Source: Myxococcales bacterium (lineage in GTDB: Bacteria > Myxococcota_A > Bradymonadia > UBA7976 > UBA1532). From it: a stretch of 64,000 nucleotides of DNA. Of this stretch, positions 1 through 64,000 are shown one piece after another; position 1 is the first letter of the stretch; the number at the start of each line of letters is the position of its first letter. The position numbers were made by a program, and so were the translations under genes. The stretch lies in the NCBI GenBank assembly GCA_009692505.1, contig SHZC01000005.1, forward strand, positions 745-64,744, read 5' to 3'. The notes under the pieces were generated by a model, which saw only the letters and a list, made by a program, of their open reading frames with translations, ran no database searches and was not told where the DNA came from.

Positions 1-133
1 TAAAGATGCTCGCGCCGACGATGACGCCGAGCCCCACGAACCCGGCTTTGGGCCCGATGAACTTCCTCAGGGCGGTGACGGCCGCGAACGCGAGTGCGAT
101 CCGAATCAGGAACGCGAGGGTGGATATGATCAT
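1..133 (-). CDS. small hydrophobic protein, 5' part only (runs off the window start)
   Basis: The ATG at 133..131 overlaps the decarboxylase stop in an ATGA. The translation MIISTLAFLIRIALAFAAVTALRKFIGPKAGFVGLGVIVGASIF is TM-like with high GC3. The ORF track omits it because it is open-ended. Confidence 0.4.
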   Translation of the reverse strand, partial: MIISTLAFLIRIALAFAAVTALRKFIGPKAGFVGLGVIVGASIF

Positions 134-1380
134 GCGCTGATCTCCTCAAGGTCGAAGTCGCCGAGGGCATTGCGAGTCACGAGCACCTCGCGCGGCGGGT
201 CGTGACCGATAAACGCCGTGGGGCTCGCGGTCAAGCCATAGGCCCCCGAACTGGGGATGCCGATCACGTCGCCGACCTCGAGCTCAGGCATCCGCAGGTT
301 GCGCCCGAGGGTGTCGATGGTCGTGCAGAGCGGCCCGCAGATCTGGTGGGCGGTCTCCACGGCGAGCGGGCTGGGCTTTGTGACTCGGAACAGGCGAAAG
401 TTCCTCGGGATGACTTGGCCGAAGTGCCCGGCGGCCGCGAGGTGGTGGTTCATCCCGCCGTCGCAGACGACCATGAGGGTGCCTCGGGAGGGCTTCTTGT
501 GGACGACGGATGTGAGGTAGTCGCCGGCCTCGCCGACCAGGTAGCGGCCGAGCTCGAGGTGAAGCTCCGTCTCACCGAAGCGGCTCTGCGCCGTCAGCGT
601 CTCGAGGATGGGCTGGATGCCCGAGGCGACGTCAAGGAGCTTGAGCGGCGCGTCGTGATCGTAATACGGGATGCCCAGGCCGGCCCCGAAGACCAGTTTT
701 CGCGGCCGAAGGTCGTGCGCCACGCAGACCTCCTGAAAGAGCGCGGCGTAGAGGGCCCAGTTCTCGACGATCGCCCCTTCGTCGAGGCATTGCGTGCCCG
801 AGTAGATGTGAAACCCCGCGAGCTCGAGGTCGTCAAGCTGCTTGACCTCTAAGATGGCCGCGAGGCACTCCTCCTCGTCAATCCCGAACTGGGTGGGCTT
901 GCCCGCGAGGTTGAGGCCAAAGCCCTTGGGCACCCGCTTCGGCGCCAAGCGTATGAGCACTCTTTGGATCCGGCCGGCCGCCTTGGCGATGGACGCGAGC
1001 CGACAAGCCTCGGCCACGGACTCCACGACGACCTCGCCAATCCCCGCGTCGACGGCCGCCGACAGCTCCGCGTCCCTCTTGCCCGGGCCGGTGAACGAGA
1101 GCTGCGACGGCGAGCAACCCGCCGCGAGGGCCCGCCGCAGCTCGCCCCCCGAGGAGATGTCGAAGGCGTCGATGTTGAGGTCGGGTGCCCGAAGCCGCTC
1201 GAGCAGCTTCAGGTTGGGGTTGGCCTTGACCGCATACGAGAGGCGGAACCGATGCGCGAAGGCCGTGCGCAGCTCGGCCGCCCGCTCGCGAATATCGTCC
1301 AGGAAGTAGACGTAAGAAGGGGTGCCGAAGGTCTGGGAGACGCGCTCCAGGATCTCGCGTCGCTGCTCGAAGGGGATCAT
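130..1380 (-). CDS. PLP-dependent decarboxylase, Orn/DAP/Arg decarboxylase family 2 (LysA-like)
   Basis: The sequence MIPFEQRREILERVSQTFGTPSYVYFLDDIRERAAELRTAF...YAVKANPNLKLLERL is typical of the alanine-racemase-fold N-terminus, with the PLP lysine in the AVKAN motif. I rejected the Arg-rich extension upstream to 1728. The ATG at 1380 overlaps the upstream stop (ATGA). Confidence 0.85.
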   Translation of the reverse strand: MIPFEQRREILERVSQTFGTPSYVYFLDDIRERAAELRTAFAHRFRLSYAVKANPNLKLLERLRAPDLNIDAFDISSGGELRRALAAGCSPSQLSFTGPGKRDAELSAAVDAGIGEVVVESVAEACRLASIAKAAGRIQRVLIRLAPKRVPKGFGLNLAGKPTQFGIDEEECLAAILEVKQLDDLELAGFHIYSGTQCLDEGAIVENWALYAALFQEVCVAHDLRPRKLVFGAGLGIPYYDHDAPLKLLDVASGIQPILETLTAQSRFGETELHLELGRYLVGEAGDYLTSVVHKKPSRGTLMVVCDGGMNHHLAAAGHFGQVIPRNFRLFRVTKPSPLAVETAHQICGPLCTTIDTLGRNLRMPELEVGDVIGIPSSGAYGLTASPTAFIGHDPPREVLVTRNALGDFDLEEISA

Positions 1381-2963
1381 CGTCCGAGCGCCTCCCGGAT
1401 GATCGTCGGGCGATCGAGCTTGCCGCTCCCGGTGCGAGGCATGTCGCCGTCCCAGGTGTGCACGCGGCGGGGCACCATATACGCCGGCATCGTGTGCTTG
1501 CAGTAGGCCAAGAGCGCGTCGCTCAGGGTCTCTTTGTCCACGGGCTCGAGGCCCATAGAGAGACTCGTCACCGCCACCTCGATCAGCTGGCCCTGGAGGT
1601 CGTCCTCGCGCCCGAAGGCCACGACGTGCCCGACGAGCCCGCTCTTGGAGACCACGTCTTCGACCTCCGTGGGGCTGACGCGGTAGCCGCTCGTCTTGAG
1701 CATCGAGTCGGCCCGGCCCACGAACCAAAGGTCGCCCTCGTCGTCCCGGTAGACCAAGTCACCGCTGTAGCAGACGCCCTCCTCGCCGATGAGGTGACGA
1801 AGCTGCGGACACGGGCGAATCTTCTCGGCCGTGGCCTCCGGCTTGCCCCAATAACCCCGGCTGATGAGGCTGCCGCGATGCACGAGCTCGCCGTGCTGCC
1901 CGACGTCTGCGAGGCCGTCGGCGGTGATGACGAAGACCTCGGCGTTGGGGATCGCCTGCCCGATCGAGCCCATCTTGCGGCCGAACTTCTCCGGCGAGAG
2001 GAACGTGCTCCGGAAGGCCTCCGTGAGGCCATACATCAGGAAGATGGCGGTGCCTGGAAAGACCTCGGGCATGACCGTCAGCACGTTCGGGGGGATCTTG
2101 CCGCCGCTGTTCGTCAGATACCGCAGCGCGGGGAATCGAGGGGCGGGTGAGAGCGTCCCGAGATACTGGACCAAGGGGATGAAGACCGGGGGCACGGCAG
2201 CGAAGCCGGTGATGTGATGGCGGACGAGCGCGCGCTCAATCTCCGCCGGCATCATGACCCGCTGGAGCACCACGGTCCCGCCGACGAGCACCATGCAGAG
2301 GAGCTGGTTGAGGCCGTAGTCGAAGCTGAAGGACAAGAGCGAGAGCAGGCGGTCGCCCGCGTGGTTTCCGAGATACCGCGTGACGCTCCGTGCGCCCGTG
2401 AGCAGGTTCCGGTGGGTCAGCATCACGCCCTTGGGCATCCCGGTGGAGCCGGAGGTGTAGAGGAGCGCGGCCAGATCACAGTCGATGCCGACGGGCGGTG
2501 GGAGCGGGGGCGTCGCATGAGTCAAGGTGGTTGACGAAGTGTAAAGGCCGGGGTCGACGCCTTGGGGGCAAGCGCCCTCGATGAGCACCGCGACGAGGGC
2601 CTCAGGGGTCGGGAGACGGGCGAAGACGACGGCGTGGCGTGCGTCGGTGATGAGCACAGAAACGCCGCAATCCCGCAGGACGTAGTCGAGCTGCGCGCCG
2701 GTGAGCTGCGCGCTGACGTTGACCATGACCCCGCCGAGCCGCCAGACGGCGAACATGGCGACGACCTCGGGCACGCTCTTGTTGAGGTGTACGGCGACCC
2801 GGTCGCCCCGTCGCAGGCCCACGCGTTTCAGGTACGAGGCGACGATGTCGACCCGGTCGCAGAGCGCGGCATAGGAGACGACGTCGTCTCCGTCGATGAG
2901 CGCGGGGTGGTCGCCGCGGGCCGTCCGGTTCTTCTCCAAGAGATCAAAAACAGTACATTCCAT
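1377..2963 (-). CDS. AMP-forming acyl-CoA/acyl-ACP ligase (adenylate-forming enzyme)
   Basis: The AMP-binding motif LLYTSGSTGMPKGV is present, with YGLTE and a C-terminal GKLDR. An AGGAGG Shine-Dalgarno sequence sits 7 nt upstream of the ATG at 2963 (MECTVFDLLEKN). Confidence 0.85.
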   Translation of the reverse strand: MECTVFDLLEKNRTARGDHPALIDGDDVVSYAALCDRVDIVASYLKRVGLRRGDRVAVHLNKSVPEVVAMFAVWRLGGVMVNVSAQLTGAQLDYVLRDCGVSVLITDARHAVVFARLPTPEALVAVLIEGACPQGVDPGLYTSSTTLTHATPPLPPPVGIDCDLAALLYTSGSTGMPKGVMLTHRNLLTGARSVTRYLGNHAGDRLLSLLSFSFDYGLNQLLCMVLVGGTVVLQRVMMPAEIERALVRHHITGFAAVPPVFIPLVQYLGTLSPAPRFPALRYLTNSGGKIPPNVLTVMPEVFPGTAIFLMYGLTEAFRSTFLSPEKFGRKMGSIGQAIPNAEVFVITADGLADVGQHGELVHRGSLISRGYWGKPEATAEKIRPCPQLRHLIGEEGVCYSGDLVYRDDEGDLWFVGRADSMLKTSGYRVSPTEVEDVVSKSGLVGHVVAFGREDDLQGQLIEVAVTSLSMGLEPVDKETLSDALLAYCKHTMPAYMVPRRVHTWDGDMPRTGSGKLDRPTIIREALGR

Positions 2964-3056
2964 GGGTCGGCCTCCTTGGGGCACCGGATGTCAGGGCCCC
3001 GACGGCGTCTACAATAGCCCACCGAGTTTGCCCACCCGGTTGAGCTGTGACATCGT

Positions 3057-5237
3057 TTGACGGTGCGCGCGACCAGCGTCGATCGGCTGCCTAAAGTGCA
3101 GCCCACTCCCTTCGGAAAGTACATCCTGCTCGACCGCATTGGTTTGGGCGGCATGGCCGAGATCTTTCGGGCGCGGCAGCTCGGCGCGGCGGGCTTCCAG
3201 AAGCAGCTCGTCATCAAGAAAATCCTGATGCACCTGGCGGAGAACGACGAGTTCGTCCGCATGTTCATCGACGAGGCGAAGATCGCCGTCTCCCTGCAAC
3301 ACGCCAACGTCGTGCAAATCTTCGACCTCGGCGCCGTGCGGCAGGAGTACTTCATCGCGATGGAGTACGTGTTCGGCAAGGATTTGCTGAACCTCCTCAT
3401 CCGCTGCACGCATCTGCGGATCCGCATTCCGCAGAAGCTCGCGGTCTTCATCCTCTGTGAGACGCTGAAGGGCCTCGAGGCGGCCCACTACGCCGTCGAC
3501 AGCCGGGGCAACCCGCTGAACATCATTCACCGGGACGTGTCGCCCTCCAACGTGATGCTCAGCTACGACGGCGAGGTCAAGATTGGCGACTTCGGGGTCG
3601 CGAAGGCGACGCGGCGCGAGGCGGCCACCAAGACCGGCACAATGAAAGGCAAGCTCGGTTACATGAGCCCCGAGCAGGTCACCGGTCAGGACATCGACGC
3701 CCGGGCCGACCTCTTCAGTGCCGGGATTATTCTCTACGAGATGCTGGCGATGAACCGGCTCTTCCACGGGAAGACCGAGCTTGAGACCCTGATGATGGTC
3801 CGCGACTGCGACGTGAGCGAGGCCCTGTCGAAGCTGCCGGCCGAGGTCCCCGACGCGCTGCGGCGTATCCTCGCCAAGAGCCTCGCCCGAGAGCGCGACC
3901 AGCGTTTTCAGACGGCCACGGAGTTCCTCGAGTCCGCGCTCGACTTCCTGTTCAACGAGAAACATCGCGTCACGACGCAGGACGTCGGTCGCTTCATGAA
4001 GTCGGTGTTCGCCAAGGAGATCGAAGACGAGCTCGCGCGGCAAGACGAGATTGATCGGGCCATCGCCGAGGTCGCGCCGGGCCTTGCAGGGGATCCCAAC
4101 CCGAGTGGAGGCGCGCGCAGGCCTCTGCCAAGGACGCCCGCGCCGCCGCTGGTCCCCGCGCCCCGCTCGTCGCTCCATCCCGCCGAGCCTCCCCCACCAC
4201 GGCGCGCCACGCCCGTCTCCGACGTGCCGCAGCTGCGTGGGTCAGTTCCACCGCGTCCGGTGGTCCCGCCGCCGCCGCCGTCCAGCGCGGCCGGGTGGAG
4301 CGAGACGAGCCGCTTCCGTATCCGAGACGACGGGGGCATCGTTTACGGCCCCATGGGGTATCGAACGCTGGTCGAGATCATCGATCGGGACGGCCTCAAC
4401 GTCGCCGAGGAGGTCTCGGTCGACGGGGGGAGCTGGACGGCCGCCGGCTTGGTGAACGGCCTGCTGGATGGCCTCTCCGAGAGCCATCAGGGCCGTCTGC
4501 CCGACTTCACCGGACAGTTCGAGCGCCTCGACTTCCCTCGGATCCTCTACCGCTACGCCGCGTGCAAGGCGACCGGCCGGATGCATCTGGAGACCGGCAC
4601 GAAGCGCAAGGAGATCTTTTGGCGAAGGGGCCGCCCAGAATATGTGACGAGCAACCTCCGAAGTGAGCTGCTCGGCGAATACCTTGTGGACCGTCGCCTC
4701 GTCTCTCGTGCCCGGCTCAACGAGGCCCTCTCCGTCCTGTCCGACCACGGCGGGCGACTGGGTGACGCGCTCGTCCACCTCAACCTCCTGACCCCGCACG
4801 ACCTCTTCAACGCGCTGTCGTCGCAGGTCAAAGCCAAGCTCCTGGAGGTCTTCTCCTGGAGCACGGGCAACTACGGCTTCTACCGCGGCGGACATACGAC
4901 CGCGCAGATTGTGCCGCTGGAACTCGGTGCCTATGCCCTCGTCAACGAGGGTGTGTGTCGGAGGATGGCCCTCGACGAGATCAAGGCGCACTTCGATGGC
5001 CGGGATCAGCTCCCGTTGAACCGCTGCGAACATCGGCTCATCACCGCACAGGATCTGCAGCTGTCCACCAAGCAGCTCCGCATCTGGAATGCCGTGGGGC
5101 ATGGAATTCCCATCGTCGAACAGCTTGGGCGGCTCATGGCGATCCCCGGCGTGGACGAGGCCGACGTCTACCAGATCCTCTTTCTTATGGAGCGGCTCGA
5201 CTTCGCCACTCTCGCGAAAGAAGTTAGAGGGACTTGA
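3057..5237 (+). CDS. Ser/Thr protein kinase with Pro-rich linker, GYF_2-like, DUF4388-like and tandem MshEN-like C-terminal region
   Basis: Kinase motifs are present: GLGGMAEIFRA, VIKKI, HRDVSPSNV, GDFGVAK and SPEQ. The C-terminal region contains FRIRDDGGIVYGPMGY...GGSWTAAG and then RMHLETGTKRKEIFWRRGRPEYVTSN. The TTG start at 3057 is uncertain, and GTG at 3063 or 3099 are alternatives. Confidence 0.85.
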   Translation: MTVRATSVDRLPKVQPTPFGKYILLDRIGLGGMAEIFRARQLGAAGFQKQLVIKKILMHLAENDEFVRMFIDEAKIAVSLQHANVVQIFDLGAVRQEYFIAMEYVFGKDLLNLLIRCTHLRIRIPQKLAVFILCETLKGLEAAHYAVDSRGNPLNIIHRDVSPSNVMLSYDGEVKIGDFGVAKATRREAATKTGTMKGKLGYMSPEQVTGQDIDARADLFSAGIILYEMLAMNRLFHGKTELETLMMVRDCDVSEALSKLPAEVPDALRRILAKSLARERDQRFQTATEFLESALDFLFNEKHRVTTQDVGRFMKSVFAKEIEDELARQDEIDRAIAEVAPGLAGDPNPSGGARRPLPRTPAPPLVPAPRSSLHPAEPPPPRRATPVSDVPQLRGSVPPRPVVPPPPPSSAAGWSETSRFRIRDDGGIVYGPMGYRTLVEIIDRDGLNVAEEVSVDGGSWTAAGLVNGLLDGLSESHQGRLPDFTGQFERLDFPRILYRYAACKATGRMHLETGTKRKEIFWRRGRPEYVTSNLRSELLGEYLVDRRLVSRARLNEALSVLSDHGGRLGDALVHLNLLTPHDLFNALSSQVKAKLLEVFSWSTGNYGFYRGGHTTAQIVPLELGAYALVNEGVCRRMALDEIKAHFDGRDQLPLNRCEHRLITAQDLQLSTKQLRIWNAVGHGIPIVEQLGRLMAIPGVDEADVYQILFLMERLDFATLAKEVRGT

Positions 5238-5325
5238 CAAATAGCCGGAGTTCGCACATTCGAGGGGCGAAAACAGTGCCTCCCGGAGACGGCGGGCGCA
5301 ATACGGCGAGCATAAGGACTGGTGC

Positions 5326-5838
5326 ATGGCCTTCTTCTTAGACTTCTACGCACTGCCTGCGGCCCAGATGGTCAAGGTGCGCAAGAGCGAAGGCGTCGAA
5401 GGCCTGCGCAAGCGCTGCGAAGATATGGGTGAGCATCTCGGCCGGACCGAATTCAAGGAGGCCCCTGGCGACCTCTTCGAGGCATTGGACAAACTTCTGT
5501 CGATTCGGCTCGCGGAGCTGCTCGGCTCGCAGATTGGCGACCTCGACGGGACCTCGACGAGCCCCTGCGTCGGTCATCTGTCCGAGGACGACATGTCCGA
5601 CGCGATGGACAGCCTCGAGCAGCTCAGCGAGGCCATCGAGATTGATCCCGATGAGGACGACGACGAGGACTTCGACCGCGCCCAGCAGTTCGAGTTGCGC
5701 CAGCGGGCCGAGGAGATCGCCGACGACTTGGGCTTGGTCATCGACGACGACTTCGGCGATCTCATCACCGATCTCATCGATAACCTACGGGCCGCGCGAG
5801 ACGAGAACGGCGAGATCATCGCCTTCGTCAACGGCTGA
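5326..5838 (+). CDS. highly acidic hypothetical protein (possibly DUF1877/YfbM-like, unverified)
   Basis: The ORF has high GC3, is 170 aa long, and contains a D/E-rich segment (DPDEDDDEDFD). I recognise no clear motif. Confidence 0.5.
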   Translation: MAFFLDFYALPAAQMVKVRKSEGVEGLRKRCEDMGEHLGRTEFKEAPGDLFEALDKLLSIRLAELLGSQIGDLDGTSTSPCVGHLSEDDMSDAMDSLEQLSEAIEIDPDEDDDEDFDRAQQFELRQRAEEIADDLGLVIDDDFGDLITDLIDNLRAARDENGEIIAFVNG

Positions 5839-5891
5839 ATTTCGCCGGGCGTCGCTGCGTCTGACCTTCGCGGGATTCGGAGCCCGCCGCC

Positions 5892-6371
5892 ATGTTGTCG
5901 ACGCCCCTCGCCTTGCTTTTGACCCTGCTCGCGCCTTCCGCCGGCAAGCTGCCCAAAGCGGATGTCGTGCCCCCGCTTGAGAAGATGAGCGACGGGGCCT
6001 CGCGGCTGACGCTGCATCAGCGCACCTGCCTCTTCGTCGAAGGCGAGCCCGACGCGCTCCCCTACCGGGCCGACTCTCCGCTCGACTGCGAGAGGGTCAA
6101 CCGGGCCTCGGCCGACAGCCGGAAGAAGATCGCGAAACGTCTACGTCTAAGGGCCGGAAAATATCTGATTCGGGTGCTCAATGAAGGCCACCCCTTCGCC
6201 ACCGGCTTCGTCCTGCGCGGCGAGTACGACCAGAGCCTGCCGACCGTGACGGGTGAGGGCATATCGAAGGGCTCGGGGCGCGACTTCAAGATCGAGCTGA
6301 CACCCGGCGAGTACGTTTACTTCTGCCCGGTGTTCAAGAGCCTGGAGTACCGGCTGCTCGTCGAGCGGTAG
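5892..6371 (+). CDS. secreted hypothetical protein, cupredoxin-like C-terminus without obvious Cu ligands
   Basis: There is an N-terminal signal-like segment MLSTPLALLLTLLAPSAG. The C-terminal sequence ELTPGEYVYFCPV resembles a cupredoxin strand. Confidence 0.45.
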   Translation: MLSTPLALLLTLLAPSAGKLPKADVVPPLEKMSDGASRLTLHQRTCLFVEGEPDALPYRADSPLDCERVNRASADSRKKIAKRLRLRAGKYLIRVLNEGHPFATGFVLRGEYDQSLPTVTGEGISKGSGRDFKIELTPGEYVYFCPVFKSLEYRLLVER

Positions 6372-7088
6372 TCAAGGCGCCTGACCTGTTCGGACGTAGA
6401 CCGCCGCCGCCTCGAAGCCCAGAAAGGCGACGACGTCGACGATGCAGAGGTGGGAGACAAACGGCAGGCCGAGCTGGGTATAGGGACCGGGCTCAAAGGC
6501 GGAGTAGCTGACCTCTAGCCCCGCGGGCTCGAGGACGTCGTCCTCCTCAAGGTACTGCATGGAGCCCCGTGGGCTGAGGTAGCGGACGCAGTCGAGGGTC
6601 CGGCAGAGGTTGAGCAGGCGCGCCGACCGGACCCCTTCAGGCGCGAGAACCGACGACCGCACGCAGGGCGTCTCTATCTCGAGGAGCCGCGCGAGCCGCT
6701 CGATGACGGCGCAGTTGAAGTCGGCGAGCAGGGTCAACGACTCGTCGCCATAGAGGGGAGCGAGGGCGTCGACTACGGCCTTGCCGAACGGCGCGCGGGC
6801 GTAGGTCTGGCGCAGGGTGAGGATCTGTTTTCGACGCCAGCCGCTGCGTTCATCGATGTGAACCTCGGCGATGGCCTGGCTGTCCGAGCCCAGGACCGGC
6901 AGGACGACGAGCTGGCTCTGGCCGCAGTTCAAGATGCGATTGCGCGTCTGCCACGACTGGCGAACGACCTTGACGTCATCGAGGAAGACAAAGACGTCGA
7001 CGGCGGCCATGAGGTGGAAGTAGCCGGCCCACGGCAGGAAGGTCGGCTGCATGATGGCGCAGCGTCGGCCGGTCATTTGAACATTCAT
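6372..7088 (-). CDS. WbqC-like family protein
   Basis: The sequence IMQPTFLPWAGYFHLMAAVDVFVFLDDVKVVRQSWQTRNRI matches the WbqC family N-terminal signature. The ATG at 7088 overlaps the upstream stop (ATGA). Confidence 0.8.
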   Translation of the reverse strand: MNVQMTGRRCAIMQPTFLPWAGYFHLMAAVDVFVFLDDVKVVRQSWQTRNRILNCGQSQLVVLPVLGSDSQAIAEVHIDERSGWRRKQILTLRQTYARAPFGKAVVDALAPLYGDESLTLLADFNCAVIERLARLLEIETPCVRSSVLAPEGVRSARLLNLCRTLDCVRYLSPRGSMQYLEEDDVLEPAGLEVSYSAFEPGPYTQLGLPFVSHLCIVDVVAFLGFEAAAVYVRTGQAP

Positions 7089-9715
7089 GGGGCCGGTCGG
7101 GCGCGAAGGGCGAAGCCGAAGTCGTCGTCCTGATTGACGTTCCCGTTCATGTCGAGCCGGTGAAAGAGCCCGTCACCCCGAGAGCTCGTACAGCGTTGTC
7201 CATTGACGTCGCCGGCGACCGCCCCCGGGCAGGGTCCAAAGCTGATGGAGCCCGTCGGTGGTCCCGCATTGAGATCAGCCCAGCCCATGAAGAAGTCGAT
7301 GGACTGCTGGAGGGCGGCCGCGCGGCCGGGGTCCGCCGGATCGTTGCACTTCAAGGCGACCGCGAAGTCGTCGTTGCTGTCCACGTCCCCCTCGAGGTTG
7401 ATCTTGCGGAAGAGGCGGTCGTAGCCGCTCGAGGTGCAGCGCAGGCCGTTGATGTCGCTGTTGAGGGACGGGGGACAGGCCCCCCAGCTCACGGTGCCCT
7501 CGGGCCCGGCGTTGTTGTCGGCGTACCCCAGATAAACGGCGCAGTGCGTGTCGATGTACGCGGCGAGGCCGGGGTTGCCGCCGTCGTCACACTGAAAAGC
7601 CAAGGCCAGGCGGTCGTTGTCGTCGACCTCGCCGTTGAGGTCGAGGTGGGCGAAGAGTCCATCACGGCGGGTGCTCACGCAGCGCACGTCGCCGGTATAG
7701 CCGCTCTCCTGCCCCGGGCAGACGCCCCAATCCCTCGCGGCCCCCCCCGGGCCAGCGTCGTTGTCGGACCAGCCTACAATCACGCGGCAGGCCCCTTGAA
7801 CGTACGGTCCGCAGGCTCCGTGGTTGTCTCCCGTGCCGTCACAGTCGTTGTCGAGGCCGTCACAGACCTCCGCGGGCTCGGGGCCGCAGCCGTCGCAGCG
7901 GTTTCGGGTGCCCTCGTCCGTCCGACCGTCGCAGTCGTCGTCCTGGAAGTTACAGGCCTCGAGCCCCCCGTTCTGCCGGGCGCACGCAAACTCGCAGCCG
8001 TTCTCGGGCACACCGTCGAGGTCCACGAAGCCGTCGACGCAGCCATCGAAAGCGCAGCGCCCGCTGTCACAGTGAACGAGCACCTGGTCGCGAGCGCAGG
8101 ACCGGCCACAGGCGCCGCAGTTGCCCGGGTCGCCGCCGAGGTCGAAGCCCTCATCGACGCCGCCGTCACAGTCGTTGTCGATCACGTCACAGGCCTCCAC
8201 CCCGAGGTTCGTCGGGAAGCAGCCGTACTCGCAGCCCGTCTCCCCGAGGCCGTCCAGATCAAGAAACCCCCCGTCGCACTCGCCGATGCGACACACGGCA
8301 GCGTCACAGCGGCCCGTGGCGTTCAGGCCGACGCAGGCATTGTCGCAGCGGCCACAGTGCGCGTTATCGACGAGCAGATCGTAGCCCTCGTCGGTCGCCC
8401 CATCGCAGTCGTCGTCGGCGCCGTTGCAGACCTCGAGGCCCTGGAAGCCCTCATCGACGCTGCCGTCACAGTCGTTGTCGATGCCGTCGCAGGCCTCGAC
8501 CACCCCGGCGAGGTTGAAGTCCTCATCGGCCGATCCGTCGCAGTCGTCGTCGAGGCCATTGCAGATCTCGAGGCCGTCGAAGCCCTCGTCGACGCGACCG
8601 TCGCAATTATTGTCGAGCCCATCACACCGCTCGGACCCGTCGAGCGTCACCAGGCAGAGGTACTCGCAGCCATTGCCGGCGTTCCCGTCGATGTCGTGGT
8701 GACCCTCGTGGCAGGCTCCCCGCTCACAGACCCCCTCGAGGCAAGTCGCGTCGGCGCCCGGGAAGGCGCAGCGGCCCCCGCAGACGCCACAGTGGTTCAC
8801 GTCGGTCTGGCGATCGAAGTCCTCGTCGAGGCGCCCATCGCAGTCCTCGTCGACGCCGTCGCAGGCCCCCTCCACCCCCTCGCTGAACCCGGCGGGATAT
8901 CCACAGATCCAGACACCCGAGACGCAGCTTCGGTGAGCGCCGGCGCACAGCCCCAAGGCGAGGCAGGGCTCGAGATCGCCGGGCACTTCGAGCAGCTCCG
9001 GCTCGTCGACGAGCGCGTTGCAGTTATTGTCCTTGGCGTCGCAGACCTCCGGCGCGCCCCGGTACACGGCCGGATCGGCGTCGTCGCAGTCGAAGTCCAG
9101 GCAGTCCCCGCCGTCGCCATATCCGTCGGTGTCGGCGTCCAGGCAAGGCAGGCAGCGGCCTTCAATCGGGCGACACTGGCGCGCGATGACCTCGTCGCTG
9201 CCGGGGGCGGACACGTTTCCGCAGACATAACCCGAAGGGCAGACGCCGTCGACCGCGCAGTCCTCCCCGCAGTAGTGACCGTTCCCGACCTCGAGGCAGC
9301 GGTCCTCGCTGTCGTCGCACTCGCGATCCGTGAGGCAGGGCTTGCAGAGATCGTGGCGGTCCGTCGTGCAGATGAACAGCAGGTCCGGGCCGCCGTTCTC
9401 CACGCCGTTGCACTCATAGCCCTCGGGGCACTCCCCGCAGAGCTGCGTGCAGATCCGACCCGCCTCGATCGCGTCGATGCAGTAGCCGCTCTCGCACTCG
9501 CGGTTCCCCCGGCAGGGCTCTCCAAAAGTCCCGCGGCGCCTCGTATCCATGTCGAGGATCGGGACATCGGGCGCCCGCCTGTCGTCTGCGATGAAGGCAT
9601 CTTTGAGGTGGTCGTCGGGGCCGGCCGGCGTCGTCCCGTCGTCGCAGCCAGAAAGAGAAGACAGACCCCAGGAAAGGCTAAACGCCAGGAGTCCGACTCG
9701 CCGCCGCATCATCAT
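7085..9715 (-). CDS. cysteine-rich lipoprotein with CxGxDNDCDGxxDE repeats and a triplicated C-terminal module
   Basis: A lipobox is present (LSSLSGC). There are at least 10 copies of CDGxDNDCDGxxDE (the MopE-like putative metal-binding motif). Three ~80-aa repeats of the form GW.D.NAGP...CP...C.S...LF..L.L.G.V..ND.F occupy the C-terminus. Confidence 0.8.
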   Translation of the reverse strand: MMMRRRVGLLAFSLSWGLSSLSGCDDGTTPAGPDDHLKDAFIADDRRAPDVPILDMDTRRRGTFGEPCRGNRECESGYCIDAIEAGRICTQLCGECPEGYECNGVENGGPDLLFICTTDRHDLCKPCLTDRECDDSEDRCLEVGNGHYCGEDCAVDGVCPSGYVCGNVSAPGSDEVIARQCRPIEGRCLPCLDADTDGYGDGGDCLDFDCDDADPAVYRGAPEVCDAKDNNCNALVDEPELLEVPGDLEPCLALGLCAGAHRSCVSGVWICGYPAGFSEGVEGACDGVDEDCDGRLDEDFDRQTDVNHCGVCGGRCAFPGADATCLEGVCERGACHEGHHDIDGNAGNGCEYLCLVTLDGSERCDGLDNNCDGRVDEGFDGLEICNGLDDDCDGSADEDFNLAGVVEACDGIDNDCDGSVDEGFQGLEVCNGADDDCDGATDEGYDLLVDNAHCGRCDNACVGLNATGRCDAAVCRIGECDGGFLDLDGLGETGCEYGCFPTNLGVEACDVIDNDCDGGVDEGFDLGGDPGNCGACGRSCARDQVLVHCDSGRCAFDGCVDGFVDLDGVPENGCEFACARQNGGLEACNFQDDDCDGRTDEGTRNRCDGCGPEPAEVCDGLDNDCDGTGDNHGACGPYVQGACRVIVGWSDNDAGPGGAARDWGVCPGQESGYTGDVRCVSTRRDGLFAHLDLNGEVDDNDRLALAFQCDDGGNPGLAAYIDTHCAVYLGYADNNAGPEGTVSWGACPPSLNSDINGLRCTSSGYDRLFRKINLEGDVDSNDDFAVALKCNDPADPGRAAALQQSIDFFMGWADLNAGPPTGSISFGPCPGAVAGDVNGQRCTSSRGDGLFHRLDMNGNVNQDDDFGFALRARPAP

Positions 9716-9794
9716 CGCTCATTTTCCTCTCGATTACGGCTCGTCGCAGCGCATCCTAACATCCGCGCCCCAGACTCCGACGGACGAGTATTTC

Positions 9795-10361
9795 ATGACC
9801 GAGCTCGAAAACGAGATCGTGGCCTTGCGGCGCTTCGCGCTGTTTCGAGGCCTCAGCGATCCGGACCTGGGGGTCGTGAAGTCCCTCCTCACGCCGTTCA
9901 CGATTGACTCAGCCGGCGGCATCCTCTTCGACCGGGGCGCCGAGTCCGATGGTGCCTGGCTCCTGAGACAGGGCCTTCTGCGGGTCGAGGTCCCCCGGGG
10001 CGAAGAGCAGGTCCTTGAGGTCGCCCGCCTGGGTCCGGGCACTGTCGTGGGCGAGGCCTGCTTGCTGGACGGCGGACCGCGAGGGCTGAGGGTTCGAGCG
10101 TTGGAGCCCTCGCGCCTGTGGAGGCTCGACCTCCAGAAGTTCCGTGAGCTGAAGCGGGTGAAGAACCCCATCGCCTATAAGATCATCCGAAATGTGGCGC
10201 TGACCATCTGCGATCGCCTTCGATACAACACGACGCTGCTCGGGTCTGATCTGGGCGAGGGCCGCGCGGTCGTCATCGCGCCCCTGGCCGAGGTCGTCAG
10301 ACCCCAAGGCGACCGCCCGTCGCTCTTCTCGGCCCTGCGTGGCCTCTTCGGCGGAGGCTGA
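9795..10361 (+). CDS. cyclic-nucleotide-binding domain protein
   Basis: The sequence LRRFALFRGLSDPDLGVVKSL...GTVVGEACLLDGGPRGLRVRA shows the cNMP-binding beta-barrel pattern. I chose the ATG at 9795 and rejected the upstream part of ORF 9549. Confidence 0.7.
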   Translation: MTELENEIVALRRFALFRGLSDPDLGVVKSLLTPFTIDSAGGILFDRGAESDGAWLLRQGLLRVEVPRGEEQVLEVARLGPGTVVGEACLLDGGPRGLRVRALEPSRLWRLDLQKFRELKRVKNPIAYKIIRNVALTICDRLRYNTTLLGSDLGEGRAVVIAPLAEVVRPQGDRPSLFSALRGLFGGG

Positions 10362-10368
10362 GCGCGAG

Positions 10369-10839
10369 ATGCTGCAAGCGAAGTCCCTCTCCGACCTCCG
10401 GATCATGGCCACGCTGAGCCCCAGTGAGGTTAAGATCCTGGCCAACGTCATGCGTGAGGTGAACGTCGCGCCGGGCGCGGCCCTCTACCGTCAGGGCACG
10501 CGGGCCTCGGCCTGCCACTTCGTCCTGGAGGGTGAGCTGCAAGTCTACCTCGAGGATCCGGCCGGTCGTCGCGCGCTCGGGCCGGTGGCCAAAGGTGAGC
10601 TCGTCGGGGAGATCGCACTCCTCGACGGCGGTTTGCGCTCGGCGACGTGTGAAGGCGGATCCGAAGGCGCGCGCCTCGCCGAGCTCTCCAAGGCGGACTT
10701 CGATCAGGTCTTCGCCGCCCAGAGCCCCTTCGCGTTCAAGCTCATGGATCTGATCGCCGACCGGCTCGTCCGGCGTTTCCGGGGGTCTATGGACATGCTC
10801 GTCGAACGCGCGCTGGAAGATCAGGAGCCCTCGGCGTGA
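10369..10839 (+). CDS. cyclic-nucleotide-binding domain protein (second copy)
   Basis: The cNMP-binding pattern is seen in IMATLSPSEVKILANVM...GELVGEIALLDGGLRSATCEG. The ATG at 10369 lies 8 nt after the upstream stop. Confidence 0.7.
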   Translation: MLQAKSLSDLRIMATLSPSEVKILANVMREVNVAPGAALYRQGTRASACHFVLEGELQVYLEDPAGRRALGPVAKGELVGEIALLDGGLRSATCEGGSEGARLAELSKADFDQVFAAQSPFAFKLMDLIADRLVRRFRGSMDMLVERALEDQEPSA

Positions 10840-11825
10840 GGCGAGTGTATGTGGCCGGGCTCCTGGGGCTCTCCGCGCTCGGTGGATGTCAGGCGCCGCG
10901 GCCGGAGTCCATGAGCCGCGATGCGGAGCCTCCGGTCGACTCGAAGGCGGCCGCCGAGGGGATGGACTTCGACAGGGGGCCGGACGCGCGTCCAGAGGTC
11001 GCGCCGGATCTTCCGATTCCCGCCCCGGATGGAGGCCAGCCCGACCTTCGGCGACCGATCGACGGCCCCGAGGTCGAAGCCGACGCCGAGCGCGATGCCC
11101 GCGACGCCGAGCGCGATGCCCGCGATGCCGAAGCCGACGCCCGCGATGCCGAAGCCGACGCCCCCGGCGCGCCCGACGCCCCCGATGCCGACGCCTGCGA
11201 AACAAGGCCCTGCCCGGTCCTCGTCGAGCGCTGTGACGACGGAGTCGACAACGATCTCGACGGCCTGCTCGACTGCCTCGACGAGACCTGCGACGCAGAC
11301 CTCCACTGCCATCCCCCGCCGGAGAACTGCGAAAATGGCGTCGACGATGACTTCGACCGCCTGACCGACTGCCAGGATCCCTCGTGCTTCCTCCACCCCA
11401 GGTGCTTGCCGATGCCGGAGATCTGCGACGACGGAATAGACAACGACCTTGACCTTCGGATCGACTGCTGCCAGCCGGTGTGTACCCACGCGCCGCATTG
11501 CCCGCCGCTGCCGGTCGTGCCGTTTACGGTCGACGATCTGCAGGGCTTCATCGGGGCGAGGTGCACGGACTGCCACTTGGGCGAGCAGCGACAGTCCGAC
11601 CTCAGCCTCAACCCGCCGTTTGGCGACCGGACCATCGGGATCTCGTCGGCTCAACTCCCGAGCATGAAGCTCATCGAGCCGGGTGATCGGACCCGGAGCT
11701 ACCTCTACCACAAGGTCGCCGGCACTCAGGTTCGCGCGGGCGGTGGTGGGACCCCGATGCCGCCCGAGGTCGGGCTGTGCGCCGACGACATCGAGCGCAT
11801 CGGCTTGTACATCGACTCGCTTTGA
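10836..11825 (+). CDS. lipoprotein with three CxDGxDNDxDxxxDC repeats and a C-terminal PSCyt1-like CxxCH domain
   Basis: A lipobox is present (ALGGC). A CTDCH heme-attachment motif is followed by ...MPPE...IERIGLYI, as in planctomycete-type cytochrome c domains. The GTG start overlaps the upstream stop (GTGA). Confidence 0.7.
   Translation: MRRVYVAGLLGLSALGGCQAPRPESMSRDAEPPVDSKAAAEGMDFDRGPDARPEVAPDLPIPAPDGGQPDLRRPIDGPEVEADAERDARDAERDARDAEADARDAEADAPGAPDAPDADACETRPCPVLVERCDDGVDNDLDGLLDCLDETCDADLHCHPPPENCENGVDDDFDRLTDCQDPSCFLHPRCLPMPEICDDGIDNDLDLRIDCCQPVCTHAPHCPPLPVVPFTVDDLQGFIGARCTDCHLGEQRQSDLSLNPPFGDRTIGISSAQLPSMKLIEPGDRTRSYLYHKVAGTQVRAGGGGTPMPPEVGLCADDIERIGLYIDSL
11082..11165. repeat. 4 x 21-bp in-frame tandem repeat (DAERDAR / DAEADAR)
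   Basis: The unit gacgccgagcgcgatgcccgc occurs twice, followed by gatgccgaagccgacgcccgc twice, read directly from the sequence. Confidence 0.9.
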
Positions 11826-11853
11826 TCGACGGGGCGTCGTAGAACGGGGGCCT

Positions 11854-12891
11854 ATGCTGCTGATCCGACCGGCCCGACTCGACGATCAGGATGGCCTCGA
11901 GGCGCTCGCCCAAAGCGCCGGCGTGGGCATGACGACCTTGCCGCCAGACGCCCGATTGCTCCGGGAGCGCGTCTTGCGATCGACTCATGCGTTCGCGGCC
12001 GATCCGCAGCGGCCTGGAGGCGAGCAGTACCTCTTCGTCATGGAGGACCTTCGCGTCGGCCGCGTGGTTGGGACATGCGGCATCGTGGCCAAGGTCGGAG
12101 GCTTCGAGCCGTTCTATGCCTACGCGCTCCGCCAGACCCAACACGCCTCCAAAGAGCTCGCCGTCAGCCGCGAGGTCGCTACGCTGCACCTCGTCGAGAA
12201 CCACGCCGGGCCCAGCGAGATTGGCACGCTCTTCCTCGAGAGCACCCACCGCGGCGGCGGCAACGGTCGCCTCCTCTCGTTGTCCCGTTTCCTCTTCATG
12301 GCCGACCATCCACATCGGTTCGACGATCGAGTCATCGCCGAGATGCGCGGCGTGCTCGACGAGCACGGCCAGAGCCCGTTCTGGGACGCGATTGGTCGGC
12401 ACTTCTTCGACATGGAGTTCGCGAGGGCGGACGCGCTCTCGGCGGCCGACAAGACCTTCATCGCCGACTTGATGCCCAAGCACCCCATCTACGTGCCCAT
12501 GTTGCCGCCCCAAGTTCAGGCGGTCATCGGAGAGGTCCACGAAGAGACGCGGCCGGCGCTCGGGCTCCTGCGACAGGAGGGCTTCGTATTCGGCGACCAC
12601 ATCGACATCTTCGATGCCGGTCCGCTCGTCATCGCCGATCGAGCGCAGGTTCGAACGATCCGCGAGTGCGCCGTCGCCGAGGTCGTCGATGTCGTGGCCG
12701 AGGTGGGGCTGCCGGAGACGTACCTTATCGGCAACTCTCGCCTGTCCTTCCGCGCCTGCCTCGGGCACTTGCGTCTCTTGGACCCGTTTCGGGTGGAGGT
12801 GCCGAGGGATCTCGCGCTCGCGCTTGAGCTCCGGGTCGGGGACAAGCTGCGTTATGTGCATGCGCGGCCAGAAGGATCGAGGGCTTCGTGA
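11854..12891 (+). CDS. astA: arginine N-succinyltransferase family protein
   Basis: The N-terminus MLLIRPARLDDQDGLEALAQSAGVGMTTLPPD and a length of 345 aa fit AstA. I rejected the upstream extension to 11683. Confidence 0.75.
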   Translation: MLLIRPARLDDQDGLEALAQSAGVGMTTLPPDARLLRERVLRSTHAFAADPQRPGGEQYLFVMEDLRVGRVVGTCGIVAKVGGFEPFYAYALRQTQHASKELAVSREVATLHLVENHAGPSEIGTLFLESTHRGGGNGRLLSLSRFLFMADHPHRFDDRVIAEMRGVLDEHGQSPFWDAIGRHFFDMEFARADALSAADKTFIADLMPKHPIYVPMLPPQVQAVIGEVHEETRPALGLLRQEGFVFGDHIDIFDAGPLVIADRAQVRTIRECAVAEVVDVVAEVGLPETYLIGNSRLSFRACLGHLRLLDPFRVEVPRDLALALELRVGDKLRYVHARPEGSRAS

Positions 12892-14084
12892 AACGCCCGG
12901 ACGGACGGCCCGACCCTTACGCGGCCTTGGGCGTGCGTCGGGGCGCGACCCTCGAGGAGGTCAAGGCGGTTTACTATGCCCTCATGCTCGAGACGCACCC
13001 AGACCGGCTCGTCGGCGCGGACCCCGAGACCCTGGCACGCGCGGAGTCGGAGGCGCGGCGTTTCAATGAGGCCTGGGCGGAGATCAAGTCGCTTGACCAG
13101 GCGCGAGGTCCAGGCGCAGCGGGCGCCACCACCACACGGGCCCATGACTTTCAAGGGCCGACGGACGCGCCCGACGCCATGAGCCTCGCCGAGCGGGCCG
13201 TCGAGGACGCCGCCTCTATCCTCGAACGGCTGCGTCCCGAAGCGGACGGGCTCCTCAAGGCACCCCCCGCGCTGACGGCCTCTCTGGCAGCCATTGAGCG
13301 ACACGCGGCGATCGTCCTTGGCCAACGCCAGAAGGCCGCGCCGATCGAGCCGGGTGTAAAGGCTCGGCTTCGCGCATCGCTTGAAGACGGCGTCATCGTT
13401 CAGCTACGGGCGGCACTCACGGAGGTGTTGCGCCAGCGACAGACGGGCGCCTCGGGCAAACGTTTCACGGCGGCTCATGACGCCGCGTCCAATCTGGCGG
13501 CGAAGGTCGTCCGCGAGCTGCCCGGGCGTCGGCAGCAGGTCTACTCGGCGACCCTCGAAGGCTTGAAAGCGCTCGATGCCATCGTCCGGGTCGCGGCGGG
13601 TCCGGCCCGAGATGCCCAGTCGGCGAGGGAGCGGGCGCAAGTCCAGGGTCGAACGAGTCGGCTCGCGCTCGAGCGATTGACCCAGGGCAGCGCCTCGGTT
13701 CAGGTCGCCCTTGACCGCGCCACGGTCGCCGTCGCACGCGCCACCGCTCTCGTCGAGAGCGAGGGGCTGGGCATTGATCCGGTCGCCCGAACGGCTTGGA
13801 TGGCGCGCGTAGCCCGCTGCACGGACGCGCTCTCAATGCTCAATCGTGAGGCCTCGCGCCTATCCCCCTCGACCGCCCGACCCCTCGTCGACGAGATCGC
13901 GCTCAAAGTCGCCGCGATCGTCGCTCGGGTTGAGCGGGTCGACCAGGACGCCGGAGCCCTGACCGCCTACGTCGCCGCGTTGAGGGCGCTGCGGGACGGT
14001 GGCCTGGATGCGAACCTCAACGCGCTCATCGTCTCCCTGGATGGGGTCCTGAACCCCAAAGGCCCGGAGACGACGAGCGGCTGA
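12888..14084 (+). CDS. J-domain (DnaJ-like) protein with Ala-rich helical C-terminus
   Basis: The sequence DPYAALGVRRGATLEEVKAVYYALMLETHPDR contains the HPD motif. The start overlaps the astA stop (GTGA). Confidence 0.7.
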   Translation: MKRPDGRPDPYAALGVRRGATLEEVKAVYYALMLETHPDRLVGADPETLARAESEARRFNEAWAEIKSLDQARGPGAAGATTTRAHDFQGPTDAPDAMSLAERAVEDAASILERLRPEADGLLKAPPALTASLAAIERHAAIVLGQRQKAAPIEPGVKARLRASLEDGVIVQLRAALTEVLRQRQTGASGKRFTAAHDAASNLAAKVVRELPGRRQQVYSATLEGLKALDAIVRVAAGPARDAQSARERAQVQGRTSRLALERLTQGSASVQVALDRATVAVARATALVESEGLGIDPVARTAWMARVARCTDALSMLNREASRLSPSTARPLVDEIALKVAAIVARVERVDQDAGALTAYVAALRALRDGGLDANLNALIVSLDGVLNPKGPETTSG

Positions 14085-14095
14085 ACGTTGGGGTC

Positions 14096-17000
14096 TTAGA
14101 CGTCGTCGAAGGCGGCGAGCACCTTCTTCGCGGCGTCCTGGCGGCCCGTCGTCTTCCTTGGCACGGCGGCCTGAGGGGCAGCCTCGGCCTGCGGCGCGTC
14201 AGCCTTCGGCGCGGCGGACTTGGAGAGCACCTTGTCCTTCAGGGACTTCGAGGCCTTCGCGGTCGGCTGGGCTTCAGGCTTCACGGGCGCGGCCGGCGGG
14301 GCCTTCGCCGCGGGCCGCGGGGTGGCCTTCGCCAGGACCTTCTCTCGCAGCCCCTTGGGGGCCTCCGGGGCTCTCGGCGTTACGGGGGCTGCGGCAACGA
14401 CCGGCGCGGCGGAACGCGTGGGCGTCGCCTTGGCCTTCTCGTCTACAGCCTTTTGCCTGACCTTGTCCTTAACCGAAAGAGCCTGCGCTTGCGGTTGGGC
14501 CACGGCTGGCCGCTTGGAGCCCGCGCCCACAAGCTTCGCCCTGAGGCGGTCCTTGAGGCCTCCGAGCCAGGCGGGCGCGACCATCGACGTCGACGTCGCG
14601 ATGGCCGCCGTGGTCAGAGGAGCGGCCACCGACTTGCCCTTCCGGCCCTTCGGCGCGGTCGTCTGCAAGGCCGTGCTTTGCCCTGCCTCCGCGGCCTTGA
14701 GCTTGGCGCGCGCTCGCTCTACGTCGGCTCTAACCTTGGCTCGCAGCCGAGCCTTGAGGGCGTCGCTGGCACCCGAAGCTGCCACGCTCTTGCCCTTGCC
14801 CTTGCCTCGGCTCTGAGGGGCGGGGGCTGCAGCGACGGCCACAGGCACGACGACGGGCGGACTCACGGGTCGCTTCTTCCCGAGGCGGCCGCGAATGATC
14901 TGCTTGACTCGCTGGGCCACGGCGACCGTGTCGATGGGCGCTCGGGGTGGTGCCTGGGCCGGCGCAGGGCGCGAGACCTGAGGCGGCGCGGCGGCCAGCT
15001 CGGTCTCGCGACCGCTCTCGCGACCGATCTCTTCGGCGCCTCCGCCCGACTCCCGCCGAGCTCGATTTCGAGCCCGAGCTTCGTCGCGGCGACGGCGATC
15101 TTCATCGGCTCCGGAGGGCGCCGCGCTCTCGGGCGCGACCACCGGCTCAGGGGCCGCCGGCTGCACAGTGTCGGCGGTCGTCGTGACCTCGGTGGCCCCT
15201 TCGCCCCGACCGCGGCGACGGCGACGGCGACGTCGACCGTGGCTGTCGGTCTCGGTGTCTCCGTCATCAGAGGCGGGCGCGCTGGCCGTGGGCTCCGCGT
15301 TTTTGGAACTCCCACGTGAGGGCTCCGCAGTTTTGGCACTGCCGCGCGAAGTCTCCGCGGTTTTGGCACTGCCGCGCGAAGTCTCCGCGGTTTTGGCACT
15401 ACCGCGCGAAGTCTCCGCGTCAAGTTCATCGTCGGCTGAGGTCGGGCTCAGCTTATCCGGGGCGATGTACCCCACGATCCGCGGCGCCTCGTAAGGCACG
15501 TCGTCTTCTTCGTCGTCTCCGTCACTCTGCGCGGCGTGAGGTGCAGGGGTCGCGGCGGGGGACTGCGCGCGGGCCGGGGGGGTCGAGGGCTTGCCCGAGG
15601 TGGGCCGTCGGTCACGACGCTCTTTGCGGTCCTTACGCTCACGCCGCTCATCCGGCTGCTTCTCGCCTTGCCCGGAGCGCACAATCTCCACGGCGTCTCG
15701 AGAGCTCACGGCCGAGGGGTCCGGGATGATCTGGATGGTGACGTTGAACTCGCTCTCGAGCTGCGACAGGGCCTCGCGCTGGTCATTGAGCAGGAAGAGG
15801 GCCACGTCGACGGGCAGTCGCCCGCGAATGATCGCCTCGTCGGCGGCGCTGACAGCCAGCTCCTGAAGTCGACGCAGGATAGACAGACCCGCCGTCTCGG
15901 TCCCGAGCACGAAGCCCGAGCCCTCACACATCGGACAGGCCTTGTGCGTGCTGGAGATGAGCCGCGCCTTGATACGCTGCCGGGACAGCTCGAGCAGCCC
16001 GAACTGCGAGACCCGCCCAATCTCGACGCGGGCCTTGTCGAGCTTCATGGCCTTGGTGAGGGCCTTCTCGACCTCGCGGCGGTGCCGGGGGCTGTGCATG
16101 TCGATGAAGTCGACCACGATGAGCCCGCCGAGATCGCGCAGCCGAAGCTGGCGCGCCACCTCTTCGGCGGCCTCCTGGTTGGTCTGGAAGGCCATGTCCT
16201 CTGGGTTGTCCTGTCCCTTGGACTTGCCAGAGTTGACGTCGATCGCGATGAGCGCCTCAGTGGGGCTGACGACGATCGAGCCGCCGCTCTTCAGAGGCAC
16301 CCGCGGGCTGACGATGTTCTCCAGCTGCCGCTCGAGCCCGAAGTTGCTGAAGATCGGCATCTTCCCGCTGTAGAGCTTCACCTTGCCGACCTCGCCCGGC
16401 ATGTTCCGCTGGAAGAAGTCGGTGATCTGCTGGTGCACCTTCACGTCGTCGGCGACCACCTCGTCGATGTCGTCGGTGTAGTAGTCGCGGACCGAGCGGA
16501 TGACCACGTCCTGCTCCTGGTAGACGAGGCCCGGCTCGGTGCGCTGATCGAAGCTGTGCTGGATATGACCCCAGACCCGCATGAGGTTCTGGAAGTCAGC
16601 CTCCATCTCCTGACGCGACGCGCCCATACCGGCCGTCCGCACGATGATCCCGATGTCGTCGGGAGGTGCGAGCTTCTTGATGATTTCCTTCAGGGTCTTG
16701 CGGACGTCTTCGTCCTCAATCTTGCGACTGATGCCGCCGCTCTCCGCGCCAGGCATGAGGACGAGGTACCGACCCGGCAGCGAGATCTCGCTGGTCACGG
16801 CGGCGCCCTTGTTGCCCATCTCCTCTTTATAGGCCTGAACCATCATCTGACCGCCGCGCTCGACGCAGTCCTGGATGCGGGGCCGCCCGTCGCCCTTGGG
16901 GCGGCGAGACCAGAAACGCTCGTTGATGTCGCCAAAGGCGATGAAGCCGTTGCGCTCGGCGCCGTAGTCGACGAAGGCGGCCTGCAGGCCCGCCTCGACG

Positions 17001-17146
17001 CTGACGACTCGCGCTCGGTAGATGTTGCCCTTGATTTGCTCGGCGCCTTTGGTGGCGACGCTGAGGTCTTCCATGATGCCGCCGTCGACGATGGCGACCC
17101 TGATCTCACCCGCCTGTGCGGCGTTGACCAGCATTCGTTTACTCAT
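14096..17146 (-). CDS. rne: ribonuclease E
   Basis: The N-terminus MSKRMLVNAAQAGEIRVAIVDGG...GNIYRARVVSVEAGLQAAFVDYG carries an S1 domain, and the catalytic region contains AIDVNSGK. The C-terminal half is long and disordered, rich in Ala, Pro and Arg. Confidence 0.9.
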   Translation of the reverse strand: MSKRMLVNAAQAGEIRVAIVDGGIMEDLSVATKGAEQIKGNIYRARVVSVEAGLQAAFVDYGAERNGFIAFGDINERFWSRRPKGDGRPRIQDCVERGGQMMVQAYKEEMGNKGAAVTSEISLPGRYLVLMPGAESGGISRKIEDEDVRKTLKEIIKKLAPPDDIGIIVRTAGMGASRQEMEADFQNLMRVWGHIQHSFDQRTEPGLVYQEQDVVIRSVRDYYTDDIDEVVADDVKVHQQITDFFQRNMPGEVGKVKLYSGKMPIFSNFGLERQLENIVSPRVPLKSGGSIVVSPTEALIAIDVNSGKSKGQDNPEDMAFQTNQEAAEEVARQLRLRDLGGLIVVDFIDMHSPRHRREVEKALTKAMKLDKARVEIGRVSQFGLLELSRQRIKARLISSTHKACPMCEGSGFVLGTETAGLSILRRLQELAVSAADEAIIRGRLPVDVALFLLNDQREALSQLESEFNVTIQIIPDPSAVSSRDAVEIVRSGQGEKQPDERRERKDRKERRDRRPTSGKPSTPPARAQSPAATPAPHAAQSDGDDEEDDVPYEAPRIVGYIAPDKLSPTSADDELDAETSRGSAKTAETSRGSAKTAETSRGSAKTAEPSRGSSKNAEPTASAPASDDGDTETDSHGRRRRRRRRGRGEGATEVTTTADTVQPAAPEPVVAPESAAPSGADEDRRRRDEARARNRARRESGGGAEEIGRESGRETELAAAPPQVSRPAPAQAPPRAPIDTVAVAQRVKQIIRGRLGKKRPVSPPVVVPVAVAAAPAPQSRGKGKGKSVAASGASDALKARLRAKVRADVERARAKLKAAEAGQSTALQTTAPKGRKGKSVAAPLTTAAIATSTSMVAPAWLGGLKDRLRAKLVGAGSKRPAVAQPQAQALSVKDKVRQKAVDEKAKATPTRSAAPVVAAAPVTPRAPEAPKGLREKVLAKATPRPAAKAPPAAPVKPEAQPTAKASKSLKDKVLSKSAAPKADAPQAEAAPQAAVPRKTTGRQDAAKKVLAAFDDV
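15301..15420. repeat. 4 x 30-bp in-frame tandem repeat inside rne (ETSRGSAKTA)
   Basis: The unit ttttggcactgccgcgcgaagtctccgcgg starts at 15331, 15361 and 15391, and a degenerate copy starts at 15301. Confidence 0.9.
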
Positions 17147-17184
17147 GACTTGAGACTCCTTTTCGTTCTATCGAAAGAGGGATC

Positions 17185-17816
17185 TCACCGCGCCCACCGG
17201 GAGGCACTACCGTCAATGGGGCCGACGCCGAGGGGGTTTTCGATCCCTGAGGGATGCACTTGTTTTTTGGGGGGAAGACTGCTTGCGGTAACTGCCGAAT
17301 CGGGCTCGCGGCGCCCGAAGATGGAATGCCACGGCGTGTCTACCATGAGGGCGCGCTTCTCCGCCACAAGCACGCGCACTTGGACGTGGCTGAGGTCTGT
17401 GAGCCACTCCCGCCGCTCGAAGTGACACCGGCGGGCATCGTCGAGGTAGTCCCGAACCTCGAGGTCGCGGAGGACCGTGATCCGAAGCTGAAGAGACTCT
17501 GTGTCGCCGTACATATCGAGGCGCGCCGTATCCCGAAGGATGAACTGCGGCGTCACCATCCGGATCTGCTCGTCGAGATCACCGGGTCGTTCGAGACTCC
17601 GGACCTCTTCGGTGACCTTGAGGCGCTGCATGTGCGCGGGATCGGGATCGACCAGGACGGCGATCGGCGAGAGGGGCTCGACTTTGGCCTCGAAGGGCCG
17701 CAGTCGGAGGCTGCCAATTCGCGCGCTCCGACGATCGACGGCCCGCTGCTCGCGATGTCTGACCTCCGCGAGGATGAGGGCGGTCGAGCGCGTCAGCGTG
17801 AGCGCGCGATCACTCA

Positions 17817-17817
<1 letters not shown>
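17185..17817 (-). CDS. hypothetical protein
   Basis: GC3 is high over about 165 codons, and the ATG overlaps the upstream stop (TGATG). The last ~35 codons lose the GC3 bias, so the 3' end is uncertain. Confidence 0.5.
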
Positions 17818-19234
<1,417 letters not shown>

Positions 19235-19238
<4 letters not shown>

Positions 19239-19462
19239 GATTCTCCGTCGTCTGCGCCGGGCTCACCGACGTGGACCGTCTCGCCGACATTTGCTTCCGT
19301 CTCGTAGAACGCGCTCGTCATCTGACGCTCGACGACCACGCCGAGCTCGTTCTCCAGCGCCTTCGTCAGTTCAAGGCAGGCGCCCCCAGAGGCCCCCTTC
19401 ACCGTCACCTTGACCTCGCCGTCCGGCGTGATCTCGATGTGCAACTCGGTCTTTACTGCCAT
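19235..19462 (-). CDS. DUF2997-like small protein
   Basis: The sequence MAVKTELHIEITPDGEVKVTVKGASGGACLELTKALENELG matches the DUF2997 pattern. There is a 10-nt overlap (ATGGCAGTAA) with the DUF1257 gene. Confidence 0.7.
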
Positions 19463-19848
19463 TTGCGCACCGTGATGGAGATGGTTTGCTCGGTGGAGAC
19501 CTCTTCGGTCTCGATGGTGTAGCCCTGTCGGGCCACCTCGCTGAGGACTTTGTGATAGGCGTATCGCTGCGTGACGGTCTTCATAAACGCCTCCTGCGTG
19601 ACGCCGCGGGTCGTCTCGACGCCCCACCAGTCGGCGACGAACTCGTAGCCGTCGACGGTCTTCTTGACCCCGATGTCATACGACTTGCTCGCTTTGACCG
19701 ACAGCTCCGCGCGCGTCTTCGCACCCAGATATCCGAGGACCTCTACACCGGCCTCGTCTTCTGTGAAGGCATAGCCCAGATCCGTCAGGGCCTTCTTGAG
19801 GCAGACGAGGTCTTTGATCTTCGTCTGTACGGTCGTGAAGTGACTCAT
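19453..19848 (-). CDS. DUF1257 (Ycf35-like) protein
   Basis: The pattern is [26 protein letters not shown]...YDIGV...FVADWWGV...QRYAYHKV...RKWQ. The start overlaps the AAA+ gene stop (ATGA). Confidence 0.8.
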   Translation of the reverse strand: MSHFTTVQTKIKDLVCLKKALTDLGYAFTEDEAGVEVLGYLGAKTRAELSVKASKSYDIGVKKTVDGYEFVADWWGVETTRGVTQEAFMKTVTQRYAYHKVLSEVARQGYTIETEEVSTEQTISITVRKWQ

Positions 19849-21440
19849 CCGTTTCCGTCCATCTCCAGATTGCGAAAACGGCGGCCGGACGACGGGCCCG
19901 TCCGGCCGCCACCCTCCGCGTTACTGTCATCGTCCATCGGGGCACCAATGGGCAAGCCACTCGCGCTCCGAGCTCGTGAACGGGCCCAGTCTCTGAGCGC
20001 GTCAATCTTCTCCTTCATCGTCAGGCTCAGCGGGATGACCTCGTTACACGCGGTGACCACGCGGGCGGTGTCGACGTCGGTGCTCTCGAAGTAAGCATCG
20101 TAGAGCGCGCTGATGACCGCCTGCTCCATCTCGGCCCCGGAGAACCCGCGGGCGGCCACTGCGAGCGCGTCCAAGTCGAACAACGAGGCGTCCCGGTTCT
20201 TCTTCTTGATGTGAATCCGCATGATGTCGCGCCGCTCGTCTTCGGTCGGCATGTCGACGAAGAAGATCTCGTCGAATCGACCCTTGCGGAGCAGCTCCGG
20301 GGGCATCATGGACACGTCGTTGGCGGTGGCGATGACGAAGACCGGGGAGGTCTTCTCTTGAAGCCAGGTGATGAAGCTGCCGAACACCCTCGCCGTCGTG
20401 CCCGCGTCGCTCTGGCCGGAGGACTGCACGCCGGAGAAGCCCTTCTCCAGCTCGTCGAGCCACAGGATCGCCGGCGCGACGGCCTCGGCGGTGGCGATCG
20501 CCTTGCGGATGTTCTCCTCGGACGAGCCGACGAGCCCGCTAAAGACCTTGCCCACGTCGAGGCGGAGCAGCGGCATCTGCCAGAGCGCACCCACGGCCTT
20601 GGCGGTCATCGACTTGCCACAGCCGGGCACGCCGATGAGCAGGATGCCCTTGGGCACTGGCAAGCCGAAGGTCCGGGCCTTCTGGGAGAACGCGCCTTGT
20701 CGCTTCCGGAGCCAGTCCTTCAGCGCGCTCAGCCCGCCGACGTCGTCGAACTGCTCGAGAGACTCGTAGTACTCGAGCAGGCCGGACTTGCGGATGATCG
20801 CCTTCTTCTCCGAGAGGATGGTGTCCATGTCGAAGTCGCGGTGGCGCACGAGGCTCTTCGCGAGGACGTTATTGGCCTCCTCGTAGGTGAGCCCAAGGGC
20901 CGCCTCGGTGAAGCGGTCGCGGGCCTCGTCCCGGTGGGTGAGCCCAAAGTCCTGGCACAAGCCGTCGATGAGCAGCCGGATGTCCGCGCGGCTCGGCAAG
21001 GCGAAGTCGACGATCGCGACCTCCTTCTCGATCTCGGTCGGGATCTTCATCTGCGCCGAGAGCAGGAGCACGGTCTTGAGCTTCTCGGATTCTTTGAAGT
21101 TGCGGTGGCAATCCCTAAGGCGGCGCACGACCACGGGGTCCTTCAGGTACGGGTGAAAGTCCCGCAGCACGAAGATGGCGCTGTCCTCGAACTTGATGAG
21201 CAGATCGAGGGCCTTGATGGGATCGCGCAGATCGCTGAACTCCTGGTCGCCGGTAAAGCCCTCGGTGATCGACCAGTACAAGAGCTTTCGCTTCACGGCG
21301 CTCTTGGCGTTGAGAGCCTCGCGGGTCGCGCCGATGGCCCGCTCGACGCGCTCCTCCTCGGAGCTGTTGATGTAGATCACCGGATAGCGGGCCTTGACGA
21401 GGTGCTCAAGCTCGGTGCGACTGTCAATCTTCTGGACCAT
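19845..21440 (-). CDS. Ycf46-like AAA+ ATPase
   Basis: Walker A ([13 protein letters not shown]) and Walker B (ILWLDELEK) are present. The N-terminal domain has [14 protein letters not shown] and [11 protein letters not shown], as in Ycf46-type proteins. The start is ATG 21440 or GTG 21443. Confidence 0.85.
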
Positions 21441-21443
21441 CAC

Positions 21444-23690
21444 TTAATCGCTCCCGTAGCCGTGCAGGACGAGGACCTCGCGGAAGACCCTGAGGTGCCT
21501 CTTGAACGTGTCCGCCGCCGTCTTGAGGGCAGAGAGGGTCTCCTCTGCGGCGCCGATCGTGGTGCTCGGATCGGTCTGCGCCACGATGGAGACGGCGCGC
21601 TCGCGGAGGGCTTCGGGCACGGCCTCGGTGGGCAGACCCGCGACGAGCAACGCGCTCTCGCGAAGATCCGCCACATAGGTCTGGGCGAGCTCGACGTTGT
21701 TTCGCAGCTCGCTGGCGAGGTCGTTGATGTCCTCGTAGACCCGGAAGGCGTCGGCCCTGAGTCTCGTGTACTCCGTGGATGAGGGTGCCGGCGCAGCGGA
21801 CGCAGGAGCGGGCACCGCCACGGGCACCTCGAATCCAGCGCCGCGCAGCGCGGTCAAGACATCGATCCCACCCTGCCGTAACCGATCGAGCGTGCGTCTG
21901 AGCTCATCGGTCGGTGAAGGCGCTACGGGGCTTTGACCGTCACCGGAGTCGCCCCACCCCGCCCGCTCCAGCTCATTGCGGTGGTCTCGGTTTTGACGCT
22001 TGAGGTCGTTGATTTGCTCCTGCATGGCGCGCGTGGAGCTCGAGCCCCCGGCGCTCGTCGTCGCGAGGGCGACCTTGGCATCGACGAGTGAGGCGTTGAG
22101 GTTCAAGACGCGCTCGGTGAGCTGGCTGTTTTCGAGCTGCATCTCGGCCTGCCGCCGGACGAGGGCCTCGAGCTCAGCGGTGTGGCTGGCCTGCGGCTTG
22201 GCCGCGACTCGCACGCGCTCGATCTCCAACATCGCCGCCTGTCGCTGCTCGACGAGCGAGGTCTTCTCGAGCGCGAAGTCGGCTCGGATGCGCGCGGTCT
22301 GCTCGGCCACCGCGGCCTGCACATCGCCGTCTTTGTGCTCGGCTCGAAGCTGCCACCGGGCGACCTCAATCTGGAGGCTCTCGATCATGACCTCCTTCTC
22401 GCCGAGCACCTGCTTAAGCGTGGTCATCTCCGCCGAGAGGCCACGGCGCGCACCGTCATCGGAGCCGAGCGCGAGGCGAAGGTTGTCGACCTCGTCCTTC
22501 GCCGCCCGGAGGTTGTACTCGGCGACCTCCAGCGTCTTCTCGGTCTCCTTCTGCCCCTTCTCCTTTTGGCGGACCTCACGCTTGAGGTCGTTCATCTGGC
22601 TGACCAGATCCCCCTCGCGGCTCGTGCCGACGTCGAGCGCCTGCTGGACCTTCGTCGACTTGTCCCGCAGCGTGCCGACCTCAATTTCGAGGTCGATCTT
22701 CTCTCGTCGATAGGCCTCGAGCTGGGCCTGCTGCACTTGAATCTGCTTCGTGAGCTGAACGGAACGCTCGGCCTGCGTCGCGGCCTGCTCGCGCCCGACC
22801 TCCACGGCTCGCTCGAGCTCGCCCATGCGACGGGCCTTGTCCTGGATGTCGCTGCGCAGCTCCGTGAGCTCGACGTCGCTCTTCGTTCGTTCGGCGACGG
22901 CGGAGGCCGCCTCAATCTTCGCGCGCTCGAGGCTGTGAACGCTCCTCTCGAGCTCGTGGCGAAGGTTGTCGCCCGTCTGTTGGGCGATGGATGCGAGGCC
23001 TTCGGAGACGGCGCCAGCCTCAGCCGCGGCTTTCCATCGCTCGACCTCGATCCGCAGTCGGGTCACCTCCGCGCTGTGGTCCGCCGCGGGTTCGGCCCCC
23101 GGTTCGGCCCGCCTGGAAAACCCAGCTTGGCCTGCGGGTGCGACGGGCGGGGCGGTCGCGGCGAGCGGGCGCACGGGCGCGGCTGGCACGGCTGGCAACA
23201 CGCCGACGGGGCGTGGGGCGGCGGCGACAACCGGCCGGGATTCGGCAGGGCTCAAGCGTTGCGGCGCGGGTGAGGGGAGCGCGGGGGGACCGGAGGCTCG
23301 CGCGGCATCGGCTGGCCGCCCGCCCGGACGAAGCGTGCCCACGAGCCGAGGGCTGCCGGCCGGGGCACTGGCGATCAACGCGGCGCGGGGGGTCACCTCC
23401 GCCCATGACATATTGAAGTCGCCGCAGCGGAGGTCATCGCCGTCGCTGAGCTGAGCCCGATTGACCCGCTGGTTGTTGACGTACGTTCCGTTGGAGCTGC
23501 CGAGATCCTCGATGAAGAACAGCTGCCCCTCAAGCCAGATCCGGGCGTGTTTCCGAGAGACCGACGGCTGGTTTACCGAGATCGTGGACTGGGGGTGCCG
23601 CCCGACCGAGGCCTCCTCACCCGCCTGCACCATGACCTCCTTGGGCTCACCTTCGACGGTGCGGTAGGTCAGCTTTGCCTGGCGGGACAT
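21444..23690 (-). CDS. FHA-domain protein with long coiled coil
   Basis: The N-terminal FHA domain reads GRHPQSTISVNQPSVSRKHARIWLEGQLFFIEDLGSSNGTYVNNQRV. About 450 aa of heptad-like E/R/A/L/Q-rich sequence follow. An AAGGAG Shine-Dalgarno sequence sits 7 nt upstream of the ATG. Confidence 0.8.
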   Translation of the reverse strand: MSRQAKLTYRTVEGEPKEVMVQAGEEASVGRHPQSTISVNQPSVSRKHARIWLEGQLFFIEDLGSSNGTYVNNQRVNRAQLSDGDDLRCGDFNMSWAEVTPRAALIASAPAGSPRLVGTLRPGGRPADAARASGPPALPSPAPQRLSPAESRPVVAAAPRPVGVLPAVPAAPVRPLAATAPPVAPAGQAGFSRRAEPGAEPAADHSAEVTRLRIEVERWKAAAEAGAVSEGLASIAQQTGDNLRHELERSVHSLERAKIEAASAVAERTKSDVELTELRSDIQDKARRMGELERAVEVGREQAATQAERSVQLTKQIQVQQAQLEAYRREKIDLEIEVGTLRDKSTKVQQALDVGTSREGDLVSQMNDLKREVRQKEKGQKETEKTLEVAEYNLRAAKDEVDNLRLALGSDDGARRGLSAEMTTLKQVLGEKEVMIESLQIEVARWQLRAEHKDGDVQAAVAEQTARIRADFALEKTSLVEQRQAAMLEIERVRVAAKPQASHTAELEALVRRQAEMQLENSQLTERVLNLNASLVDAKVALATTSAGGSSSTRAMQEQINDLKRQNRDHRNELERAGWGDSGDGQSPVAPSPTDELRRTLDRLRQGGIDVLTALRGAGFEVPVAVPAPASAAPAPSSTEYTRLRADAFRVYEDINDLASELRNNVELAQTYVADLRESALLVAGLPTEAVPEALRERAVSIVAQTDPSTTIGAAEETLSALKTAADTFKRHLRVFREVLVLHGYGSD

Positions 23691-23810
23691 GCGCGCGCTC
23701 CTTGAGCACTGACGGACGGGGATGATGGCGGGTCAAGGACTATAGTCGCGCCGTTGGGGACTGACAACGCCCGGCGGCTTGCGTTAGGGTCGGCCAGAAG
23801 AGCCCGACTG

Positions 23811-24467
23811 ATGAACAGCCCTGACGAAGTCCTCGCCCACCGTGGCGGCCGCCTCACGAGCGCTCACCTCGACGGCATTGATCTACGCGGCCAGGATCTC
23901 ATCGGCACGACCATCGAGGGCGTAACGATGCGGCGGCTCGGGCTGCGAGACTCGCGGCTGGACGCGACACGCTGGTCGAGGGTCGAGGCCGTCGGCTGTG
24001 ATCTCGACAGCGTCGACTTGAGCCGCTCGAGCCTCGACAACCTCCGCGCGCTCGGCTGCGATCTGAGACGCGCGCGGGCCCCGGAGTCGACCTGGCGCAA
24101 CGTCAACCTCTTGGACTGTGAGCTGACCAGCGGCGACTGGAGCGGCGCGCGGCTTCACGACTTCTCGGTCGAGGGCGGAGACGGCTCGTGGCTCTGCCTG
24201 GAGCGGGCGCTCTGCATCCGCGCGAGCTTTCGCCACCCAAGGCTCGGAGGCTATCCGTTCATGCGCTCCCGCCTCTCCGGTGCTTTTTTTCTCGACTGCG
24301 ACCTCCGCCACGCAAACTTCTACGCGGCGGAATTACGCGGTGCTGTGCTCATTCGTTGTGATCTGTCCGACGCGCACTTTGACGAGGTGGACCTCGGCAC
24401 GACCGTGTTCATCGATTGCATCACCGACCGAACCTGCCCGCCGATCTATGGCCGACGAGAGACCTGA
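23811..24467 (+). CDS. pentapeptide-repeat protein
   Basis: A(D/N)LxX-type pentads are repeated throughout (DLRGQDLIGTTIEGVTM...CDLRHANFYAAELRGAVLIRCDLSDAHF). Confidence 0.75.
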   Translation: MNSPDEVLAHRGGRLTSAHLDGIDLRGQDLIGTTIEGVTMRRLGLRDSRLDATRWSRVEAVGCDLDSVDLSRSSLDNLRALGCDLRRARAPESTWRNVNLLDCELTSGDWSGARLHDFSVEGGDGSWLCLERALCIRASFRHPRLGGYPFMRSRLSGAFFLDCDLRHANFYAAELRGAVLIRCDLSDAHFDEVDLGTTVFIDCITDRTCPPIYGRRET

Positions 24468-24477
24468 GGACTTTTTT

Positions 24478-24987
24478 ATGCCGAGACACGACTGGGAAGC
24501 CCTGCACGACGAGCTTGTGCAGGCGACGAGTGGGCATGACCGCGCTGAGCTCGTCTTGCTCCTGCGTGACCTCATCCGCGAGTATGTCATCGAGCGTGCC
24601 ATGCCCACGGGCACCCCGGCGCAGGCCATAGGTCTTGACCTCTCGCAGATGGACTTCGCCACGCTCATCGGGCACTTGAAGCGAACCTGCCAGGCTCCGG
24701 AGCTGTCGCTGTTCTCCGTCGATGGTCGGCGCGTCATCGTCGATTTGGACGGCCCGAGAGAGGTGCGCGCGCCCGCCCGTTCGAGCGCGGCGGCGACCCC
24801 GATTGGTCAACCCGCTTTACGACCCGCGCCCGCGCCTGTGGGTCCCTCGACTGGGCCCACCGCTGGGCTTCTGGCCGGCCCCGCCGCCTCACCTCCGCCC
24901 GCGACGGCCACCGTTGAAGGCGCAGACGGACGCCCGGGTGAGAAGCCGCCGGTCTCGAAGCGCTTCAAGCACCTCGAGTTCGATTGA
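24478..24987 (+). CDS. hypothetical protein with Pro/Ala-rich C-terminal half
   Basis: GC3 is high. The start is ATG 24478 (a GAGG lies 9 nt upstream), with ATG 24448 as an alternative. Confidence 0.5.
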   Translation: MPRHDWEALHDELVQATSGHDRAELVLLLRDLIREYVIERAMPTGTPAQAIGLDLSQMDFATLIGHLKRTCQAPELSLFSVDGRRVIVDLDGPREVRAPARSSAAATPIGQPALRPAPAPVGPSTGPTAGLLAGPAASPPPATATVEGADGRPGEKPPVSKRFKHLEFD

Positions 24988-25421
24988 GTCTCTCGGCCGC
25001 CGATCGTCACCTCGCCGACGGCCTCTTTGAGAGCGCGTCGAAAAAGTGGCCGTCCGCCGCCGAGTCCTTCGAGCGATGCGTCTCTTTGTCGCCCCGCGAC
25101 TACGGACCGGTGCTCGCCGCGGCGATCTGCCGACTCCAAATGGGGCAGGGTCGGGCGGCGGTCCTGCTGCTCGAGACGTCGCCGTGCACCGAGACACCCC
25201 CCTCGCCGCCTTTCGATCTTAGGCACGCCTGGTTGTCTTGCGCGGCGCGGCTCTCGGTCGGTGATCCCCATGGTGCGGTCATGGCGGCGACCGCGCTGGA
25301 CGGACCCCTGAGACAGCGGGTGCTCGCCCACGTCTCCTTCGCCTCGGGTGATCTCCGTGGCGGCGTAAAAGCCCTGCTGTCGGCCTTCAGTCGGGCAGGA
25401 AGCGAACGAGCAGGACGGTAA
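24984..25421 (+). CDS. hypothetical protein (TPR-like helical)
   Basis: GC3 is high. The TTG start overlaps the upstream stop (TTGA). The 3' end overlaps the convergent PP2C gene by 35 nt. Confidence 0.4.
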   Translation: MSLSAADRHLADGLFESASKKWPSAAESFERCVSLSPRDYGPVLAAAICRLQMGQGRAAVLLLETSPCTETPPSPPFDLRHAWLSCAARLSVGDPHGAVMAATALDGPLRQRVLAHVSFASGDLRGGVKALLSAFSRAGSERAGR

Positions 25422-26169
25422 TGTTGTCGACGCCGCCGTTCTGGTTCGCCGCCCGCACGAGGGCGTCTGCGGCCCCCTGAAGGTCTTCGTGATGGCCGAT
25501 CAGGATGTTCTGCATGATCCAGTCGTCGACCATCTCCGAGAGGCCATCGGAGCAGGCGAGGTAGACGTCAAAGGGCTGGGGTTCGTCGACGTTGAGCTCG
25601 GGATCGACGTCGTCCTCGAGGCCGACGGCGCGCACGATCACGTTCTTCCCGGCCTTGGCCCGCGCCTGCTCCTCGGACATCCCGTAGGCCCGCTTGAGGT
25701 GGTTGACGAGCGAGTGGTCCTCGGTGAGGAGCTGAAAATCGCCGGCGCGTAGGCGATAGCAACGACTGTCCCCGACGTGGCCGATCACCAGCCCGACCTC
25801 GGGGTTATAGGCCAAGGCGACCATGGTCGTGCCCATGCCCGCGCACGTCTCGTCGTACTGCGAGCGGTTGTAGACGCGCAGGTTCGCCACGCGGATGGCG
25901 TTGGCGACGCTGTTCTCCTCGAATGACCGGCTGTCCATGACCTCGAAGGGCCAGACGAAGTCCTTCTCTTTGCGCCAGCGGACCATGAAGTCGAGGGCCT
26001 CATCGGCGGCGATGCGGCTCGCCACCCGCCCGCCGACGTGGCCCCCCATGCCGTCGGCGAGGATCCAGGTCAGCGCCTCGGCGTTGACGGCGTAGGCATC
26101 CTCGTTGACCGCCCGCGTGCGCCCGACATCTGTGGCCTCTGCCGACTGCGTTCGAAGTCTGCGCGGCAC
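25387..26169 (-). CDS. PP2C-family Ser/Thr protein phosphatase
   Basis: PP2C motifs are present: TDVGRTRAVNEDA, LADGMGGH, GMGTT, GDSRCY, SDGL and GGVDNITV. Confidence 0.85.
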   Translation of the reverse strand: MPRRLRTQSAEATDVGRTRAVNEDAYAVNAEALTWILADGMGGHVGGRVASRIAADEALDFMVRWRKEKDFVWPFEVMDSRSFEENSVANAIRVANLRVYNRSQYDETCAGMGTTMVALAYNPEVGLVIGHVGDSRCYRLRAGDFQLLTEDHSLVNHLKRAYGMSEEQARAKAGKNVIVRAVGLEDDVDPELNVDEPQPFDVYLACSDGLSEMVDDWIMQNILIGHHEDLQGAADALVRAANQNGGVDNITVLLVRFLPD

Positions 26170-26176
26170 GAGAGAC

Positions 26177-26605
26177 TCAGTCCGGCTCGAGGCGCGCTTC
26201 GATGGAGTACTGCGTCGAGCAGGTGTCCTTCGGGGCGTAGATCCACACGAAGAACCGACCGGGCTCCACCTTGCGCGTCAACCGGACATAGGGGTTGGCG
26301 GACTGGATCTCCCGCTCAATCTTCGCTCCGTATTTATCGGCGAGCTGCGCCTCGCAGTCTCCGTCGGGCTTGTCGAAGTGAATCGAGACGGTGACCAAGC
26401 CGGGCTCGGTGGTGTTGAAGATCTTCCAGTCCGACTTATCGCCGCCCAAGGGGGACAGCGCGTCGGTGAAGACCTTGTTGAGCGGCAGGGGCTTCGCCAA
26501 GTGGCGCTCGAAGTCTTCGTCCTGCGGCGCCTCGTCGCCCCCACAGCCGAGGAAGAAGAGGGCGGTCGCGGTGGCGACCCAAACCATCGGGTGTTTCACG
26601 TTCAT
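26177..26605 (-). CDS. lipoprotein, unknown function
   Basis: A signal peptide with a lipobox is present (ALFFLGC). The start overlaps the ACAD stop (ATGA). Confidence 0.6.
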   Translation of the reverse strand: MNVKHPMVWVATATALFFLGCGGDEAPQDEDFERHLAKPLPLNKVFTDALSPLGGDKSDWKIFNTTEPGLVTVSIHFDKPDGDCEAQLADKYGAKIEREIQSANPYVRLTRKVEPGRFFVWIYAPKDTCSTQYSIEARLEPD

Positions 26606-28209
26606 GGCGTCGGCAGGCTAGCCTCGATCGCCCCGCCGGGGAAAGGCCCAAGCGACTCCAAACAGACTCGCTGCCAGAGACGCATCAGCCGATCCACGAG
26701 GGGCCGGATCTCCAAGGCCGCACGCTCGCCTGGGAACTCGATGAGCTCGGTGGTGGCGGACTCGGCGAGTCGGACCTCGTCCAGCAGCACCGTAGACGAG
26801 GCGAGGCTCCGGCACCGACGAAAGAATGCCCGGTGCAGGCTGAGCTTCTGGAGGTCCTTGAGCACCTGGGCGCAGAGCACGTTATGCGTCCCCTCCCAGC
26901 TCTCGAGCACGATGCAGTCCCGCCAAAGTCGCGGCAGGACGGAGAAGTCCTCGATGGCTCCGTTGCCGCCCAGAACCTCGATGGCCTCATGCACCATGGC
27001 CGTCGCGCGAATCGACGTGAAGTACTTGTTCATGTTCACGACGAGGCGGGAGACATCGCGGTCGTCCTGGGTGGCCACGTTGAGGGCTGCGGCGTCGGCG
27101 AGGGCGATGAGGGCGTAGGTGCCGGCGAGGCTGAGCTCGCGTTCCTCTTTCAACCGAGCGAGCGACGCGGCGACGAGCGGGAACTCGGCGATGTTCTGCC
27201 CGAACGCCTGACGATGGTGGGCATAGGTCGTCGCCTCAATCTCGGCGCGCCGCATGATGCCGCAGGCCGCGACCGCGTTGTAGAGACGGCTGGTGTTCAG
27301 GACCACGTCCACCACGGCCTTGAAGCCGCCTTCGACGTCCCCGATGGCGTAGGCGAGGGCGCCTTGAAGATCGAGCTCGCCGCTCGCCATGGAGCGGGTG
27401 CCGAGCTTGGTTTTCAGCCGCCGGATGAAGCAGCCGTTCGGCGTGCCGTCGTCCAGCAGTCTCGGGACGATGAACGCGCCGAGCCCGGCCGTGCCTCGGG
27501 GGCCGCCCTCGAATCGCGCGGTCATCAGGTAGAGATCGGCGTCAATCACCGAGCAGAACCACTTCTCCCCGTCGATGCGCCAGTGCTCCCCGTCCCGACG
27601 GGCGAGACATGCGTTCGCGCCCACGTCGGACCCGCCCTGAATCTCCGTCAGGAACTGCGCGCCGTGCAGGTGCTCGGGGTCTTGGCGATCGAGGTGCAGG
27701 AGGCCTGGAACAAAGCGAGCCTTGAGCGACTCGTCGCCCCGCGCGAGCAGCAGCTTGACCAGCCCGGTCGTGCACGCCAAAGGGCAAAGATGCCCGCCCT
27801 CGCCGTGGTGGCCCAGGAGATAAACATAGGCGAGCTGGGCGCGGTCAAAGCCCGGGTCCGCGTACCTCGCGATCACGCCCGTCTTGTAGATGAGCCGGCC
27901 GCTCTCCAAGTAGGACGGGTGAAAGATCACCTCCTCGGTGCGTCGACCGATAGCGTCGTAACGCCGCAAGACCGGGAGGTGCTCGTCTCGATTGTTCTCG
28001 CGGATCAGCTCGTCGAGCGTGGTCGCGCAGACCCCCCCGAAGTCGGAGAGGCCCGCCCGCTCAGCCTCGAAGCCAGCAGGCCCCAAGTGGTGCAGGAGCA
28101 GCCGCTGAAGAAAGGCATCCTGCTCAAAGTAGTTCAGCGACTTGACGACTTGCCAGCGGGAGAGGGCCGCGCGCGTCTCAGCGTATTTCGACATCGCCCC
28201 GTTATACAC
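26602..28209 (-). CDS. AidB-like acyl-CoA dehydrogenase family protein
   Basis: The protein is 535 aa. The sequences GSDVGAN...GEHWRIDGEKWFCS and the C-terminal ACAD helices fit the AidB subgroup. Confidence 0.8.
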   Translation of the reverse strand: MYNGAMSKYAETRAALSRWQVVKSLNYFEQDAFLQRLLLHHLGPAGFEAERAGLSDFGGVCATTLDELIRENNRDEHLPVLRRYDAIGRRTEEVIFHPSYLESGRLIYKTGVIARYADPGFDRAQLAYVYLLGHHGEGGHLCPLACTTGLVKLLLARGDESLKARFVPGLLHLDRQDPEHLHGAQFLTEIQGGSDVGANACLARRDGEHWRIDGEKWFCSVIDADLYLMTARFEGGPRGTAGLGAFIVPRLLDDGTPNGCFIRRLKTKLGTRSMASGELDLQGALAYAIGDVEGGFKAVVDVVLNTSRLYNAVAACGIMRRAEIEATTYAHHRQAFGQNIAEFPLVAASLARLKEERELSLAGTYALIALADAAALNVATQDDRDVSRLVVNMNKYFTSIRATAMVHEAIEVLGGNGAIEDFSVLPRLWRDCIVLESWEGTHNVLCAQVLKDLQKLSLHRAFFRRCRSLASSTVLLDEVRLAESATTELIEFPGERAALEIRPLVDRLMRLWQRVCLESLGPFPGGAIEASLPTP

Positions 28210-28214
28210 CCGCC

Positions 28215-28544
28215 TCAGCCGGCCACCACCGGCACCGAGCGGGGTCGACTGTCGGGGTTTTTCGGGAGCCTTATGGTCAAGACGCCGCGCTCGAGCCGCG
28301 CTACGCCCTTCTCCGTATCGAAGATCGGCGCGAGGGCGAAGGCGCGTTGATAGACCAAGGGCGGGCCGGTGCCGTCGCTCTTGCGGGTCGCGTTTATCGA
28401 GAGGCGGTCCTTCTCGATCTGGAGGTCCAAGTCTTCGGTCGAGATGCCCGGCAAGTCGGTGATGAGCAGGAAGTCCCGCTCACTCTCGTAGACGTCCATC
28501 ACGGGCGTCCGAGTGGCGCGAGTGGCCGCTGGGGGGCTCGGCAC
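28215..28544 (-). CDS. Hsp20/alpha-crystallin small heat-shock protein
   Basis: The alpha-crystallin domain pattern is seen in MDVYESERDFLLITDLPGISTEDLDLQIEKDRLSI...ARLERGVLTIRLPK. Confidence 0.8.
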   Translation of the reverse strand: MPSPPAATRATRTPVMDVYESERDFLLITDLPGISTEDLDLQIEKDRLSINATRKSDGTGPPLVYQRAFALAPIFDTEKGVARLERGVLTIRLPKNPDSRPRSVPVVAG

Positions 28545-28652
28545 GCGGGTCGGCCTCGTGGTCGGGGGAGCGAAGGGCGAACGCCGCTGCGGGTAGATCT
28601 AGGTCTGAGTGTTCATGTGCTCTGTCCTTCCACTGTCGAGTCGAAGCACCTC

Positions 28653-29130
28653 TCAGTCGGTTGTGATGGGGACGACGCGCGGCTTGGCCTCTTCGGACTT
28701 CTCCAATCGTAGCGTCAGCACCCCGTCTCTCAGCGTAACGGAGACGCGTTCGGGATCAATCCGGGCGGGCACCTTGAAGGTGCGCGTGACCCGGAACGGC
28801 AGTCGCTCGCGGCGGTGCGCGTGGTAGCCCTCCGGGGGGTCCACCGAGCGGTGCGCCGAGACGGTCAGGACGTCCCCGTCCCAACGAAACCGATACCGAC
28901 TTCTCCTTCAGGCCCGGCGCCTCCAGGCGCAAGACAAGGTGGTCGCCACGGCTCTCGAAGACCGGGGCGCGGCCGTCGTCCGGACCGTCCACACGTGCAG
29001 AGTCATCCTCCTCGAAGTCGCGTCGTTTTCCGTCGAAGGTGGAGCTGTGCGGCGCGAATCGGACATCGGCGTCCCCTTTGGGGTTTCGCGAGACATCGCT
29101 CGCGGCCCCTCGGCGGATAATCACCCGGCC
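28653..29130 (-). pseudogene. second Hsp20 gene split by a 1-nt frameshift
   Basis: The N-terminal half of the alpha-crystallin domain (FESRGDHLVLRLEAPGLKEKSVSVSL) lies in the frame of ORF 28756..29193. The continuation (DGDVLTVSAHRSVDPPEGYHAHRRERLPFRVTRTFKVPARIDPERVSVTLRDGVLTLRLEK) lies in the frame of ORF 28653..28844. The switch occurs at the C-run 28880..28882. The 5' boundary is uncertain. Confidence 0.6.
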
Positions 29131-29137
29131 GCGTGCG

Positions 29138-30439
29138 TCAAGGCGTGTTCGCGTCGATGACCGTGACGCTCGACAAACCGGGCATGGCCTCAATCTTTGG
29201 CCTCACCTCAGCCGCCGTGCAGACCATGATGGCGTGAAGGTCCTGCGGGCGCAGACGCCTCCGCACCGCATCCCGCACGCCCTCCGGAGAAAGAGCGCGG
29301 AGTCGGTCACAGTAGGTGTCGATGCTGTCATCGGGTCGGCCCAGAATCCGCGCGCTCACGACCTGTCCACACCGCAGCGAGGGGACCTCCACCCGGAAGG
29401 GGTGCTGGTTGAGGAGATAACCCCGCGCGAACTCGATCTCGTCGTCCGTCAGCCCCTCGTCGACGAAACGCGAGTACTCATCGAAGATCAGCTGCATCGT
29501 CTCTGGGGCGTAGGTCAACGCCGGCGCGGCCTGCATCATGTAGTTGCCCGAGGCCCGCTCCGAGGCGAGGCGAGCGTAGGCTCCATAGGACCAGCCCCGC
29601 TTGACCCGTACCTCGTCCATGAGGCGGGCGGTGAACGTGCCCCCGAAGGCCGTCGTCGCCAGCGAGACTGCGAGGTAGTCCGGATCGCAGGCGACCATCG
29701 AGGGGTGCCCGATGAGGAGCTGCGCCTGCGACCGCTCGGGCTTGTCGATGAGCAGGATATGCCGGCCGACGACGGCGGGGGGCGGGTCGAAGTGGCCGAC
29801 GAGCGGCGCGTCTTCGAGGGCGTCGTACAGCGGGCGCAAGCGTGTGAGCAGGGTCTCGGCCTCAAGGTCCCCGCTCGCGCCGACGACCAGATTCGGCCGG
29901 GAATAGAGGCGCGCGGCGAAAGACAGGACGTCCTCGCGGGTGATCGCCGCAAGCCCGGCCGCCGTGCCCACGGCCCCGTGACCGAAGGGGTGCCCTCGAA
30001 AAACGGTCCGTCGGAACCAAATGGCCGCGAGCGTCGCGTCGTCGTCCCGACCGGCGACCTGCTCGGCCTGAATCTCCCGCCGTACCTTCTCCAGCTCGTC
30101 GGTCTCGAAGGTCGGCTCCGTGACGACCTCGACGAGGAGCTCGAGGAAGGCCTCCAAGTTGCGCCCGAGCACCGAGCCCCCGATGGAGACCGCGTCGCGT
30201 TGCGTGCTCGTCGACATCTCGGTGCCCAGCGCCTCGATGGCCTCCTCGAGCTCGGCGCGACCCCGCCTTCGCGTGCCCCTCATAAGCATCCGATGGGTCA
30301 GCGACGTGAGGCCTTCGAGCCCCGGGGGATCAAACGCCGGACCGCCTCGAAAGTGCAGGTAGACGTTGGCGATTGGCAGCGCGTGATGGGCGACCAAAAT
30401 GGTCTGTTCAGCGAGGGACGGCGGCGGGGATTCGTTCAT
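29138..30439 (-). CDS. M16-family peptidase, non-catalytic-type subunit (no HxxEH)
   Basis: The M16 fold pattern is present, with LTHRMLMRGT where HxxEH would be. The ATG at 30439 overlaps the ATPase stop (ATGA). There is no signal peptide. Confidence 0.8.
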   Translation of the reverse strand: MNESPPPSLAEQTILVAHHALPIANVYLHFRGGPAFDPPGLEGLTSLTHRMLMRGTRRRGRAELEEAIEALGTEMSTSTQRDAVSIGGSVLGRNLEAFLELLVEVVTEPTFETDELEKVRREIQAEQVAGRDDDATLAAIWFRRTVFRGHPFGHGAVGTAAGLAAITREDVLSFAARLYSRPNLVVGASGDLEAETLLTRLRPLYDALEDAPLVGHFDPPPAVVGRHILLIDKPERSQAQLLIGHPSMVACDPDYLAVSLATTAFGGTFTARLMDEVRVKRGWSYGAYARLASERASGNYMMQAAPALTYAPETMQLIFDEYSRFVDEGLTDDEIEFARGYLLNQHPFRVEVPSLRCGQVVSARILGRPDDSIDTYCDRLRALSPEGVRDAVRRRLRPQDLHAIMVCTAAEVRPKIEAMPGLSSVTVIDANTP

Positions 30440-31746
30440 CGACACAGCTCCAAAAGGCGACGGCGGGTCTCGGCGATGGGGGTGCCGTCCCTGGGCGATT
30501 GGCGAAGGAAAGCCTCGATCTCGACGCGGCGCTCGAGGAAGGCGTCGACCTCCCGGTCCGAGCCCCGGACATAAGCCCCCACGGCGAGGAGATCGGAGCG
30601 GGTCTCGAAGGCCGAGACCCATCGACGCAGGCGCGAGGCCGCCTTGAGGTCTTTGGCCTCGACCACGCTCTCATGACAGCGGCTGATGCTCCGGGGGATG
30701 TTGACCGCCGGGAACCGACCTGCACCCGCGAGGGCCGGATCCAGGACGAGGTGCCCATCGACGAGCGAGCGGACCTCCTCGGCGACGGGATCATCGGCGT
30801 CGTCCCCCTCGACGAGCACGGCGAGCAGGCCGGTCAGCGTGCCGACGGGTCCATTTCCGATGCGTTCCAGGAGCTGCGGCAAGACCGTGGACATCGACGC
30901 GGGATAGCCTCTGCGGCCGACCGGCTCACCGGCCGCGAGCCCGATGACCCGGAGCGCGCGAGCGACCCGCGTGATGGAGTCGCAGACGAGGAGGACGTTT
31001 CGCCCGTCGTCCCGTTGTCGCTCGGCCAAGGCGATGGCGCACTCGAAGGCCCGCACCCAGGTCAGGGGGGGCTCGTCGGCCCGAGCGAGGACGACGGTGG
31101 TGCGTCTTCGGGCGACCTCGTCCAGGGAGCGGACAAAGGGCCCGACCTCTCGCCCGCGCTCGCCGATGAGGGCCACCACCACGACGTCGACCTCGGCGGT
31201 CACGGCCACCTGCGAAAGCAGCGTGCTCTTACCCGCGCCGGGCCCGCTCTGGAGCGCGAGTCGTTGCCCCAGGCCGAGCGGGCACAAGGCATCGACGACG
31301 CGAATGCCCGTGGAGAGCACCTGGGTGACGGGTCTTCGAGTGAGGGGATCGGGAGCGGCACGGCGCAGCGGCCAGTCGGCTTGGCCTTCGAGCGGGCCCA
31401 ATCCATCGATGGGGCGACCGGCGGCGTCGAGGATGCGACCGAGGACCTCGTCACCGGCGACGAGGAGCGGTTGATCGCACAGGACCCTCGCCGGCGCGCC
31501 CGAGCGGAGGCCGTGGGTCGAGGACAACGCGAGGGCCACGGCCACGGTCCCCTCGAAGGCGACGACCTCGGCCTCGAACCGCTCATCGAGGAGCAGGCGC
31601 GCGCCGAGTCGGGCCTCGCCTAATGCGACCTGAATCGCCGGACCCCGCACCGAGACGACGTGCCCGCGCTCGCTCGGGAGGCCTGCACGAATCGCCTCGG
31701 TCAGCGCGCGAAGGCCCGGCGCCATGCCGTGAGGGATCGGCGTCAT
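30436..31746 (-). CDS. FliI/YscN-family (type III secretion-type, F1-like) ATPase
   Basis: Walker A (GPGAGKSTL) and Walker B (VLLVCDSITRVARALR) are present. Other family signatures are LLAVLVEGDDADDPVAEEVRSLVDGHLVL, the RFPAVNIPRSISR motif and the C-terminal LLAVGAYVRGSD...FLRQ. Confidence 0.85.
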   Translation of the reverse strand: MTPIPHGMAPGLRALTEAIRAGLPSERGHVVSVRGPAIQVALGEARLGARLLLDERFEAEVVAFEGTVAVALALSSTHGLRSGAPARVLCDQPLLVAGDEVLGRILDAAGRPIDGLGPLEGQADWPLRRAAPDPLTRRPVTQVLSTGIRVVDALCPLGLGQRLALQSGPGAGKSTLLSQVAVTAEVDVVVVALIGERGREVGPFVRSLDEVARRRTTVVLARADEPPLTWVRAFECAIALAERQRDDGRNVLLVCDSITRVARALRVIGLAAGEPVGRRGYPASMSTVLPQLLERIGNGPVGTLTGLLAVLVEGDDADDPVAEEVRSLVDGHLVLDPALAGAGRFPAVNIPRSISRCHESVVEAKDLKAASRLRRWVSAFETRSDLLAVGAYVRGSDREVDAFLERRVEIEAFLRQSPRDGTPIAETRRRLLELCR

Positions 31747-33071
31747 GCCGTCAGGGGTCGGCCCACAACGACCGTGCGGTTCTCCGGTCGGAGGATGTCA
31801 GAGGCCACCCGCCTCACGTCCTCGACGCAGACGGCGGCGTAGCGCGGAGACTGGTTGAACAGGCCCTTGAAGTCGCCCCCGGTGACCTCCCAGAAGCCCA
31901 GCGAGTTGGCGCGTTGCTGGGCGGTCTGGAGGCCTTGGTAAAAGCGGGTCTCCAGCTTATTACGGGCCTTCGAAAGCTCGGCCGCCGTCACGCCTTCGAC
32001 GCTGAGCTGCGCGAAGATGGACAAGAGCACCTCCTCGGCGGCTTCTGCGGTCTCGTCTTCCCGAAGGTCGACGCTGATCTCGTACAGGCCCGTCTCGCGA
32101 AAAGGCGGCACGGAGGCCGAGAAGCCCGACGCGAGCTCGCCGTCCGTCACGAGCGCGCGCTGGAGCCGCGAGGAGTCGCCCTCCGAGAGGATCTCATTGA
32201 GGATCTCGAGCGCGGGGAAGTCGTCGGAGGTCATGGCCGGCGCTTTGTAGCCGACGATGAGTCGCTCAGCGGTCAGCGAGAGCCGCTCCTCGCGGCGGCG
32301 GACCTCGGTCTGAACGGGCTCCGGCGTCAGGTCCGGCTGGGGCAGGTCTTGGGCCCGAAGGTGGCCGTACGCGCCGATGATCCGCTCAAGGCAGTGGCCG
32401 CTCTCGAAGTCGCCGACGACCACGAGGACGGCGTTGTTGGGCGAATAATATCGCTCGTAGAAGGTCGTGCAGTCCGCCAGCGAGAGCTGCTCGATGTCCG
32501 CCATGAAGCCGATGGTGGGGTGGCCATAAGGGTGTGAGGGGAACGCCAGCTCCCAGAGCACCTCGCCGAGCTTGCCGTTCGGATCGTTGTCGACACGCTC
32601 CCGTCGCTCGTTGATGACGACCTCGCGCTCGGCCTCGAGCTGTGCCTCGTTGAGGACCATGTTCTCCATGCGGTCGGCCTCAAGCGCGATGACCGCGTCG
32701 AGGTGCGCCTTGGGCACGTCCTCGTGGTAGTAGGTCCAGTCCAGCCAGGTGGCCGCGTTCACTCGTGCCCCGAAGCCCTCCATCGTGCGGTCGAATACGC
32801 CCGCTGGCGTATTTTTCGTCTCCTTGAACATGAGGTGCTCGAAGAGGTGCGCGATGCCGGATTTCCCAATCTGCTCGTGGCGGCTGCCGACCCGGAACCA
32901 CGTCTGGTAGCTGAACACGGGCGCTTGGGCGTCCGGCAGGAGCAGCACGACAAGCCCGTTGTCGAGCCGGTATTTCGAGATGGCGAAACGCCCTTGCCAA
33001 TCAAAGGTCTCAACGAGGGTGGCACCCGAGATCATGTCGACGTCTCCCACAGTTTCAGCGGCCCGACGCAC
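31743..33071 (-). CDS. M16-family zinc peptidase, catalytic-type subunit
   Basis: The HxxEH motif is present (GIAHLFEHLMFK), with a downstream EREVVINERR. The stop overlaps the ATPase start (ATGA). The start is GTG 33071 or ATG 33035. There is no signal peptide. Confidence 0.85.
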   Translation of the reverse strand: MRRAAETVGDVDMISGATLVETFDWQGRFAISKYRLDNGLVVLLLPDAQAPVFSYQTWFRVGSRHEQIGKSGIAHLFEHLMFKETKNTPAGVFDRTMEGFGARVNAATWLDWTYYHEDVPKAHLDAVIALEADRMENMVLNEAQLEAEREVVINERRERVDNDPNGKLGEVLWELAFPSHPYGHPTIGFMADIEQLSLADCTTFYERYYSPNNAVLVVVGDFESGHCLERIIGAYGHLRAQDLPQPDLTPEPVQTEVRRREERLSLTAERLIVGYKAPAMTSDDFPALEILNEILSEGDSSRLQRALVTDGELASGFSASVPPFRETGLYEISVDLREDETAEAAEEVLLSIFAQLSVEGVTAAELSKARNKLETRFYQGLQTAQQRANSLGFWEVTGGDFKGLFNQSPRYAAVCVEDVRRVASDILRPENRTVVVGRPLTA

Positions 33072-33086
33072 GCTACCCTACCGGTC

Positions 33087-33147
33087 GGTTCACGTCTCTG
33101 GTCACGTCTCTGGTCACGTCTCTGGTCACATCTCTGGTCACGTCTCG
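33087..33147. repeat. 5 tandem copies of a 12-bp unit GGTCACGTCTCT
   Basis: The copies are ggttcacgtctct, ggtcacgtctct, ggtcacgtctct, ggtcacatctct and ggtcacgtctcg. The array spans the DUF423 stop codon and the gap before the M16 gene. Confidence 0.95.
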
Positions 33148-33506
33148 CGTGCTGAAAACGCAAAGGCGACCCAGCCGACCATGAACGCGAGGCCGCCGAT
33201 GGGGGTCAGGCGCGGCAGAAAGGCCACCTCAGTGAGCACATAGCCGTAGAGGCTGCCGCTGAAGAGGAGCGTGCCGATGCCGAACGCCAGGCCCGCCGTC
33301 CGCACGGCGCGAGGTCGCACGCTGCGCACGGCGACAAGCGAGAGGGCGATGAGGCCGAGCGCGTGATAAATCTGGTACCGAGCCGCGGTCTCCCAGATCT
33401 CCAGGGCTCGTGGCGTCACACGTTCCCGGAGCCCGTGCGCGCCGAAGGCTCCGAGCACCACAGCGACGGCCATCGACAGACCTCCCGTGACAGCCAGTCG
33501 CGACAC
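33138..33506 (-). CDS. DUF423 (YgdD/TMEM256-like) membrane protein
   Basis: The sequence VVLGAFGAHGL...YQIYHALGL...LFSGSLY...GGLAFMVGW shows the four-TM pattern. Confidence 0.8.
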   Translation of the reverse strand: MSRLAVTGGLSMAVAVVLGAFGAHGLRERVTPRALEIWETAARYQIYHALGLIALSLVAVRSVRPRAVRTAGLAFGIGTLLFSGSLYGYVLTEVAFLPRLTPIGGLAFMVGWVAFAFSARET

Positions 33507-33509
33507 CCC

Positions 33510-36500
33510 TCAGTTCTCCCGCGTCACGAAGAGGGTCTGGCGGCTCGAGAGCTGCTCGTCTTCGCGCGCGATCACCGTGATGCGATTGACGCCCGCGTCG
33601 AGGGGGAGGCGCGCCGAGAAGCGCATGAGCGCGCGGTCCCCGTCGGCCCGGGCGTTCGACTTGAAGTAGACTTTTTTATTGTTCACGTAGATCAGCAGGT
33701 CGCGCACGAGGTTCACCGCGAGGGCCTCGCCGCTCAGGGTCAAGGAGTCGCTCTTGGTCTCGGCTTTGCCGTGGTCCGACAGCGTGATGACCGGAGGGCC
33801 GACCAACGGGGCACGCTCGATGCGGCCGCTCGGCTCACTCGGCTCGCCTCCATCCGGCGTCGCCGCCACGTCGTCCTGATGGACCCACGCGAAGAGCTTT
33901 CGCTCCAGCGGCACCCGATACCAGGCACCGAAGCGCCCATCGCTGCGGATCGGCTGTCGAGAGACCTGCGCCCGATGAGCGACGGGGGCCGCGCTCGAGG
34001 GCGTACCCCGAAGCCTAAGCTCAGAGCCGGTCTTGGCCGTCAGGCGCGTCCGCTCAAGGGCGACCGGTTCGCCTCTCGGCACGGCCAACAGCGTCAGCTT
34101 CTCGCTCGTGCCCTCGCGAAGCTCCCCATCGAAGACTCCGATGGAGATGGGCAGGTCGGGCTTGACGAGCAGCTCCTTGGCCCGAAACGAGAGGCGCGCG
34201 TGCCCAATCTGACCGGGCAGGAGCTCCAAGAGATCCGCCCTGCCGCGCTTGATGAACACCGGCCGCAGCTCGTCCTCTTCGACGGCGTTTAAGGCCACCT
34301 GCGCGCCGAAGCTCTTGCCCTTGCCGACGTTCTGCACATCGAGCACCACCTCGACCTCCTCACCCATCTGGATCAAGCCGTCGCCGTTGCCGGTCACGCT
34401 GTCGTCGAGGGCGTAGCTCAAGGCGAATCGCGGGCGCTCGAGCTGGGTGACGGAGAGCCGGGTCTTGACCTCCGCAGGGGCGTGGCCCCCCTCCTCGAAG
34501 AACTCGATCCGCACGGCGTCGCGGCGGGACAACGCGTGGCGCGGGGCCTTGAGCTTCAGTACCCAGGTCTTTTCGGCGCCGGGCTCGAGGGTGCCGAAGA
34601 GCAGCTCATGCCCGTCGAAGAGCTCGTTGTCGGAGCGGGTCAAGGCATGAAGATTTCGCAGCGCGCCCGGGCCGAGATTTCGGACCGTGGTCGTCACAGT
34701 CGCCGTCTCACCCGCCACGATCTCCCCGGCGGCGGGCTCCGTCACGACGGTGATTTGAGCCTCGGGCGCGGGCCCGCTCGACGCACGACGGGTGAGGGGC
34801 GTGGCGGTCCACACGATGCCCCGTGCGGAGAGCGCGGCCACGATGCCCGCCATCTCCGCCTCGGTCTTGGCCAACAGCACCCCACGCACGTCCGAGAGGA
34901 AGGCATCTCTTCGCCCGGCGTCCGTCGAGGCGATGAGGTCCCGGGCGAACGCGATCTCGAAGTCCACGATGAGGTCGTTGGGGTGGTCCTCGATCTCGCG
35001 GGCGAGCTTGGGGTCGAGCAGGTACCTCAGGGTCAACTCCGAGCGCACAGCCTTCGAGATCTGGCTCGACTCATGGTCGAGGTGGCCCTCGAGCTCCTTC
35101 TCGCCGGTCTTCAGGCTCTCGCTTCGGAAGAAGTCCGTGTCCTCGTCCGTGAGCACGACCGGCAGCGTGGCGATGTCCGGCACGATGCCCACCGACTGGA
35201 TGCTGATGTCGCCGGGCGTCAGGTACTGGGCGATCGTCAGCTTCAGTGCCGAGTCATCTTTATTGTCGTAGATGACCTGGACTGAGCCCTTGCCGAACGT
35301 CTGCTGTCCGATCACGACCGCCCGCTTATGGTTCTTCAGCGCGCCGGCCACGATCTCGCTGGCACTGGCACTCTGGCGGTTCGTGAGCACGACGAGGGGG
35401 TAGTCCTCCTCGGTGCCCACGCCTATCGCCATCTTCGGCTCCCGCAGCTTGTCGCCATAGCCGACGGTCGTCACGATGGGCCCGCTCTCCACGAAGCGGT
35501 CGGCGATCTTTATGGCCTGATCGAGCAGGCCGCCGGGGTTGTCGCGGAGGTCGAGGATCAGGCCGTTGAGCGGACGCCCCACGCCCCGAAGGTCGTTGAG
35601 GGCGACCTCGACCTCATCGTCCGTCGTGTTCTGGAAGTTGCGGATGCGGATGAGGCCGACGCGGTCCGCGAGGAGCTTGTGGTCCACGCTTTGGACCTTG
35701 ATGTTGGCGCGCGTCAGCGTGAACTTCCGGGGCGCCTTCCAGCCCTCGCGGACGATGTGAATGTCCACCTTGCTCTTGGGGGTTCCGCGCAGGAGGTCCA
35801 CGGCGTCCTGAAGGGCCATATTGACCGTGCTGTCGAGGTTGATCTGGACGACCCGATCCCCGGGCTTGATGCCCGCATCTGCCGCCGGCGTATCAGGGAT
35901 GGGATTGACGACGACGAGGTGCCCGTCCTTCACGCTGATGACGATGCCGAGGCCGCCGAACTTGCCCCGCGTCGTCAGCTTCATCTCCCGGTACTCATCA
36001 GGCCGCATGAGGTTGCTGTGGGGATCAAGCGTCGAGAGCATCCCGTTGATCGCCGCGTATTCGATGTCGTCGAACTTCGAGTAGTTCAGGAGGTTGGGCT
36101 GAATGAACCGGAAGATGTCGCGGAACTTAAACGCGGTCTGCCAGAGGCTGTCGACGTCTCGAAGCTCGAAGGCCTGCTCGGCTTCGTTGACCCGCACGAG
36201 CAAGCGGGTCGGCAGCTCGTTGTCGTCGCGCTCGACCTGAACGAGCAGCTCGGGCACCTGCTGCTGAACCGCCTCCATGGCCGCCCCGACCATACGTCGC
36301 CAGTTTATGCGCGAGGGGTCGACGTAGTTTTCGTGGATCTGCCGTATCGCGCGATCGAGGACGACGAGGTGCGTGAGATCGTAGGCCGGATTTCCGTCGT
36401 TCTCGCTCTGCGCGCTCGCCGGTCGGGCCGTGAACTCGAGCTGCCAGTCCGGATCGCCGAACTCGTACGAGATGCTCACGTAGAAGGCCGCGAACAAGGC

Positions 36501-36533
36501 GGCCAGCGCGATCACGGGCCTGTAGATGGGCAT
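33510..36533 (-). CDS. S41-family C-terminal processing peptidase with PDZ domain and ~450-aa C-terminal extension
   Basis: A TM anchor (MPIYRPVIALAALFAAFYV) and a PDZ domain (GGLGIVISVKDGHLVVVNPIPDTPAADAGIKPGD) are present. S41 motifs are LILDLRDNPGGL and SASASEIVAGALKNHKRAVVIGQQTFGKGSVQ. I chose the ATG at 36533. Confidence 0.85.
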   Translation of the reverse strand: MPIYRPVIALAALFAAFYVSISYEFGDPDWQLEFTARPASAQSENDGNPAYDLTHLVVLDRAIRQIHENYVDPSRINWRRMVGAAMEAVQQQVPELLVQVERDDNELPTRLLVRVNEAEQAFELRDVDSLWQTAFKFRDIFRFIQPNLLNYSKFDDIEYAAINGMLSTLDPHSNLMRPDEYREMKLTTRGKFGGLGIVISVKDGHLVVVNPIPDTPAADAGIKPGDRVVQINLDSTVNMALQDAVDLLRGTPKSKVDIHIVREGWKAPRKFTLTRANIKVQSVDHKLLADRVGLIRIRNFQNTTDDEVEVALNDLRGVGRPLNGLILDLRDNPGGLLDQAIKIADRFVESGPIVTTVGYGDKLREPKMAIGVGTEEDYPLVVLTNRQSASASEIVAGALKNHKRAVVIGQQTFGKGSVQVIYDNKDDSALKLTIAQYLTPGDISIQSVGIVPDIATLPVVLTDEDTDFFRSESLKTGEKELEGHLDHESSQISKAVRSELTLRYLLDPKLAREIEDHPNDLIVDFEIAFARDLIASTDAGRRDAFLSDVRGVLLAKTEAEMAGIVAALSARGIVWTATPLTRRASSGPAPEAQITVVTEPAAGEIVAGETATVTTTVRNLGPGALRNLHALTRSDNELFDGHELLFGTLEPGAEKTWVLKLKAPRHALSRRDAVRIEFFEEGGHAPAEVKTRLSVTQLERPRFALSYALDDSVTGNGDGLIQMGEEVEVVLDVQNVGKGKSFGAQVALNAVEEDELRPVFIKRGRADLLELLPGQIGHARLSFRAKELLVKPDLPISIGVFDGELREGTSEKLTLLAVPRGEPVALERTRLTAKTGSELRLRGTPSSAAPVAHRAQVSRQPIRSDGRFGAWYRVPLERKLFAWVHQDDVAATPDGGEPSEPSGRIERAPLVGPPVITLSDHGKAETKSDSLTLSGEALAVNLVRDLLIYVNNKKVYFKSNARADGDRALMRFSARLPLDAGVNRITVIAREDEQLSSRQTLFVTREN

Positions 36534-36876
36534 GGCGACCTCAACTTCGAATCCATCGTTCGAGTATACGACCAGCGGGCCGTTCTGATCTTTAGGCAGG
36601 CGGGCGACGGCCCGGGCAGGGCAATCGCACCTTGAATCGGGACGACGTGCTCGGTGATCCCTGCGCCCCTCGAGGGGTCTGTGACGCTGGGTGAAGGCGA
36701 CTGCGTGACGCTGCGGGGGGTCGACTCCCGGCGCAGTGGCCCGGGGTGGTGCGCCCGACCCCTTGGCGGCTGACGGTGGCTCGCTCAGAGGGCGCACGCC
36801 GTCGGAGGCTCTTCGTTGGCGCGTCGGGCCGGTGTGCCCTGTTGCGGTCGCGTATCAAAGAGGTCGCCTCGACGCC

Positions 36877-37489
36877 GTGTCGAGCCCGCACCCACACGAC
36901 GCCTTCTTTCAGGACGTCTTCTCCGATCCCAAGAACCTCGCCGCGCTCGTGCGCTCGATTCTGCCGGCGTCGGCGGTCGCACGGCTGGACTTCGAGCACT
37001 TGACGGTGCTGGCGGACCGTTACGTCGACGAGGCTTTACAAGCCTTCGAGACGGATCTTCTGGCCCTGGTCCCGATTGTAGAGGCCTCGGAGGAGGCGAC
37101 CGGGGCGTTCACCGATCTGCTCGTGGGGTGCTCGTCGAGCACCAGAGCACCCATGACCCATTCATGGCGCTGCGGGTCCTCAGCGACATCGCGCAGGTCT
37201 GGCAGGCTTGGCGGCGCGATCACCCGGAGGCGCGGACGCTGCCGATTGCCGTGCCCATCGTCGTCTATAACGGCGAGCGGCCATAGACGGCGATGGGGCC
37301 AATCGGCGCGGTCGCGTGGAGGGCCGCGTGGAGGGTGAGCGCGCCCTGCTCCGAGCGCTCATCGTGCACAAGTTTGGGGTCATTCCGCGATCGGTCGAAG
37401 CGGCCCTCGAGACCGCCGATGAACCGTCGCTCTCGGTCTGGGCGGAGCGCATCTTCTCGGCCCGGTCTGCGGAAGATGTCGTCGCCTAG
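36877..37489 (+). pseudogene. relic of an Rpn/YhgA-like PD-(D/E)XK recombination-promoting nuclease (putative transposase)
   Basis: The N-terminus VSSPHPHDAFFQDVFSDPKNLAALVRSILP lies in one frame. The segment VLVEHQSTHDPFMALRVLSDIAQVWQAWRRDHPEARTLPIAVPIVVYNGERP lies in another frame and ends at a TAG. A DUF4351-like tail RVEGRVEGERALLRALIVHKFGVIPRSVEAALE...WAERIF lies in a third frame, and the middle of the gene is missing. Confidence 0.65.
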
Positions 37490-37785
37490 CGGGCGATCTG
37501 TGCGGAGACCCAGTCCCGACAGAGGCCGTTCAAATCACCAACCTGGCCACACCACTCGATGTGCACCCAATCGTCGGCACCGGCGAGCATGCCGATCAGG
37601 GTCGACAGGATGATGCCCGACAGCGGATGAAGCTTGGTCAGGTTCACCCGCGGACCCGGCATGTCCTCGAAATAGGACGTGATCACGGTGACGCGGTCGC
37701 TCGGCATGGGCTGTTCCTCCGCCGGCCGCCACTGGAACGTGCGCGCAAGCCCAAGCCTCAGATTGCGCATACTTGCGATTGTCAA
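37486..37785 (-). mobile_element. truncated ISAs1-family (H-repeat) transposase N-terminal fragment
   Basis: The sequence YFEDMPGPRVNLTKLHPLSGIILSTLIGMLAGADDWVHIEWCGQ matches the DDE_Tnp_1-associated N-terminal domain. Only about 75 aa remain, and no DDE core follows. Confidence 0.55.
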
Positions 37786-37875
37786 TGACGATCACGTGCA
37801 GTCGCCCTGACGGCCCGGGGCACCACGCTTGACAGCTCGCTTCGCCACAGCCTAAGAGCCCGCATCGGAGGTTTC

Positions 37876-38280
37876 ATGGCTGAAAAAATCGACCGTCCCA
37901 CGATTCTCGTCGCCGACGACGACGAGGAGATTCGCCGAATCGTGCGCAAGCTGCTCGAGAAGAACGGCTACCACGTGATTGAGGCAAGGGACGGCGAGGA
38001 GGCCTTGTCCCTGCTCATCGAGGAGACGCCTCAAGGGGTGATCCTCGACGTCATGATGCCCACCCTCACCGGCTGGGAGATCTGCAAGTACGCGCGGACG
38101 CACCCGGCCTACGAGAAGACGGCGATCCTGATGCTCACGGGCATCGGCCGCACGGTCAACGAGATGACCTCCCCGCTTTATGGCGCGGATGCCTATCTCG
38201 ACAAGCCCTTCGAGCTCGTCGAGTTGAAGAACACACTGAGCCGCATTTTGGCTGAGCGGGGGGCTGAGCGGGGGACCTGA
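37876..38280 (+). CDS. single-domain response regulator (CheY-like)
   Basis: The canonical receiver residues are present: ILVADDDEE, VILDVMMPTLTG, LMLTG and DAYLDKPF. Confidence 0.85.
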   Translation: MAEKIDRPTILVADDDEEIRRIVRKLLEKNGYHVIEARDGEEALSLLIEETPQGVILDVMMPTLTGWEICKYARTHPAYEKTAILMLTGIGRTVNEMTSPLYGADAYLDKPFELVELKNTLSRILAERGAERGT

Positions 38281-38311
38281 ACCGGAAGGTCGCCCACGGG
38301 CCTCCGCCGTT

Positions 38312-40830
<2,519 letters not shown>

Positions 40831-40834
<4 letters not shown>

Positions 40835-42729
40835 GCCAAGACGCTCGTTTCTTCGGCGTCCAGCGCGTCGCCGAGAACGCGGGCGTCGAGGTGTTGGGCC
40901 CGCAGATTCAGCTCGCTTGCGGTGTCGGTCCGCCCTGTCAGCTCGTGAATCTCCGCGAGGAAACGGAAGGCCTGAGCGAAGGAGGGATCACTCGAAACCG
41001 CGCGTCGCACCAAGTCCTCGCCTTCGGCCAAAGCCTCCGACGACCCGGCCACGGCGAACAGGGCCCGCCCATAATGCGCGATGTACAGCGGCTCCTCCGG
41101 ACGCGCGGCATGGGCTCGGGCGAAGGCCTCATTCGCCGCCGCGAGCTCACCTTTGCGCCAGTGGGCCTCACCCGCGCGGAACCACTCCTCGGCGTCGAAC
41201 ACCGGGAACATCGACGGCACGGCGTTCACGGCGGGCAGTTGCGCGTCGTAGCTCTCGCGCAGCCGGGGGTCCGAGAGCACGCCGAAAGCCTGCCCGACCT
41301 TGATGAAGACCTCCTTCGCGCGGAGCCGAACATCGAAGTCGGGATGTTCAACGAAGCGGTCGGGATGAAAGTCCCGGCAGATCGCCAAATATGCGGCCTC
41401 GAGCGCGGCCTCGTCTGCGCCGCGTGGAAGCCCCAAGACCGCGTAGTGCGTGCCGCCGCGAGTGGCGAGGTAGCGGGCGAGGACCTGTTCGGCGGTCGGG
41501 TCGGACGTGTGTGGCGTTTGAGCGTCGAGCTGCTCTTCGGTGTCGAGGATGTACTCGAAGGCGACCCGCCCCGGCAGCGTAGACTGCTCCGGCAAGACGT
41601 CGTCGTCGACGCAGACGGCCCCGGCGGCGCGCAGGACGACGAGCACCGCGGCCGCTCGAGTGGCTGCGAGTCGGAGCCCGTCGACGAGGTCAGCCACTGT
41701 CTCTGACCGGGCGATGACCTCGCTGAGCGGCGGGTCGCGCTGCACCCGATCGAGGAAGGTCTTGAGCTCGTCGACGACGGGCGTGCTCGTCAGGCGCTGC
41801 GTCCGAAGAGCCTCGAGCTGCGCCCGGAGTGCCGACGAGTCGTGACGTCGCAGGACGCCATCGATGAGCAGGGTCAGAGGGTTCATCGGGAACATGAGCT
41901 TGTCGTCGATGAACCGATCGTCACGATAAAAAGCATAACGTGCGTCGTCCCAAGTGAAACACCGCGCGACCCGCTCACGAACCTGACCCCGCAGGAGCGC
42001 GTACACCCCCTGATTGTTCAGGATGCCGAGGGCCACGAGCGCTTCACCTTGGCGCACGCCCTGGGCACGCATGAACCGGAGGACGTCGGCGTGCTGCGAC
42101 TCCGACAGCGAGCCGCGCGCAAGCAAGAAACGACCAAACGTCTCGGAGAGCAGGTTGCTCTCGGCGAAGACGGGCAGCCCCTTGAGCAGATAGATGTCGC
42201 GTCGGACGCCGTCCCTCTCGAGGCGCAGCATACCCGTGGCGGACTGGCGCAGGAGGGTGAGCAGAACGGACGAGAGCGCGTCGCCTTTGAGTTCGCCGGA
42301 GATGGAGATGGGTGCCTCGGGTTCGGGCGGCGCCCCATCGAAACGGCTCCCGAGCGCCGACTCGAGCGCCATGAGCAGCTCAGGCACCCGGAACGGCTTG
42401 AGCAGGAAACCCTGCGTGAATCCGGGACCGTGCTGGAGCAAACGCACCTGCGCCTGCGGCGACGTCGCCATGACCACAACCGGGACCTCTTCGTCCAAGC
42501 GGCGAAGGTGATCGACGACGCGCCCCCCCTCGACGCCGGGTACGAGGTGCTCGACCAAGACCAAGTCTGGCCGCCGATTTTCGAACTCGACGAGCCCGGC
42601 TTGACCATCGCGGCAGAGCGTCGGCCGGAAGCCCGATCGGGAAAGGACCTCGACCAGCTTGTCGCCGATTCGGGGGTTGTCCTCGATGATCAAAACGTGG
42701 GCGCCAGCTGATTCCAAACGACCCTTCAT
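40831..42729 (-). CDS. atypical receiver - DUF4388 - MshEN-like - J-domain - TPR protein
   Basis: The receiver domain (HVLIIEDNP...DLVLVEHLVPGVEG...VVMATS...LLKPF) has Glu at the phospho-acceptor position. Other regions are GMLRLERDGVRRDIYLLKGLPVFAESN and a J-domain (HYAVLGLPRGADEAALEAAYLAICRDFHPDRF). I chose the ATG at 42729. Confidence 0.8.
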
Positions 42730-42812
42730 ACCACCCCCGGTCGGATGCCTGCCAGAAACGCCCGGCGACTGACATTGAATCTCGCGCACGGGGCGTGCTA
42801 AGCCGCGCCGCC

Positions 42813-44180
42813 ATGCGCGTCTACGCGATCGTCTTCTTCCTCGCGCTCGGGGTCTTTGGCGCCTTCGCGGGGCCACGACTGCTCATGCACAGCAGCGACA
42901 ATCACTTCGTCTACCTCGCCGACGCGTTCATGCACGGGCAGGCGGAGCTGACTCGGAAGCCCCATCATCAGAATGATTGGGCGAGCTACGAGGTTCTGCC
43001 GCTGAAGGGTGACTCCGCCGCGGCCCACGGGGAGGTCGTGAAGGGGTTCTTCACCAAACGCGGCGGCAAGCCCGATGAGTTCCGGCTCTTGAACGGCACT
43101 CAGATCACCGTGCCGGCCGCCGATCGGGGCGAGGCCGAGCGGAAGTACTTCGTCTCCTTCCCGCCTTTCCCCGGGGTGCTCATGATCCCCTTCGTGGCGG
43201 TCGCGGGGTTCGGCGCCAACGACGTGGTCTTTACCGTGCTTTTCGCAGCGCTCAACGTGCTGCTCCTCTACCTGCTGCTCAAGAGACTCGTCTCCATGGG
43301 ATACAGCGAGCGCACGGAGACTGATAATCGTTGGCTCACCGCTCTTTTTGGGTTCGGGACTGCTCATCTGTGGTGTGCCTCAATGGGTCAGGTGTGGTTT
43401 ACCGCCCTGATCGTCGGCGTCTCCATGCATCTGGCCTATGTCTATTTCTCTCTGGATACGAAGCGGCCCGCCCTCGCCGGTCTCTTCCTCGCGGCCGGGT
43501 TCGCGTCCAGGACGCCCTTGCTCTTTGCGTCCGCGTTTTTTGTCTATCAGCTCATCTGGCCGGTCGTGGGTGAGCGCGAAGCCTGGCCCGCCGTCGCCCG
43601 GAAGTTGGCCCTGTTTGTCCTTCCGTGCCTCGTCATGGGCCTCTCACTCCTGCTGTACAACGCGGTTCGCTTCGAAAACCCGCTCGAGTTCGGACACTCC
43701 TATCTCGCGACAGGCACGATCGCGCGGATTCGAGACTTCGGGCTCTTCAACCTGACGTTTCTGTCCAGAAACCTGACGGCCGCGTTCACCCTCCTGCCGA
43801 GCGTGGACAGCGCGTACCCCTATCTGCATCTGAGCAAGCACGGGATGAGCCTCTTGTTGACCACGCCAGCCCTCGTTTGGCTGCTCTGGCCCCAGAGAAA
43901 ACACAAGATGGCCCGCGCCATGGGGCTCTCCGCGCTCTGTGTCGCGGTCCCGCTCTTCTTCTACCAGAACACGGGATGGGAGCAGTTCGGCTTCCGGTTC
44001 TCCCTTGACTTCATGCCCTATCTCATCGGCTGTCTGGCGCTCGGCGGTCGACCGATCAACCGGACGTTCAAGGGGCTCATTATCGCGGGCGTGCTCGTCA
44101 ACGCCCTCGGAGCCGTGACCTTCAAGCGCGGTGGGTTTGGCTCGCTCTACAGCGACTACCTCTGCGAGGAGCCGAAGTAA
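42813..44180 (+). CDS. polytopic membrane protein, GT-C-type glycosyltransferase-like (ArnT/PMT-like)
   Basis: About 11 hydrophobic segments are present, with a large first loop. The family assignment rests on overall architecture only. Confidence 0.5.
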   Translation: MRVYAIVFFLALGVFGAFAGPRLLMHSSDNHFVYLADAFMHGQAELTRKPHHQNDWASYEVLPLKGDSAAAHGEVVKGFFTKRGGKPDEFRLLNGTQITVPAADRGEAERKYFVSFPPFPGVLMIPFVAVAGFGANDVVFTVLFAALNVLLLYLLLKRLVSMGYSERTETDNRWLTALFGFGTAHLWCASMGQVWFTALIVGVSMHLAYVYFSLDTKRPALAGLFLAAGFASRTPLLFASAFFVYQLIWPVVGEREAWPAVARKLALFVLPCLVMGLSLLLYNAVRFENPLEFGHSYLATGTIARIRDFGLFNLTFLSRNLTAAFTLLPSVDSAYPYLHLSKHGMSLLLTTPALVWLLWPQRKHKMARAMGLSALCVAVPLFFYQNTGWEQFGFRFSLDFMPYLIGCLALGGRPINRTFKGLIIAGVLVNALGAVTFKRGGFGSLYSDYLCEEPK

Positions 44181-44288
44181 GAGGCGCCGCTTTTTTCACA
44201 AATCGCCCGCCGTCAAAGCGACACGGCCTGGGATTGACCGACCTCTAATGCGAGCCGCAGTACGCGGCGCATCCAGAGGACCCTGCCC

Positions 44289-46493
44289 GTGGCGCCGCTC
44301 CTGCCCTTGACCTTGGCGTTCATCGCCGGCGTGAGCCTGCCCGTCGGGCTTACGCTCGCGCTCGTGGCGCTGCTCTTGATGGCGTCGCGCCTTCGCCGCA
44401 GCTCCGCCTGGGCGCAAATCGCGCTCTTCATGGTCGGGGGGATCGTGGCCGCGACCGCCCGGAGCGCGTTCGAGTCGGACCTGCCGGAGCCCACGCGAGG
44501 GGTCTTCGAGGGTGAGGTCGTCGCGCTCTCCCTGGCCGGCGAGCGGGCTTTCGTCACCTTCGAGCCTTCTACCTTTCCGGGTCTGGGTCTGAGAGTCGCC
44601 CTGGATCTGCCCGGTCCCGAGTGGGGCAAAGGGGCGCGTGTCTACTTCGTCGGAGACCTGCGGCGGCCGGACCCCGCCGACGTTCAGGGTCAGATGGATC
44701 TGCGCGAGTGGTCGACCACTCGGCGCATCGGCTTTGTGGGCGTCGGCCGGCTCTTTCTGCGGCGAGAGGCCCCGTGGTTCTCCTCGCTCATCGTCGCCGC
44801 GCGGCTGGCCTGCAAGGACGCCCTCGACGCTCAAGCCGAGGTCGAGGGCGCCGCGATCTTGCGAGGGCTCTTGCTCGGCGATCCACGAGGGCTGTCGGCG
44901 GCCACGGCGCGCGCGTTCGAGGACACGGGCACGGGCCACCTCCTCTCCGTGAGCGGGATCCACGTCGCTGGGTTGGCGACCATGGTGTACCTGCTCGTCA
45001 CCAGGGTCTGCCGCCGCTTGGGCCTTGGGCGAGCTTCGTTGTATGGGGCCCTCTTCGCCGTGCCCGCGGCGTTCGCCTTCGTACTGCTCTCGCAGTTCCC
45101 TCTCGCGGGCGTTCGCGCCGCCACCATGACCGCCGTGGCTCTCCTCGCCCGGGCGAGCGGGCGCCCAACCGTCGGCGCGAACCTGCTCGCCTTGTCCGCG
45201 CTCGTCGTCTGCCTCGAGGACCCCCACGTGATCCACGAGCCGGCGTTCCAGCTCTCATTCATCGCCGTCGCCGCCCTCGTGCTCGAGCCCCGAGTCCGCG
45301 GCCTCGCCGGTCTCTTTTGGTGCAGCGTCGTGGTCTCTGCGGCCACGGCGGGTGTGCAGTGCGCCTGGTTCGGCACCTTTGCCCCGAGCGGCGTGGTCGC
45401 CAACCTCCTGCTCATCCCCGCAGCCTCCGTCGTGCTCGTCCCTCTCGGAGCGTTGGGCCTGGTCGTCTCGGCGGTCACCCCTCTGCCGCTCTGGGTCGCC
45501 TCACACCTCGCGCTCCTCTTCGTCGCCTTCGCCGAGACCCTCGCGTCCCTGCTCGGCGGCCTCTGGGTCGTCGGGTGCGCCGGCGCGCCGCTTCTGGGTC
45601 TGCCCTTCGTCGCGCTGTGGGGTTTCCGGTGGTTCAAGGTGGTCGGCCTCGCCGTGCCGACGCTCGTGGCCTTGGGCCTGTCGACCTACATCTGGCCGCC
45701 GTCGAGCAGCGTCGACTTCGTGGCGGTCGGCCAAGGAGACGCCATCCTGATTCGCTCGGAGGGCCGGGCCGCGCTCGTGGATGTCGGGCCCGACCTGGGT
45801 GCCCGAGCGCTCCGCGCGCACCTTCGGGCCGTCGGAGTCAGCCGGCTCGACTGGGTCTTGCTCACGCATGGGCACGCCGACCACGTCGCGGGACTTCAAG
45901 CGATCCTCGGATCGACGAGCGTCGGCCTGGTCCTCGCTCGGCCCATGCGGGTCTTTGACCGGCACTGGTCGCCGGTCCGTCGGGCCTTGTCCCCGACCGG
46001 GCACACCCTCAGCGAAACCGAGCGGATGCCAACGAGCCTCGGCAGCTTTCAGCTCGACCTCGAGCCCCCCTTGCCCTCACCAAAGACCGAGAACGACGCC
46101 TCCGTGGTCCTCACTGTCTCCGGCGCGGCCCACCGCCTCCTGCTCACCGGGGATCTCGGTCCCGAGGCGGAGTTCGCGCTCCTTCGACGACCCCGGGCGA
46201 CGATCGCGGCCTTGAAGGCCCCCCACCACGGCAGCGGCAAGAGCGCGACAAAGGCTCTGCTCGACGCGCTACGTCCACGTTTGGTCGTCGTCACCGCCGG
46301 TCGACACAATCGGTTCGAGTTCCCTCGGCCGGAGATGGTGCGGCGCGTACTTGAGAGCGGTGCGTCGCTTAACGGCACTCATGCCCAAGGCACACTTCGG
46401 CTCACCCTCGACGAGGGTCTGGAGCTCACCTCCACGGTCGGTGTGCCGATCGCTCAGGAGACCCGCTTGCGCGATGACGGTCTCGACAGGTAG
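44289..46493 (+). CDS. comEC: ComEC/Rec2 family DNA internalization protein with metallo-beta-lactamase domain
   Basis: The core is polytopic. The C-terminal region contains DFVAVGQGDAILI...LLTHGHADHVAGL...LKAPHHGS. Confidence 0.85.
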   Translation: MAPLLPLTLAFIAGVSLPVGLTLALVALLLMASRLRRSSAWAQIALFMVGGIVAATARSAFESDLPEPTRGVFEGEVVALSLAGERAFVTFEPSTFPGLGLRVALDLPGPEWGKGARVYFVGDLRRPDPADVQGQMDLREWSTTRRIGFVGVGRLFLRREAPWFSSLIVAARLACKDALDAQAEVEGAAILRGLLLGDPRGLSAATARAFEDTGTGHLLSVSGIHVAGLATMVYLLVTRVCRRLGLGRASLYGALFAVPAAFAFVLLSQFPLAGVRAATMTAVALLARASGRPTVGANLLALSALVVCLEDPHVIHEPAFQLSFIAVAALVLEPRVRGLAGLFWCSVVVSAATAGVQCAWFGTFAPSGVVANLLLIPAASVVLVPLGALGLVVSAVTPLPLWVASHLALLFVAFAETLASLLGGLWVVGCAGAPLLGLPFVALWGFRWFKVVGLAVPTLVALGLSTYIWPPSSSVDFVAVGQGDAILIRSEGRAALVDVGPDLGARALRAHLRAVGVSRLDWVLLTHGHADHVAGLQAILGSTSVGLVLARPMRVFDRHWSPVRRALSPTGHTLSETERMPTSLGSFQLDLEPPLPSPKTENDASVVLTVSGAAHRLLLTGDLGPEAEFALLRRPRATIAALKAPHHGSGKSATKALLDALRPRLVVVTAGRHNRFEFPRPEMVRRVLESGASLNGTHAQGTLRLTLDEGLELTSTVGVPIAQETRLRDDGLDR

Positions 46494-46500
46494 CACGTCG

Positions 46501-47289
46501 ATGATGACCCCCGCCGTAGTTCGATTCACCTTGACCCAGCCCGACGGTCGAGTGGCGGTGCTCCGCTTCGCCAAGGCCCTCATTCGAATCGGACGCGCCC
46601 TGGACAACGACGTTGTCTGCGAGGCACCCGAAGTCAGCGCCCGACACGCCGAGCTCCACGTCGTCGACCGAAGACTGACGCTCGTTGATCTCGGGAGCCG
46701 ACAGGGTCTCTGGCTGGGGCCGACGCGGCTGCCCGCAGGTCTGGGCGTCGATTTCACTGCGGGCTCGACCGTACAACTCGGCCCCTTGAGGTTGTGCATC
46801 GAGCTCGACGACGAAGGCGGCATGACCACGGCGTCGACCGAGCGCGAGCGCCGACTCCGCGATGGGACCGAGTTGCTCTCAGCCGAGCGGGCCCTCGCCG
46901 TCGAGCTCCGGGTGATTGGGGGGCCAAGATTGGGGGCCTCCTTCGTCGTCGGGCCTTCACCGTTCATCATCGGGGCTTCGGTTGACGCCCACCTTGCCCT
47001 CGACGGCGCCGCGTTCCCCGAGGTCGAGGCCGTGCTCGTCGTCGAAGGGCTCTCGGGCGCGCTCGTGCTCCAGCAGCATGGACAGACTCATGTGCTCGTT
47101 CCGGGCCTGCCCTTCACGGTGGGCCCACTGCTGCTCGTCGTCGATCCGCCGCCCCGTCGAGGCCGAACGGTGCCCGAGGTCTTGAACGATCCGGTGAAGG
47201 CCTCCGGCCTCGTCCCCCTCGCCCTTGGGCTCGCGCTCGCCGTGGCCATCTGGGCGGTCTCCCGACTCCTCGGCGCCGAGCTCCCCTGA
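46501..47289 (+). CDS. FHA-domain protein with C-terminal TM anchor
   Basis: The FHA pattern is IRIGRALDNDVVCEAPEVSARHAELHVVDRRLTLVDLGSRQGLW, and the anchor is GLVPLALGLALAVAIWAV. The ATG lies 8 nt after the comEC stop. Confidence 0.7.
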   Translation: MMTPAVVRFTLTQPDGRVAVLRFAKALIRIGRALDNDVVCEAPEVSARHAELHVVDRRLTLVDLGSRQGLWLGPTRLPAGLGVDFTAGSTVQLGPLRLCIELDDEGGMTTASTERERRLRDGTELLSAERALAVELRVIGGPRLGASFVVGPSPFIIGASVDAHLALDGAAFPEVEAVLVVEGLSGALVLQQHGQTHVLVPGLPFTVGPLLLVVDPPPRRGRTVPEVLNDPVKASGLVPLALGLALAVAIWAVSRLLGAELP

Positions 47290-47292
47290 TTT

Positions 47293-47586
47293 TTAGAGCA
47301 GGGTCGTCAAGAAGTAGACCATCATCATGAGCGCCAAGACGACCACCGCGAAGACCTCGACGCGCACGCGAAAGCCCCCGACGAGATCAATCTTTCGACC
47401 CCGCCTCAGACGCAGACGTCGCCGAGATTTGACCAGCAGATCAGCCGGGGCCGGACGGCGGGGCAGGCTGCGGGCGAGGCTGCGACCGGCGCGGGCATGA
47501 TCGAGCGCGGCGCGAAGCTGAGGGTCCACGGCATCATCGTCGTCGTCGACGAGCTCGGCTGCGCGCCTTTCTTCATCTTCGGTCAT
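47293..47586 (-). CDS. small membrane protein, candidate anti-sigma factor
   Basis: It lies immediately downstream of the ECF sigma gene with an ATGA overlap and has a C-terminal TM segment (VFAVVVLALMMMVYFLTTLL). There is no zinc-finger motif. Confidence 0.45.
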   Translation of the reverse strand: MTEDEERRAAELVDDDDDAVDPQLRAALDHARAGRSLARSLPRRPAPADLLVKSRRRLRLRRGRKIDLVGGFRVRVEVFAVVVLALMMMVYFLTTLL

Positions 47587-48185
47587 CTTGTCGACCCTCC
47601 CTCTGCCTCAAACGCCGCCTTCAGGGCGACGCGGGCCCGGTGCAATCTGGACTTCACCGTGCCTTCGGCCAAGCCTGTGATATCGACGATCTCAGCGTAG
47701 CTCAGACCCTCGATGTCGCGCAGCACAAGCACCTCTCGAGCGTCCGGCTCCAGCCGTGCGAGCGACCGCTGGACGCGCCGCTCGGTCTCAAGGCCCGCCA
47801 TCGCCTCGTCGGGCAGGGGCCCAGGTTCGCCCATGCTGTGACCGGCCGCCGCGTTGTCGCGCAGCGTCGCCTCCGGCACATCCTCGAAGCGATCGGCCGC
47901 GTCGTATCGGCGGCGTTCGAGGTACTTCGCACGATTACGAGAGAGGTTGATGGCGATGCGGTACAGCCAGGTCGAAAGCCTCGACGCGCCCCGAAACTCG
48001 CCGATGGACAAGAAGCACCGCACGAACGTGTCCTGGGCCAGATCCTCGGCCTCCGCCGGGCTCCTCGAGAGCCTAAGGCAGAGGTTGTAGATCACGCCTT
48101 GATGCCGAAGGACCATCTCGGAGAACGCGCGGTCGTCCCGCTTGCGGAGTCGGGCGACGAGCTGATTTTCCTCGAGGAGGTTCAA
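47583..48185 (-). CDS. ECF-type RNA polymerase sigma factor
   Basis: Region 2 (DLAQDTFVRCF...STWLYRIAINLSRN) and region 4 (LVLRDIEGLSYAEIVDITGLAEGTVKSRLHRAR) are present. I prefer the TTG start at 48185 (a GGAG lies 10 nt upstream). The maximal ORF extends to 48263. Confidence 0.8.
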   Translation of the reverse strand: MNLLEENQLVARLRKRDDRAFSEMVLRHQGVIYNLCLRLSRSPAEAEDLAQDTFVRCFLSIGEFRGASRLSTWLYRIAINLSRNRAKYLERRRYDAADRFEDVPEATLRDNAAAGHSMGEPGPLPDEAMAGLETERRVQRSLARLEPDAREVLVLRDIEGLSYAEIVDITGLAEGTVKSRLHRARVALKAAFEAEGGSTR

Positions 48186-48264
48186 GACAGGTCGACTCCA
48201 GGGCGGCGACTCGGCGCGGATGCCGCACGAACCCTGTCGGATTCCGGCGGCTATCGCCACCACT

Positions 48265-48292
48265 GTGACCCCGCCTACGGTCCGGAAGTTCC
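48265..48292 (-). promoter_or_regulatory. candidate ECF-type promoter GGAACTT-N16-GTCAC
   Basis: The minus strand reads GGAACTTccggaccgtaggcgggGTCAC, about 80 nt upstream of the preferred sigma start. Confidence 0.35.
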
Positions 48293-48342
48293 CACCTCTC
48301 TCGGTCTTGCGCCCCGAAGGTGGGGCTCCTACCGTGTGCCCA

Positions 48343-49515
48343 ATGTCCGAGACTCGTCATCTCCGCGCGGTCCTTGAGTGCCCGACCGCGCCGCTGCATG
48401 AGTCGGAGGTGATGGCGTTTATCTCCACGTTCGGCTCGCTCCGGGGCCTGTCGGAGACGCGGGACGCCTATGGCAACCTTGTGTTGACCCATGAGGGGCA
48501 CGTCGGGCTGCCCCATGAGGGGCACGTCGGGCTGCCCCATGAGGGGCACGTCGGGCTGCCCCATGAGGGGCACGCGCCGCTCACCTTCCTCGCCGCCACC
48601 GACCATCCAGGGTGCGAGATCGTGGCCGTGGCCGGGAACATCGCTGAGGCCATCTGGCACGGGGAGCTCCCGGCCGCCTCCATCGGGGACGCCCGGCTCA
48701 GGTTCTTCGGCTCCAACGTCCCCCGCGCGGCCCGGATCACGTCTCTGTCGACCCGGACCACGCCTGGGGGTGAGGTCGTCGTGGATCGTCTGCTGTTGAG
48801 CCCCGAGGGCCGGGTTCATGTCGGCGACTTCGGCGTGCTGGACTTCCCCGGTGTGTCGACGGAGGGCGAATGGCTACGCGCTCGCGGGGCGTCTCAGCTG
48901 GTGGGCACCGGCCTCCTCCTCGAGCTGCTCGATCGGCTCGTGCTTGGGCGGCTCGTTCTTGGGCGCTCGACGGCTCGTGTACAAGCCGTCTTCGTTCGCG
49001 CCTCGGTCCTCATGCACGCAGGCGCGCTCGCCGCGCTGAAGAGCGGGATCTTCTTGGCCGGGCAGTCAGTGATCTCCGTGCACGGCTGCCCGGAGCAGCC
49101 GGGGGCGAGCTGCGGGGGCGGGCCGGTCCTCCGCCTCGGGGACGCCCTGGGCCTCTACGACCCGGGCCTGTGCCGAGCCTTGGCGCAGATGGCATCAAGG
49201 CATCACTTGAGCGACGGACACCCCTTTCAGGTCGCGCACCTCCCGGTGGGTCACTCCGACGCAGGCGTGCTTGGACTCCATGGCCTGTCGACGGCGGCCA
49301 TCACCGTCCCGATTCGGGGCGACGGAGAGCTCGGACAGGGGCGGCAGCCCGAGTGGTTCTGCACGAGCGACGCGCTCGCCTGTGTCGACCTCATGGCCAC
49401 CATCATCTCGAACTGGCAGGGACCAGAGACGGCGATCCGTGTGGCGGCAGAGAGGCGCGCCTTGATCGCAGAGGCCTTTGCGGGTTCCCTGCCCCGGCTC
49501 CGGGGCGCGTCGTGA
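48343..49515 (+). CDS. M42/M20-fold peptidase-like protein, probably non-catalytic
   Basis: The layout resembles M42 (HESEVMAFI...DAYGNLVL...LAATDHPG...GPVLRLGDALGLYDPGL...SDAG). The EE and some metal-ligand positions look substituted. Confidence 0.5.
   Translation: MSETRHLRAVLECPTAPLHESEVMAFISTFGSLRGLSETRDAYGNLVLTHEGHVGLPHEGHVGLPHEGHVGLPHEGHAPLTFLAATDHPGCEIVAVAGNIAEAIWHGELPAASIGDARLRFFGSNVPRAARITSLSTRTTPGGEVVVDRLLLSPEGRVHVGDFGVLDFPGVSTEGEWLRARGASQLVGTGLLLELLDRLVLGRLVLGRSTARVQAVFVRASVLMHAGALAALKSGIFLAGQSVISVHGCPEQPGASCGGGPVLRLGDALGLYDPGLCRALAQMASRHHLSDGHPFQVAHLPVGHSDAGVLGLHGLSTAAITVPIRGDGELGQGRQPEWFCTSDALACVDLMATIISNWQGPETAIRVAAERRALIAEAFAGSLPRLRGAS
48490..48574. repeat. 3.5 x 24-bp in-frame tandem repeat (HEGHVGLP)
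   Basis: The unit catgaggggcacgtcgggctgccc starts at 48490, 48514 and 48538, with a partial copy at 48562. Confidence 0.95.
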
Positions 49516-51935
49516 ACCAGACGACACGGCTCCCCGTCGTGAGCAAGACGGCGCGATCTCTCGCCGTAAGCAAGACGGCGCGCCTCCTCGCCACCTTGGC
49601 CGTTGGGGCAACGGTCGCTGTCTGCGCCACGAGCTTCGCCTCGAGGCCGCTGGTCGCGCCTGCCCCGGTCGGCGTGGCGGATTTGGCCTCACGGCCGCTC
49701 GAGCCCAGCGGGCCGGAGCGGCCCCCGGCTGCGGGGTTTCGTCGGATCTCCGACGCTGATCTGCGCGCCCTCTCGCTCGGCCCCCAGGACAAGGCCGCCC
49801 GCGACGCGCTCGCTCAGGGTCGCTTCGCGGACGCGGCCCGATCCATCGCCGCGACCTCGCCGGAGCAGCGGTTCGCCCAAGCCTATAGCGCCTCACGGGC
49901 CTCGGACTTCGAGAGGGTCAAGGACGTCCTCTCGGGTCCGCAGGACTTCGGCGTCCTCTCCGCCGACGTTCGTCTGCTGCTCGCGGAGGCCGAGGTGGAG
50001 CTCGGGCACGCCGACACCGGCTTGAGCCTCGTCGCCCTTGAGACCTCCGGCTTGGGGCGTCGACTTCGGCTCCGTGCCCTGCGTGAGGTCGGGCGGCTCG
50101 TCGACGCTCGGGCCGTCGCGTCTGCGCTTGTGGCTTCGGGCCTCCCCGACGACGTCGCCTACGGGCTCCTTCAGCTCGCCACGCTCGAGGTCCTCGAAGG
50201 GCAGCGCGCCAAAGCTCTGCCCCACCTTCGCCGGCTCGACGTCGAGTCTCCGCTGCATGGCTTCGCCGCCCGGGGGCGCAAGCTCGCGCTGGAGCTCATC
50301 GAGGCCTCGCCGTCTCTCGCCGCGGCCTACGAATCCCGCACGCCCGTCGAGGTCCTGACGCGCGGGGAGAAGCTGCTCGACGCGCACCAAAACGCGGACG
50401 CCGTGACGGAGCTCTCCTCGCTATCAGGCGTGACCCTTCGCGGGGCCGAGCTGTGTAAACATCGCTACCTGCTCGGGCGGGCCCATCGCAAAGCACGCCA
50501 GTGGAAAGACGCCCTCGGAGTCCTCACTGAGGCCGTGACGACCTGCAAGAAGGCGGCGAGCGACCTCGAACCCTGGGCGCTCTTTCAGTTCGGGGCCGTT
50601 CAGGAGCGCCTCTCCAAAGAGGACGCCGCCGCCGCGACGTATACCTCCCTGATCGAGCACCACGGGCAGCACTCTTTGGCCGACGACGCCGGCTTCTTCC
50701 TCGTGCGCCACACCCTCGACGACAAGAAGGACTTCAAGGCCGCGCGACGCCTCGCCGAGCGACTCGTCCGGGAGCACCCGACGGGAGATCTCGTCGAGGA
50801 GGCCGTCTTCTTCGTCGTCGTCGCCGCGCTCGTCGACGGTCGTTGGGACGACGCAGCGGAGGTCATGGCCCTCTACGACCGCCTGCCGCGCCCCGACTTT
50901 CGGGATCACGACGCCGGTCGCACGTCGTACTGGCGTGGTCGAATCGCCGAGCACGCCGGTCGCGCCGCCCTCGCCTCGGCCCACTACACCTCCGTCCTGT
51001 CGACGTACCCGCTCGGCTGGTACTCGCTGTTGTCCTATGCACGCCTGCGGGAGGCCGATCCAAAGTCCGCGCGCGTCGCCTTTCGACGCGCCATGACCAC
51101 CGACGTCGACCGGCCCTCCCTGCCTGGGATCGACCCGAGCCACTTCGCCTTCGATCTCCCAGCTGGACCGCCCCTTGAGCGCGCCCTCCTCCTGACGCGC
51201 CTCGGTCTGGCCACGGCGGCCCGTGAGGCGCTCGGCCCGCTCTCCGAGTCTGCGGATCCGTTCTTCCTGCCCTTCGCGCTTGATCGGGCCGGGTTTTATC
51301 GGGAGAGCCACGATCTGCTTCGACGGCAGCTCGACGTCTTCCGACGTTTCACGCCGAGCGGTAGCGGGCGCAACCTCTGGACCATCGCGTTTCCGGCGCC
51401 CCATCGGGACCTCGTCGATCGGCACGCGAAGTCGGCCGGCATCCCCCCCGCGTTCGCCTGGGCCATCATGCGGGAGGAGAGCGGCTTCAACCTGGCCATC
51501 GAGTCTTCGGCCAACGCCATGGGCCTCATGCAGCTCATCGTGCCCACCGCCAAGCGCACGGCTCAGATGCTGAAGCTCGACCCCGAGACGGTTGATCGTG
51601 CGGCCCTGACGGACCCCGACTTGAACATCCGCCTCGGGACCCGCTACCTCGCTTACGTGCAGGAGCGCGCGGGGGGCAAGAACGCCTTACCTCTGCTCCC
51701 AGCGGGCTACAACGCGGGTGAGGGCGCGCTCTTGCGCTGGCTCGGTCAACGCGGCGGGCTGCCGATGGACCTCTTCGTCGAGACGATCCCGTTCGAGGAG
51801 GCCCGCTGGTATACGAAGCGCGTGGTCGCCTCGTATGCCGTCTACCGCTACCTGTATTTTGGGGGCGAGACCGCAGATGACCCCGTCCCGTACTTCGGCC
51901 AGAAGCTACCGAGGCCCGAAGGAAAGGGACGTTGA
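49512..51935 (+). CDS. soluble lytic transglycosylase (Slt70-like) with superhelical N-terminal domain
   Basis: The C-terminal SLT motif is AWAIMREESGFNLAIESSANAMGLMQL...YNAG. The GTG start overlaps the upstream stop (GTGA). Confidence 0.8.
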   Translation: MNQTTRLPVVSKTARSLAVSKTARLLATLAVGATVAVCATSFASRPLVAPAPVGVADLASRPLEPSGPERPPAAGFRRISDADLRALSLGPQDKAARDALAQGRFADAARSIAATSPEQRFAQAYSASRASDFERVKDVLSGPQDFGVLSADVRLLLAEAEVELGHADTGLSLVALETSGLGRRLRLRALREVGRLVDARAVASALVASGLPDDVAYGLLQLATLEVLEGQRAKALPHLRRLDVESPLHGFAARGRKLALELIEASPSLAAAYESRTPVEVLTRGEKLLDAHQNADAVTELSSLSGVTLRGAELCKHRYLLGRAHRKARQWKDALGVLTEAVTTCKKAASDLEPWALFQFGAVQERLSKEDAAAATYTSLIEHHGQHSLADDAGFFLVRHTLDDKKDFKAARRLAERLVREHPTGDLVEEAVFFVVVAALVDGRWDDAAEVMALYDRLPRPDFRDHDAGRTSYWRGRIAEHAGRAALASAHYTSVLSTYPLGWYSLLSYARLREADPKSARVAFRRAMTTDVDRPSLPGIDPSHFAFDLPAGPPLERALLLTRLGLATAAREALGPLSESADPFFLPFALDRAGFYRESHDLLRRQLDVFRRFTPSGSGRNLWTIAFPAPHRDLVDRHAKSAGIPPAFAWAIMREESGFNLAIESSANAMGLMQLIVPTAKRTAQMLKLDPETVDRAALTDPDLNIRLGTRYLAYVQERAGGKNALPLLPAGYNAGEGALLRWLGQRGGLPMDLFVETIPFEEARWYTKRVVASYAVYRYLYFGGETADDPVPYFGQKLPRPEGKGR

Positions 51936-51945
51936 GCCGGGGTTC

Positions 51946-54900
51946 TTAGAGGTCGGAGACGAGGACGTCGAGGCCCTCGGGGAAGCCGGAGGTCCGGGCG
52001 TTCCAGTTGAAGCTCGACACCCAGAGGCGGGCGCCGTCGGTCCGGGCGCGGGTATAGAAGCCGAACGCGCCGATGTACTCGAACTCCGCGCCGCGGATCG
52101 TCTGGCGCATCCAGACGCCCTCCGGGGTTCGCCGTGTCACGAGCAGGTCCTGGCTCGTGGCGTCCTGGTAGACGATCAGGGGGAGCCCTGCCGGATCGAA
52201 TCGGACATTGCAGTCTTCGCCGACGACGTGCACAGCCCAGCTTCGACCGTCGTCCTCCCGGATGCCATCGTCGACGAGCTCGTCAATACCCAACTCCGGG
52301 GCGAGGTATCGCAAGGAGTCGGTCAGGCCGTCCTGAAAGCAGAGGTGCGTATTGCCCATGGCGTCGACCGTCAGATCGACGTTGCTGCCCATGTCGCCCT
52401 CGAGGCTCGGCACGCCGACACCGTATCCGGCGAGCTGCTGAGGCTCTCCGAAGCCCGCCTCGGCGAAGCGTGACGACCAGAGCTGACCGAAGGTCCGGTC
52501 GTACCAGGCGACCACCGGGAAGCCCTGGAGATCACGGGTCTGCGTGGTGAAGAGGCCCGTCCCCTCAGGGTAGCCGGGGGGCGCAGGCGGCACCTCGACG
52601 ACAGCCTGACAGGCACCTTCGACGCAGGCCTCGCCCATGCCGCACATCCCGCACTGGTTGGTCCGCGTGACGCAGGCATCTGTGGCCGCGAGGCAGGCCT
52701 CCGAACGATCACAGAGGCCGCCGCAGGGCGCGTCGAGCACGCTGCGCGTGAGCGTGAAGGGCGCGAGCCAGTCGTCGGCGGTCGCCGGCGTGGGGTTCTT
52801 GGCCAAGAGGTACCGGACCTCGCTGACCCAGGCGTCGGCGTCGTGTCGTCGGGCGACCCTATAAGCAATGCCGGGCACGCCTCGGGCGTCGACGCTGATG
52901 GACGCCCATCGGCCCGCGTCCCCTTCGAGGTCGAGCGTGATCTTGGTGAACGAGTAGGTGCCGTCTTCGGCCCGGATACCCAAGGCGTACTTCAGCGACT
53001 GGTTCGTGACATCACGATAGGCGACGTGCAGGTGCCCCTCTGGGCCGGCGGCGATGGCCGTGTCGGTGCCGACATCGTCGCCGTCCTCCTTGACCCCGCC
53101 GCGGGGTCCACTCGGGGCTCCGACGACCTCAGCACCCTCGGGCACTCCGTCCACGAAGGTCCACTGAAACGTCAGGTCGTCGGCGTTGTACGAGCCCACG
53201 ACCAGGTCGCCGTAAGTGTCCGCATACGCGCTGAAGTGGGCCTGACCCCCGTGCAGGACGAAGTCGCTGAACCGCCCGATGGAGCCCAGCTCGATGGGGT
53301 GCTTCTCGATGCACATGCACTGACCGTTCTCGAGCAGGCAGCTGTCCTCGCTGACCATGCCCTCAGCAAAGACCATCGGCTCGTAGCCGGCATCGCAGGT
53401 GAGCCCGGCGCAGGCCTCGGGCAGAGGCTCGCAGGCGGCGTTGGCTCGGCAGCAGAACTGCCCGTCCGGGCAGCCGTCCGGGCAGGGCGGGCCGCACTCA
53501 CACATCCCCGTCGCCGCGCACAGGGCGGGCGCGCCATTGTCGCAGCTGATCGCGGTGCAGGCGTCCGGGTCCTCGTCGCAGCCGAGCAAGATGCAGCGAT
53601 TGACGCCGGCCACCAAGCGGCAGACCCGGCCGTCCCCGCAGTCCTCATCCGTCTCGCACTCGCCCACATTGACCGCGCCCATGTCCCCGCCGTCGGACTC
53701 GGGCCGTTGCGACATATCTTCGGCGCCCTTCTCGCGTCCGGCCGTGCTGTCGTCACAGGCGCCGAGGAGAGCCGCAACCGCGAACAGCGCCGCGAGCACG
53801 ACTCGAGCCGACTGCCCACGACGGCGCAGGACAAGCCCGATCAGGAGAGGGGCGAGGCCGAGCAGCGCGAACGGGCCAGGCGCGCCTCCACGACCCGGCA
53901 GGATGCAGCCACAGTCCCCGCAGCCCCCAGCGGCGGCGGCCGGGTTCGTTCGCTCCTCGTGGGACGCCCGCCCGATGAGTGGGGTCGCCGCGGCCACGAG
54001 CACGGCCTCGGTGGTATTGCCGGTCTGATCGACGGCGCGCACCTCGACCCTCTCGGTCGCGTGGGCGTCTATCTCGAAGATCGGCGAGCCGTCCTCGTCT
54101 GCGAGTCGGACGCCACTCGAGCTGAGAGGCTTGAAGTCGCCGTCACCGATTCGAACCGTGAGCACCAGCTCGTCAAGTGAGTTGACGATGTCCGAGATCC
54201 GGGCCTTGGCGTGCGAGCCCTCGCGGGTCAAGGTGAGCTCCGGCGCCACGCTGTCGATGATCACGTTGAGCACCGCCGGGGTCGCATCGAGCGAGCGGTA
54301 GTCGTCTATACGCCGCGCCCGAACCTCGACCTGGTGTTTGCCCTGCCACCACAACATGGGGCTGCGGATGACCATGTCCTGGGCGGGCGTAAACGCGCTC
54401 CACGTCCCCTGATCGACGCGCCACTGGTACTCCATCGGCGCCTCGTCGGTTGTGCCATCGAGGGCGTCCACATGAATCCGGACGTGCGGCCGGCGGGAGG
54501 TCTCCCCGGTGGCCAGCGCGCTCGCCTCGAAGTCCGCCGTCTCCGGGATGTGGACCTCGATCGCCTCGGCGAAGGTGTTCACGCTGAAGCGGGCCTGCAT
54601 AGCCATCTCCTCGACCGGTATGCGCTCGAGATCCGCGAAGATGCCCAAGAACGTGTTGTTCTCGATGCCGGTGATGGACCCCTCCTGGAGGTTGAGCGCG
54701 TAGCCAAGCACATCCGGCAGTTGAACGGGCGCAGAGAGGCCGCCGACGAGGCTCGGCAGCAGCGGTCCGATGAGCGCGGGCAGGATGGCGGCGAGCGCGT
54801 TGGGATCGTCGCGCATGACCTCGCCGTTGTGGGCGACGACGTTGCGCAGGGCCATGGAGAGGTCGCCGAGCACGGGGATGATGCCGTTGTCCGGCGAGAA

Positions 54901-56364
54901 CGCGACGGCGATCGGGACGGTCACGTCGGTGCTCAGGCTGAAGATGCGGACCCAGCGGCCCTCGATGAAGGCGTGGAAGTCGAGCCAGAGGTCGGGGATC
55001 TCCAGGGTCATGAGCGGATCAAGGACCCGGTACTGGCCTTCGTTCTCGGGATCGGGCTCGGTGGTGTTGGCCCCGAAGGTGGCGATCGGCACCTCTTGCG
55101 GTGACATCGTGATGGCGAGCGCCTGCGCCCCGCGGGTCAGACGAGGCAGGTCGCGCAGGAAGAGGCTGAAGGTCGATACGCTGATCTGCTCGATGGTGTC
55201 GCTCGTGATCGAGAGGCAGAGCGTGCCGGCCGAGAAGACCGCCCAGAGGCCGTGCTTTACGAAGAGGTCGCTGATGCCGATGCCCACCTCGTAGGGCCGA
55301 CCGAGGGGATCGACGGACGTCGTCAGCGCGACTGCGCGCGGGGGCTCCATGTCGAGCGGCGGCTGGGGTCGATCGGGCACGCAGCGGTTCTTGTCGGCCC
55401 GCGCACCGGCGATGATGCCCAGGGAGAGACCTTGATTCTCCACGTCGACGTAGCTGCCGGGCGTAATAAGGTATTGGACCACGGCCTTGAGGCCCGGAGA
55501 GAAGCTCGAGAGCATGGCGCCGACGTCGAGGGCACCTTCGACCCCGAGCTGGGCGGGGATGCACTGACCGTCGAGCATGCAGCGGCCCCCTTCGCACAAG
55601 GCTCCGCCCGCGCTCGGGCAGTCGACGTCCGTCTCGCAGGCGCGGCAGGTGAAGTCCTCTACGAAGCCGTTGACGATGCCCACGAGCTGACCGTCGATGA
55701 ACCCTTGAACCGCCGTCAGCAGGAAGTCGCCGATGAAGGGAAAGTTGATGAACCCGTCGATGGCGTCACAGAGGAAGCCCAACGCGCCGCCATTGTTGTG
55801 GAGGCGGATGTCGAGGTTCGCGAGCTGATAAACGGGGTTCTCGATGGCGAAGGTCAGATCCCGCGTGGGGTCAGGCGTCGAGAGGTTCAAGTCGACGCTG
55901 ATCGGGAAGCCCGGGCCGCGGATGGCCAAGGTGCAATCCACGATGGGGTTCGCGAAGACGTTGATGATCGCGTCGAACTGCTGAAAGGTCAGCGTGGCGC
56001 GGATGCGGCTGGTCTCGACGAGCTCGAGATCGACGTTGCCGATGGCGATGTCAATCGGGCAGCCGACGGTGCCGTCCGGGCACTGCCCGCCGCAGAAGCC
56101 CCACTGAACGAGGCCGATGATGTCGCCGCCTTGGCCAGGCAGGCAGATGTTCAGGCCTTCGGGCAGCGCCTGGCTCAAGAGGGGCTCGAGGTTGTCCTCG
56201 AGGAAGCCGACGCCATGCTCGGTGAGGCGAACCTGAACCGCACTGTGGACCCTGTCCTTATGCGGGAACGGGGGGCCGGAAGCGCAGCCTCCACAGCCGC
56301 TGGACTGCCCGCACGCGGCGAGCAGGAGCAGAAGAAAGACACTTCGAAGCATGAGCTTGAACAT
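51946..56364 (-). CDS. very large lipoprotein with an internal MYXO-CTERM-like segment followed by a second lipobox
   Basis: The N-terminus is MFKLMLRSVFLLLLLAACG. A Y_Y_Y-like Ig module is present (EYQWRVDQGTWSAF). The internal segment is GGCGDCGC...PFALLGLAPLLIGLVLRRRGQSARVVLAALFAVAALLGAC. The C-terminal half contains repeated ...LKYA/...LRYL strands that look propeller-like. Confidence 0.7.
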   Translation of the reverse strand: MFKLMLRSVFLLLLLAACGQSSGCGGCASGPPFPHKDRVHSAVQVRLTEHGVGFLEDNLEPLLSQALPEGLNICLPGQGGDIIGLVQWGFCGGQCPDGTVGCPIDIAIGNVDLELVETSRIRATLTFQQFDAIINVFANPIVDCTLAIRGPGFPISVDLNLSTPDPTRDLTFAIENPVYQLANLDIRLHNNGGALGFLCDAIDGFINFPFIGDFLLTAVQGFIDGQLVGIVNGFVEDFTCRACETDVDCPSAGGALCEGGRCMLDGQCIPAQLGVEGALDVGAMLSSFSPGLKAVVQYLITPGSYVDVENQGLSLGIIAGARADKNRCVPDRPQPPLDMEPPRAVALTTSVDPLGRPYEVGIGISDLFVKHGLWAVFSAGTLCLSITSDTIEQISVSTFSLFLRDLPRLTRGAQALAITMSPQEVPIATFGANTTEPDPENEGQYRVLDPLMTLEIPDLWLDFHAFIEGRWVRIFSLSTDVTVPIAVAFSPDNGIIPVLGDLSMALRNVVAHNGEVMRDDPNALAAILPALIGPLLPSLVGGLSAPVQLPDVLGYALNLQEGSITGIENNTFLGIFADLERIPVEEMAMQARFSVNTFAEAIEVHIPETADFEASALATGETSRRPHVRIHVDALDGTTDEAPMEYQWRVDQGTWSAFTPAQDMVIRSPMLWWQGKHQVEVRARRIDDYRSLDATPAVLNVIIDSVAPELTLTREGSHAKARISDIVNSLDELVLTVRIGDGDFKPLSSSGVRLADEDGSPIFEIDAHATERVEVRAVDQTGNTTEAVLVAAATPLIGRASHEERTNPAAAAGGCGDCGCILPGRGGAPGPFALLGLAPLLIGLVLRRRGQSARVVLAALFAVAALLGACDDSTAGREKGAEDMSQRPESDGGDMGAVNVGECETDEDCGDGRVCRLVAGVNRCILLGCDEDPDACTAISCDNGAPALCAATGMCECGPPCPDGCPDGQFCCRANAACEPLPEACAGLTCDAGYEPMVFAEGMVSEDSCLLENGQCMCIEKHPIELGSIGRFSDFVLHGGQAHFSAYADTYGDLVVGSYNADDLTFQWTFVDGVPEGAEVVGAPSGPRGGVKEDGDDVGTDTAIAAGPEGHLHVAYRDVTNQSLKYALGIRAEDGTYSFTKITLDLEGDAGRWASISVDARGVPGIAYRVARRHDADAWVSEVRYLLAKNPTPATADDWLAPFTLTRSVLDAPCGGLCDRSEACLAATDACVTRTNQCGMCGMGEACVEGACQAVVEVPPAPPGYPEGTGLFTTQTRDLQGFPVVAWYDRTFGQLWSSRFAEAGFGEPQQLAGYGVGVPSLEGDMGSNVDLTVDAMGNTHLCFQDGLTDSLRYLAPELGIDELVDDGIREDDGRSWAVHVVGEDCNVRFDPAGLPLIVYQDATSQDLLVTRRTPEGVWMRQTIRGAEFEYIGAFGFYTRARTDGARLWVSSFNWNARTSGFPEGLDVLVSDL

Positions 56365-56535
56365 GGATGACCCCCCGAAAAAATGGCACCTCACGCTATA
56401 GACCGCGGCAAACAGGCGTCAAGTCCGGAAATGATGGGGTAATTTGCGGCAGGGGTTGACCGCTTCTACACTCGCGCGGTCGGATCTGTTTCATGGGTCC
56501 GGACCCACGCAGTAAACCCGACGGGATCGTTTCGA

Positions 56536-58818
56536 ATGCAGGAAGGTTCGCAGTTCGGCCCTTACACCCTGATCAAGCGCATCGCGTTTGGGGGCATGGC
56601 CGAGATCCATCTCGCGAAGACCACCGGACTCGGCGGCTTCGAGAAGCTGCTGGCACTCAAGGTCATCCACCCGAAGTACTCGGAGGACCAAGAGTTCATC
56701 GACATGCTGATCGACGAGGCGAAGATCGCCGTTCAGCTCTCGCACGTGAACGTCTGCCAGGTCTTCGACCTCGGCCGGATCTCGAACACCTACTTCATCG
56801 CGATCGAGTTCATCGACGGCAAGGACCTCTATCAGCTCCTCGTGAAGTGCTCCGAGCGGGACATCAGCATCCCCCTCGACATCCTGGCGTTCATTGGCTT
56901 GGAGCTGAGCGCGGGCCTGCACTACGCCCACACCAAGAGCGACAACTATGGGAGCCCGCTCAGCCTGGTCCATCGCGACGTGAGCCCGCAGAACGTCCTC
57001 ATCTCCTATGACGCCGAGGTCAAGATCGTGGACTTCGGCATCGCGAAAGCAGCGAAGCGCAGCCGTGAGACCGAGAGCGGGGTCATCAAGGGCAAGTTTT
57101 TCTATATGTCGCCGGAGCAGGCTTGGGGTGATCCCATCGACGCTCGGACCGACGTCTTCAGCAGCGGGATCTGTCTCTACGAGATGCTGGTCGGCGAGAT
57201 GCTCTACCATGAGGAGAAGGCGCTTCTCCTCCTCGACAAGGTTCGCAAGGCCGAGATTCCGAGCATCCGAGAGAAGCGCCCAGAGGTGCCCCAGGCCTTG
57301 GAGCAGATCGTGCTGCGCGCCTTGTCGCGTGACCGGGACCGTCGCTACCAGTCCTCCGGCGAGCTGCACGCCGCGCTGTCGGGGTTCCTCTACGGGAACT
57401 GGCCGAACTTCAACCGCTCGCGGCTCGTGGAGTTCATGCGCCACGTCTTTGGCGACCAGCGGTTCGTCCTGCCGCGACCCCAGGCCAACGGACCGAAGCC
57501 CAACGAGCGCGGCTCCATGCTCGGGAACAACGGCTTCGCCTCGGGGCACAGCGTCATCTTCGACCTCAATCAGGTTGACGACCTGCCGAAGCTCCAGAAG
57601 GGTCCGAGCGCGATGCCGAGGCCGTCGCCCGTCGTGGAAGCCAGGTTCGACGAACCGGAGCCGACTACGGCGCTGAGCGAAGATCAGACCGGCAGCGTGG
57701 ACGACGACGACGACGACGACGAGCACACCATCATGGAGAGTGTGTGGGCGCCCGAGCCCGTGCGTTCTGCTCGGCCCGCAGCCGAGGACGAAGACACGAC
57801 CTCCTTGACAGCCGGGGATCTCGAGAAGGTCTCGAAGCTCTCCATGCCCGTCAACGTTGAGCAGCCGACCTCGCTGTACGCGCGGCCGGGCGAGAGTCCA
57901 CCGAAGCGGCTGAATCGGCCCGTCTCGCCGCCGCCCGCCGATGATCCCGAGCGCACGATGACGCTCGACCCCGTTGAGCTCGAGCCGACCCCGGCCGCGC
58001 AGCCCCGGGCGGTGCCCCGACCGATTCCCACCTCGCCCCCACAGACGCCGGCCCCGCCGCCCAGACCCACCGCCCAGAGTCTACGCGCGCCGCCGCCGCC
58101 GCCGCCGCCGCCGCTCGCCGATCCGGAGACGAGAGGTGGACCCCAGAAGTCGCCGACCCTGAAGCCCGAGGGCATCAAGCCGACGAAGCCCACCGTCAAT
58201 CGAGCGGCGGTCTCCGGCGCGCGCAAGGGTGATTCCAAGCTGCGTAAGCTCGGGGCGCGGCTGATGTCACCGGGCGGGCTCACGGCGATTGTCCTGGTCG
58301 CGCTCTTGGGGTACGCGGCGTTTCAGCTCCTCCCGACGTTGCTCGCCCCCCAGAAGCTCCGGGTGGCCGCCTTGGTCATCACGAGCACCCCGGCGGGCGC
58401 GAAGGTTCATGTCGATGGGGTCGACACCGGCCAGGAGACCCCGGCGCGCGTCGACAACGTCGCAGTCGGGGCCAGCCACACCGTGAAGCTGACGCTCGGC
58501 GGCTTCGACGAGCTCACCGAGAGCGTGACCATCCCGGCCTCGGACCTTCCGCCCGATGGCGAGGTCAAGCGTCGGCTCTTCCTCGTCAAGCAGCGCGGGC
58601 GAATCGAGGTCGGCTCAACCCCCGACAAGGCCGACGTCTTCGTCGACGGGAAGTTCTCTTGCGAGACGCCTTGCACCGTGGCCGACGTGGATCGGGAGAA
58701 GAACGAAGTCCGCCTCTTGCTTCGCAAGGACGGGTATCGGGACTATCCAGAGGTCATTCGATGGGGTGAAGAGACCCATATCAAGGTCGACTGGAAGCTC
58801 GCTCCCCGCGAGAGATAA
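56536..58818 (+). CDS. Ser/Thr protein kinase, membrane-anchored, with two C-terminal PEGA domains
   Basis: Kinase motifs are AFGGMAEIHLA, ALKVI, HRDVSPQNV, VDFGIAKA and SPEQ. A TM segment is present (LTAIVLVALLGYAAFQLL). The PEGA domains are ITSTPAGAKVHVDG and VGSTPDKADVFVDG. Confidence 0.9.
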   Translation: MQEGSQFGPYTLIKRIAFGGMAEIHLAKTTGLGGFEKLLALKVIHPKYSEDQEFIDMLIDEAKIAVQLSHVNVCQVFDLGRISNTYFIAIEFIDGKDLYQLLVKCSERDISIPLDILAFIGLELSAGLHYAHTKSDNYGSPLSLVHRDVSPQNVLISYDAEVKIVDFGIAKAAKRSRETESGVIKGKFFYMSPEQAWGDPIDARTDVFSSGICLYEMLVGEMLYHEEKALLLLDKVRKAEIPSIREKRPEVPQALEQIVLRALSRDRDRRYQSSGELHAALSGFLYGNWPNFNRSRLVEFMRHVFGDQRFVLPRPQANGPKPNERGSMLGNNGFASGHSVIFDLNQVDDLPKLQKGPSAMPRPSPVVEARFDEPEPTTALSEDQTGSVDDDDDDDEHTIMESVWAPEPVRSARPAAEDEDTTSLTAGDLEKVSKLSMPVNVEQPTSLYARPGESPPKRLNRPVSPPPADDPERTMTLDPVELEPTPAAQPRAVPRPIPTSPPQTPAPPPRPTAQSLRAPPPPPPPPLADPETRGGPQKSPTLKPEGIKPTKPTVNRAAVSGARKGDSKLRKLGARLMSPGGLTAIVLVALLGYAAFQLLPTLLAPQKLRVAALVITSTPAGAKVHVDGVDTGQETPARVDNVAVGASHTVKLTLGGFDELTESVTIPASDLPPDGEVKRRLFLVKQRGRIEVGSTPDKADVFVDGKFSCETPCTVADVDREKNEVRLLLRKDGYRDYPEVIRWGEETHIKVDWKLAPRER

Positions 58819-58845
58819 CAGCCGCCTGGACCCCTTGGAGCCCCG

Positions 58846-61800
58846 ATGTTCCCGATCCGTCGCATTCTTTGCTGTGCCGCCCTCACCGCCGCCTGCGCGG
58901 CCGTGGAGGACGGGAGCAACGCCGCTGATACGACGGGCTCTTCACCCACCTCAGGCTCGCAGGTGCCTGATCCGAGCGGCGATGGCCTGGGGCCGGACGT
59001 CGGCCAGCCGGTCGGGTGCCGCGACTTCGATAGGGACGGCGCGAGCGTCGGAGAGGGCTGCAGCCCAGTGGACTGCAACGACTCGACGGCCCTGATTGGC
59101 CCGGACGCGCCGGAGCAGTGCAACGGCATCGACGATGACTGCGATGGGATCGTCGACGACGACCTCATCGGGCCGGACTGCGCCTTGACCCGAGGGATCT
59201 GCGCGGGCTCGCGACAGCGTTGTCTCGTCGGGGCCTGGGCCGCCTGCGATGCGGCGACCTACGGCGAGAGCTTCGAGGTCACCGAGGCCGCCTGCGACGG
59301 CGTCGACAACGACTGCGATGGAAGGGTCGACGCCGACTGCCCCTGCGACGCGGGCCAGACACGCCCCTGTGGGGTCGACGAGGGGGAGTGCCACCAAGGC
59401 GTTCAAGCCTGCTTAGGCGAGCAGTGGGGCCCCTGCGAAGGGGAGACGACCTCGGCAGACGAGCTCTGCGATAGCAAAGACAACGACTGCGACGACCTCG
59501 TCGACGAAGCGCTCACCGAGGCCGCGCCTGACTGCGGCCTGAACCTCGGGATCTGCGCGGGCTCGAGGGCGACGTGCAGCGGTGGGCCGGGCTGGTCGAC
59601 GTGTGGACCGCTCGAGTACGGAGACCGGTTCACCGCCGACGAGACCGACCTCGACTGCGACGCGCTCGACAACGACTGCGACGGCGCGACCGACGAGCAG
59701 TGTGCCTGTCTCGACGGGGCTGATCAGCCCTGCGGGCTCGACGTCGGGGCCTGCGTGCCCGGTATCCAGACCTGCGTGCGGGGGTTCTTTGGTGAGTGCC
59801 GGGGGCAGGTCTTGCCGCGAGACGAGTCCTGTGACGGCACGGATCAAGACTGCGACGGCACCGTCGACGAAGCCCTTGCCCCCCTCGCCTGTCCGCTCCA
59901 GAACGGCGTCTGCGCGGGCAGCGTCCGCGAGTGTTCGGGCCTCGCCGGGCACGCCCCCTGCCAGGCGCATGTGTACTCGGCCCATCACCCGCTGTATGTG
60001 CCCGTGGAGAGCAGCGAGCACTGCGACGGCCTCGACAACGACTGCGATGGGCTCATCGACGAGGAGTGCGACTGCGTGGATGGCACAGCTCAGGCCTGCG
60101 GGGTCAACGTCGGCCTGTGCACTCAAGGCGAGCAGCTCTGTGTGGGCGGGCGCTTCGGCGCGTGCGACGGGACTGCGCCCCTTGGCGAGGTCTGCAACGC
60201 CGCCGACGATGACTGCGACGAGCGCGCCGACGAGGGTATATTAGGCCAGCCCTGCCCCCTCCAGGATGGGGTCTGCGCCGGTTCGCGTAACCGCTGTCTG
60301 GGCGGTCAGCGCACCGTCTGCGGCGCCGACGAGTATGGCGGGGCCTGGCAGCTTGAGGAGTCTTTCTGCGACGGCCGGGACAACGACTGCGACGGGCAGA
60401 TTGACGAGGGCTGCGACTGCGTCGACGGAGAGGTTCAGGTCTGCGGCAGCGAGGTGGGTCTGTGCACCCGTGGCGCGCAGACCTGCGTCCGAGGTCGCTT
60501 CGGACCCTGCGAGGGCTCGATTCAGCCGGCCGTCGATCTCTGCGACGGCCGCGACGAGGACTGCGATGGCCAGAGCGACGAGGCCCTGATCGCGCCCGCC
60601 TGCCCCAACCAGGTCGGGGTCTGCGCGGGCGCGCTTCAGCTCTGTGCCGGGGCCCTTGGATTTTTGAACACCTGCGCGCCGGATGAGTACGGCCCCCGCT
60701 TCGTGCTCGACGAGACGGACGCCCACTGTGACGGGCTCGACAATGATTGCGACGGCCAGAGCGACGAGGCCTGCGAGTGCCAGCCCAACGGTCCAAGGCC
60801 CGCCTGCGGCAGCAATACCGGCGAGTGCCGGACGGGGCTCTTGCTCTGTGAGGGTGGCCACTTCGGGGCGTGCGAGGGGGAGGCTCGGCCGGTCGTTGAG
60901 CGGTGCAATGGCCTCGACGACGACTGTGACGGACTGACGGACGACGCGCTCATCGCGCCGGCCTGCGCCTTGAGCCGTGGGGTCTGCGACGGCTCGGTCC
61001 AACGGTGCGGAGGGGCCGACGGATGGCTCGCGTGCGAGGCCGTCAACTACGGGCCCAACTATCGTCTCGTTGAGGCTGCAGCCGATTGCGACGGCCGCGA
61101 CAATGACTGCGATGGTCGCTTTGACGAGGCCTGCCCGGCGCCGCCGATCGTCATCAGCGAGGTCTACTACAACAGCCCCGGACGAGACGGCACCGCCGAG
61201 TTCATCGAGATCTCCGGGCCGGTGGGCACCGCGCTCTCTGGCCTCACTCTCGAGGCGGTCAACGGCAACGACGGTCTGGTCTACGAGCGCATCGGGCTCA
61301 ACGGCCGCGTGATGCCAGCGATCGGTTCCTTCCTCATCGTCGCGCCGACCGCCTCGCCGCTGCTCCAGGACATCGCGGACCTCGTGGCTCCGGGGGCCGA
61401 TCTCCAAAACGGGCCGGACAGCTTGCGGCTCGTGTGGAACGGCGACGTCGTCACGGACGCCTTGGGCTATGGGGTCTTCGTCAACCCGGCTCACTTTGCC
61501 GGTGAAGGCGAGGCGGCACCCAACGCCGCCGAGCAGAGCTTGACCCGGAACGTCGACAACGCCGACACCGACAACAACGCCGTGGACTTCGTGCCCAGCG
61601 GCCAGTCCGCCTCCGGGCTGCCGACGCCGCGGGGGGCGCCTCTGCCTAGGCTCCACCTCGCCTTACGTTGGGATCTCGACGACACGGATCTTGATCTGCA
61701 CCTGCAGCGCCCCGGCGCGGCCTTCCGGGACGCGACGGGAGACTGCAGCTTCAGCAATCGTCGCCCGATTTGGAATGTGGGCGGGGGGGATCCCCGTTTC

Positions 61801-64000: not shown

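What the first reader, a model, noticed from the sequence alone, without database searches (positions are those of the whole stretch)
14096..23690. A co-directional chain runs from an FHA/coiled-coil gene through Ycf46-like AAA+, DUF1257, DUF2997, an Ala-rich disordered protein and an unknown ORF into rne
Sequence: seven minus-strand genes have almost no spacing. The FHA stop (21444) abuts the AAA+ start (21440/21443). AAA+ and DUF1257 share an ATGA at 19845-19848. DUF1257 and DUF2997 overlap by 10 nt (ATGGCAGTAA, 19453-19462). The DUF2997 stop overlaps the Ala-rich gene start (19233-19238). The Ala-rich gene and the unknown ORF share a TGATG at 17815-17819. Only 38 nt then separate that ORF from the RNase E ATG. 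Established knowledge: Ycf46 (AAA+) and Ycf35 (DUF1257) are conserved cyanobacterial and plastid ORFs of unresolved function, and DUF2997 is an uncharacterised small protein. Inference: the AAA+/DUF1257/DUF2997 trio behaves as one module. In this window it is preceded by a phosphothreonine-reader scaffold (FHA plus a ~450-aa coiled coil). It is followed by a disordered protein with an amphipathic N-terminus (MMSLWQSILGFFRSLLGG), a D12 run and a KKRKDKKRRDRKKKK cluster, and then by the RNA degradosome nuclease. This context suggests an uncharacterised ATP-driven system linked to Ser/Thr phospho-signalling and possibly to RNA turnover or condensate organisation.
Basis: partly seen in the sequence, partly recalled or inferred. 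Interest (0 to 1): 0.75.

Follow-up and report, generated by a model that had tools for sequence, protein, structure and literature searches.

The report
FHA-linked AAA+/DUF1257/DUF2997 operon
A tightly packed gene chain in a myxobacterial genome contains a five-gene operon of unknown function (a phospho-threonine reader, an ATP-driven protein remodeller and three small partner proteins) that is conserved across about 80 related species, and its link to the RNA-cutting enzyme RNase E is found in only one sub-lineage.

Summary
Seven minus-strand genes run from 23690 to 14096 with overlapping or near-abutting stops and starts, and every domain call was reproduced.

Comparative genomics changes the interpretation. 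In 82 Myxococcota/Bradymonadia loci, counting only loci with enough flanking DNA:
- the AAA+ gene lies directly upstream of DUF1257 in 70/74;
- DUF2997 lies directly downstream in 78/79;
- the FHA/coiled-coil gene is upstream in 55/59;
- the "unknown ORF" is a fifth conserved member, present in 66/76.

rne adjacency and the Ala-rich protein occur only in the window's own clade (rne 10/10 there, 0/43 elsewhere). The 38-nt gap before rne results from a TAA→CAA stop-codon change specific to this window; close relatives have a 113-nt gap.

The AAA+/DUF1257/DUF2997 trio also occurs on plasmids of Cyanobacteriota and Bacillota. Partial or divergent versions occur in Actinomycetota and Aquificota. 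These copies are often next to a radical-SAM (Fer4_12) gene.

A PP2C phosphatase gene recurs upstream in Myxococcota (14/43).

Best reading: a phospho-threonine-gated AAA+ remodelling complex whose substrate is unknown. The RNase E/condensate idea is not excluded for this clade, but it is not a general property of the module.

The parts
23739..23767 (-). Sigma-70-like promoter match (TTGTCA-17-TATAGT, 10 of 12) about 49 nt upstream of the FHA gene's ATG
   Evidence: It is the only promoter-like site in 13500-24500. No terminator-like site lies on the minus strand within the chain. This is a consensus match only, not evidence of function.
21444..23690 (-). FHA / Pro-Ala linker / ~400-aa coiled coil / conserved C-terminal domain protein (748 aa)
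   Evidence: PF00498 E 4e-20. It is upstream of the AAA+ gene on the same strand in 55/59 loci with enough flank. The C-terminal domain was recovered in 64 loci by an iterated profile.
19845..21440 (-). AAA+ ATPase (531 aa): a family-specific N-domain (1-225) plus one classical-clade AAA module
   Evidence: PF00004 E 6e-29. The best solved relatives are Cdc48/p97 modules, E 1e-52. Walker A and B, the pore loop L-V-G, sensor-1 Asn and the R-x-G-R fingers are conserved across the family. PHROG 8638 matches the full length at E 4e-141.
19453..19848 (-). DUF1257 / Ycf35-family protein (131 aa) with invariant N-terminal MSHF and a DWWGVE motif
   Evidence: PF06868, 92 bits against a cut-off of 22. 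Invariant columns are listed. The AF2 model has pLDDT 86.6. No solved-structure match was found.
19235..19462 (-). DUF2997 small protein (75 aa); its start overlaps the DUF1257 stop by 10 nt
   Evidence: PF11211, 64 bits against a cut-off of 24. It lies directly downstream of DUF1257 in 78/79 loci. The same -10 overlap recurs in about 27 loci.
17817..19238 (-). Clade-specific Ala-rich low-complexity protein (473 aa). In order: amphipathic N-terminal helix, acidic block, basic block, 9-aa repeats, G/L-rich tail.
   Evidence: No Pfam hit. The repeat is a 27-nt tandem unit. The N-terminal motif M(S)LWQxIxxFFRSLFGG and the acidic-then-basic blocks are conserved in 11 further loci of the window's clade. 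Length is 473, 493 or 513 aa among closely related genomes.
17185..17817 (-). Fifth conserved operon member. It has no Pfam family and is normally about 185 aa; here it is extended to 210 aa by a TAA→CAA change at 17262-17260.
   Evidence: found in 66/76 loci; five close homologues and 45 representative clusters among 1.8 billion proteins; conserved motifs PQFxLRN and W...FGR; the stop-codon change.
14096..17146 (-). RNase E (1016 aa); a neighbour of the operon only in the window's clade
   Evidence: PF10150 and TIGR00757. Adjacency is 10/10 in the close clade and 0/43 elsewhere.
23754..24467 (+). Pentapeptide-repeat protein transcribed divergently from the FHA gene
   Evidence: PF00805 E 4e-20. 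Present, almost always in this divergent position, in 20/43 loci with at least 8 kb upstream.
25387..26169 (-). PP2C-family Ser/Thr phosphatase, on the same strand as the operon and 1.7 kb upstream
   Evidence: PF13672 E 4e-12. Present upstream on the same strand in 14/43 loci, including loci outside the rne clade.
26177..26605 (-). 142-aa lipoprotein-like protein that co-occurs with the PP2C gene
   Evidence: No Pfam hit. Present in 14/43 loci, always next to the PP2C gene.

Best explanation
The core is a five-gene operon: FHA/coiled-coil scaffold, AAA+ ATPase, DUF1257, DUF2997 and an unnamed ~185-aa protein. It is inherited vertically in Myxococcota/Bradymonadia.

Proposed mechanism:
- The AAA+ protein is a catalytically intact, classical-clade hexameric ATPase that threads or remodels a protein substrate.
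- DUF1257 and DUF2997 are always paired and often translationally coupled to each other. They are its dedicated small subunits, acting either as adaptors or as the clients themselves.
- The FHA scaffold brings the machine to phospho-threonine-marked targets or assemblies.
- A nearby PP2C phosphatase resets the mark.

In the window's clade only, the operon acquired a charge-block disordered protein and came to lie directly upstream of rne.

Shown: gene order, coupling, conservation, intact ATPase motifs and cross-phylum recurrence of the trio. Inferred: complex formation, phospho-gating and the remodelling activity. The substrate is unknown.
For: Operon structure:
- Overlapping or abutting stops and starts.
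- One promoter-like site upstream of the FHA gene and no minus-strand terminator-like site inside the chain.

Conservation, counted only in loci with enough flank:
- AAA+ 70/74, DUF2997 78/79, FHA 55/59, fifth gene 66/76.
- Median gaps are 17, 3 and about 30 nt.
- The AAA+ protein keeps at least 59% identity across the top 120 clusters. That suits a core cellular function.
- The Myxococcota-type DUF1257 is essentially absent from 2.9 million viral contigs.

ATPase: Walker A and B, the pore loop, sensor-1 and the Arg fingers are conserved, including in cross-phylum members.

Trio in other phyla:
- Pseudanabaena, Geminocystis and Planktothrix plasmids.
- Bacillus and Paenibacillus plasmids.
- Partial or divergent versions in Rhodococcus, Paenarthrobacter and Thermovibrio.

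Phospho-signalling: the FHA call is strong, and PP2C recurs upstream in 14/43 loci.
Against:
- No Ser/Thr kinase is encoded nearby: a kinase motif was found in 4 of 84 loci and none was found in the window.
- DUF1257 has no structural relative that would suggest an adaptor role.
- The model of the fifth protein is poor (pLDDT 67.6, pTM 0.25).
- Outside Myxococcota the trio has no FHA gene. It is accompanied instead by radical-SAM (Fer4_12) or ferredoxin genes (PMC4284462). The ancestral role of the core may therefore have nothing to do with phosphorylation.
- The promoter and terminator scans are consensus matches only.
Confidence: 0.5

Rival explanations
1. RNA-degradosome accessory. The AAA+ module and the Ala-rich disordered protein organise or remodel RNase E assemblies or condensates, and the chain is co-transcribed into rne.
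For: - rne follows the operon in 10/10 loci of the window's clade.
- No minus-strand terminator-like site lies before rne.
- The clade-specific disordered protein has a conserved amphipathic helix and acidic and basic blocks.
- The clade gained the disordered protein and the rne adjacency together.
Against: - No locus outside the clade has rne within 8 kb (0/43).
- The core trio occurs on plasmids and phages with no RNase gene nearby.
- The true intergenic gap is 113 nt, not 38.
- That gap has no significant RNA structure (z = -0.13) and no Rfam match.
Confidence: 0.1
2. A domesticated mobile-element cassette. The trio is primarily a plasmid or phage function, such as anti-phage defence, counter-defence or element maintenance, and the Myxococcota copy keeps that role.
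For: - Homologous AAA+ N-domains occur on plasmids of at least 10 genera and in cluster-O mycobacteriophages.
- A DUF2997-DUF1257 pair occurs in cyanophage P-SSM2.
- PHROG families exist for all three proteins.
- The plasmid copies sit near toxin-antitoxin and RloB/ATPase genes.
- The AAA core gives a weak match to IetA.
Against: - DUF1257, DUF2997, the FHA protein and the fifth protein have no PADLOC hit.
- No nuclease, protease or other effector domain is present.
- The Myxococcota genes are highly conserved and syntenic, unlike typical defence islands.
- They are essentially absent from viral contigs.
Confidence: 0.12
3. A redox or Fe-S / radical-SAM-linked system. DUF1257 and/or DUF2997 (which has a single conserved Cys) are substrates or carriers for an Fe-S enzyme, and the AAA+ protein assists. 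In this view the Myxococcota form replaced the Fe-S partner with the fifth protein and the FHA scaffold.
For: - A ~200-aa Fer4_12/radical-SAM gene lies in or next to the cassette in Paenibacillus, Rhodococcus, Paenarthrobacter, Bacillus and Treponema.
- In cyanobacteria DUF2997-ycf35 clusters with ferredoxin fed7 (PMC4284462).
- ssl1263, fed7 and ycf35 all depend on the sigma factor SigD for expression (PMC8875361).
Against: - No Fer4_12 homologue and no consistent Cys-motif ORF occurs in the 80-odd Myxococcota loci.
- No solved structure resembling DUF1257 points to a cofactor site.
Confidence: 0.1
4. The tight spacing is genome compaction only: the genes are functionally independent neighbours.
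For: Short gaps are common in high-GC bacterial genomes. No functional data exist.
Against: - The order, the strand and even the 10-nt overlap are kept across genomes in which DUF1257 identity falls to 45%.
- The trio re-assembles in different orders in other phyla.
Confidence: 0.03

Closest known systems
Cyanobacterial/plastid Ycf35 (DUF1257) with its DUF2997 neighbour and ferredoxin Fed7, and Ycf46
   Same: - DUF1257 and DUF2997 belong to the same Pfam families.
- The window protein keeps the invariant N-terminal MSH noted for Ycf35 (PMC13060386).
- DUF2997 and ycf35 are neighbours in cyanobacteria (PMC4284462), and their expression depends on the same sigma factor, SigD (PMC8875361).
- The AAA+ protein has the size and layout expected of Ycf46. 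That expectation rests on my own knowledge, not on a test here.
   Different: - In cyanobacterial chromosomes ycf46 lies in a separate three-gene stress operon (bioRxiv 10.1101/2025.07.21.665879).
- The neighbour there is a ferredoxin, not an FHA scaffold.
- The window has no Fe-S gene, and it has two extra conserved genes: the FHA protein and the fifth protein.
Type VI secretion threonine-phosphorylation pathway (Fha1, PpkA, PppA, ClpV)
   Same: An FHA scaffold, a PP2C phosphatase and an AAA+ remodeller are encoded together. This suggests phospho-threonine-gated assembly or disassembly. The comparison rests on established knowledge of T6SS.
   Different: - The ATPase is a single-module classical AAA protein, not a ClpV/Hsp100.
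- The neighbouring genes that were scanned and the called genes in close relatives include no T6SS structural domains, and no kinase motif was found in the window.
Cdc48/p97/VAT-type unfoldases with cofactors
   Same: These are the best solved-structure matches to the ATPase module (E 1e-52). The pore loop and Arg fingers are conserved. Small dedicated partner proteins are encoded alongside.
   Different: - Only one active AAA module is present.
- The N-domain has no solved relative. It shows only a weak profile match to an AAA module (hhalign E 0.0012, probability 19%), so it may be a degenerate AAA-like domain.
IetAS anti-phage system
   Same: The AAA core matches IetA profiles (E 2e-24).
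   Different: The match covers only the generic AAA module (residues 255-488). No IetS protease partner is present. The NCBIfam IteA score is 73.7 against a cut-off of 510.

Membership tests
DUF1257 / Ycf35 (PF06868) | Pfam profile match above the gathering score | tested here: met
   92.1 bits against a cut-off of 22.2, covering profile positions 1-102 of 103.
DUF1257 / Ycf35 (PF06868) | Conserved N-terminal Met-Ser-His, reported for essentially all Ycf35 proteins (PMC13060386) | tested here: met
   The window protein starts MSHFTT. M1, S2, H3 and F4 are invariant in 49 homologues. MSH is also kept in the Pseudanabaena, Planktothrix, Treponema and P-SSM2 copies.
DUF2997 (PF11211) | Pfam profile match above the gathering score | tested here: met
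   64.4 bits against a cut-off of 24.1, covering the full profile 1-47.
Classical-clade AAA ATPase (PF00004) | Walker A, Walker B, pore loop 1, sensor-1 and second-region-of-homology Arg fingers | tested here: met
   [24 protein letters not shown] and RKGRFD are all present. They are 96-100% conserved across the family alignment.
Ycf46 (cyanobacterial/plastid conserved ORF) | Orthology to a bona fide Ycf46 sequence, including its N-terminal domain | not testable with these tools
   No Ycf46-specific profile or reference sequence was available. Only the generic JGI label 'SpoVK/Ycf46/Vps4 family' was seen. The N-domain is shared with AAA proteins next to DUF1257/DUF2997 on cyanobacterial plasmids (E 1e-24 to 1e-28).
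FHA domain (PF00498) | Profile match, plus the conserved Gly-Arg, Ser-x-x-His and Asn-Gly residues of the pThr pocket | tested here: met
   72.3 bits against a cut-off of 20.7. G30-R31, S45-R-K-H48 and N67-G68 can be read directly from the translation. Their role in pThr binding comes from established FHA knowledge.
Rne/Rng ribonuclease | Catalytic-domain profile above the cut-off | tested here: met
   TIGR00757 scores 476.6 bits against 325.95. The enterobacterial RNase E equivalog is below its cut-off (465 against 908).
IetAS defence system | IetA ATPase together with the IetS protease partner | tested here: not met
   Only the AAA core matches. NCBIfam IteA scores 73.7 against a cut-off of 510. 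The other five proteins have no PADLOC hit.
GltG (gliding motility FHA protein) | Equivalog profile above the cut-off | tested here: not met
   48.5 bits against a cut-off of 650. The match covers only the FHA domain and linker.
T6SS Fha/ClpV phospho-pathway | ClpV-type Hsp100 ATPase and T6SS structural genes in the locus | tested here: not met
   The ATPase matches CDC48, FtsH and PAN models, not ClpV. The neighbours are a pentapeptide-repeat protein, a TPR-like protein (weak, below Pfam cut-off), PP2C, an acyl-CoA dehydrogenase, AstA and a DnaJ-domain protein.

The most novel reading that the evidence does not exclude
The Ycf46-type AAA+ protein, Ycf35 (DUF1257) and DUF2997 form one ancient three-part protein-remodelling machine. 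It is shared by plastid-lineage cyanobacteria, Firmicute, Actinobacterial and cyanobacterial plasmids, phages and Myxococcota. Myxococcota wired it to Ser/Thr phospho-signalling through a dedicated FHA scaffold, a PP2C phosphatase and a lineage-specific fifth subunit. In the window's clade a charge-block disordered protein was added, and the machine acts on RNase E assemblies.
Probability: 0.1. Interest if true: 0.85.

Novelty: new variant of a known kind. Interest (0 to 1): 0.6.

Why it matters
ycf35 and ycf46 have been "hypothetical chloroplast ORFs" for decades, and DUF2997 has no described function.

In the literature I could search, only five papers mention DUF1257 or DUF2997. None links either of them to the AAA+ protein.

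This work shows that a Ycf46-like AAA+ ATPase, DUF1257 and DUF2997 form a conserved, often translationally coupled gene set across several phyla. It also shows that one bacterial phylum adds an FHA reader and a PP2C neighbour. Together these give concrete, testable hypotheses:
- complex formation among the proteins;
- phospho-gating of the machine;
- a radical-SAM or ferredoxin connection in other lineages.

The work also removes a tempting but weak inference that the module is part of the RNA degradosome.

Tried and rejected
1. A weak sequence hit of DUF1257 to BMC-H shell proteins (E 0.004) was rejected. Foldseek of a confident model found no PDB match (best E 0.03, TM below 0.4). It found only one unnamed viral match.
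2. The structure of the fifth protein came out at low confidence (pLDDT 67.6, pTM 0.25), so I did not run a fold search on it.
3. The AAA+ N-domain profile found nothing significant in the PDB. hhalign against the protein's own AAA module gave only a weak hint (E 0.0012, probability 19%).
4. Rfam searches of the region and of the whole window found nothing. Folding the stretch between the fifth gene and rne gave z = -0.13.
5. A kinase motif search found 4 of 84 loci and none in the window.
6. A Cys-motif search and a Fer4_12 homology search in the Myxococcota loci found nothing consistent.
7. PADLOC gave only generic AAA matches.
8. A suspected frameshift at the C6A6 run in the fifth gene was rejected. 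The difference is a TAA→CAA substitution.
9. A look-up of the exact 532-aa GTG-start AAA+ product found nothing, because public gene calls use the ATG start.

Full report
**1. The observation**

The window is about 67% G+C. Its closest public relatives are Myxococcota/Bradymonadia genomes assembled from metagenomes.

Seven minus-strand ORFs lie at the coordinates given:

| Gene | Coordinates |
|---|---|
| FHA/coiled coil | 21444-23690 |
| AAA+ | 19845-21443 (GTG start) or -21440 (ATG start) |
| DUF1257 | 19453-19848 |
| DUF2997 | 19235-19462 |
| Ala-rich protein | 17817-19238 |
| unnamed ORF | 17185-17817 |
| rne | 14096-17146 |

The Pfam and NCBIfam calls were reproduced: FHA 4e-20, AAA 6e-29, DUF1257 3e-26, DUF2997 9e-18 and RNase_E_G 1e-99. 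The Ala-rich protein and the unnamed ORF have no family in Pfam, NCBIfam, PADLOC or PHROGs.

The only sigma-70-like site in 13.5-24.5 kb lies 49 nt upstream of the FHA gene's ATG. No minus-strand terminator-like site lies inside the chain. These are consensus matches only.

**2. One correction to the observation**

Relatives whose copy of the unnamed ORF is 96% identical encode it as 185 aa, ending at TAA. They have a 113-nt gap before rne.

The window has CAA at that codon (17262-17260). This adds 25 non-conserved residues and shrinks the gap to 38 nt.

The gap has no significant RNA structure (z = -0.13) and no Rfam match.

**3. Conservation within Myxococcota**

I scanned one genome per GTDB species using a DUF1257 alignment. 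The scan found 186 relatives, and the best 80 loci were returned.

I then searched stop-to-stop ORFs of all loci, first with the window proteins and then with iterated profiles. Counting only loci with enough flanking DNA:

| Feature | Loci |
|---|---|
| AAA+ directly upstream of DUF1257, same strand | 70/74 |
| DUF2997 directly downstream | 78/79 |
| FHA protein upstream of AAA+ | 55/59 |
| Family of the unnamed ORF, downstream of DUF2997 | 66/76 |

- Median gaps are 17 nt (AAA+ to DUF1257), 3 nt (DUF1257 to DUF2997) and about 30 nt (FHA to AAA+).
- The 10-nt DUF1257/DUF2997 overlap recurs in about 27 loci.
- The conserved unit is therefore five genes, not three.
- The fifth family is small and lineage-restricted: 45 representative clusters among 1.8 billion proteins. 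It has conserved PQFxLRN and W...FGR motifs.

**4. rne and the Ala-rich protein**

rne lies within 8 kb downstream in 10/10 loci whose DUF1257 is at least 73% identical to the window's. It does so in 0/43 of the remaining loci.

The Ala-rich gene is confined to the same clade. It sits between DUF2997 and the fifth gene, which are otherwise adjacent.

The Ala-rich sequence drifts, but its layout is kept:
- an N-terminal amphipathic helix, M(S)LWQxIxxFFRSLFGG (hydrophobic moment 0.41; 25 of 1000 shuffles reach it);
- an acidic block followed by a basic block;
- Ala/Glu/Pro repeats;
- a Gly/Leu-rich tail.

Its length varies among closely related genomes (473, 493 and 513 aa) through a 27-nt repeat.

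The RNase E link is therefore a derived feature of one clade. It is not a property of the module.

**5. Phospho-signalling context**

- A pentapeptide-repeat gene is found, almost always divergent from the FHA gene, in 20/43 loci with at least 8 kb upstream.
- A PP2C phosphatase gene, paired with a 142-aa lipoprotein-like gene, lies upstream on the operon strand in 14/43 loci. These include loci outside the rne clade.
- Ser/Thr kinase motifs are rare nearby: 4 of 84 loci, and none was found in the window.

**6. The ATPase**

- The module is classical-clade. Its best solved relatives are Cdc48/p97/VAT modules (E 1e-52).
- Walker A and B, an L/I/Y-V-G pore loop, the sensor-1 Asn and the R-x-G-R fingers are conserved throughout the family. 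I take it to be an active translocase.
- The 225-residue N-domain is family-specific. It has no solved relative by sequence profile.
- A weak profile-profile match to the protein's own AAA module (E 0.0012, probability 19%) hints at a degenerate AAA-like domain. This is a lead, not a result.

**7. The small proteins**

- DUF1257 gives a confident model (pLDDT 86.6), but it has no significant match among solved structures. It has one unnamed viral match.
- Its N-terminal MSHF and its DWWGVE motif are invariant. PMC13060386 notes the same MSH start for plastid Ycf35.
- The model of the fifth protein is poor.

**8. Beyond Myxococcota**

tblastn against annotated plasmids and phages and inspection of the records gave the following:

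| Element | Gene order or content |
|---|---|
| Paenibacillus polymyxa plasmid | AAA, DUF1257, DUF2997, Fer4_12 radical-SAM protein |
| Bacillus licheniformis plasmid | AAA, hypothetical, DUF1257, hypothetical, DUF2997 |
| Pseudanabaena plasmid | GrpE, Hsp70, DUF1257, ATP-binding protein, hypothetical, DUF2997, AAA |
| Geminocystis and Planktothrix plasmids | trio in other orders |
| Rhodococcus and Paenarthrobacter plasmids | AAA, 141-aa protein, DUF2997, helix-hairpin-helix protein, Fer4_12 |
| Thermovibrio plasmid | 117-aa protein (VSH start, DUF1257-like by eye only), DUF2997 and AAA |
| Treponema plasmid | Fer4_12 then AAA; DUF1257 elsewhere, in a phage-tail-like cluster |
| Cyanophage P-SSM2 | overlapping DUF2997/DUF1257 pair |
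| Cluster-O mycobacteriophages | AAA only |

- The plasmid AAA proteins share the N-domain (E 1e-24 to 1e-28 by phmmer; profile E down to 1e-52).
- None of these elements has the FHA protein or the fifth protein.
- In cyanobacterial chromosomes DUF2997 and ycf35 cluster with ferredoxin fed7 (PMC4284462). Expression of ssl1263, fed7 and ycf35 depends on the sigma factor SigD (PMC8875361).
- ycf46 lies in a separate stress-induced operon there, and its product is reported to interact with KaiC (bioRxiv 10.1101/2025.07.21.665879).
- The Myxococcota-type DUF1257 is essentially absent from IMG/VR viral contigs.
- No Fer4_12 homologue occurs in the Myxococcota loci.

**9. Interpretation**

Conserved order, translational coupling and cross-phylum re-assembly of the trio argue strongly that the AAA+ protein, DUF1257 and DUF2997 work together.

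In Myxococcota the FHA scaffold and the fifth protein are fixed additions. PP2C is a frequent neighbour. This points to phospho-threonine-dependent recruitment or gating of an ATP-driven remodeller.

The substrate is unknown. The radical-SAM and ferredoxin association in other lineages means the ancestral role of the core could be something else.

The RNase E/condensate reading is possible only for the window's clade. Nothing supports it beyond synteny.

**10. Novelty and limits**

Only five papers in the searchable library mention DUF1257 or DUF2997, and none links either of them to the AAA+ protein. Further searches on ycf35, ycf46 and related locus tags found no functional study of the gene set.

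I rate this a new variant of a known kind: an AAA+ machine with dedicated partners and an FHA scaffold.

Limits:
- 'Ycf46' membership could not be tested directly.
- The genome scan used Myxococcota-biased peptide patterns.
- No transcript data and no complex prediction were available.

Noticed in passing
window 17260-17262 (minus strand): The fifth gene has CAA where closely related genomes (this ORF 96% identical) have the stop codon TAA. This adds a 25-aa non-conserved tail and shrinks the gap to rne from 113 to 38 nt.
   Followed up: yes
window 18234-18517; L093 8460-10001; L095 8520-10001: A 27-nt tandem repeat (9-aa unit AVAEEAAAK) lies in the Ala-rich gene. The protein is 473, 493 or 513 aa in closely related genomes, so its length varies between them (the repeat is the likely cause).
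   Followed up: partly
window 15293-15419: A 30-nt tandem repeat (4.2 copies) in the non-catalytic C-terminal region of RNase E encodes repeated TSRGSAKTAE units.
   Followed up: no
L098 6284-6865; L097 7109-7717; L090 7631-8257; L092 4345-4953; L089 760-1578: Outside Myxococcota, a ~200-aa Fer4_12/radical-SAM protein with a CxxxCxxC motif is a recurrent neighbour of the AAA+/DUF1257/DUF2997 cassette on plasmids. In two Actinomycetota plasmids a helix-hairpin-helix protein lies between them.
   Followed up: partly
L084 3864-5995: On a Pseudanabaena plasmid, a GrpE gene and an Hsp70-family gene lie directly upstream of DUF1257 in the same gene string as DUF2997 and the AAA+ gene.
   Followed up: no
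L085 2569-9224: On the Treponema succinifaciens plasmid, DUF1257 sits inside a phage-tail/contractile-sheath-like gene cluster. The matching AAA+ gene is 54 kb away, next to a second baseplate-V gene.
   Followed up: no
window 23754-24467 (+), 25387-26169 (-), 26177-26605 (-): A divergent pentapeptide-repeat gene, and a PP2C gene paired with a 142-aa lipoprotein-like gene, are conserved upstream of the operon in many Myxococcota loci (20/43 and 14/43).
   Followed up: yes
window 12888-14084 (+): A 398-aa protein with an N-terminal DnaJ (J) domain converges on the 3' end of rne. It is kept in near-identical genomes but not in the other loci.
   Followed up: partly
window 19845-21440, residues 1-225 of the AAA+ protein: The family-specific N-domain aligns weakly, in register, with the strand-4, sensor-1 and lid part of the protein's own AAA module. 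It may be a degenerate AAA-like domain without a P-loop.
   Followed up: partly
L003 1-13836: In one Bradymonadales genome the operon is split. The FHA-like gene and AAA+ are on one strand; DUF1257, DUF2997 and the fifth gene converge on the other. rne lies about 12 kb away.
   Followed up: no

Follow-up and report, generated by a model that had tools for sequence, protein, structure and literature searches.

A rare SctN-family ATPase subfamily tied to an M16B peptidase operon in Myxococcota

In the window considered here (the whole stretch of DNA that was analysed, 64,000 nucleotides from a Myxococcales bacterium), the gene of a FliI/SctN-family ATPase lies between the genes for the two subunits of a heterodimeric M16B zinc peptidase. 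The M16-ATPase-M16 arrangement is real, conserved and undescribed, in a lineage that comprises mostly uncultured Myxococcota, and the ATPases form a new, rare SctN-family subfamily tied to an M16B operon. Motors of the FliI/SctN type normally power bacterial secretion needles or flagella. Here, we tentatively favour the reading that the ATPase is an optional accessory, co-expressed with the peptidase in a shared pathway of protein or peptide turnover and not bound to it in an obligate physical complex. To describe motor and peptidase as one machine goes beyond what the evidence shows. The gene block consists of the following features:

33510..36533, minus strand: large, membrane-anchored S41/PDZ C-terminal processing peptidase (Pfam Peptidase_S41 2e-49, plus PDZ)
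33138..33506, minus strand: DUF423 small membrane protein (Pfam DUF423 2e-28), a conserved neighbour upstream of the M16 pair
31743-33071, minus strand: M16a open reading frame, first gene of the trio, with GTG 33071 as alternative start
31743..33035, minus strand: M16a, 430 aa from ATG 33035, active subunit of the heterodimeric M16B zinc peptidase
31743..31746, minus strand: ATGA overlap of the M16a stop and the ATPase start, read directly from the sequence
30436..31746, minus strand: FliI/SctN-family ATPase, 436 aa, middle gene, catalytic motifs intact
30436..30439, minus strand: ATGA overlap of the ATPase stop and the M16b start, read directly from the sequence
29138..30439, minus strand: M16b, 433 aa, inactive subunit of the M16B heterodimer, without HxxEH

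An earlier note on this DNA had described an ATGA-coupled trio of an HLFEH-bearing M16 gene, a 436-aa ATPase and an M16 gene lacking HxxEH, and on direct reading every sequence detail of this description holds. The 4-bp overlap of M16a and the ATPase is also called in loci L006, L007, L008 and L010, that of the ATPase and M16b in L006 and L007. The more likely start of M16a is ATG 33035, which is preceded by a Shine-Dalgarno-like motif (GGGAGA) and is equivalent to the start chosen by gene callers on 99%-identical contigs; the S41 reading frame extends to 36797, with the start placed at 36533 in the gene calls on the same contigs. Synteny across loci gives a conserved order S41-DUF423-M16a-(ATPase)-M16b with S41 as the first gene, and DUF423 occupies the equivalent position in L007, L008, L180, L165, L184, L291 and L292. 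Hsp20-like reading frames follow M16b in the window, a weak hint at proteostasis.

The M16 pair is of the active/inactive heterodimer type, as had been proposed. M16a (Pfam Peptidase_M16 4e-22, Peptidase_M16_C 6e-28) carries HLFEH at residue 63 and the glutamates of NERRER downstream, and its best PDB match is the zinc peptidase active subunit 3AMJ_C (1.6e-59). M16b (Peptidase_M16 5e-14, Peptidase_M16_C 3e-25) contains no HxxEH motif on reading of its sequence, and the best PDB match of its clade profile is the zinc peptidase inactive subunit 3AMJ_B (1.2e-61). Both subunits have canonical lengths, and Pfam detects no extra domain in either. The closest known counterpart is Sph2681/Sph2682 of Sphingomonas sp. 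A1 (3AMJ), likewise a pair with HxxEH in one subunit only and with adjacent subunit genes; a more distant likeness is to the alpha and beta subunits of the mitochondrial processing peptidase. Unlike in Sph2681/Sph2682, an ATPase gene separates the subunit genes in the present lineage, and relatives switch between signal-less and exported forms.

The assignment of the ATPase to the FliI/YscN family is borne out by Pfam (ATP-synt_ab 4e-64, T3SS_ATPase_C 1e-17), by alignments to EscN and YscN at 1e-82, and by an AF2 model (pLDDT 91.5) with TM-scores of 0.83-0.93 against FliI and full-length EscN (5B0O, 2DPY, 6NJO). Walker A (GPGAGKST), LIGERGRE, Walker B (VLLVCDSITR) and the arginine finger (SISR) all align to EscN. 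The protein thus shares with EscN and YscN the three-domain fold, the Walker motifs, the catalytic glutamate, the arginine finger, a complete T3SS_ATPase_C domain and a helix before the N-terminal beta-barrel; this helix is amphipathic, with L15 conserved in at least 90% of sequences, and resembles the FliH-binding helix of FliI. In contrast to FliI/SctN proteins, the ATPase stays below the curated cutoffs: of the HMM searches suggested earlier, Pfam ATP-synt_ab gave a match, but the NCBIfam model TIGR01026 scores 368.1 against a cutoff of 379.5, and the score is far under the cutoff for all equivalog models. A further difference is the Asp of the PA[IV]D motif, invariant in 95 of 97 other family sequences and variable in the M16-embedded clade, which suggests changed constraints.

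That the gene is a decaying or non-functional copy is scarcely credible. The truncated ATPase in L169 (5'-truncated, adjoining an intact M16b), secondary losses in some lineages and the TIGR01026 score just under the cutoff would fit such a reading. However, the reading frames are full-length, the AF2 model is confident, and 24 clade members with identities of 50-60% share about 110 invariant alignment columns, including all catalytic motifs (Walker A, GERGRE, Walker B and the arginine finger); the substitutions at catalytic positions that would mark decay are not found in the clade.

The M16-embedded ATPases are monophyletic in 200 of 200 bootstraps, on a long stem, and form a single cluster at 50% identity, with bit scores that range from 692 down to 476. 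Their nearest relatives are the orphan Myxococcota ATPases of L024 (DnaJ-ATPase-ABC-F) and L013 (rhodanese-ATPase); together with P0031 (FliH-ATPase-HIT) and FliH-ATPase fusions, these orphan relatives show 45-48% identity and lie outside T3SS clusters, with other neighbours and none near an M16 gene. In several of these close relatives FliH is either an adjacent gene or part of a fusion. The window ATPase is a long-branch paralogue from this orphan branch. An origin from the ATPase of a T3SS* cluster was considered and rejected (39% identity, separate branch, long stem). The needle-less T3SS* (Myxococcus xanthus mxan_2434-2464; L028) belongs to the same phylum and uses the same ATPase family (PMC12075869), but in clusters such as L028 (SctJ-FliG-SctL-ATPase-SctO...SctQRST) the ATPase is located between SctL and SctO, with SctJ, SctQ and SctRST nearby.

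Clade ATPases were found on 20 distinct contigs. M16b follows directly downstream in all 19 contigs with a visible downstream flank, and M16a directly precedes the ATPase in 12; where it does not, the ATPase stays beside M16b (in L005 a separate M16a lies ~7 kb upstream). Counted by DNA stretch, 16 of 18 with a clade ATPase have an M16 neighbour, the other two ending before the neighbour position, compared with 0 of 170 other FliI/SctN loci. The arrangement is hence conserved beyond this strain, and orthologues were always found beside M16b, not in T3SS or flagellar clusters with the M16 flanks unique to one genome. All ATPase-bearing loci trace back to one evolutionary origin of the association, so these counts do not represent independent events.

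The M16 pair is older than the insertion. In about 70 other Myxococcota loci (L184-L253) M16a and M16b are adjacent without an ATPase. Four loci that branch within the clade lack the ATPase, so that secondary loss is implied: L291 and L292, for example, have S41-DUF423-M16a-M16b without the ATPase and group inside the clade with 200/200 support, while monophyly of the ATPase-bearing loci alone is recovered in 0-1 of 200 replicates. These comparisons show an ancient Myxococcota operon for the heterodimeric M16B peptidase M16a plus M16b, often preceded by the S41 protease and DUF423, into which, in one lineage, a FliI/SctN-family paralogue was inserted once between the two subunit genes. Since then the ATPase has been co-inherited with M16b, often translationally coupled and with all catalytic residues kept. 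It is predicted to be cytoplasmic, probably hexameric and F1-like, and still active. In genomes with a cytoplasmic M16 pair, such as that of the window, the ATPase could unfold or release proteins, and the M16 chamber would finish the fragments.

The statement that neither M16 protein has a signal peptide is correct for the window, where the in-frame upstream sequence is too short or non-hydrophobic to encode one, and both are signal-less in most ATPase-bearing loci. Nevertheless, M16 subunits bear export signals in at least five loci that have the ATPase (L007, L165, L180, L179 and L181): a Sec-like signal peptide on M16b in 5 of 5, and a lipobox on M16a in all three in which M16a is visible (L007, L165, L180). 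The ATPase of these five loci is intact and signal-less, so the partners would occupy different compartments. Many times over in Myxococcota, M16a and M16b have changed jointly from signal-bearing to signal-less or back. Such switching would pose no difficulty for a pair that always acts outside the cytoplasm, with a T3SS*-type route for the signal-less pairs and the ATPase as their dedicated export ATPase; the envelope proteins S41 and DUF423 encoded upstream and the requirement of T3SS* for prey lysis by M. xanthus (PMC12075869) would agree with this. We consider it highly improbable: no ATPase lies close to most signal-less M16 pairs (about 59 of the 70 outgroup loci), and the operon has no linked export-gate genes.

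The compartments also bear on the ATP-fed machine proposed in the earlier note, in which the ATPase hexamer would dock on the clamshell of cytoplasmic M16a and M16b and supply it with unfolded polypeptide. The proposal survived the two tests described above (decay of catalytic positions, orthologues in T3SS or flagellar clusters). Strict and exclusive gene adjacency with translational coupling speaks for it, as do the persistence beside M16b where M16a is not directly upstream, the intact motifs, the signal-less M16 proteins of the window and of most ATPase-bearing loci and, as weak hints, the Hsp20-like reading frames, ClpB after M16b in L006 and DnaJ by the orphan ATPase of L024. Direct support was not obtained, however, and an obligate ATP-fed chamber is disfavoured by three obstacles: the export signals on M16 subunits, the nested ATPase-less loci (besides the ~70 others), and M16 subunits of canonical length with no added domain or clade-specific surface. 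No docking elements between ATPase and M16 proteins emerged, and comparison with ATPase-less relatives showed no triad-specific conserved M16 positions that those relatives have lost. The operon contains no stalk or adaptor gene, and no literature precedent for an SctN-type ATPase with an M16 machine was found. The likeness to AAA+ proteases (ClpXP, Lon, FtsH, proteasome-PAN), a hexameric ATPase gene co-encoded with a chambered peptidase, is a functional analogy only: the folds are unrelated, the M16 peptidase manages without the ATPase, and compartments differ in some lineages. We regard such a machine as unlikely. For the optional accessory that we favour, retention where the peptidase is exported and persistence of the peptidase without the ATPase mean that coupling is not its sole or universal role.

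Type III secretion offers a further context. As reported before, the 64 kb contain no other T3SS or flagellar gene: a Pfam survey of ~45 ORFs found no SctV/FlhA, SctRSTU, SctJ, SctQ, SctL, SctO or flagellar genes, the sole T3SS-like signal being FHA domains that cross-match Yop-YscD_cpl. In cultured bradymonabacteria, however, T3SS* genes, the ATPase included, are scattered over the genome, with the ATPase ~520 kb from sctV (PMC11509652, Table S4), so an isolated ATPase gene is normal there and orphan status is weaker evidence than had been assumed. T3SS* occurs in Myxococcota, Bradymonadia included (PMC12075869). The ATPase might then serve an apparatus encoded elsewhere, a dispersed T3SS* or a FliH/SctL module, and be merely trapped in the M16 pair; we rate this as possible, though doubtful. 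The FliH-type helix, the complete T3SS_ATPase_C domain and the FliH-linked relatives are a counterpoint to the accessory reading and suggest an unlinked FliH/SctL-type partner, possibly with a secretion-related role. A second counterpoint is that the insertion happened once: its conserved position can be explained without a functional link, and retention could be hitch-hiking in a tight gene pair whose function the ATPase does not share. The ATPase is also retained regardless of where the M16 pair is located. Against a distant apparatus stand the distance from the true T3SS-cluster ATPase L028 (39% identity to the window ATPase, no orthologue, on another branch), the freely varying Asp of PA[IV]D, and the lack of FliH, SctL and SctO genes within 10 kb of the ATPase in any locus; the clade has M16 flanks in place of the SctL/FliH, SctO/FliJ and gate genes that accompany FliI/SctN. 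Moreover, the genes beyond the block vary by locus (UbiA, ClpB, a MarR-type regulator/methyltransferase, AAA_15, FHA, AhpC), indicating genomes rearranged around a conserved core, but the ATPase-M16b junction is unbroken in 19 contigs.

The earlier note had described two M16 peptidase genes enclosing a gene for a FliI/SctN-type ATPase, and these three minus-strand ORFs are confirmed from the window sequence. From upstream to downstream, the block and the two genes preceding it are:

33510..36533, minus strand: S41/PDZ peptidase
33138..33506, minus strand: DUF423 protein
31743..33035, minus strand: M16a, predicted active M16B subunit
30436..31746, minus strand: FliI/SctN-family ATPase (436 aa)
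29138..30439, minus strand: M16b, predicted inactive subunit

Both junctions can be read in the sequence as ATGA overlaps (31743-31746 and 30436-30439). M16a and M16b are of canonical length and domain content, each consisting of the Pfam domains Peptidase_M16 and M16_C. The zinc motif HLFEH is intact in M16a and is accompanied by a distal NERRER; M16b has neither. The M16a start is most likely the ATG at 33035, since GGGAGA precedes the codon and gene callers choose the same start on 99%-identical contigs. As had been claimed, neither M16 ORF is able to encode a signal peptide, and the roughly 45 ORFs surveyed with Pfam across the 64 kb include no further T3SS or flagellar gene. The sole T3SS-like signal in this survey comes from FHA domains that cross-match the model of the YscD cytoplasmic domain. 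A promoter and terminator scan of positions 28400-38000 returned nothing informative (genome GC = 67%).

The closest PDB match of M16a is 3AMJ_C, the active chain of the heterodimeric M16B peptidase from Sphingomonas (1.6e-59), and that of a profile of the M16b clade is 3AMJ_B, the inactive chain (1.2e-61). Because the closest structure of each subunit is the corresponding chain of 3AMJ, the pair is, as judged from these matches, a putative heterodimer of the Sph2681/Sph2682 type. The genes for this type lie side by side, and both products, of about 430 aa, have M16 and M16_C; the window pair matches it on domains, and HxxEH and the distal Glu reside in a single subunit, here M16a. A role of the pair in RiPP maturation was rejected, since neither a precursor gene nor a radical-SAM gene is conserved nearby; a lone radical-SAM gene near the operon occurs in one locus (L006), on the opposite strand and unconserved.

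The ATPase matches ATP-synt_ab (4.4e-64) and T3SS_ATPase_C (1.4e-17), each domain over its full length, and its alignment with EscN, YscN and FliI covers the whole protein. ATPases of the FliI/SctN family form homohexamers, hydrolyze ATP, and release or unfold export substrates. Alignment to EscN recovers the complete catalytic set, namely Walker A with the P-loop Lys, LIGERGRE with the catalytic Glu, the Walker B Asp and the arginine finger SxSR. These residues are invariant in 24 of 24 members of the clade of M16-embedded ATPases, hence the decay by catalytic-site substitution that the earlier note had considered is seen in none of them. With the 24 clade sequences as input, AF2 predicts a three-domain F1-like fold (pLDDT 91.5), whose Foldseek TM-scores against FliI (2DPY, 5B0O) and full-length EscN (6NJO) are 0.83-0.93. 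At its N-terminus the protein also retains an amphipathic helix, conserved in its hydrophobic positions, that resembles the FliH-binding helix of FliI. We infer that the ATPase is active and cytoplasmic.

The score of the protein for the NCBIfam FliI/YscN subfamily TIGR01026 is just below the cutoff (368.1 versus 379.5), and it falls far short of every equivalog cutoff for FliI (clades 1-3) or SctN, the best being FliI_clade1 (409.7 versus 619.1), with SctN at 395.6 versus 604.75. The embedded ATPases carry the clade signatures ARADxPPL, DPVAEE and LAGAGxFPAV. The Asp of the motif PA[IV]D, kept in 95 of the 97 non-clade FliI/SctN sequences compared, is replaced in most clade members (A9, D5, R4, S3, N2, Q2; Asn at residue 349 of the window protein, FPAVN), such that constraint on this position appears to be lost in the clade. 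An invariant Cys in S.SRC and a near-invariant Cys in LCT are further features of the clade.

At 52-64% identity, homologues of the ATPase form a separate group (P0002-P0028), followed by a score gap and then a mass of matches at 45-50%. Clustering of the library at 50% identity leaves a single representative for the entire clade, below which the bit score falls from 692 to 476. By these measures, the embedded ATPases are a small, tight family. Loci were gathered in three ways: by gene-context look-ups, by a genome scan with a DNA pattern, and by a metagenome scan with the same pattern, a hand-made degenerate DNA sequence for the clade motif DPVAEExRxLxDGH. Among the matches listed, protein-seeded genome scans gave only generic FliI/SctN loci; the ATPase alone as query gave 4 unrelated matches, and the scan with the clade alignment was dominated by universal motifs, its FliI/SctN loci being reused as a negative control.

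The clade ATPase is found on 20 distinct contigs from MAGs labelled Myxococcota, Myxococcales, Bradymonadia or Nannocystaceae. M16b directly follows the ATPase in all 19 contigs with a visible downstream flank, and M16a directly precedes it in 12 of the 20. In a group of five contigs (L005, L175, L176, L260 and L268) the gene directly upstream is not M16a; in L005 the M16a gene is located about 7 kb farther upstream. Four-base overlaps recur at the junctions of the block across loci, and the genes outside the block vary. Among the matches listed in the same scans, none of 170 other FliI/SctN loci has an M16 neighbour. Since clade ATPases always adjoin M16b and none of these other loci does, the orthologues on the 20 contigs are not part of ordinary T3SS clusters, a setting that the earlier note had named as speaking against its proposal. 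Literature searches turned up no paper that connects a FliI/SctN ATPase with an M16/insulinase peptidase, and nothing relevant on orphan SctN in Myxococcota. The block is a real and conserved operon variant, apparently undescribed.

In a neighbor-joining tree (200 bootstraps) the M16-embedded ATPases are monophyletic in 200/200 replicates, with a long stem. Their nearest relatives are two Myxococcota ATPases outside T3SS clusters:

L024, 4753-9180: ATPase between DnaJ and an ABC-F protein
L013, 9119-11314: ATPase adjoining a rhodanese

The ATPase of a Myxococcales T3SS cluster (L028, with the order SctJ-FliG-SctL-ATPase-SctO...SctQ-SctR-SctS-SctT), in contrast, is placed on another branch and shares 39% identity with the window protein, which by tree and identity is not an orthologue of the ATPase of the T3SS* cluster, the needle-less type III system of Myxococcota. 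A further homologue (P0031) has FliH directly upstream (FliH-ATPase-HIT) and belongs to the same branch as the T3SS cluster ATPases, and among the non-clade relatives with the highest scores, several have FliH and ATPase naturally fused; such fusion proteins of 630-660 aa are P0256, P0279, P0322 and P0360. SctN-like ATPases encoded away from T3SS clusters are a broader set in Myxococcota (DnaJ-ATPase-ABC-F, rhodanese-ATPase, FliH-ATPase-HIT). None of the neighbours DnaJ, ABC-F and rhodanese recurred among the loci compared. The comparison shows the embedded ATPases to be a new, narrow SctN/FliI subfamily derived from orphan Myxococcota paralogues.

The peptidase genes have a wider distribution. 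With the M16b alignment as seed, a genome scan gave 80 loci. The 70 more distant ones (32-42% identity) come from, among others, Chondromyces apiculatus, Minicystis rosea, and MAGs labelled Nannocystis exedens and Labilithrix luteola. Wherever their upstream flank can be seen, these approximately 70 loci have M16a immediately next to M16b, without an ATPase. Closer to the window, the order S41-DUF423-M16a-M16b without ATPase occurs in L184, L291 and L292, and S41-M16a-M16b in L182. Given the adjacency of M16a and M16b in the distant loci, the peptidase operon is, on gene order, ancestral and the ATPase a later insertion. The M16 clade uniting the ATPase-bearing loci with these four is recovered in 200/200 neighbor-joining replicates; the ATPase-bearing loci by themselves are monophyletic in only 0-1/200 on M16 data. 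L291 and L292 group with L008, L180 and L181 in 127-156/200 replicates for the concatenated and M16a sets, and in 14/200 on M16b only. The simplest reading of these trees is one gain of the ATPase, followed by secondary losses in which the M16 pair was rejoined, although the number of losses is uncertain given the moderate support. What looks like a loss in progress is found in the Bradymonadia MAG Deming_bin.242 (L169, JBMOFP010000230, 1463-3638), whose ATPase is truncated at the 5' end (homology from query residue 169) and cut off up to Walker A, next to an intact M16b. The MAG also holds a complete three-gene set (L110/L177), hence L169 is a second copy of the module.

The compartment of the peptidase is also variable. 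Within this Myxococcota M16a/M16b family, repeated changes between a signal-less and an exported form affect both subunits at once; the exported form has a lipobox in M16a and a Sec-type signal in M16b. Among ATPase-bearing loci, M16b has a Sec-type N-terminus in L007 (8559-12645), L165, L180, L179 and L181. M16a is visible in three of the five (L007, L165, L180) and there starts with a lipoprotein signal of the classic kind, as in MRRWHIGFLGVWLAAC and MKIVCLRALGALALVALAAC. The ATPases of all five are intact and have no signal. The pair is exported in about 15% of outgroup loci; exported forms occur in L185-L188, L191, L195, L200, L202, L220, L244, L247 and L253. The pattern implies that the whole heterodimer may often relocate between cytoplasm and envelope.

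These observations bear on the three-part machine proposed in the earlier note, in which the ATPase feeds an M16 chamber. Adjacency, intact motifs and the active/inactive pair agree with it; compartment and co-occurrence do not, and a proxy for docking was negative. The predicted signals separate peptidase and ATPase in the five exporting loci, whereas an ATP-dependent chambered protease calls for a common compartment, and co-occurrence is not obligatory, as the four ATPase-less loci inside the clade and 69 outgroup loci attest. As a proxy for an interface, positions conserved in ATPase-bearing and lost in ATPase-less loci number only four in M16b and two in M16a, without pattern. Predicted signals and gene order thus show optional presence of the ATPase and a variable peptidase compartment. 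We consider an ATP-fed chamber unlikely even in the signal-less lineages, which include this genome. In that reading, an SctN-type hexamer and the M16a/M16b clamshell would constitute a real ATP-dependent protease in these lineages, with the exported variants as secondary departures. If true, the ATPase-M16 protease would represent a new energy-dependent class, an F1-like rotary-type motor with an M16 'cryptase', convergent with AAA+ proteases, and would speak to the long-standing debate over whether ATPases of the SctN type can act as general unfoldases.

As the link between ATPase and peptidase we tentatively prefer co-expression, probably within the turnover of proteins or peptides, over an obligate complex. 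Nearly as likely, if still doubtful, is that the gene purely hitch-hikes and serves a secretion-type apparatus encoded elsewhere: all linkage between ATPase and M16 descends from one insertion, and a gene lodged between tightly linked subunit genes may resist removal or relocation. Genes for the stator (FliH/SctL), stalk (FliJ/SctO) or export gate are absent from the 64-kb window and from within 10 kb in the orthologous loci examined, with the L028 cluster as positive control for such linkage. M. xanthus encodes its T3SS* in a single large cluster that includes a dedicated ATPase, SctN (PMC12075869). Cultured bradymonabacteria have their T3SS* genes scattered: in strain SEH01, about 520 kb separate the ATPase gene from sctV, and a different scaffold carries sctR/sctS (PMC11509652, Table S4). 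Because of this scatter, an isolated ATPase gene alone is no evidence of independence from secretion. Against a mere passenger, the ATPase-M16b junction is unbroken despite well-shuffled surroundings, ATPase and M16 genes are often translationally coupled across loci, the ATPase is under clear purifying selection, and no clade member was found in any other setting. Should the partner be a dispersed T3SS*, the block would show predatory Myxococcota coupling secretion to peptide turnover.

We note that, to our knowledge, FliI/SctN ATPases are known solely within flagellar or injectisome export machines. The embedded clade has long and stably been retained in a peptidase operon, away from linked secretion genes, and together with the wider set of orphan SctN-like proteins it suggests a motor co-opted for another role. 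The ATPase-M16 family provides a clean three-gene system, for which the lineages with a lost ATPase and those with an exported peptidase are natural controls.

Several observations concern the surroundings of the block. Upstream, synteny between the window (37789-42882), L012, L014 and L291 comprises a PatA_N/DnaJ response regulator, an FHA-TPR protein of about 800 aa and, on the opposite strand, a single-domain response regulator. The latter two genes are conserved with or without the ATPase and therefore belong to the older neighbourhood. Between the response-regulator and S41 genes (36688-37517) lies a transposase fragment (Transposase_31, ORF 36709-37338); L014, a strain contig 98-99% identical to the window, differs here by a DDE_Tnp_1_assoc ORF and has no counterpart to about 500 bp (37018-37517). 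Downstream, L014 is without 813 bp of the window (28316-29128, starting about 10 bp past the M16b stop), which hold most of an Hsp20 gene (ORF 28215-28544) and a second, degenerate Hsp20-like ORF (within 28756-29193). A defence role of the M16-ATPase block was dropped, as no PADLOC model matches M16a, the ATPase or M16b. Further features of the window are:

7085-9718, minus strand: very large protein with MopE-type putative metal-binding repeats
19453-23732, minus strand: three-gene block of an FHA protein (762 aa), an AAA ATPase and DUF1257
58819-62094, plus strand: very large protein with MopE-type putative metal-binding repeats
62095-63999, plus strand: second S41 protease, Tsp-type, at the window end

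The AAA ATPase of the block at 19453-23732 matches PADLOC IetA models (2e-24), and the block, which may be a defence-like or signalling module, is present in L014 too.

Follow-up and report, generated by a model that had tools for sequence, protein, structure and literature searches.

MYXO-CTERM sorting signals are cleaved by the myxosortase MrtX in a Cys-dependent manner, in E. coli as well, and Lgt is the proposed lipidating enzyme for these proteins (Guo, Haft & Wall 2025, PMC11980579). The Bradymonadales possess myxosortases together with abundant MYXO-CTERM proteins, and typical tags of this class have no Pro in the helix (Haft 2023 preprint, 10.1101/2023.06.07.544157). An internal MYXO-CTERM has been noted in MXAN_5598 of Myxococcus xanthus, for which the authors propose a gene-fusion origin and a processed N-terminal part (PMC11980579); this brief note is the only prior literature on internal MYXO-CTERM that we found. 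As described there, MXAN_5598 carries its tag between two extracytoplasmic modules, like the protein analysed here, but belongs to an unrelated family (adhesin plus outer-membrane beta-barrel/OmpA) and is presented as a rare single case; the lines devoted to it report no following lipoprotein signal peptide, no split orthologues and no multi-unit forms (PMC11980579). A non-terminal PGF tripartite structure is also present in a Haloferax volcanii ArtA substrate, whose processing is ArtA-dependent according to the title of the report (Abdul Halim et al. 2017, ref. 46 in PMC11980579). This substrate and the midcut-by-XrtH family (NF033207) resemble the present protein in having a tripartite sortase-type signal in the middle of the precursor, and differ from it by the enzyme, an archaeosortase and an exosortase, respectively. 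To our knowledge, no second signal peptide follows the tag in either the ArtA PGF-type or the midcut-by-XrtH proteins.

The Lgt/LspA lipobox type of bacterial lipoprotein signal peptide is that of PROSITE PS51257. An internal signal peptide that restarts export and is cleaved occurs in FbcH of Bradyrhizobium japonicum, the cytochrome b/c1 precursor, which is a membrane polyprotein. FbcH differs from the protein analysed here in that signal peptidase I acts rather than LspA, no C-terminal sorting tag is known to be involved, and the upstream part is a polytopic membrane protein. Our literature search returned no experimental report of Lgt/LspA acting on a lipobox away from a free N-terminus, and no paper describing a lipobox or lipoprotein signal peptide in an internal position.

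The gene studied here, from an uncultured bacterium of the Bradymonadia/Myxococcota, lies on the minus strand of the window, the whole stretch of 64,000 nucleotides that was analysed. Translation of ORF 51946..56394 revealed neither a stop codon nor a frame change through the junction, in agreement with the preliminary description, which had reported a continuous frame through a MYXO-CTERM-like tag and a lipobox; its placement of CAG at 53812-53814, of GTG at 53797-53799 and of an N-terminal lipobox LLLAAC-G was likewise found to be correct. The residue span 823-859 given there holds in GTG numbering, and the length of 1473 aa is to be corrected to 1482 aa if GTG 56394 is the start or 1472 aa if ATG 56364 is. 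Residue numbers in the text and in Table 1 count from this ATG. In the junction, GGCGDCGC and a spacer are followed by a hydrophobic helix and RRR, and these in turn by a second hydrophobic helix that leads into the lipobox LGAC; Cys870 is encoded by 53755-53757 and directly followed by DD.

Table 1. Features of the candidate two-product polyprotein gene and its product, with positions in the window.
Feature	Position	Strand	Basis
Whole ORF, 1472 aa, candidate two-product polyprotein	51946..56364	-	ATG at 56364; in-frame GTG at 56394
N-terminal lipoprotein signal peptide of N-half, MFKLMLRSVFLLLLLAAC, lipobox Cys18 (LLLAAC-G)	56311..56364	-	Sequence; conservation
N-half, aa 30-590, predicted two-barrel BPI/LBP/CETP-like (TULIP) lipid-binding fold	54595..56277	-	AF2 and Foldseek
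N-half, aa 596-790, beta-sandwich (Ig-like) domains	53995..54579	-	Model secondary structure; Foldseek
Low-confidence linker before tag, aa 791-812, with conserved LIGR	53929..53994	-	pLDDT, alignment
Cys signature motif GGCGDCGC, aa 813-820, putative lipidation and myxosortase cleavage site	53905..53928	-	Sequence, alignment
Spacer ILPGRGGAPGP, aa 821-831	53872..53904	-	Sequence, alignment
First hydrophobic helix FALLGLAPLLIGLVL, aa 832-846, predicted stop-transfer helix of tag, outside to inside	53827..53871	-	Sequence, alignment
Arg-rich loop RRRGQSAR, aa 847-854 (RRR 847-849, GQSAR to 854)	53803..53826	-	Sequence, alignment
Second hydrophobic helix VVLAALFAVAALLGA, aa 855-869, h-region of internal lipoprotein signal peptide	53758..53802	-	Sequence, alignment
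Lipobox LGAC, aa 867-870; Cys870 predicted first residue of mature C-half	53755..53766	-	Conservation
Disordered tether after lipobox Cys, aa 871-900	53665..53754	-	pLDDT <50, C-half model residues 1-31
Cys-rich stalk of C-half, aa 901-1019	53308..53664	-	~20 invariant Cys; model pLDDT 75-95
Seven-bladed beta-propeller of C-half, aa 1024-1472	51949..53295	-	AF2 and Foldseek

A MYXO-CTERM domain opens with a signature motif that has an invariant Cys, often GCGC, continues with a hydrophobic transmembrane helix and two to five basic residues, mostly Arg, and lies at or close to the end of the protein. The first part of the junction shares this tripartite design (GC/GCGC Cys motif, then helix, then Arg cluster) with the MYXO-CTERM/MrtX system, exemplified by TraA of M. 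xanthus, and the window protein has the N-terminal signal peptide as well; further points in common are a lineage (Bradymonadia/Myxococcota) known for myxosortases and an HMM that matches most members of the family at this position. Unlike the tag of TraA, that of the window protein is internal, with 623 residues C-terminal to the Arg cluster, escapes the HMM, holds a Pro in its helix (Pro839) and three Cys in its motif, and accompanies an N-terminal lipobox; its spacer is rich in Pro and Gly. The second part fits the pattern of a lipoprotein signal peptide, RRRGQSAR serving as the n-region, followed by the uncharged VVLAALFAVAAL and then LGAC, which conforms to the lipobox [LVI..][ASTVI..][GAS]-C, and shares with bacterial lipoproteins the positive n-region, the 15-residue h-region and the disordered tether after the Cys. 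Unlike ordinary lipoprotein signal peptides, it begins at residue 847 of the precursor; in split orthologues it is an ordinary N-terminal one. We propose a double role for the RRRGQSAR loop, as the tag's cytoplasmic tail and as n-region for the signal peptide that follows it. When the high-GC3 ORFs of the window were scanned with a regular expression (Cys motif, helix, Arg/Lys cluster), the full junction was unique to ORF 51946..56394, and the other three matches were two out-of-frame ORFs and a segment of a ComEC-like membrane protein. Neither a second MYXO-CTERM-tagged or junction-bearing ORF nor a myxosortase gene was found in the 64-kb window.

Related loci were located using a 22-sequence alignment as the query, a single-protein query having given one orthologue only. 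The junction is kept in about 50 homologues at 25-98% identity, and a distant tandem paralogue (26-28% identity) retains it too. A strict regular expression located the module, at the position corresponding to that in the window protein, in 50 of 56 homologues. Of the six others, four have truncated, split or frameshifted sequences, and two (P0008 and P0037) show the module in the alignment, in a form outside the regular expression. The gene usually adjoins a Ser/Thr kinase gene with PEGA domains. One option in the preliminary description was a recent fusion or an artefact, and the CAG codon at 53812-53814 is indeed one transition from TAG. A stop codon lost by sequencing or assembly error, or a very recent non-functional fusion in this genome, is nevertheless highly improbable: nine independent assemblies carry a protein of the identical length of 1472 aa (P0001 and eight more, clustering at at least 90% identity), a single uninterrupted frame runs through about 22 of the 24 informative species-level genomes and about 50 homologues, and the split forms described below differ in the placement of stop and start codons and in their frames. 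For this genome, that option is refuted.

Conservation across the junction is uneven. C820 is invariant in all 56 homologues, and R848, R849, C870 and the upstream LIGR are each conserved in at least 90% of the 56 sequences; among the 22 full-length homologues C870 is invariant, as are A17, C18 and G19 at the N-terminus, where a lipobox is present in 53 of 56. The loop contains two to nine Arg/Lys residues across the family (at least three in 49 of 50), and after the lipobox Cys, position +2 is Asp or Glu in 40 of 50 and position +3 is Asp in 47 of 50. Both helices, in contrast to C820, R848, R849 and C870, conserve hydrophobicity only, which is the pattern expected for processing sites rather than for a plain membrane hairpin.

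Two lineages, L001 and L031, encode the halves as two adjacent genes. In L001, gene 1 (P0048) ends with GGCGGCSAG and, further on, LFIVGLRRRRRGEDQ before the stop codon, making the tag truly C-terminal; after a 20-nt spacer, gene 2 starts with MSKTRLALLAALAALAFGCDD in a different frame, and its lipoprotein signal peptide, MSKTRLALLAALAALAFGC, is truly N-terminal. A neighbouring gene in L001 bears a canonical C-terminal MYXO-CTERM tag. In L031, gene 1 (P0055) ends with FFRRSFRRA and a stop codon, its tag again truly C-terminal, and gene 2 starts at a GTG that overlaps gene 1 by 8 nt, with the N-terminal signal peptide VRKSFFSLAAWAAPMVLAGVSLGGC; the product of gene 2 has 30% identity to the C-half of the window protein (E 3e-46). 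AGGAG stands 9 nt before this GTG, in contrast to GTG 53797-53799 of the window. Fusion and fission are real evolutionary events, but old. An internal translation start for the C-half was considered and rejected as the general mechanism: no Met/Val/Leu position in the loop is conserved across the family, and GTG 53797-53799 has no Shine-Dalgarno-like sequence upstream.

The split forms also bear on the possibility that the junction is never cut, the product being a single inner-membrane polypeptide with both domains in the periplasm and its Cys residues used, for example, for disulfides or metal binding. Such a topology is consistent with the positive-inside rule, and the fused state of about 22 of the 24 informative genomes could reflect a need for the covalent link; its strong conservation could mean that the link itself is functional. 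We nonetheless regard an unprocessed hairpin as quite unlikely, given that two lineages make the halves from separate genes with normal terminal signals, and that a hairpin would give no reason to conserve the lipobox Cys with its D/E-D, or a GC motif matched by the MYXO-CTERM HMM. Furthermore, a lipobox at the N-terminus points to Lol or surface trafficking, and a protein held by membrane helices could follow neither route.

Profile searches separated the family from the copy in the window. TIGR03901, the MYXO-CTERM HMM, matched 44 of 52 family junctions (best 1.9e-9) at E<=10, which is not the curated cut-off. The window's own copy gave no match at E<=10, and against a profile of 68 independent C-terminal tags it scored 2.4-6.9 bits, which is noise level; we therefore do not count the segment among the TIGR03901 members on the strength of its own score. 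No model of NCBIfam or Pfam exceeded its cut-off when the whole protein, the 82-aa junction and the C-half were scanned. With NF033207 the window copy had E 0.09-0.28, below the cut-off of 45 bits, and five family members matched with a best E of 3.9e-4, also sub-threshold; with NF058595 ("lipo-invert" invert_tail) it had E 0.32-8.1, below the cut-off of 37 bits, and 29 of 52 family members matched with a best E of 0.0011. The reading of the junction as a tag followed by a lipoprotein signal peptide, put forward in the preliminary description, thus gains from the 44 matched junctions, from the conservation of both motif cysteines and from the two split forms, and is weakened by the unmatched window copy. 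That description had counted failure of the signal HMMs against its reading, and this applies in part: TIGR03901 and the 68-tag profile miss the window copy, and its relatives score well.

Given the Pro in its helix and its Pro/Gly-rich spacer, the tag of the window clade may be inefficient or even non-functional. Processing might be confined to one of the two signals, most plausibly through a cut by LspA at Cys870, with the divergent tag left uncleaved; the N-half would remain anchored in the inner membrane through its N-terminal lipid and what is left of the hairpin, and the C-half would be released as a lipoprotein. The poor scores of this clade's tag on MYXO-CTERM profiles, next to a canonical lipobox, are in line with such partial processing, as is the report by Guo et al. 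that an mrtX mutant loses surface localisation only incompletely and that how lipidation takes place is not known (PMC11980579). Against it, the window clade retains the Cys motif, including the invariant C820, and the RRR cluster, and the tags of close and distant relatives match TIGR03901 at the same aligned position. We consider partial processing unlikely.

Structure prediction described both halves as folded modules. The AF2 model of the N-half (pLDDT 83, pTM 0.77) matched 1ewf (BPI) in Foldseek with E 1.2e-18 and TMt 0.65 over 573 columns, and also matched 4m4d (LBP) and 2obd (CETP), so that on the predicted model the N-half has the two barrels of the BPI/LBP/CETP (TULIP) family, each consisting of a twisted beta-sheet around a long helix. 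At the sequence level, no Pfam family, LBP_BPI_CETP included, scored above cut-off in the full protein. Residues 596-790 matched Ig and FN3 domains at E ~1e-4. For the C-half (pLDDT 89.7, pTM 0.81), the best Foldseek matches were the Photorhabdus PLL and PHL lectins, with E 5e-14 and TMt 0.66-0.71 for all but one. The pLDDT fell below 50 at residues 794-799 and at 813-830, which comprise the Cys motif and spacer. The two halves are predicted to fold independently and with confidence into Cys-rich structures typical of extracytoplasmic proteins, and linkers of low confidence lie next to the junction. The folds of the N-half and the C-half resemble BPI/LBP/CETP and PLL-type lectins, respectively, at a sequence identity of just 8-15%; these likenesses bear on the possible function of the products, not on the junction.

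Among the three options of the preliminary description (fusion or artefact, polyprotein, and membrane hairpin), the polyprotein is the best supported, with cleavage that we infer. We consider it probable that the ORF encodes a secreted polyprotein from which two envelope proteins arise, each with a lipid anchor of its own. The chain would be directed to the Sec translocon by its N-terminal lipoprotein signal peptide, and export of the BPI-like N-half across the inner membrane would continue until the tag helix (aa 832-846) halted transfer, leaving the RRR cluster in the cytoplasm. The same RRR would then act as the positive n-region for aa 855-869, which would insert from inside to outside and resume export of the C-half. 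Lgt and LspA would lipidate Cys870 and cut the chain before it, so that the C-half, with its stalk and propeller, would be set free as an ordinary lipoprotein. At the Cys motif (aa 815-820), lipidation would be followed by cleavage by a myxosortase, a member of the CPBP family of intramembrane proteases. As the N-terminal signal is a lipobox, the N-half thus released would be lipidated at each end and would be delivered to the cell surface, and a two-helix hairpin peptide of about 50 aa would remain in the membrane as waste. Fusion would provide 1:1 co-synthesis and co-insertion of two partner proteins, and would be free of cost, the topologies of the two sorting signals being complementary.

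The junction is not confined to this family and recurs in many unrelated proteins of the Myxococcota type. A junction profile retrieved 339 representative proteins at E<=1e-3; among the best 150 of the 339, 128 were unrelated to the window family, and 115 of these 128 had between one and four internal junctions. Internal junctions of tag and signal peptide are present in at least 115 unrelated protein clusters, with up to five units in some ORFs. The units within the multi-unit ORFs examined are paralogues with 26-48% identity, and one such ORF was verified at the DNA level. The signal peptide after the tag in the recurring junctions is either type I-like or of the lipoprotein type; a regular expression for the AxA site of signal peptidase I matched 86 of 87 junctions and, being too permissive, was excluded from the evidence. 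Whether these architectures add up to a general habit is about an even question: the Myxococcota and Bradymonadia may routinely make secretory polyproteins in which a tag and the next signal peptide share an Arg cluster within an excisable hairpin, two to five lipid-anchored proteins being liberated by myxosortase and signal peptidase I or II. The window gene would be a conserved two-product case, giving a BPI-like lipid binder and a propeller lipoprotein.

By definition, sortase-type tags lie at the C-terminus and lipoboxes at the N-terminus, and the conserved family of the window breaks both rules. With its natural split controls, the family is well suited to testing cleanly whether a free terminus is required by myxosortase and by Lgt/LspA. 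HMM rules demanding a terminal position will miss ORFs with internal junctions, and hundreds of long ORFs annotated as "hypothetical" or "MYXO-CTERM domain" in Myxococcota metagenomes may each represent two to five mature proteins. In the context of predatory bacteria, the predicted products deserve attention, one being a full two-barrel BPI/LBP-like lipid-binding fold and the other a lectin-like propeller. Should both signals be cut, two housekeeping sorting systems would be used back to back, and several surface-anchored proteins would be made per reading frame in a fixed 1:1 ratio through one translocon.

The ORF at 51946..56394 (minus strand) is real and stays open in a single frame through the junction, where a MYXO-CTERM-type tag is followed by a lipoprotein signal peptide, with no intervening stop codon. 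The preliminary description gave its length as 1473 aa; counting from the GTG at 56394, as that description did for its residue numbers, gives 1482 aa, and counting from the ATG at 56364 gives 1472 aa, an ATG-type start being used in all homologues. A separate lipobox at the N-terminus (LLLAAC, Cys18) was confirmed. The full junction was found by regex scan in this ORF only among the high-GC3 ORFs of the window. The GCxGC motif directly behind Cys18 is conserved, G23 and C24 without exception and G26 and C27 in at least 90% of sequences, and looks like the tag's own Cys motif.

Features of the ORF, its junction and the surrounding window
Feature	Residues (from ATG)	Window position	Strand
GQSSGCGGCA after lipobox Cys18	19-28	56281-56310	
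Predicted two-barrel fold	30-590	54595-56277	minus
Cys motif GGCGDCGC	813-820		minus
Spacer ILPGRGGAPGP	821-831		minus
First helix FALLGLAPLLIGLVL	832-846		minus
Arg cluster RRR	847-849		minus
Loop GQSAR	850-854		minus
Second helix VVLAALFAVAALLGA	855-869		minus
Lipobox Cys, followed by DD	870	53755-53757 (codon)	minus
DD of CDD	871-872	53749-53754	
Ser/Thr kinase, C-terminal PEGA domains		56536-58818	plus
Slt-type lytic transglycosylase		48870-51935	
MopE-motif lipoprotein (envelope set)		7088-9718	minus
Envelope protein		33513-36854	minus
Envelope protein		44238-46490	plus
Envelope protein		58819-62091	plus
Envelope protein		62095-63999	plus
FHA-domain proteins		21447-23732; 38315-40987	

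A search with the window protein yielded 55 homologues, every one from an uncultured member of Bradymonadia or Myxococcota, about 43 of them full-length (1380-1480 aa, 42-98% identity, coverage ~100%). In the alignment of 56 sequences C820 is invariant (56/56), R848, R849 and C870 are at least 90% conserved, and only the hydrophobic character of the two junction helices is kept. A strict regex that requires every element of the module (Cys motif, helix, Arg/Lys loop, helix and lipobox Cys) matched 50 of the 56; of the six that it missed, four are truncated, split or frameshifted sequences, and P0008 and P0037 contain the module in the alignment, outside the regex pattern. The lipobox Cys is followed by Asp/Glu in 40/50 and then by Asp in 47/50, giving D/E-D in most family members; the mature part of the MopE-motif lipoprotein in the window likewise begins CDD.

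Among 27 family loci from GTDB species-representative genomes, three run into a contig end no later than the junction, and ~22 of the 24 junction-covering loci have one uninterrupted frame across it. One of the remainder is split at the junction; the other, L014:5890-10133, breaks frame within the C-half near aa 1109, away from the junction, probably through a sequencing error or as a pseudogene. These ~22/24 loci, together with the nine independent 1472-aa sequences (NCBI, ENA and Logan assemblies) that form the cluster of at least 90% identity around the window protein, refute the suggestion that the fused frame is an artefact, which we regard as extremely improbable. The locus L012 carries, directly upstream of its orthologue, a distant tandem paralogue (L012:3-3398, plus strand, cut by the locus start; 26-28% identity) with the same architecture and junction (...AMSCAVSGPRPAPGPWAALLLLPLLALMRRRAAPVQIIAVALAALALAGCDD...). 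At L027:3931-10158 a stop-free frame of 2076 codons runs ~650 codons upstream of the expected start of the orthologue, which could have arisen by chance, the DNA being GC-rich, or could mark an additional in-frame upstream unit.

Orthologues occur mostly as one ORF, with two genes in the loci L001 and L031. In L001 (GCA_030427205.1, 1.13-Mb contig), gene 1 (P0048, 843 aa) terminates with ...GGCGGCSAGHGSTPNVPLWALGGLLFIVGLRRRRRGEDQ and a stop codon, and gene 2 begins MSKTRLALLAALAALAFGCDDNANS in another frame after a 20-nt spacer. In L031, gene 1 (P0055, 878 aa) ends ...GSGCSCTVGG...LFFRRSFRRA before its stop; gene 2 overlaps it by 8 nt, has a GTG start with AGGAG 9 nt upstream, reads VRKSFFSLAAWAAPMVLAGVSLGGCGGH and shares 30% identity with the window C-half (E 3e-46). 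In both lineages gene 1 ends in the tag, which is truly C-terminal there, and gene 2 has the second helix in a genuine N-terminal lipoprotein signal peptide. These split forms are the strongest evidence that each half, with a sorting signal of its own, can function as a polypeptide in its own right; a permanent hairpin, in which the two helices would hold a single protein in the membrane, is in our judgement quite unlikely. In the evolution of this family, fusion and fission have genuinely occurred. A MopE-like gene adjoining the L001 pair (L001:10312-13848, minus strand) ends in a canonical MYXO-CTERM tag (GGCDCRADGGGPAGWWLLPMVLFGLSRRWARR, then stop), so this lineage also uses ordinary terminal tags.

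The sorting-signal reading of the preliminary description was largely right. TIGR03901 matched 44 of 52 junction segments of the family at E<=10 (best E 1.9e-9); the search output does not say whether these matches attain the curated cut-off. The window's own segment had no match at E<=10 and, taken alone, falls outside TIGR03901. With a second profile, derived from 68 independent tags that lie at true C-termini, most relatives scored 15-48 bits and the window copy 2.4-6.9 bits though its alignment was colinear; the window clade therefore carries a divergent tag, which has three Cys residues, a spacer rich in Pro and Gly, and a helix that contains a Pro. Because of this divergence, partial processing of the ORF is plausible, if rather unlikely. 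Matches to midcut-by-XrtH (NF033207) and "lipo-invert" (NF058595) were sub-threshold only. The latter, a recent NCBIfam model of a putative C-terminal anchoring domain, weakly matched 29/52 segments over the stretch from helix 1 through the Arg cluster to helix 2 (best E 0.0011).

Neither half was recognised by Pfam. AlphaFold2 models from family alignments predicted a complete two-barrel BPI/LBP/CETP (TULIP) fold in the N-half (pLDDT 83, pTM 0.77; Foldseek match to 1ewf at E 1.2e-18 and TMt 0.65, with further matches to 4m4d and 2obd). Ig-like domains come next, then a low-confidence linker and the Cys motif. To our knowledge, full-length BPI-like proteins are uncommon in bacteria, and the host lineage is predatory. 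In the C-half (pLDDT 89.7, pTM 0.81), a disordered 31-residue tether after Cys870 leads to a Cys-rich stalk and a seven-bladed propeller, with Photorhabdus PLL lectins as best Foldseek matches (E 5e-14, TMt ~0.7). The numerous invariant cysteines of both halves fit an extracytoplasmic location, so that the second helix would have to export the C-half. A lipid anchor would be present at each end of the N-half.

We searched 1.84 billion representative proteins with a 76-position profile of the junction using hmmsearch (339 proteins at E<=1e-3). Among the best 150 of the 339 matches, with relatedness judged by phmmer with either half, five were known family members (P0007, P0036, P0038, P0040, P0047), 17 were new relatives and 128 were unrelated. 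At least one internal junction was present in 115 of these 128 (one, two, three and four in 92, 16, 6 and 1); at least one ends in a lipobox Cys in 57/115, and 58/115 have only the lipobox-free kind, whose second segments look like type I signal peptides (P0085: ...GCGCTASNSDRSSWWAVLALFAGAALLRGRRSLRVMVMVLGAVFASPQAHAQVV). Unrelated junction proteins fall among P0085-P0229, further examples being P0093 and P0103. Multi-unit ORFs include P0099 (4697 aa, five units), P0088 (1236 aa, four units) and P0086 (4011 aa, four units; L030:3001-15036), the last confirmed on contig DNA. Every unit has a signal peptide and a tag of its own; the units are paralogues that share 26-48% identity, and are therefore not assembly repeats. 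At least 115 unrelated protein clusters with one to four internal junctions are candidate multi-product polyproteins.

A PEGA-domain Ser/Thr kinase gene, divergently transcribed from the family gene in the window, adjoins it in ~19/26 loci (among L002-L028), with weaker kinase matches near in four more; the Slt-type gene lies downstream in ~10 loci. The window is rich in envelope proteins: a ComEC-like competence protein, two PDZ-containing peptidases of the S41 (tail-specific) type, and two large proteins whose Cys metal-binding motifs are of the MopE type.

The myxosortase MrtX cuts MYXO-CTERM Cys-dependently, in E. coli too; it was proposed that lipidation comes first, possibly through Lgt, and that surface display depends on the T2SS, and for a single internal example, MXAN_5598, a fusion origin with processing of the N-terminal part was suggested, citing sortase and archaeosortase precedents (Guo, Haft & Wall 2025, PMC11980579). 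According to a preprint by Haft (10.1101/2023.06.07.544157), myxosortases occur in Bradymonadales, where MYXO-CTERM proteins are abundant. Full-text literature searches found no report of an internal lipoprotein signal peptide, of an internal lipobox after a MYXO-CTERM-type tag or of multi-unit forms. Established here are the continuous frame, motif-level conservation, split forms, HMM matches in relatives, predicted independent folds with flanking linkers and junction recurrence in unrelated proteins. The best reading is that the ORF is probably a fully processed polyprotein, its cleavage and lipidation inferred from the known Sec, Lgt/LspA and MYXO-CTERM/MrtX pathways, which would provide the processing route. 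MYXO-CTERM sorting was already known, and internal tags had received a one-line remark in the literature; the analysis adds a conserved family with natural split controls, the tag's specific pairing with a signal peptide of the lipoprotein type, and many varied ORFs that are candidates for more than one product.
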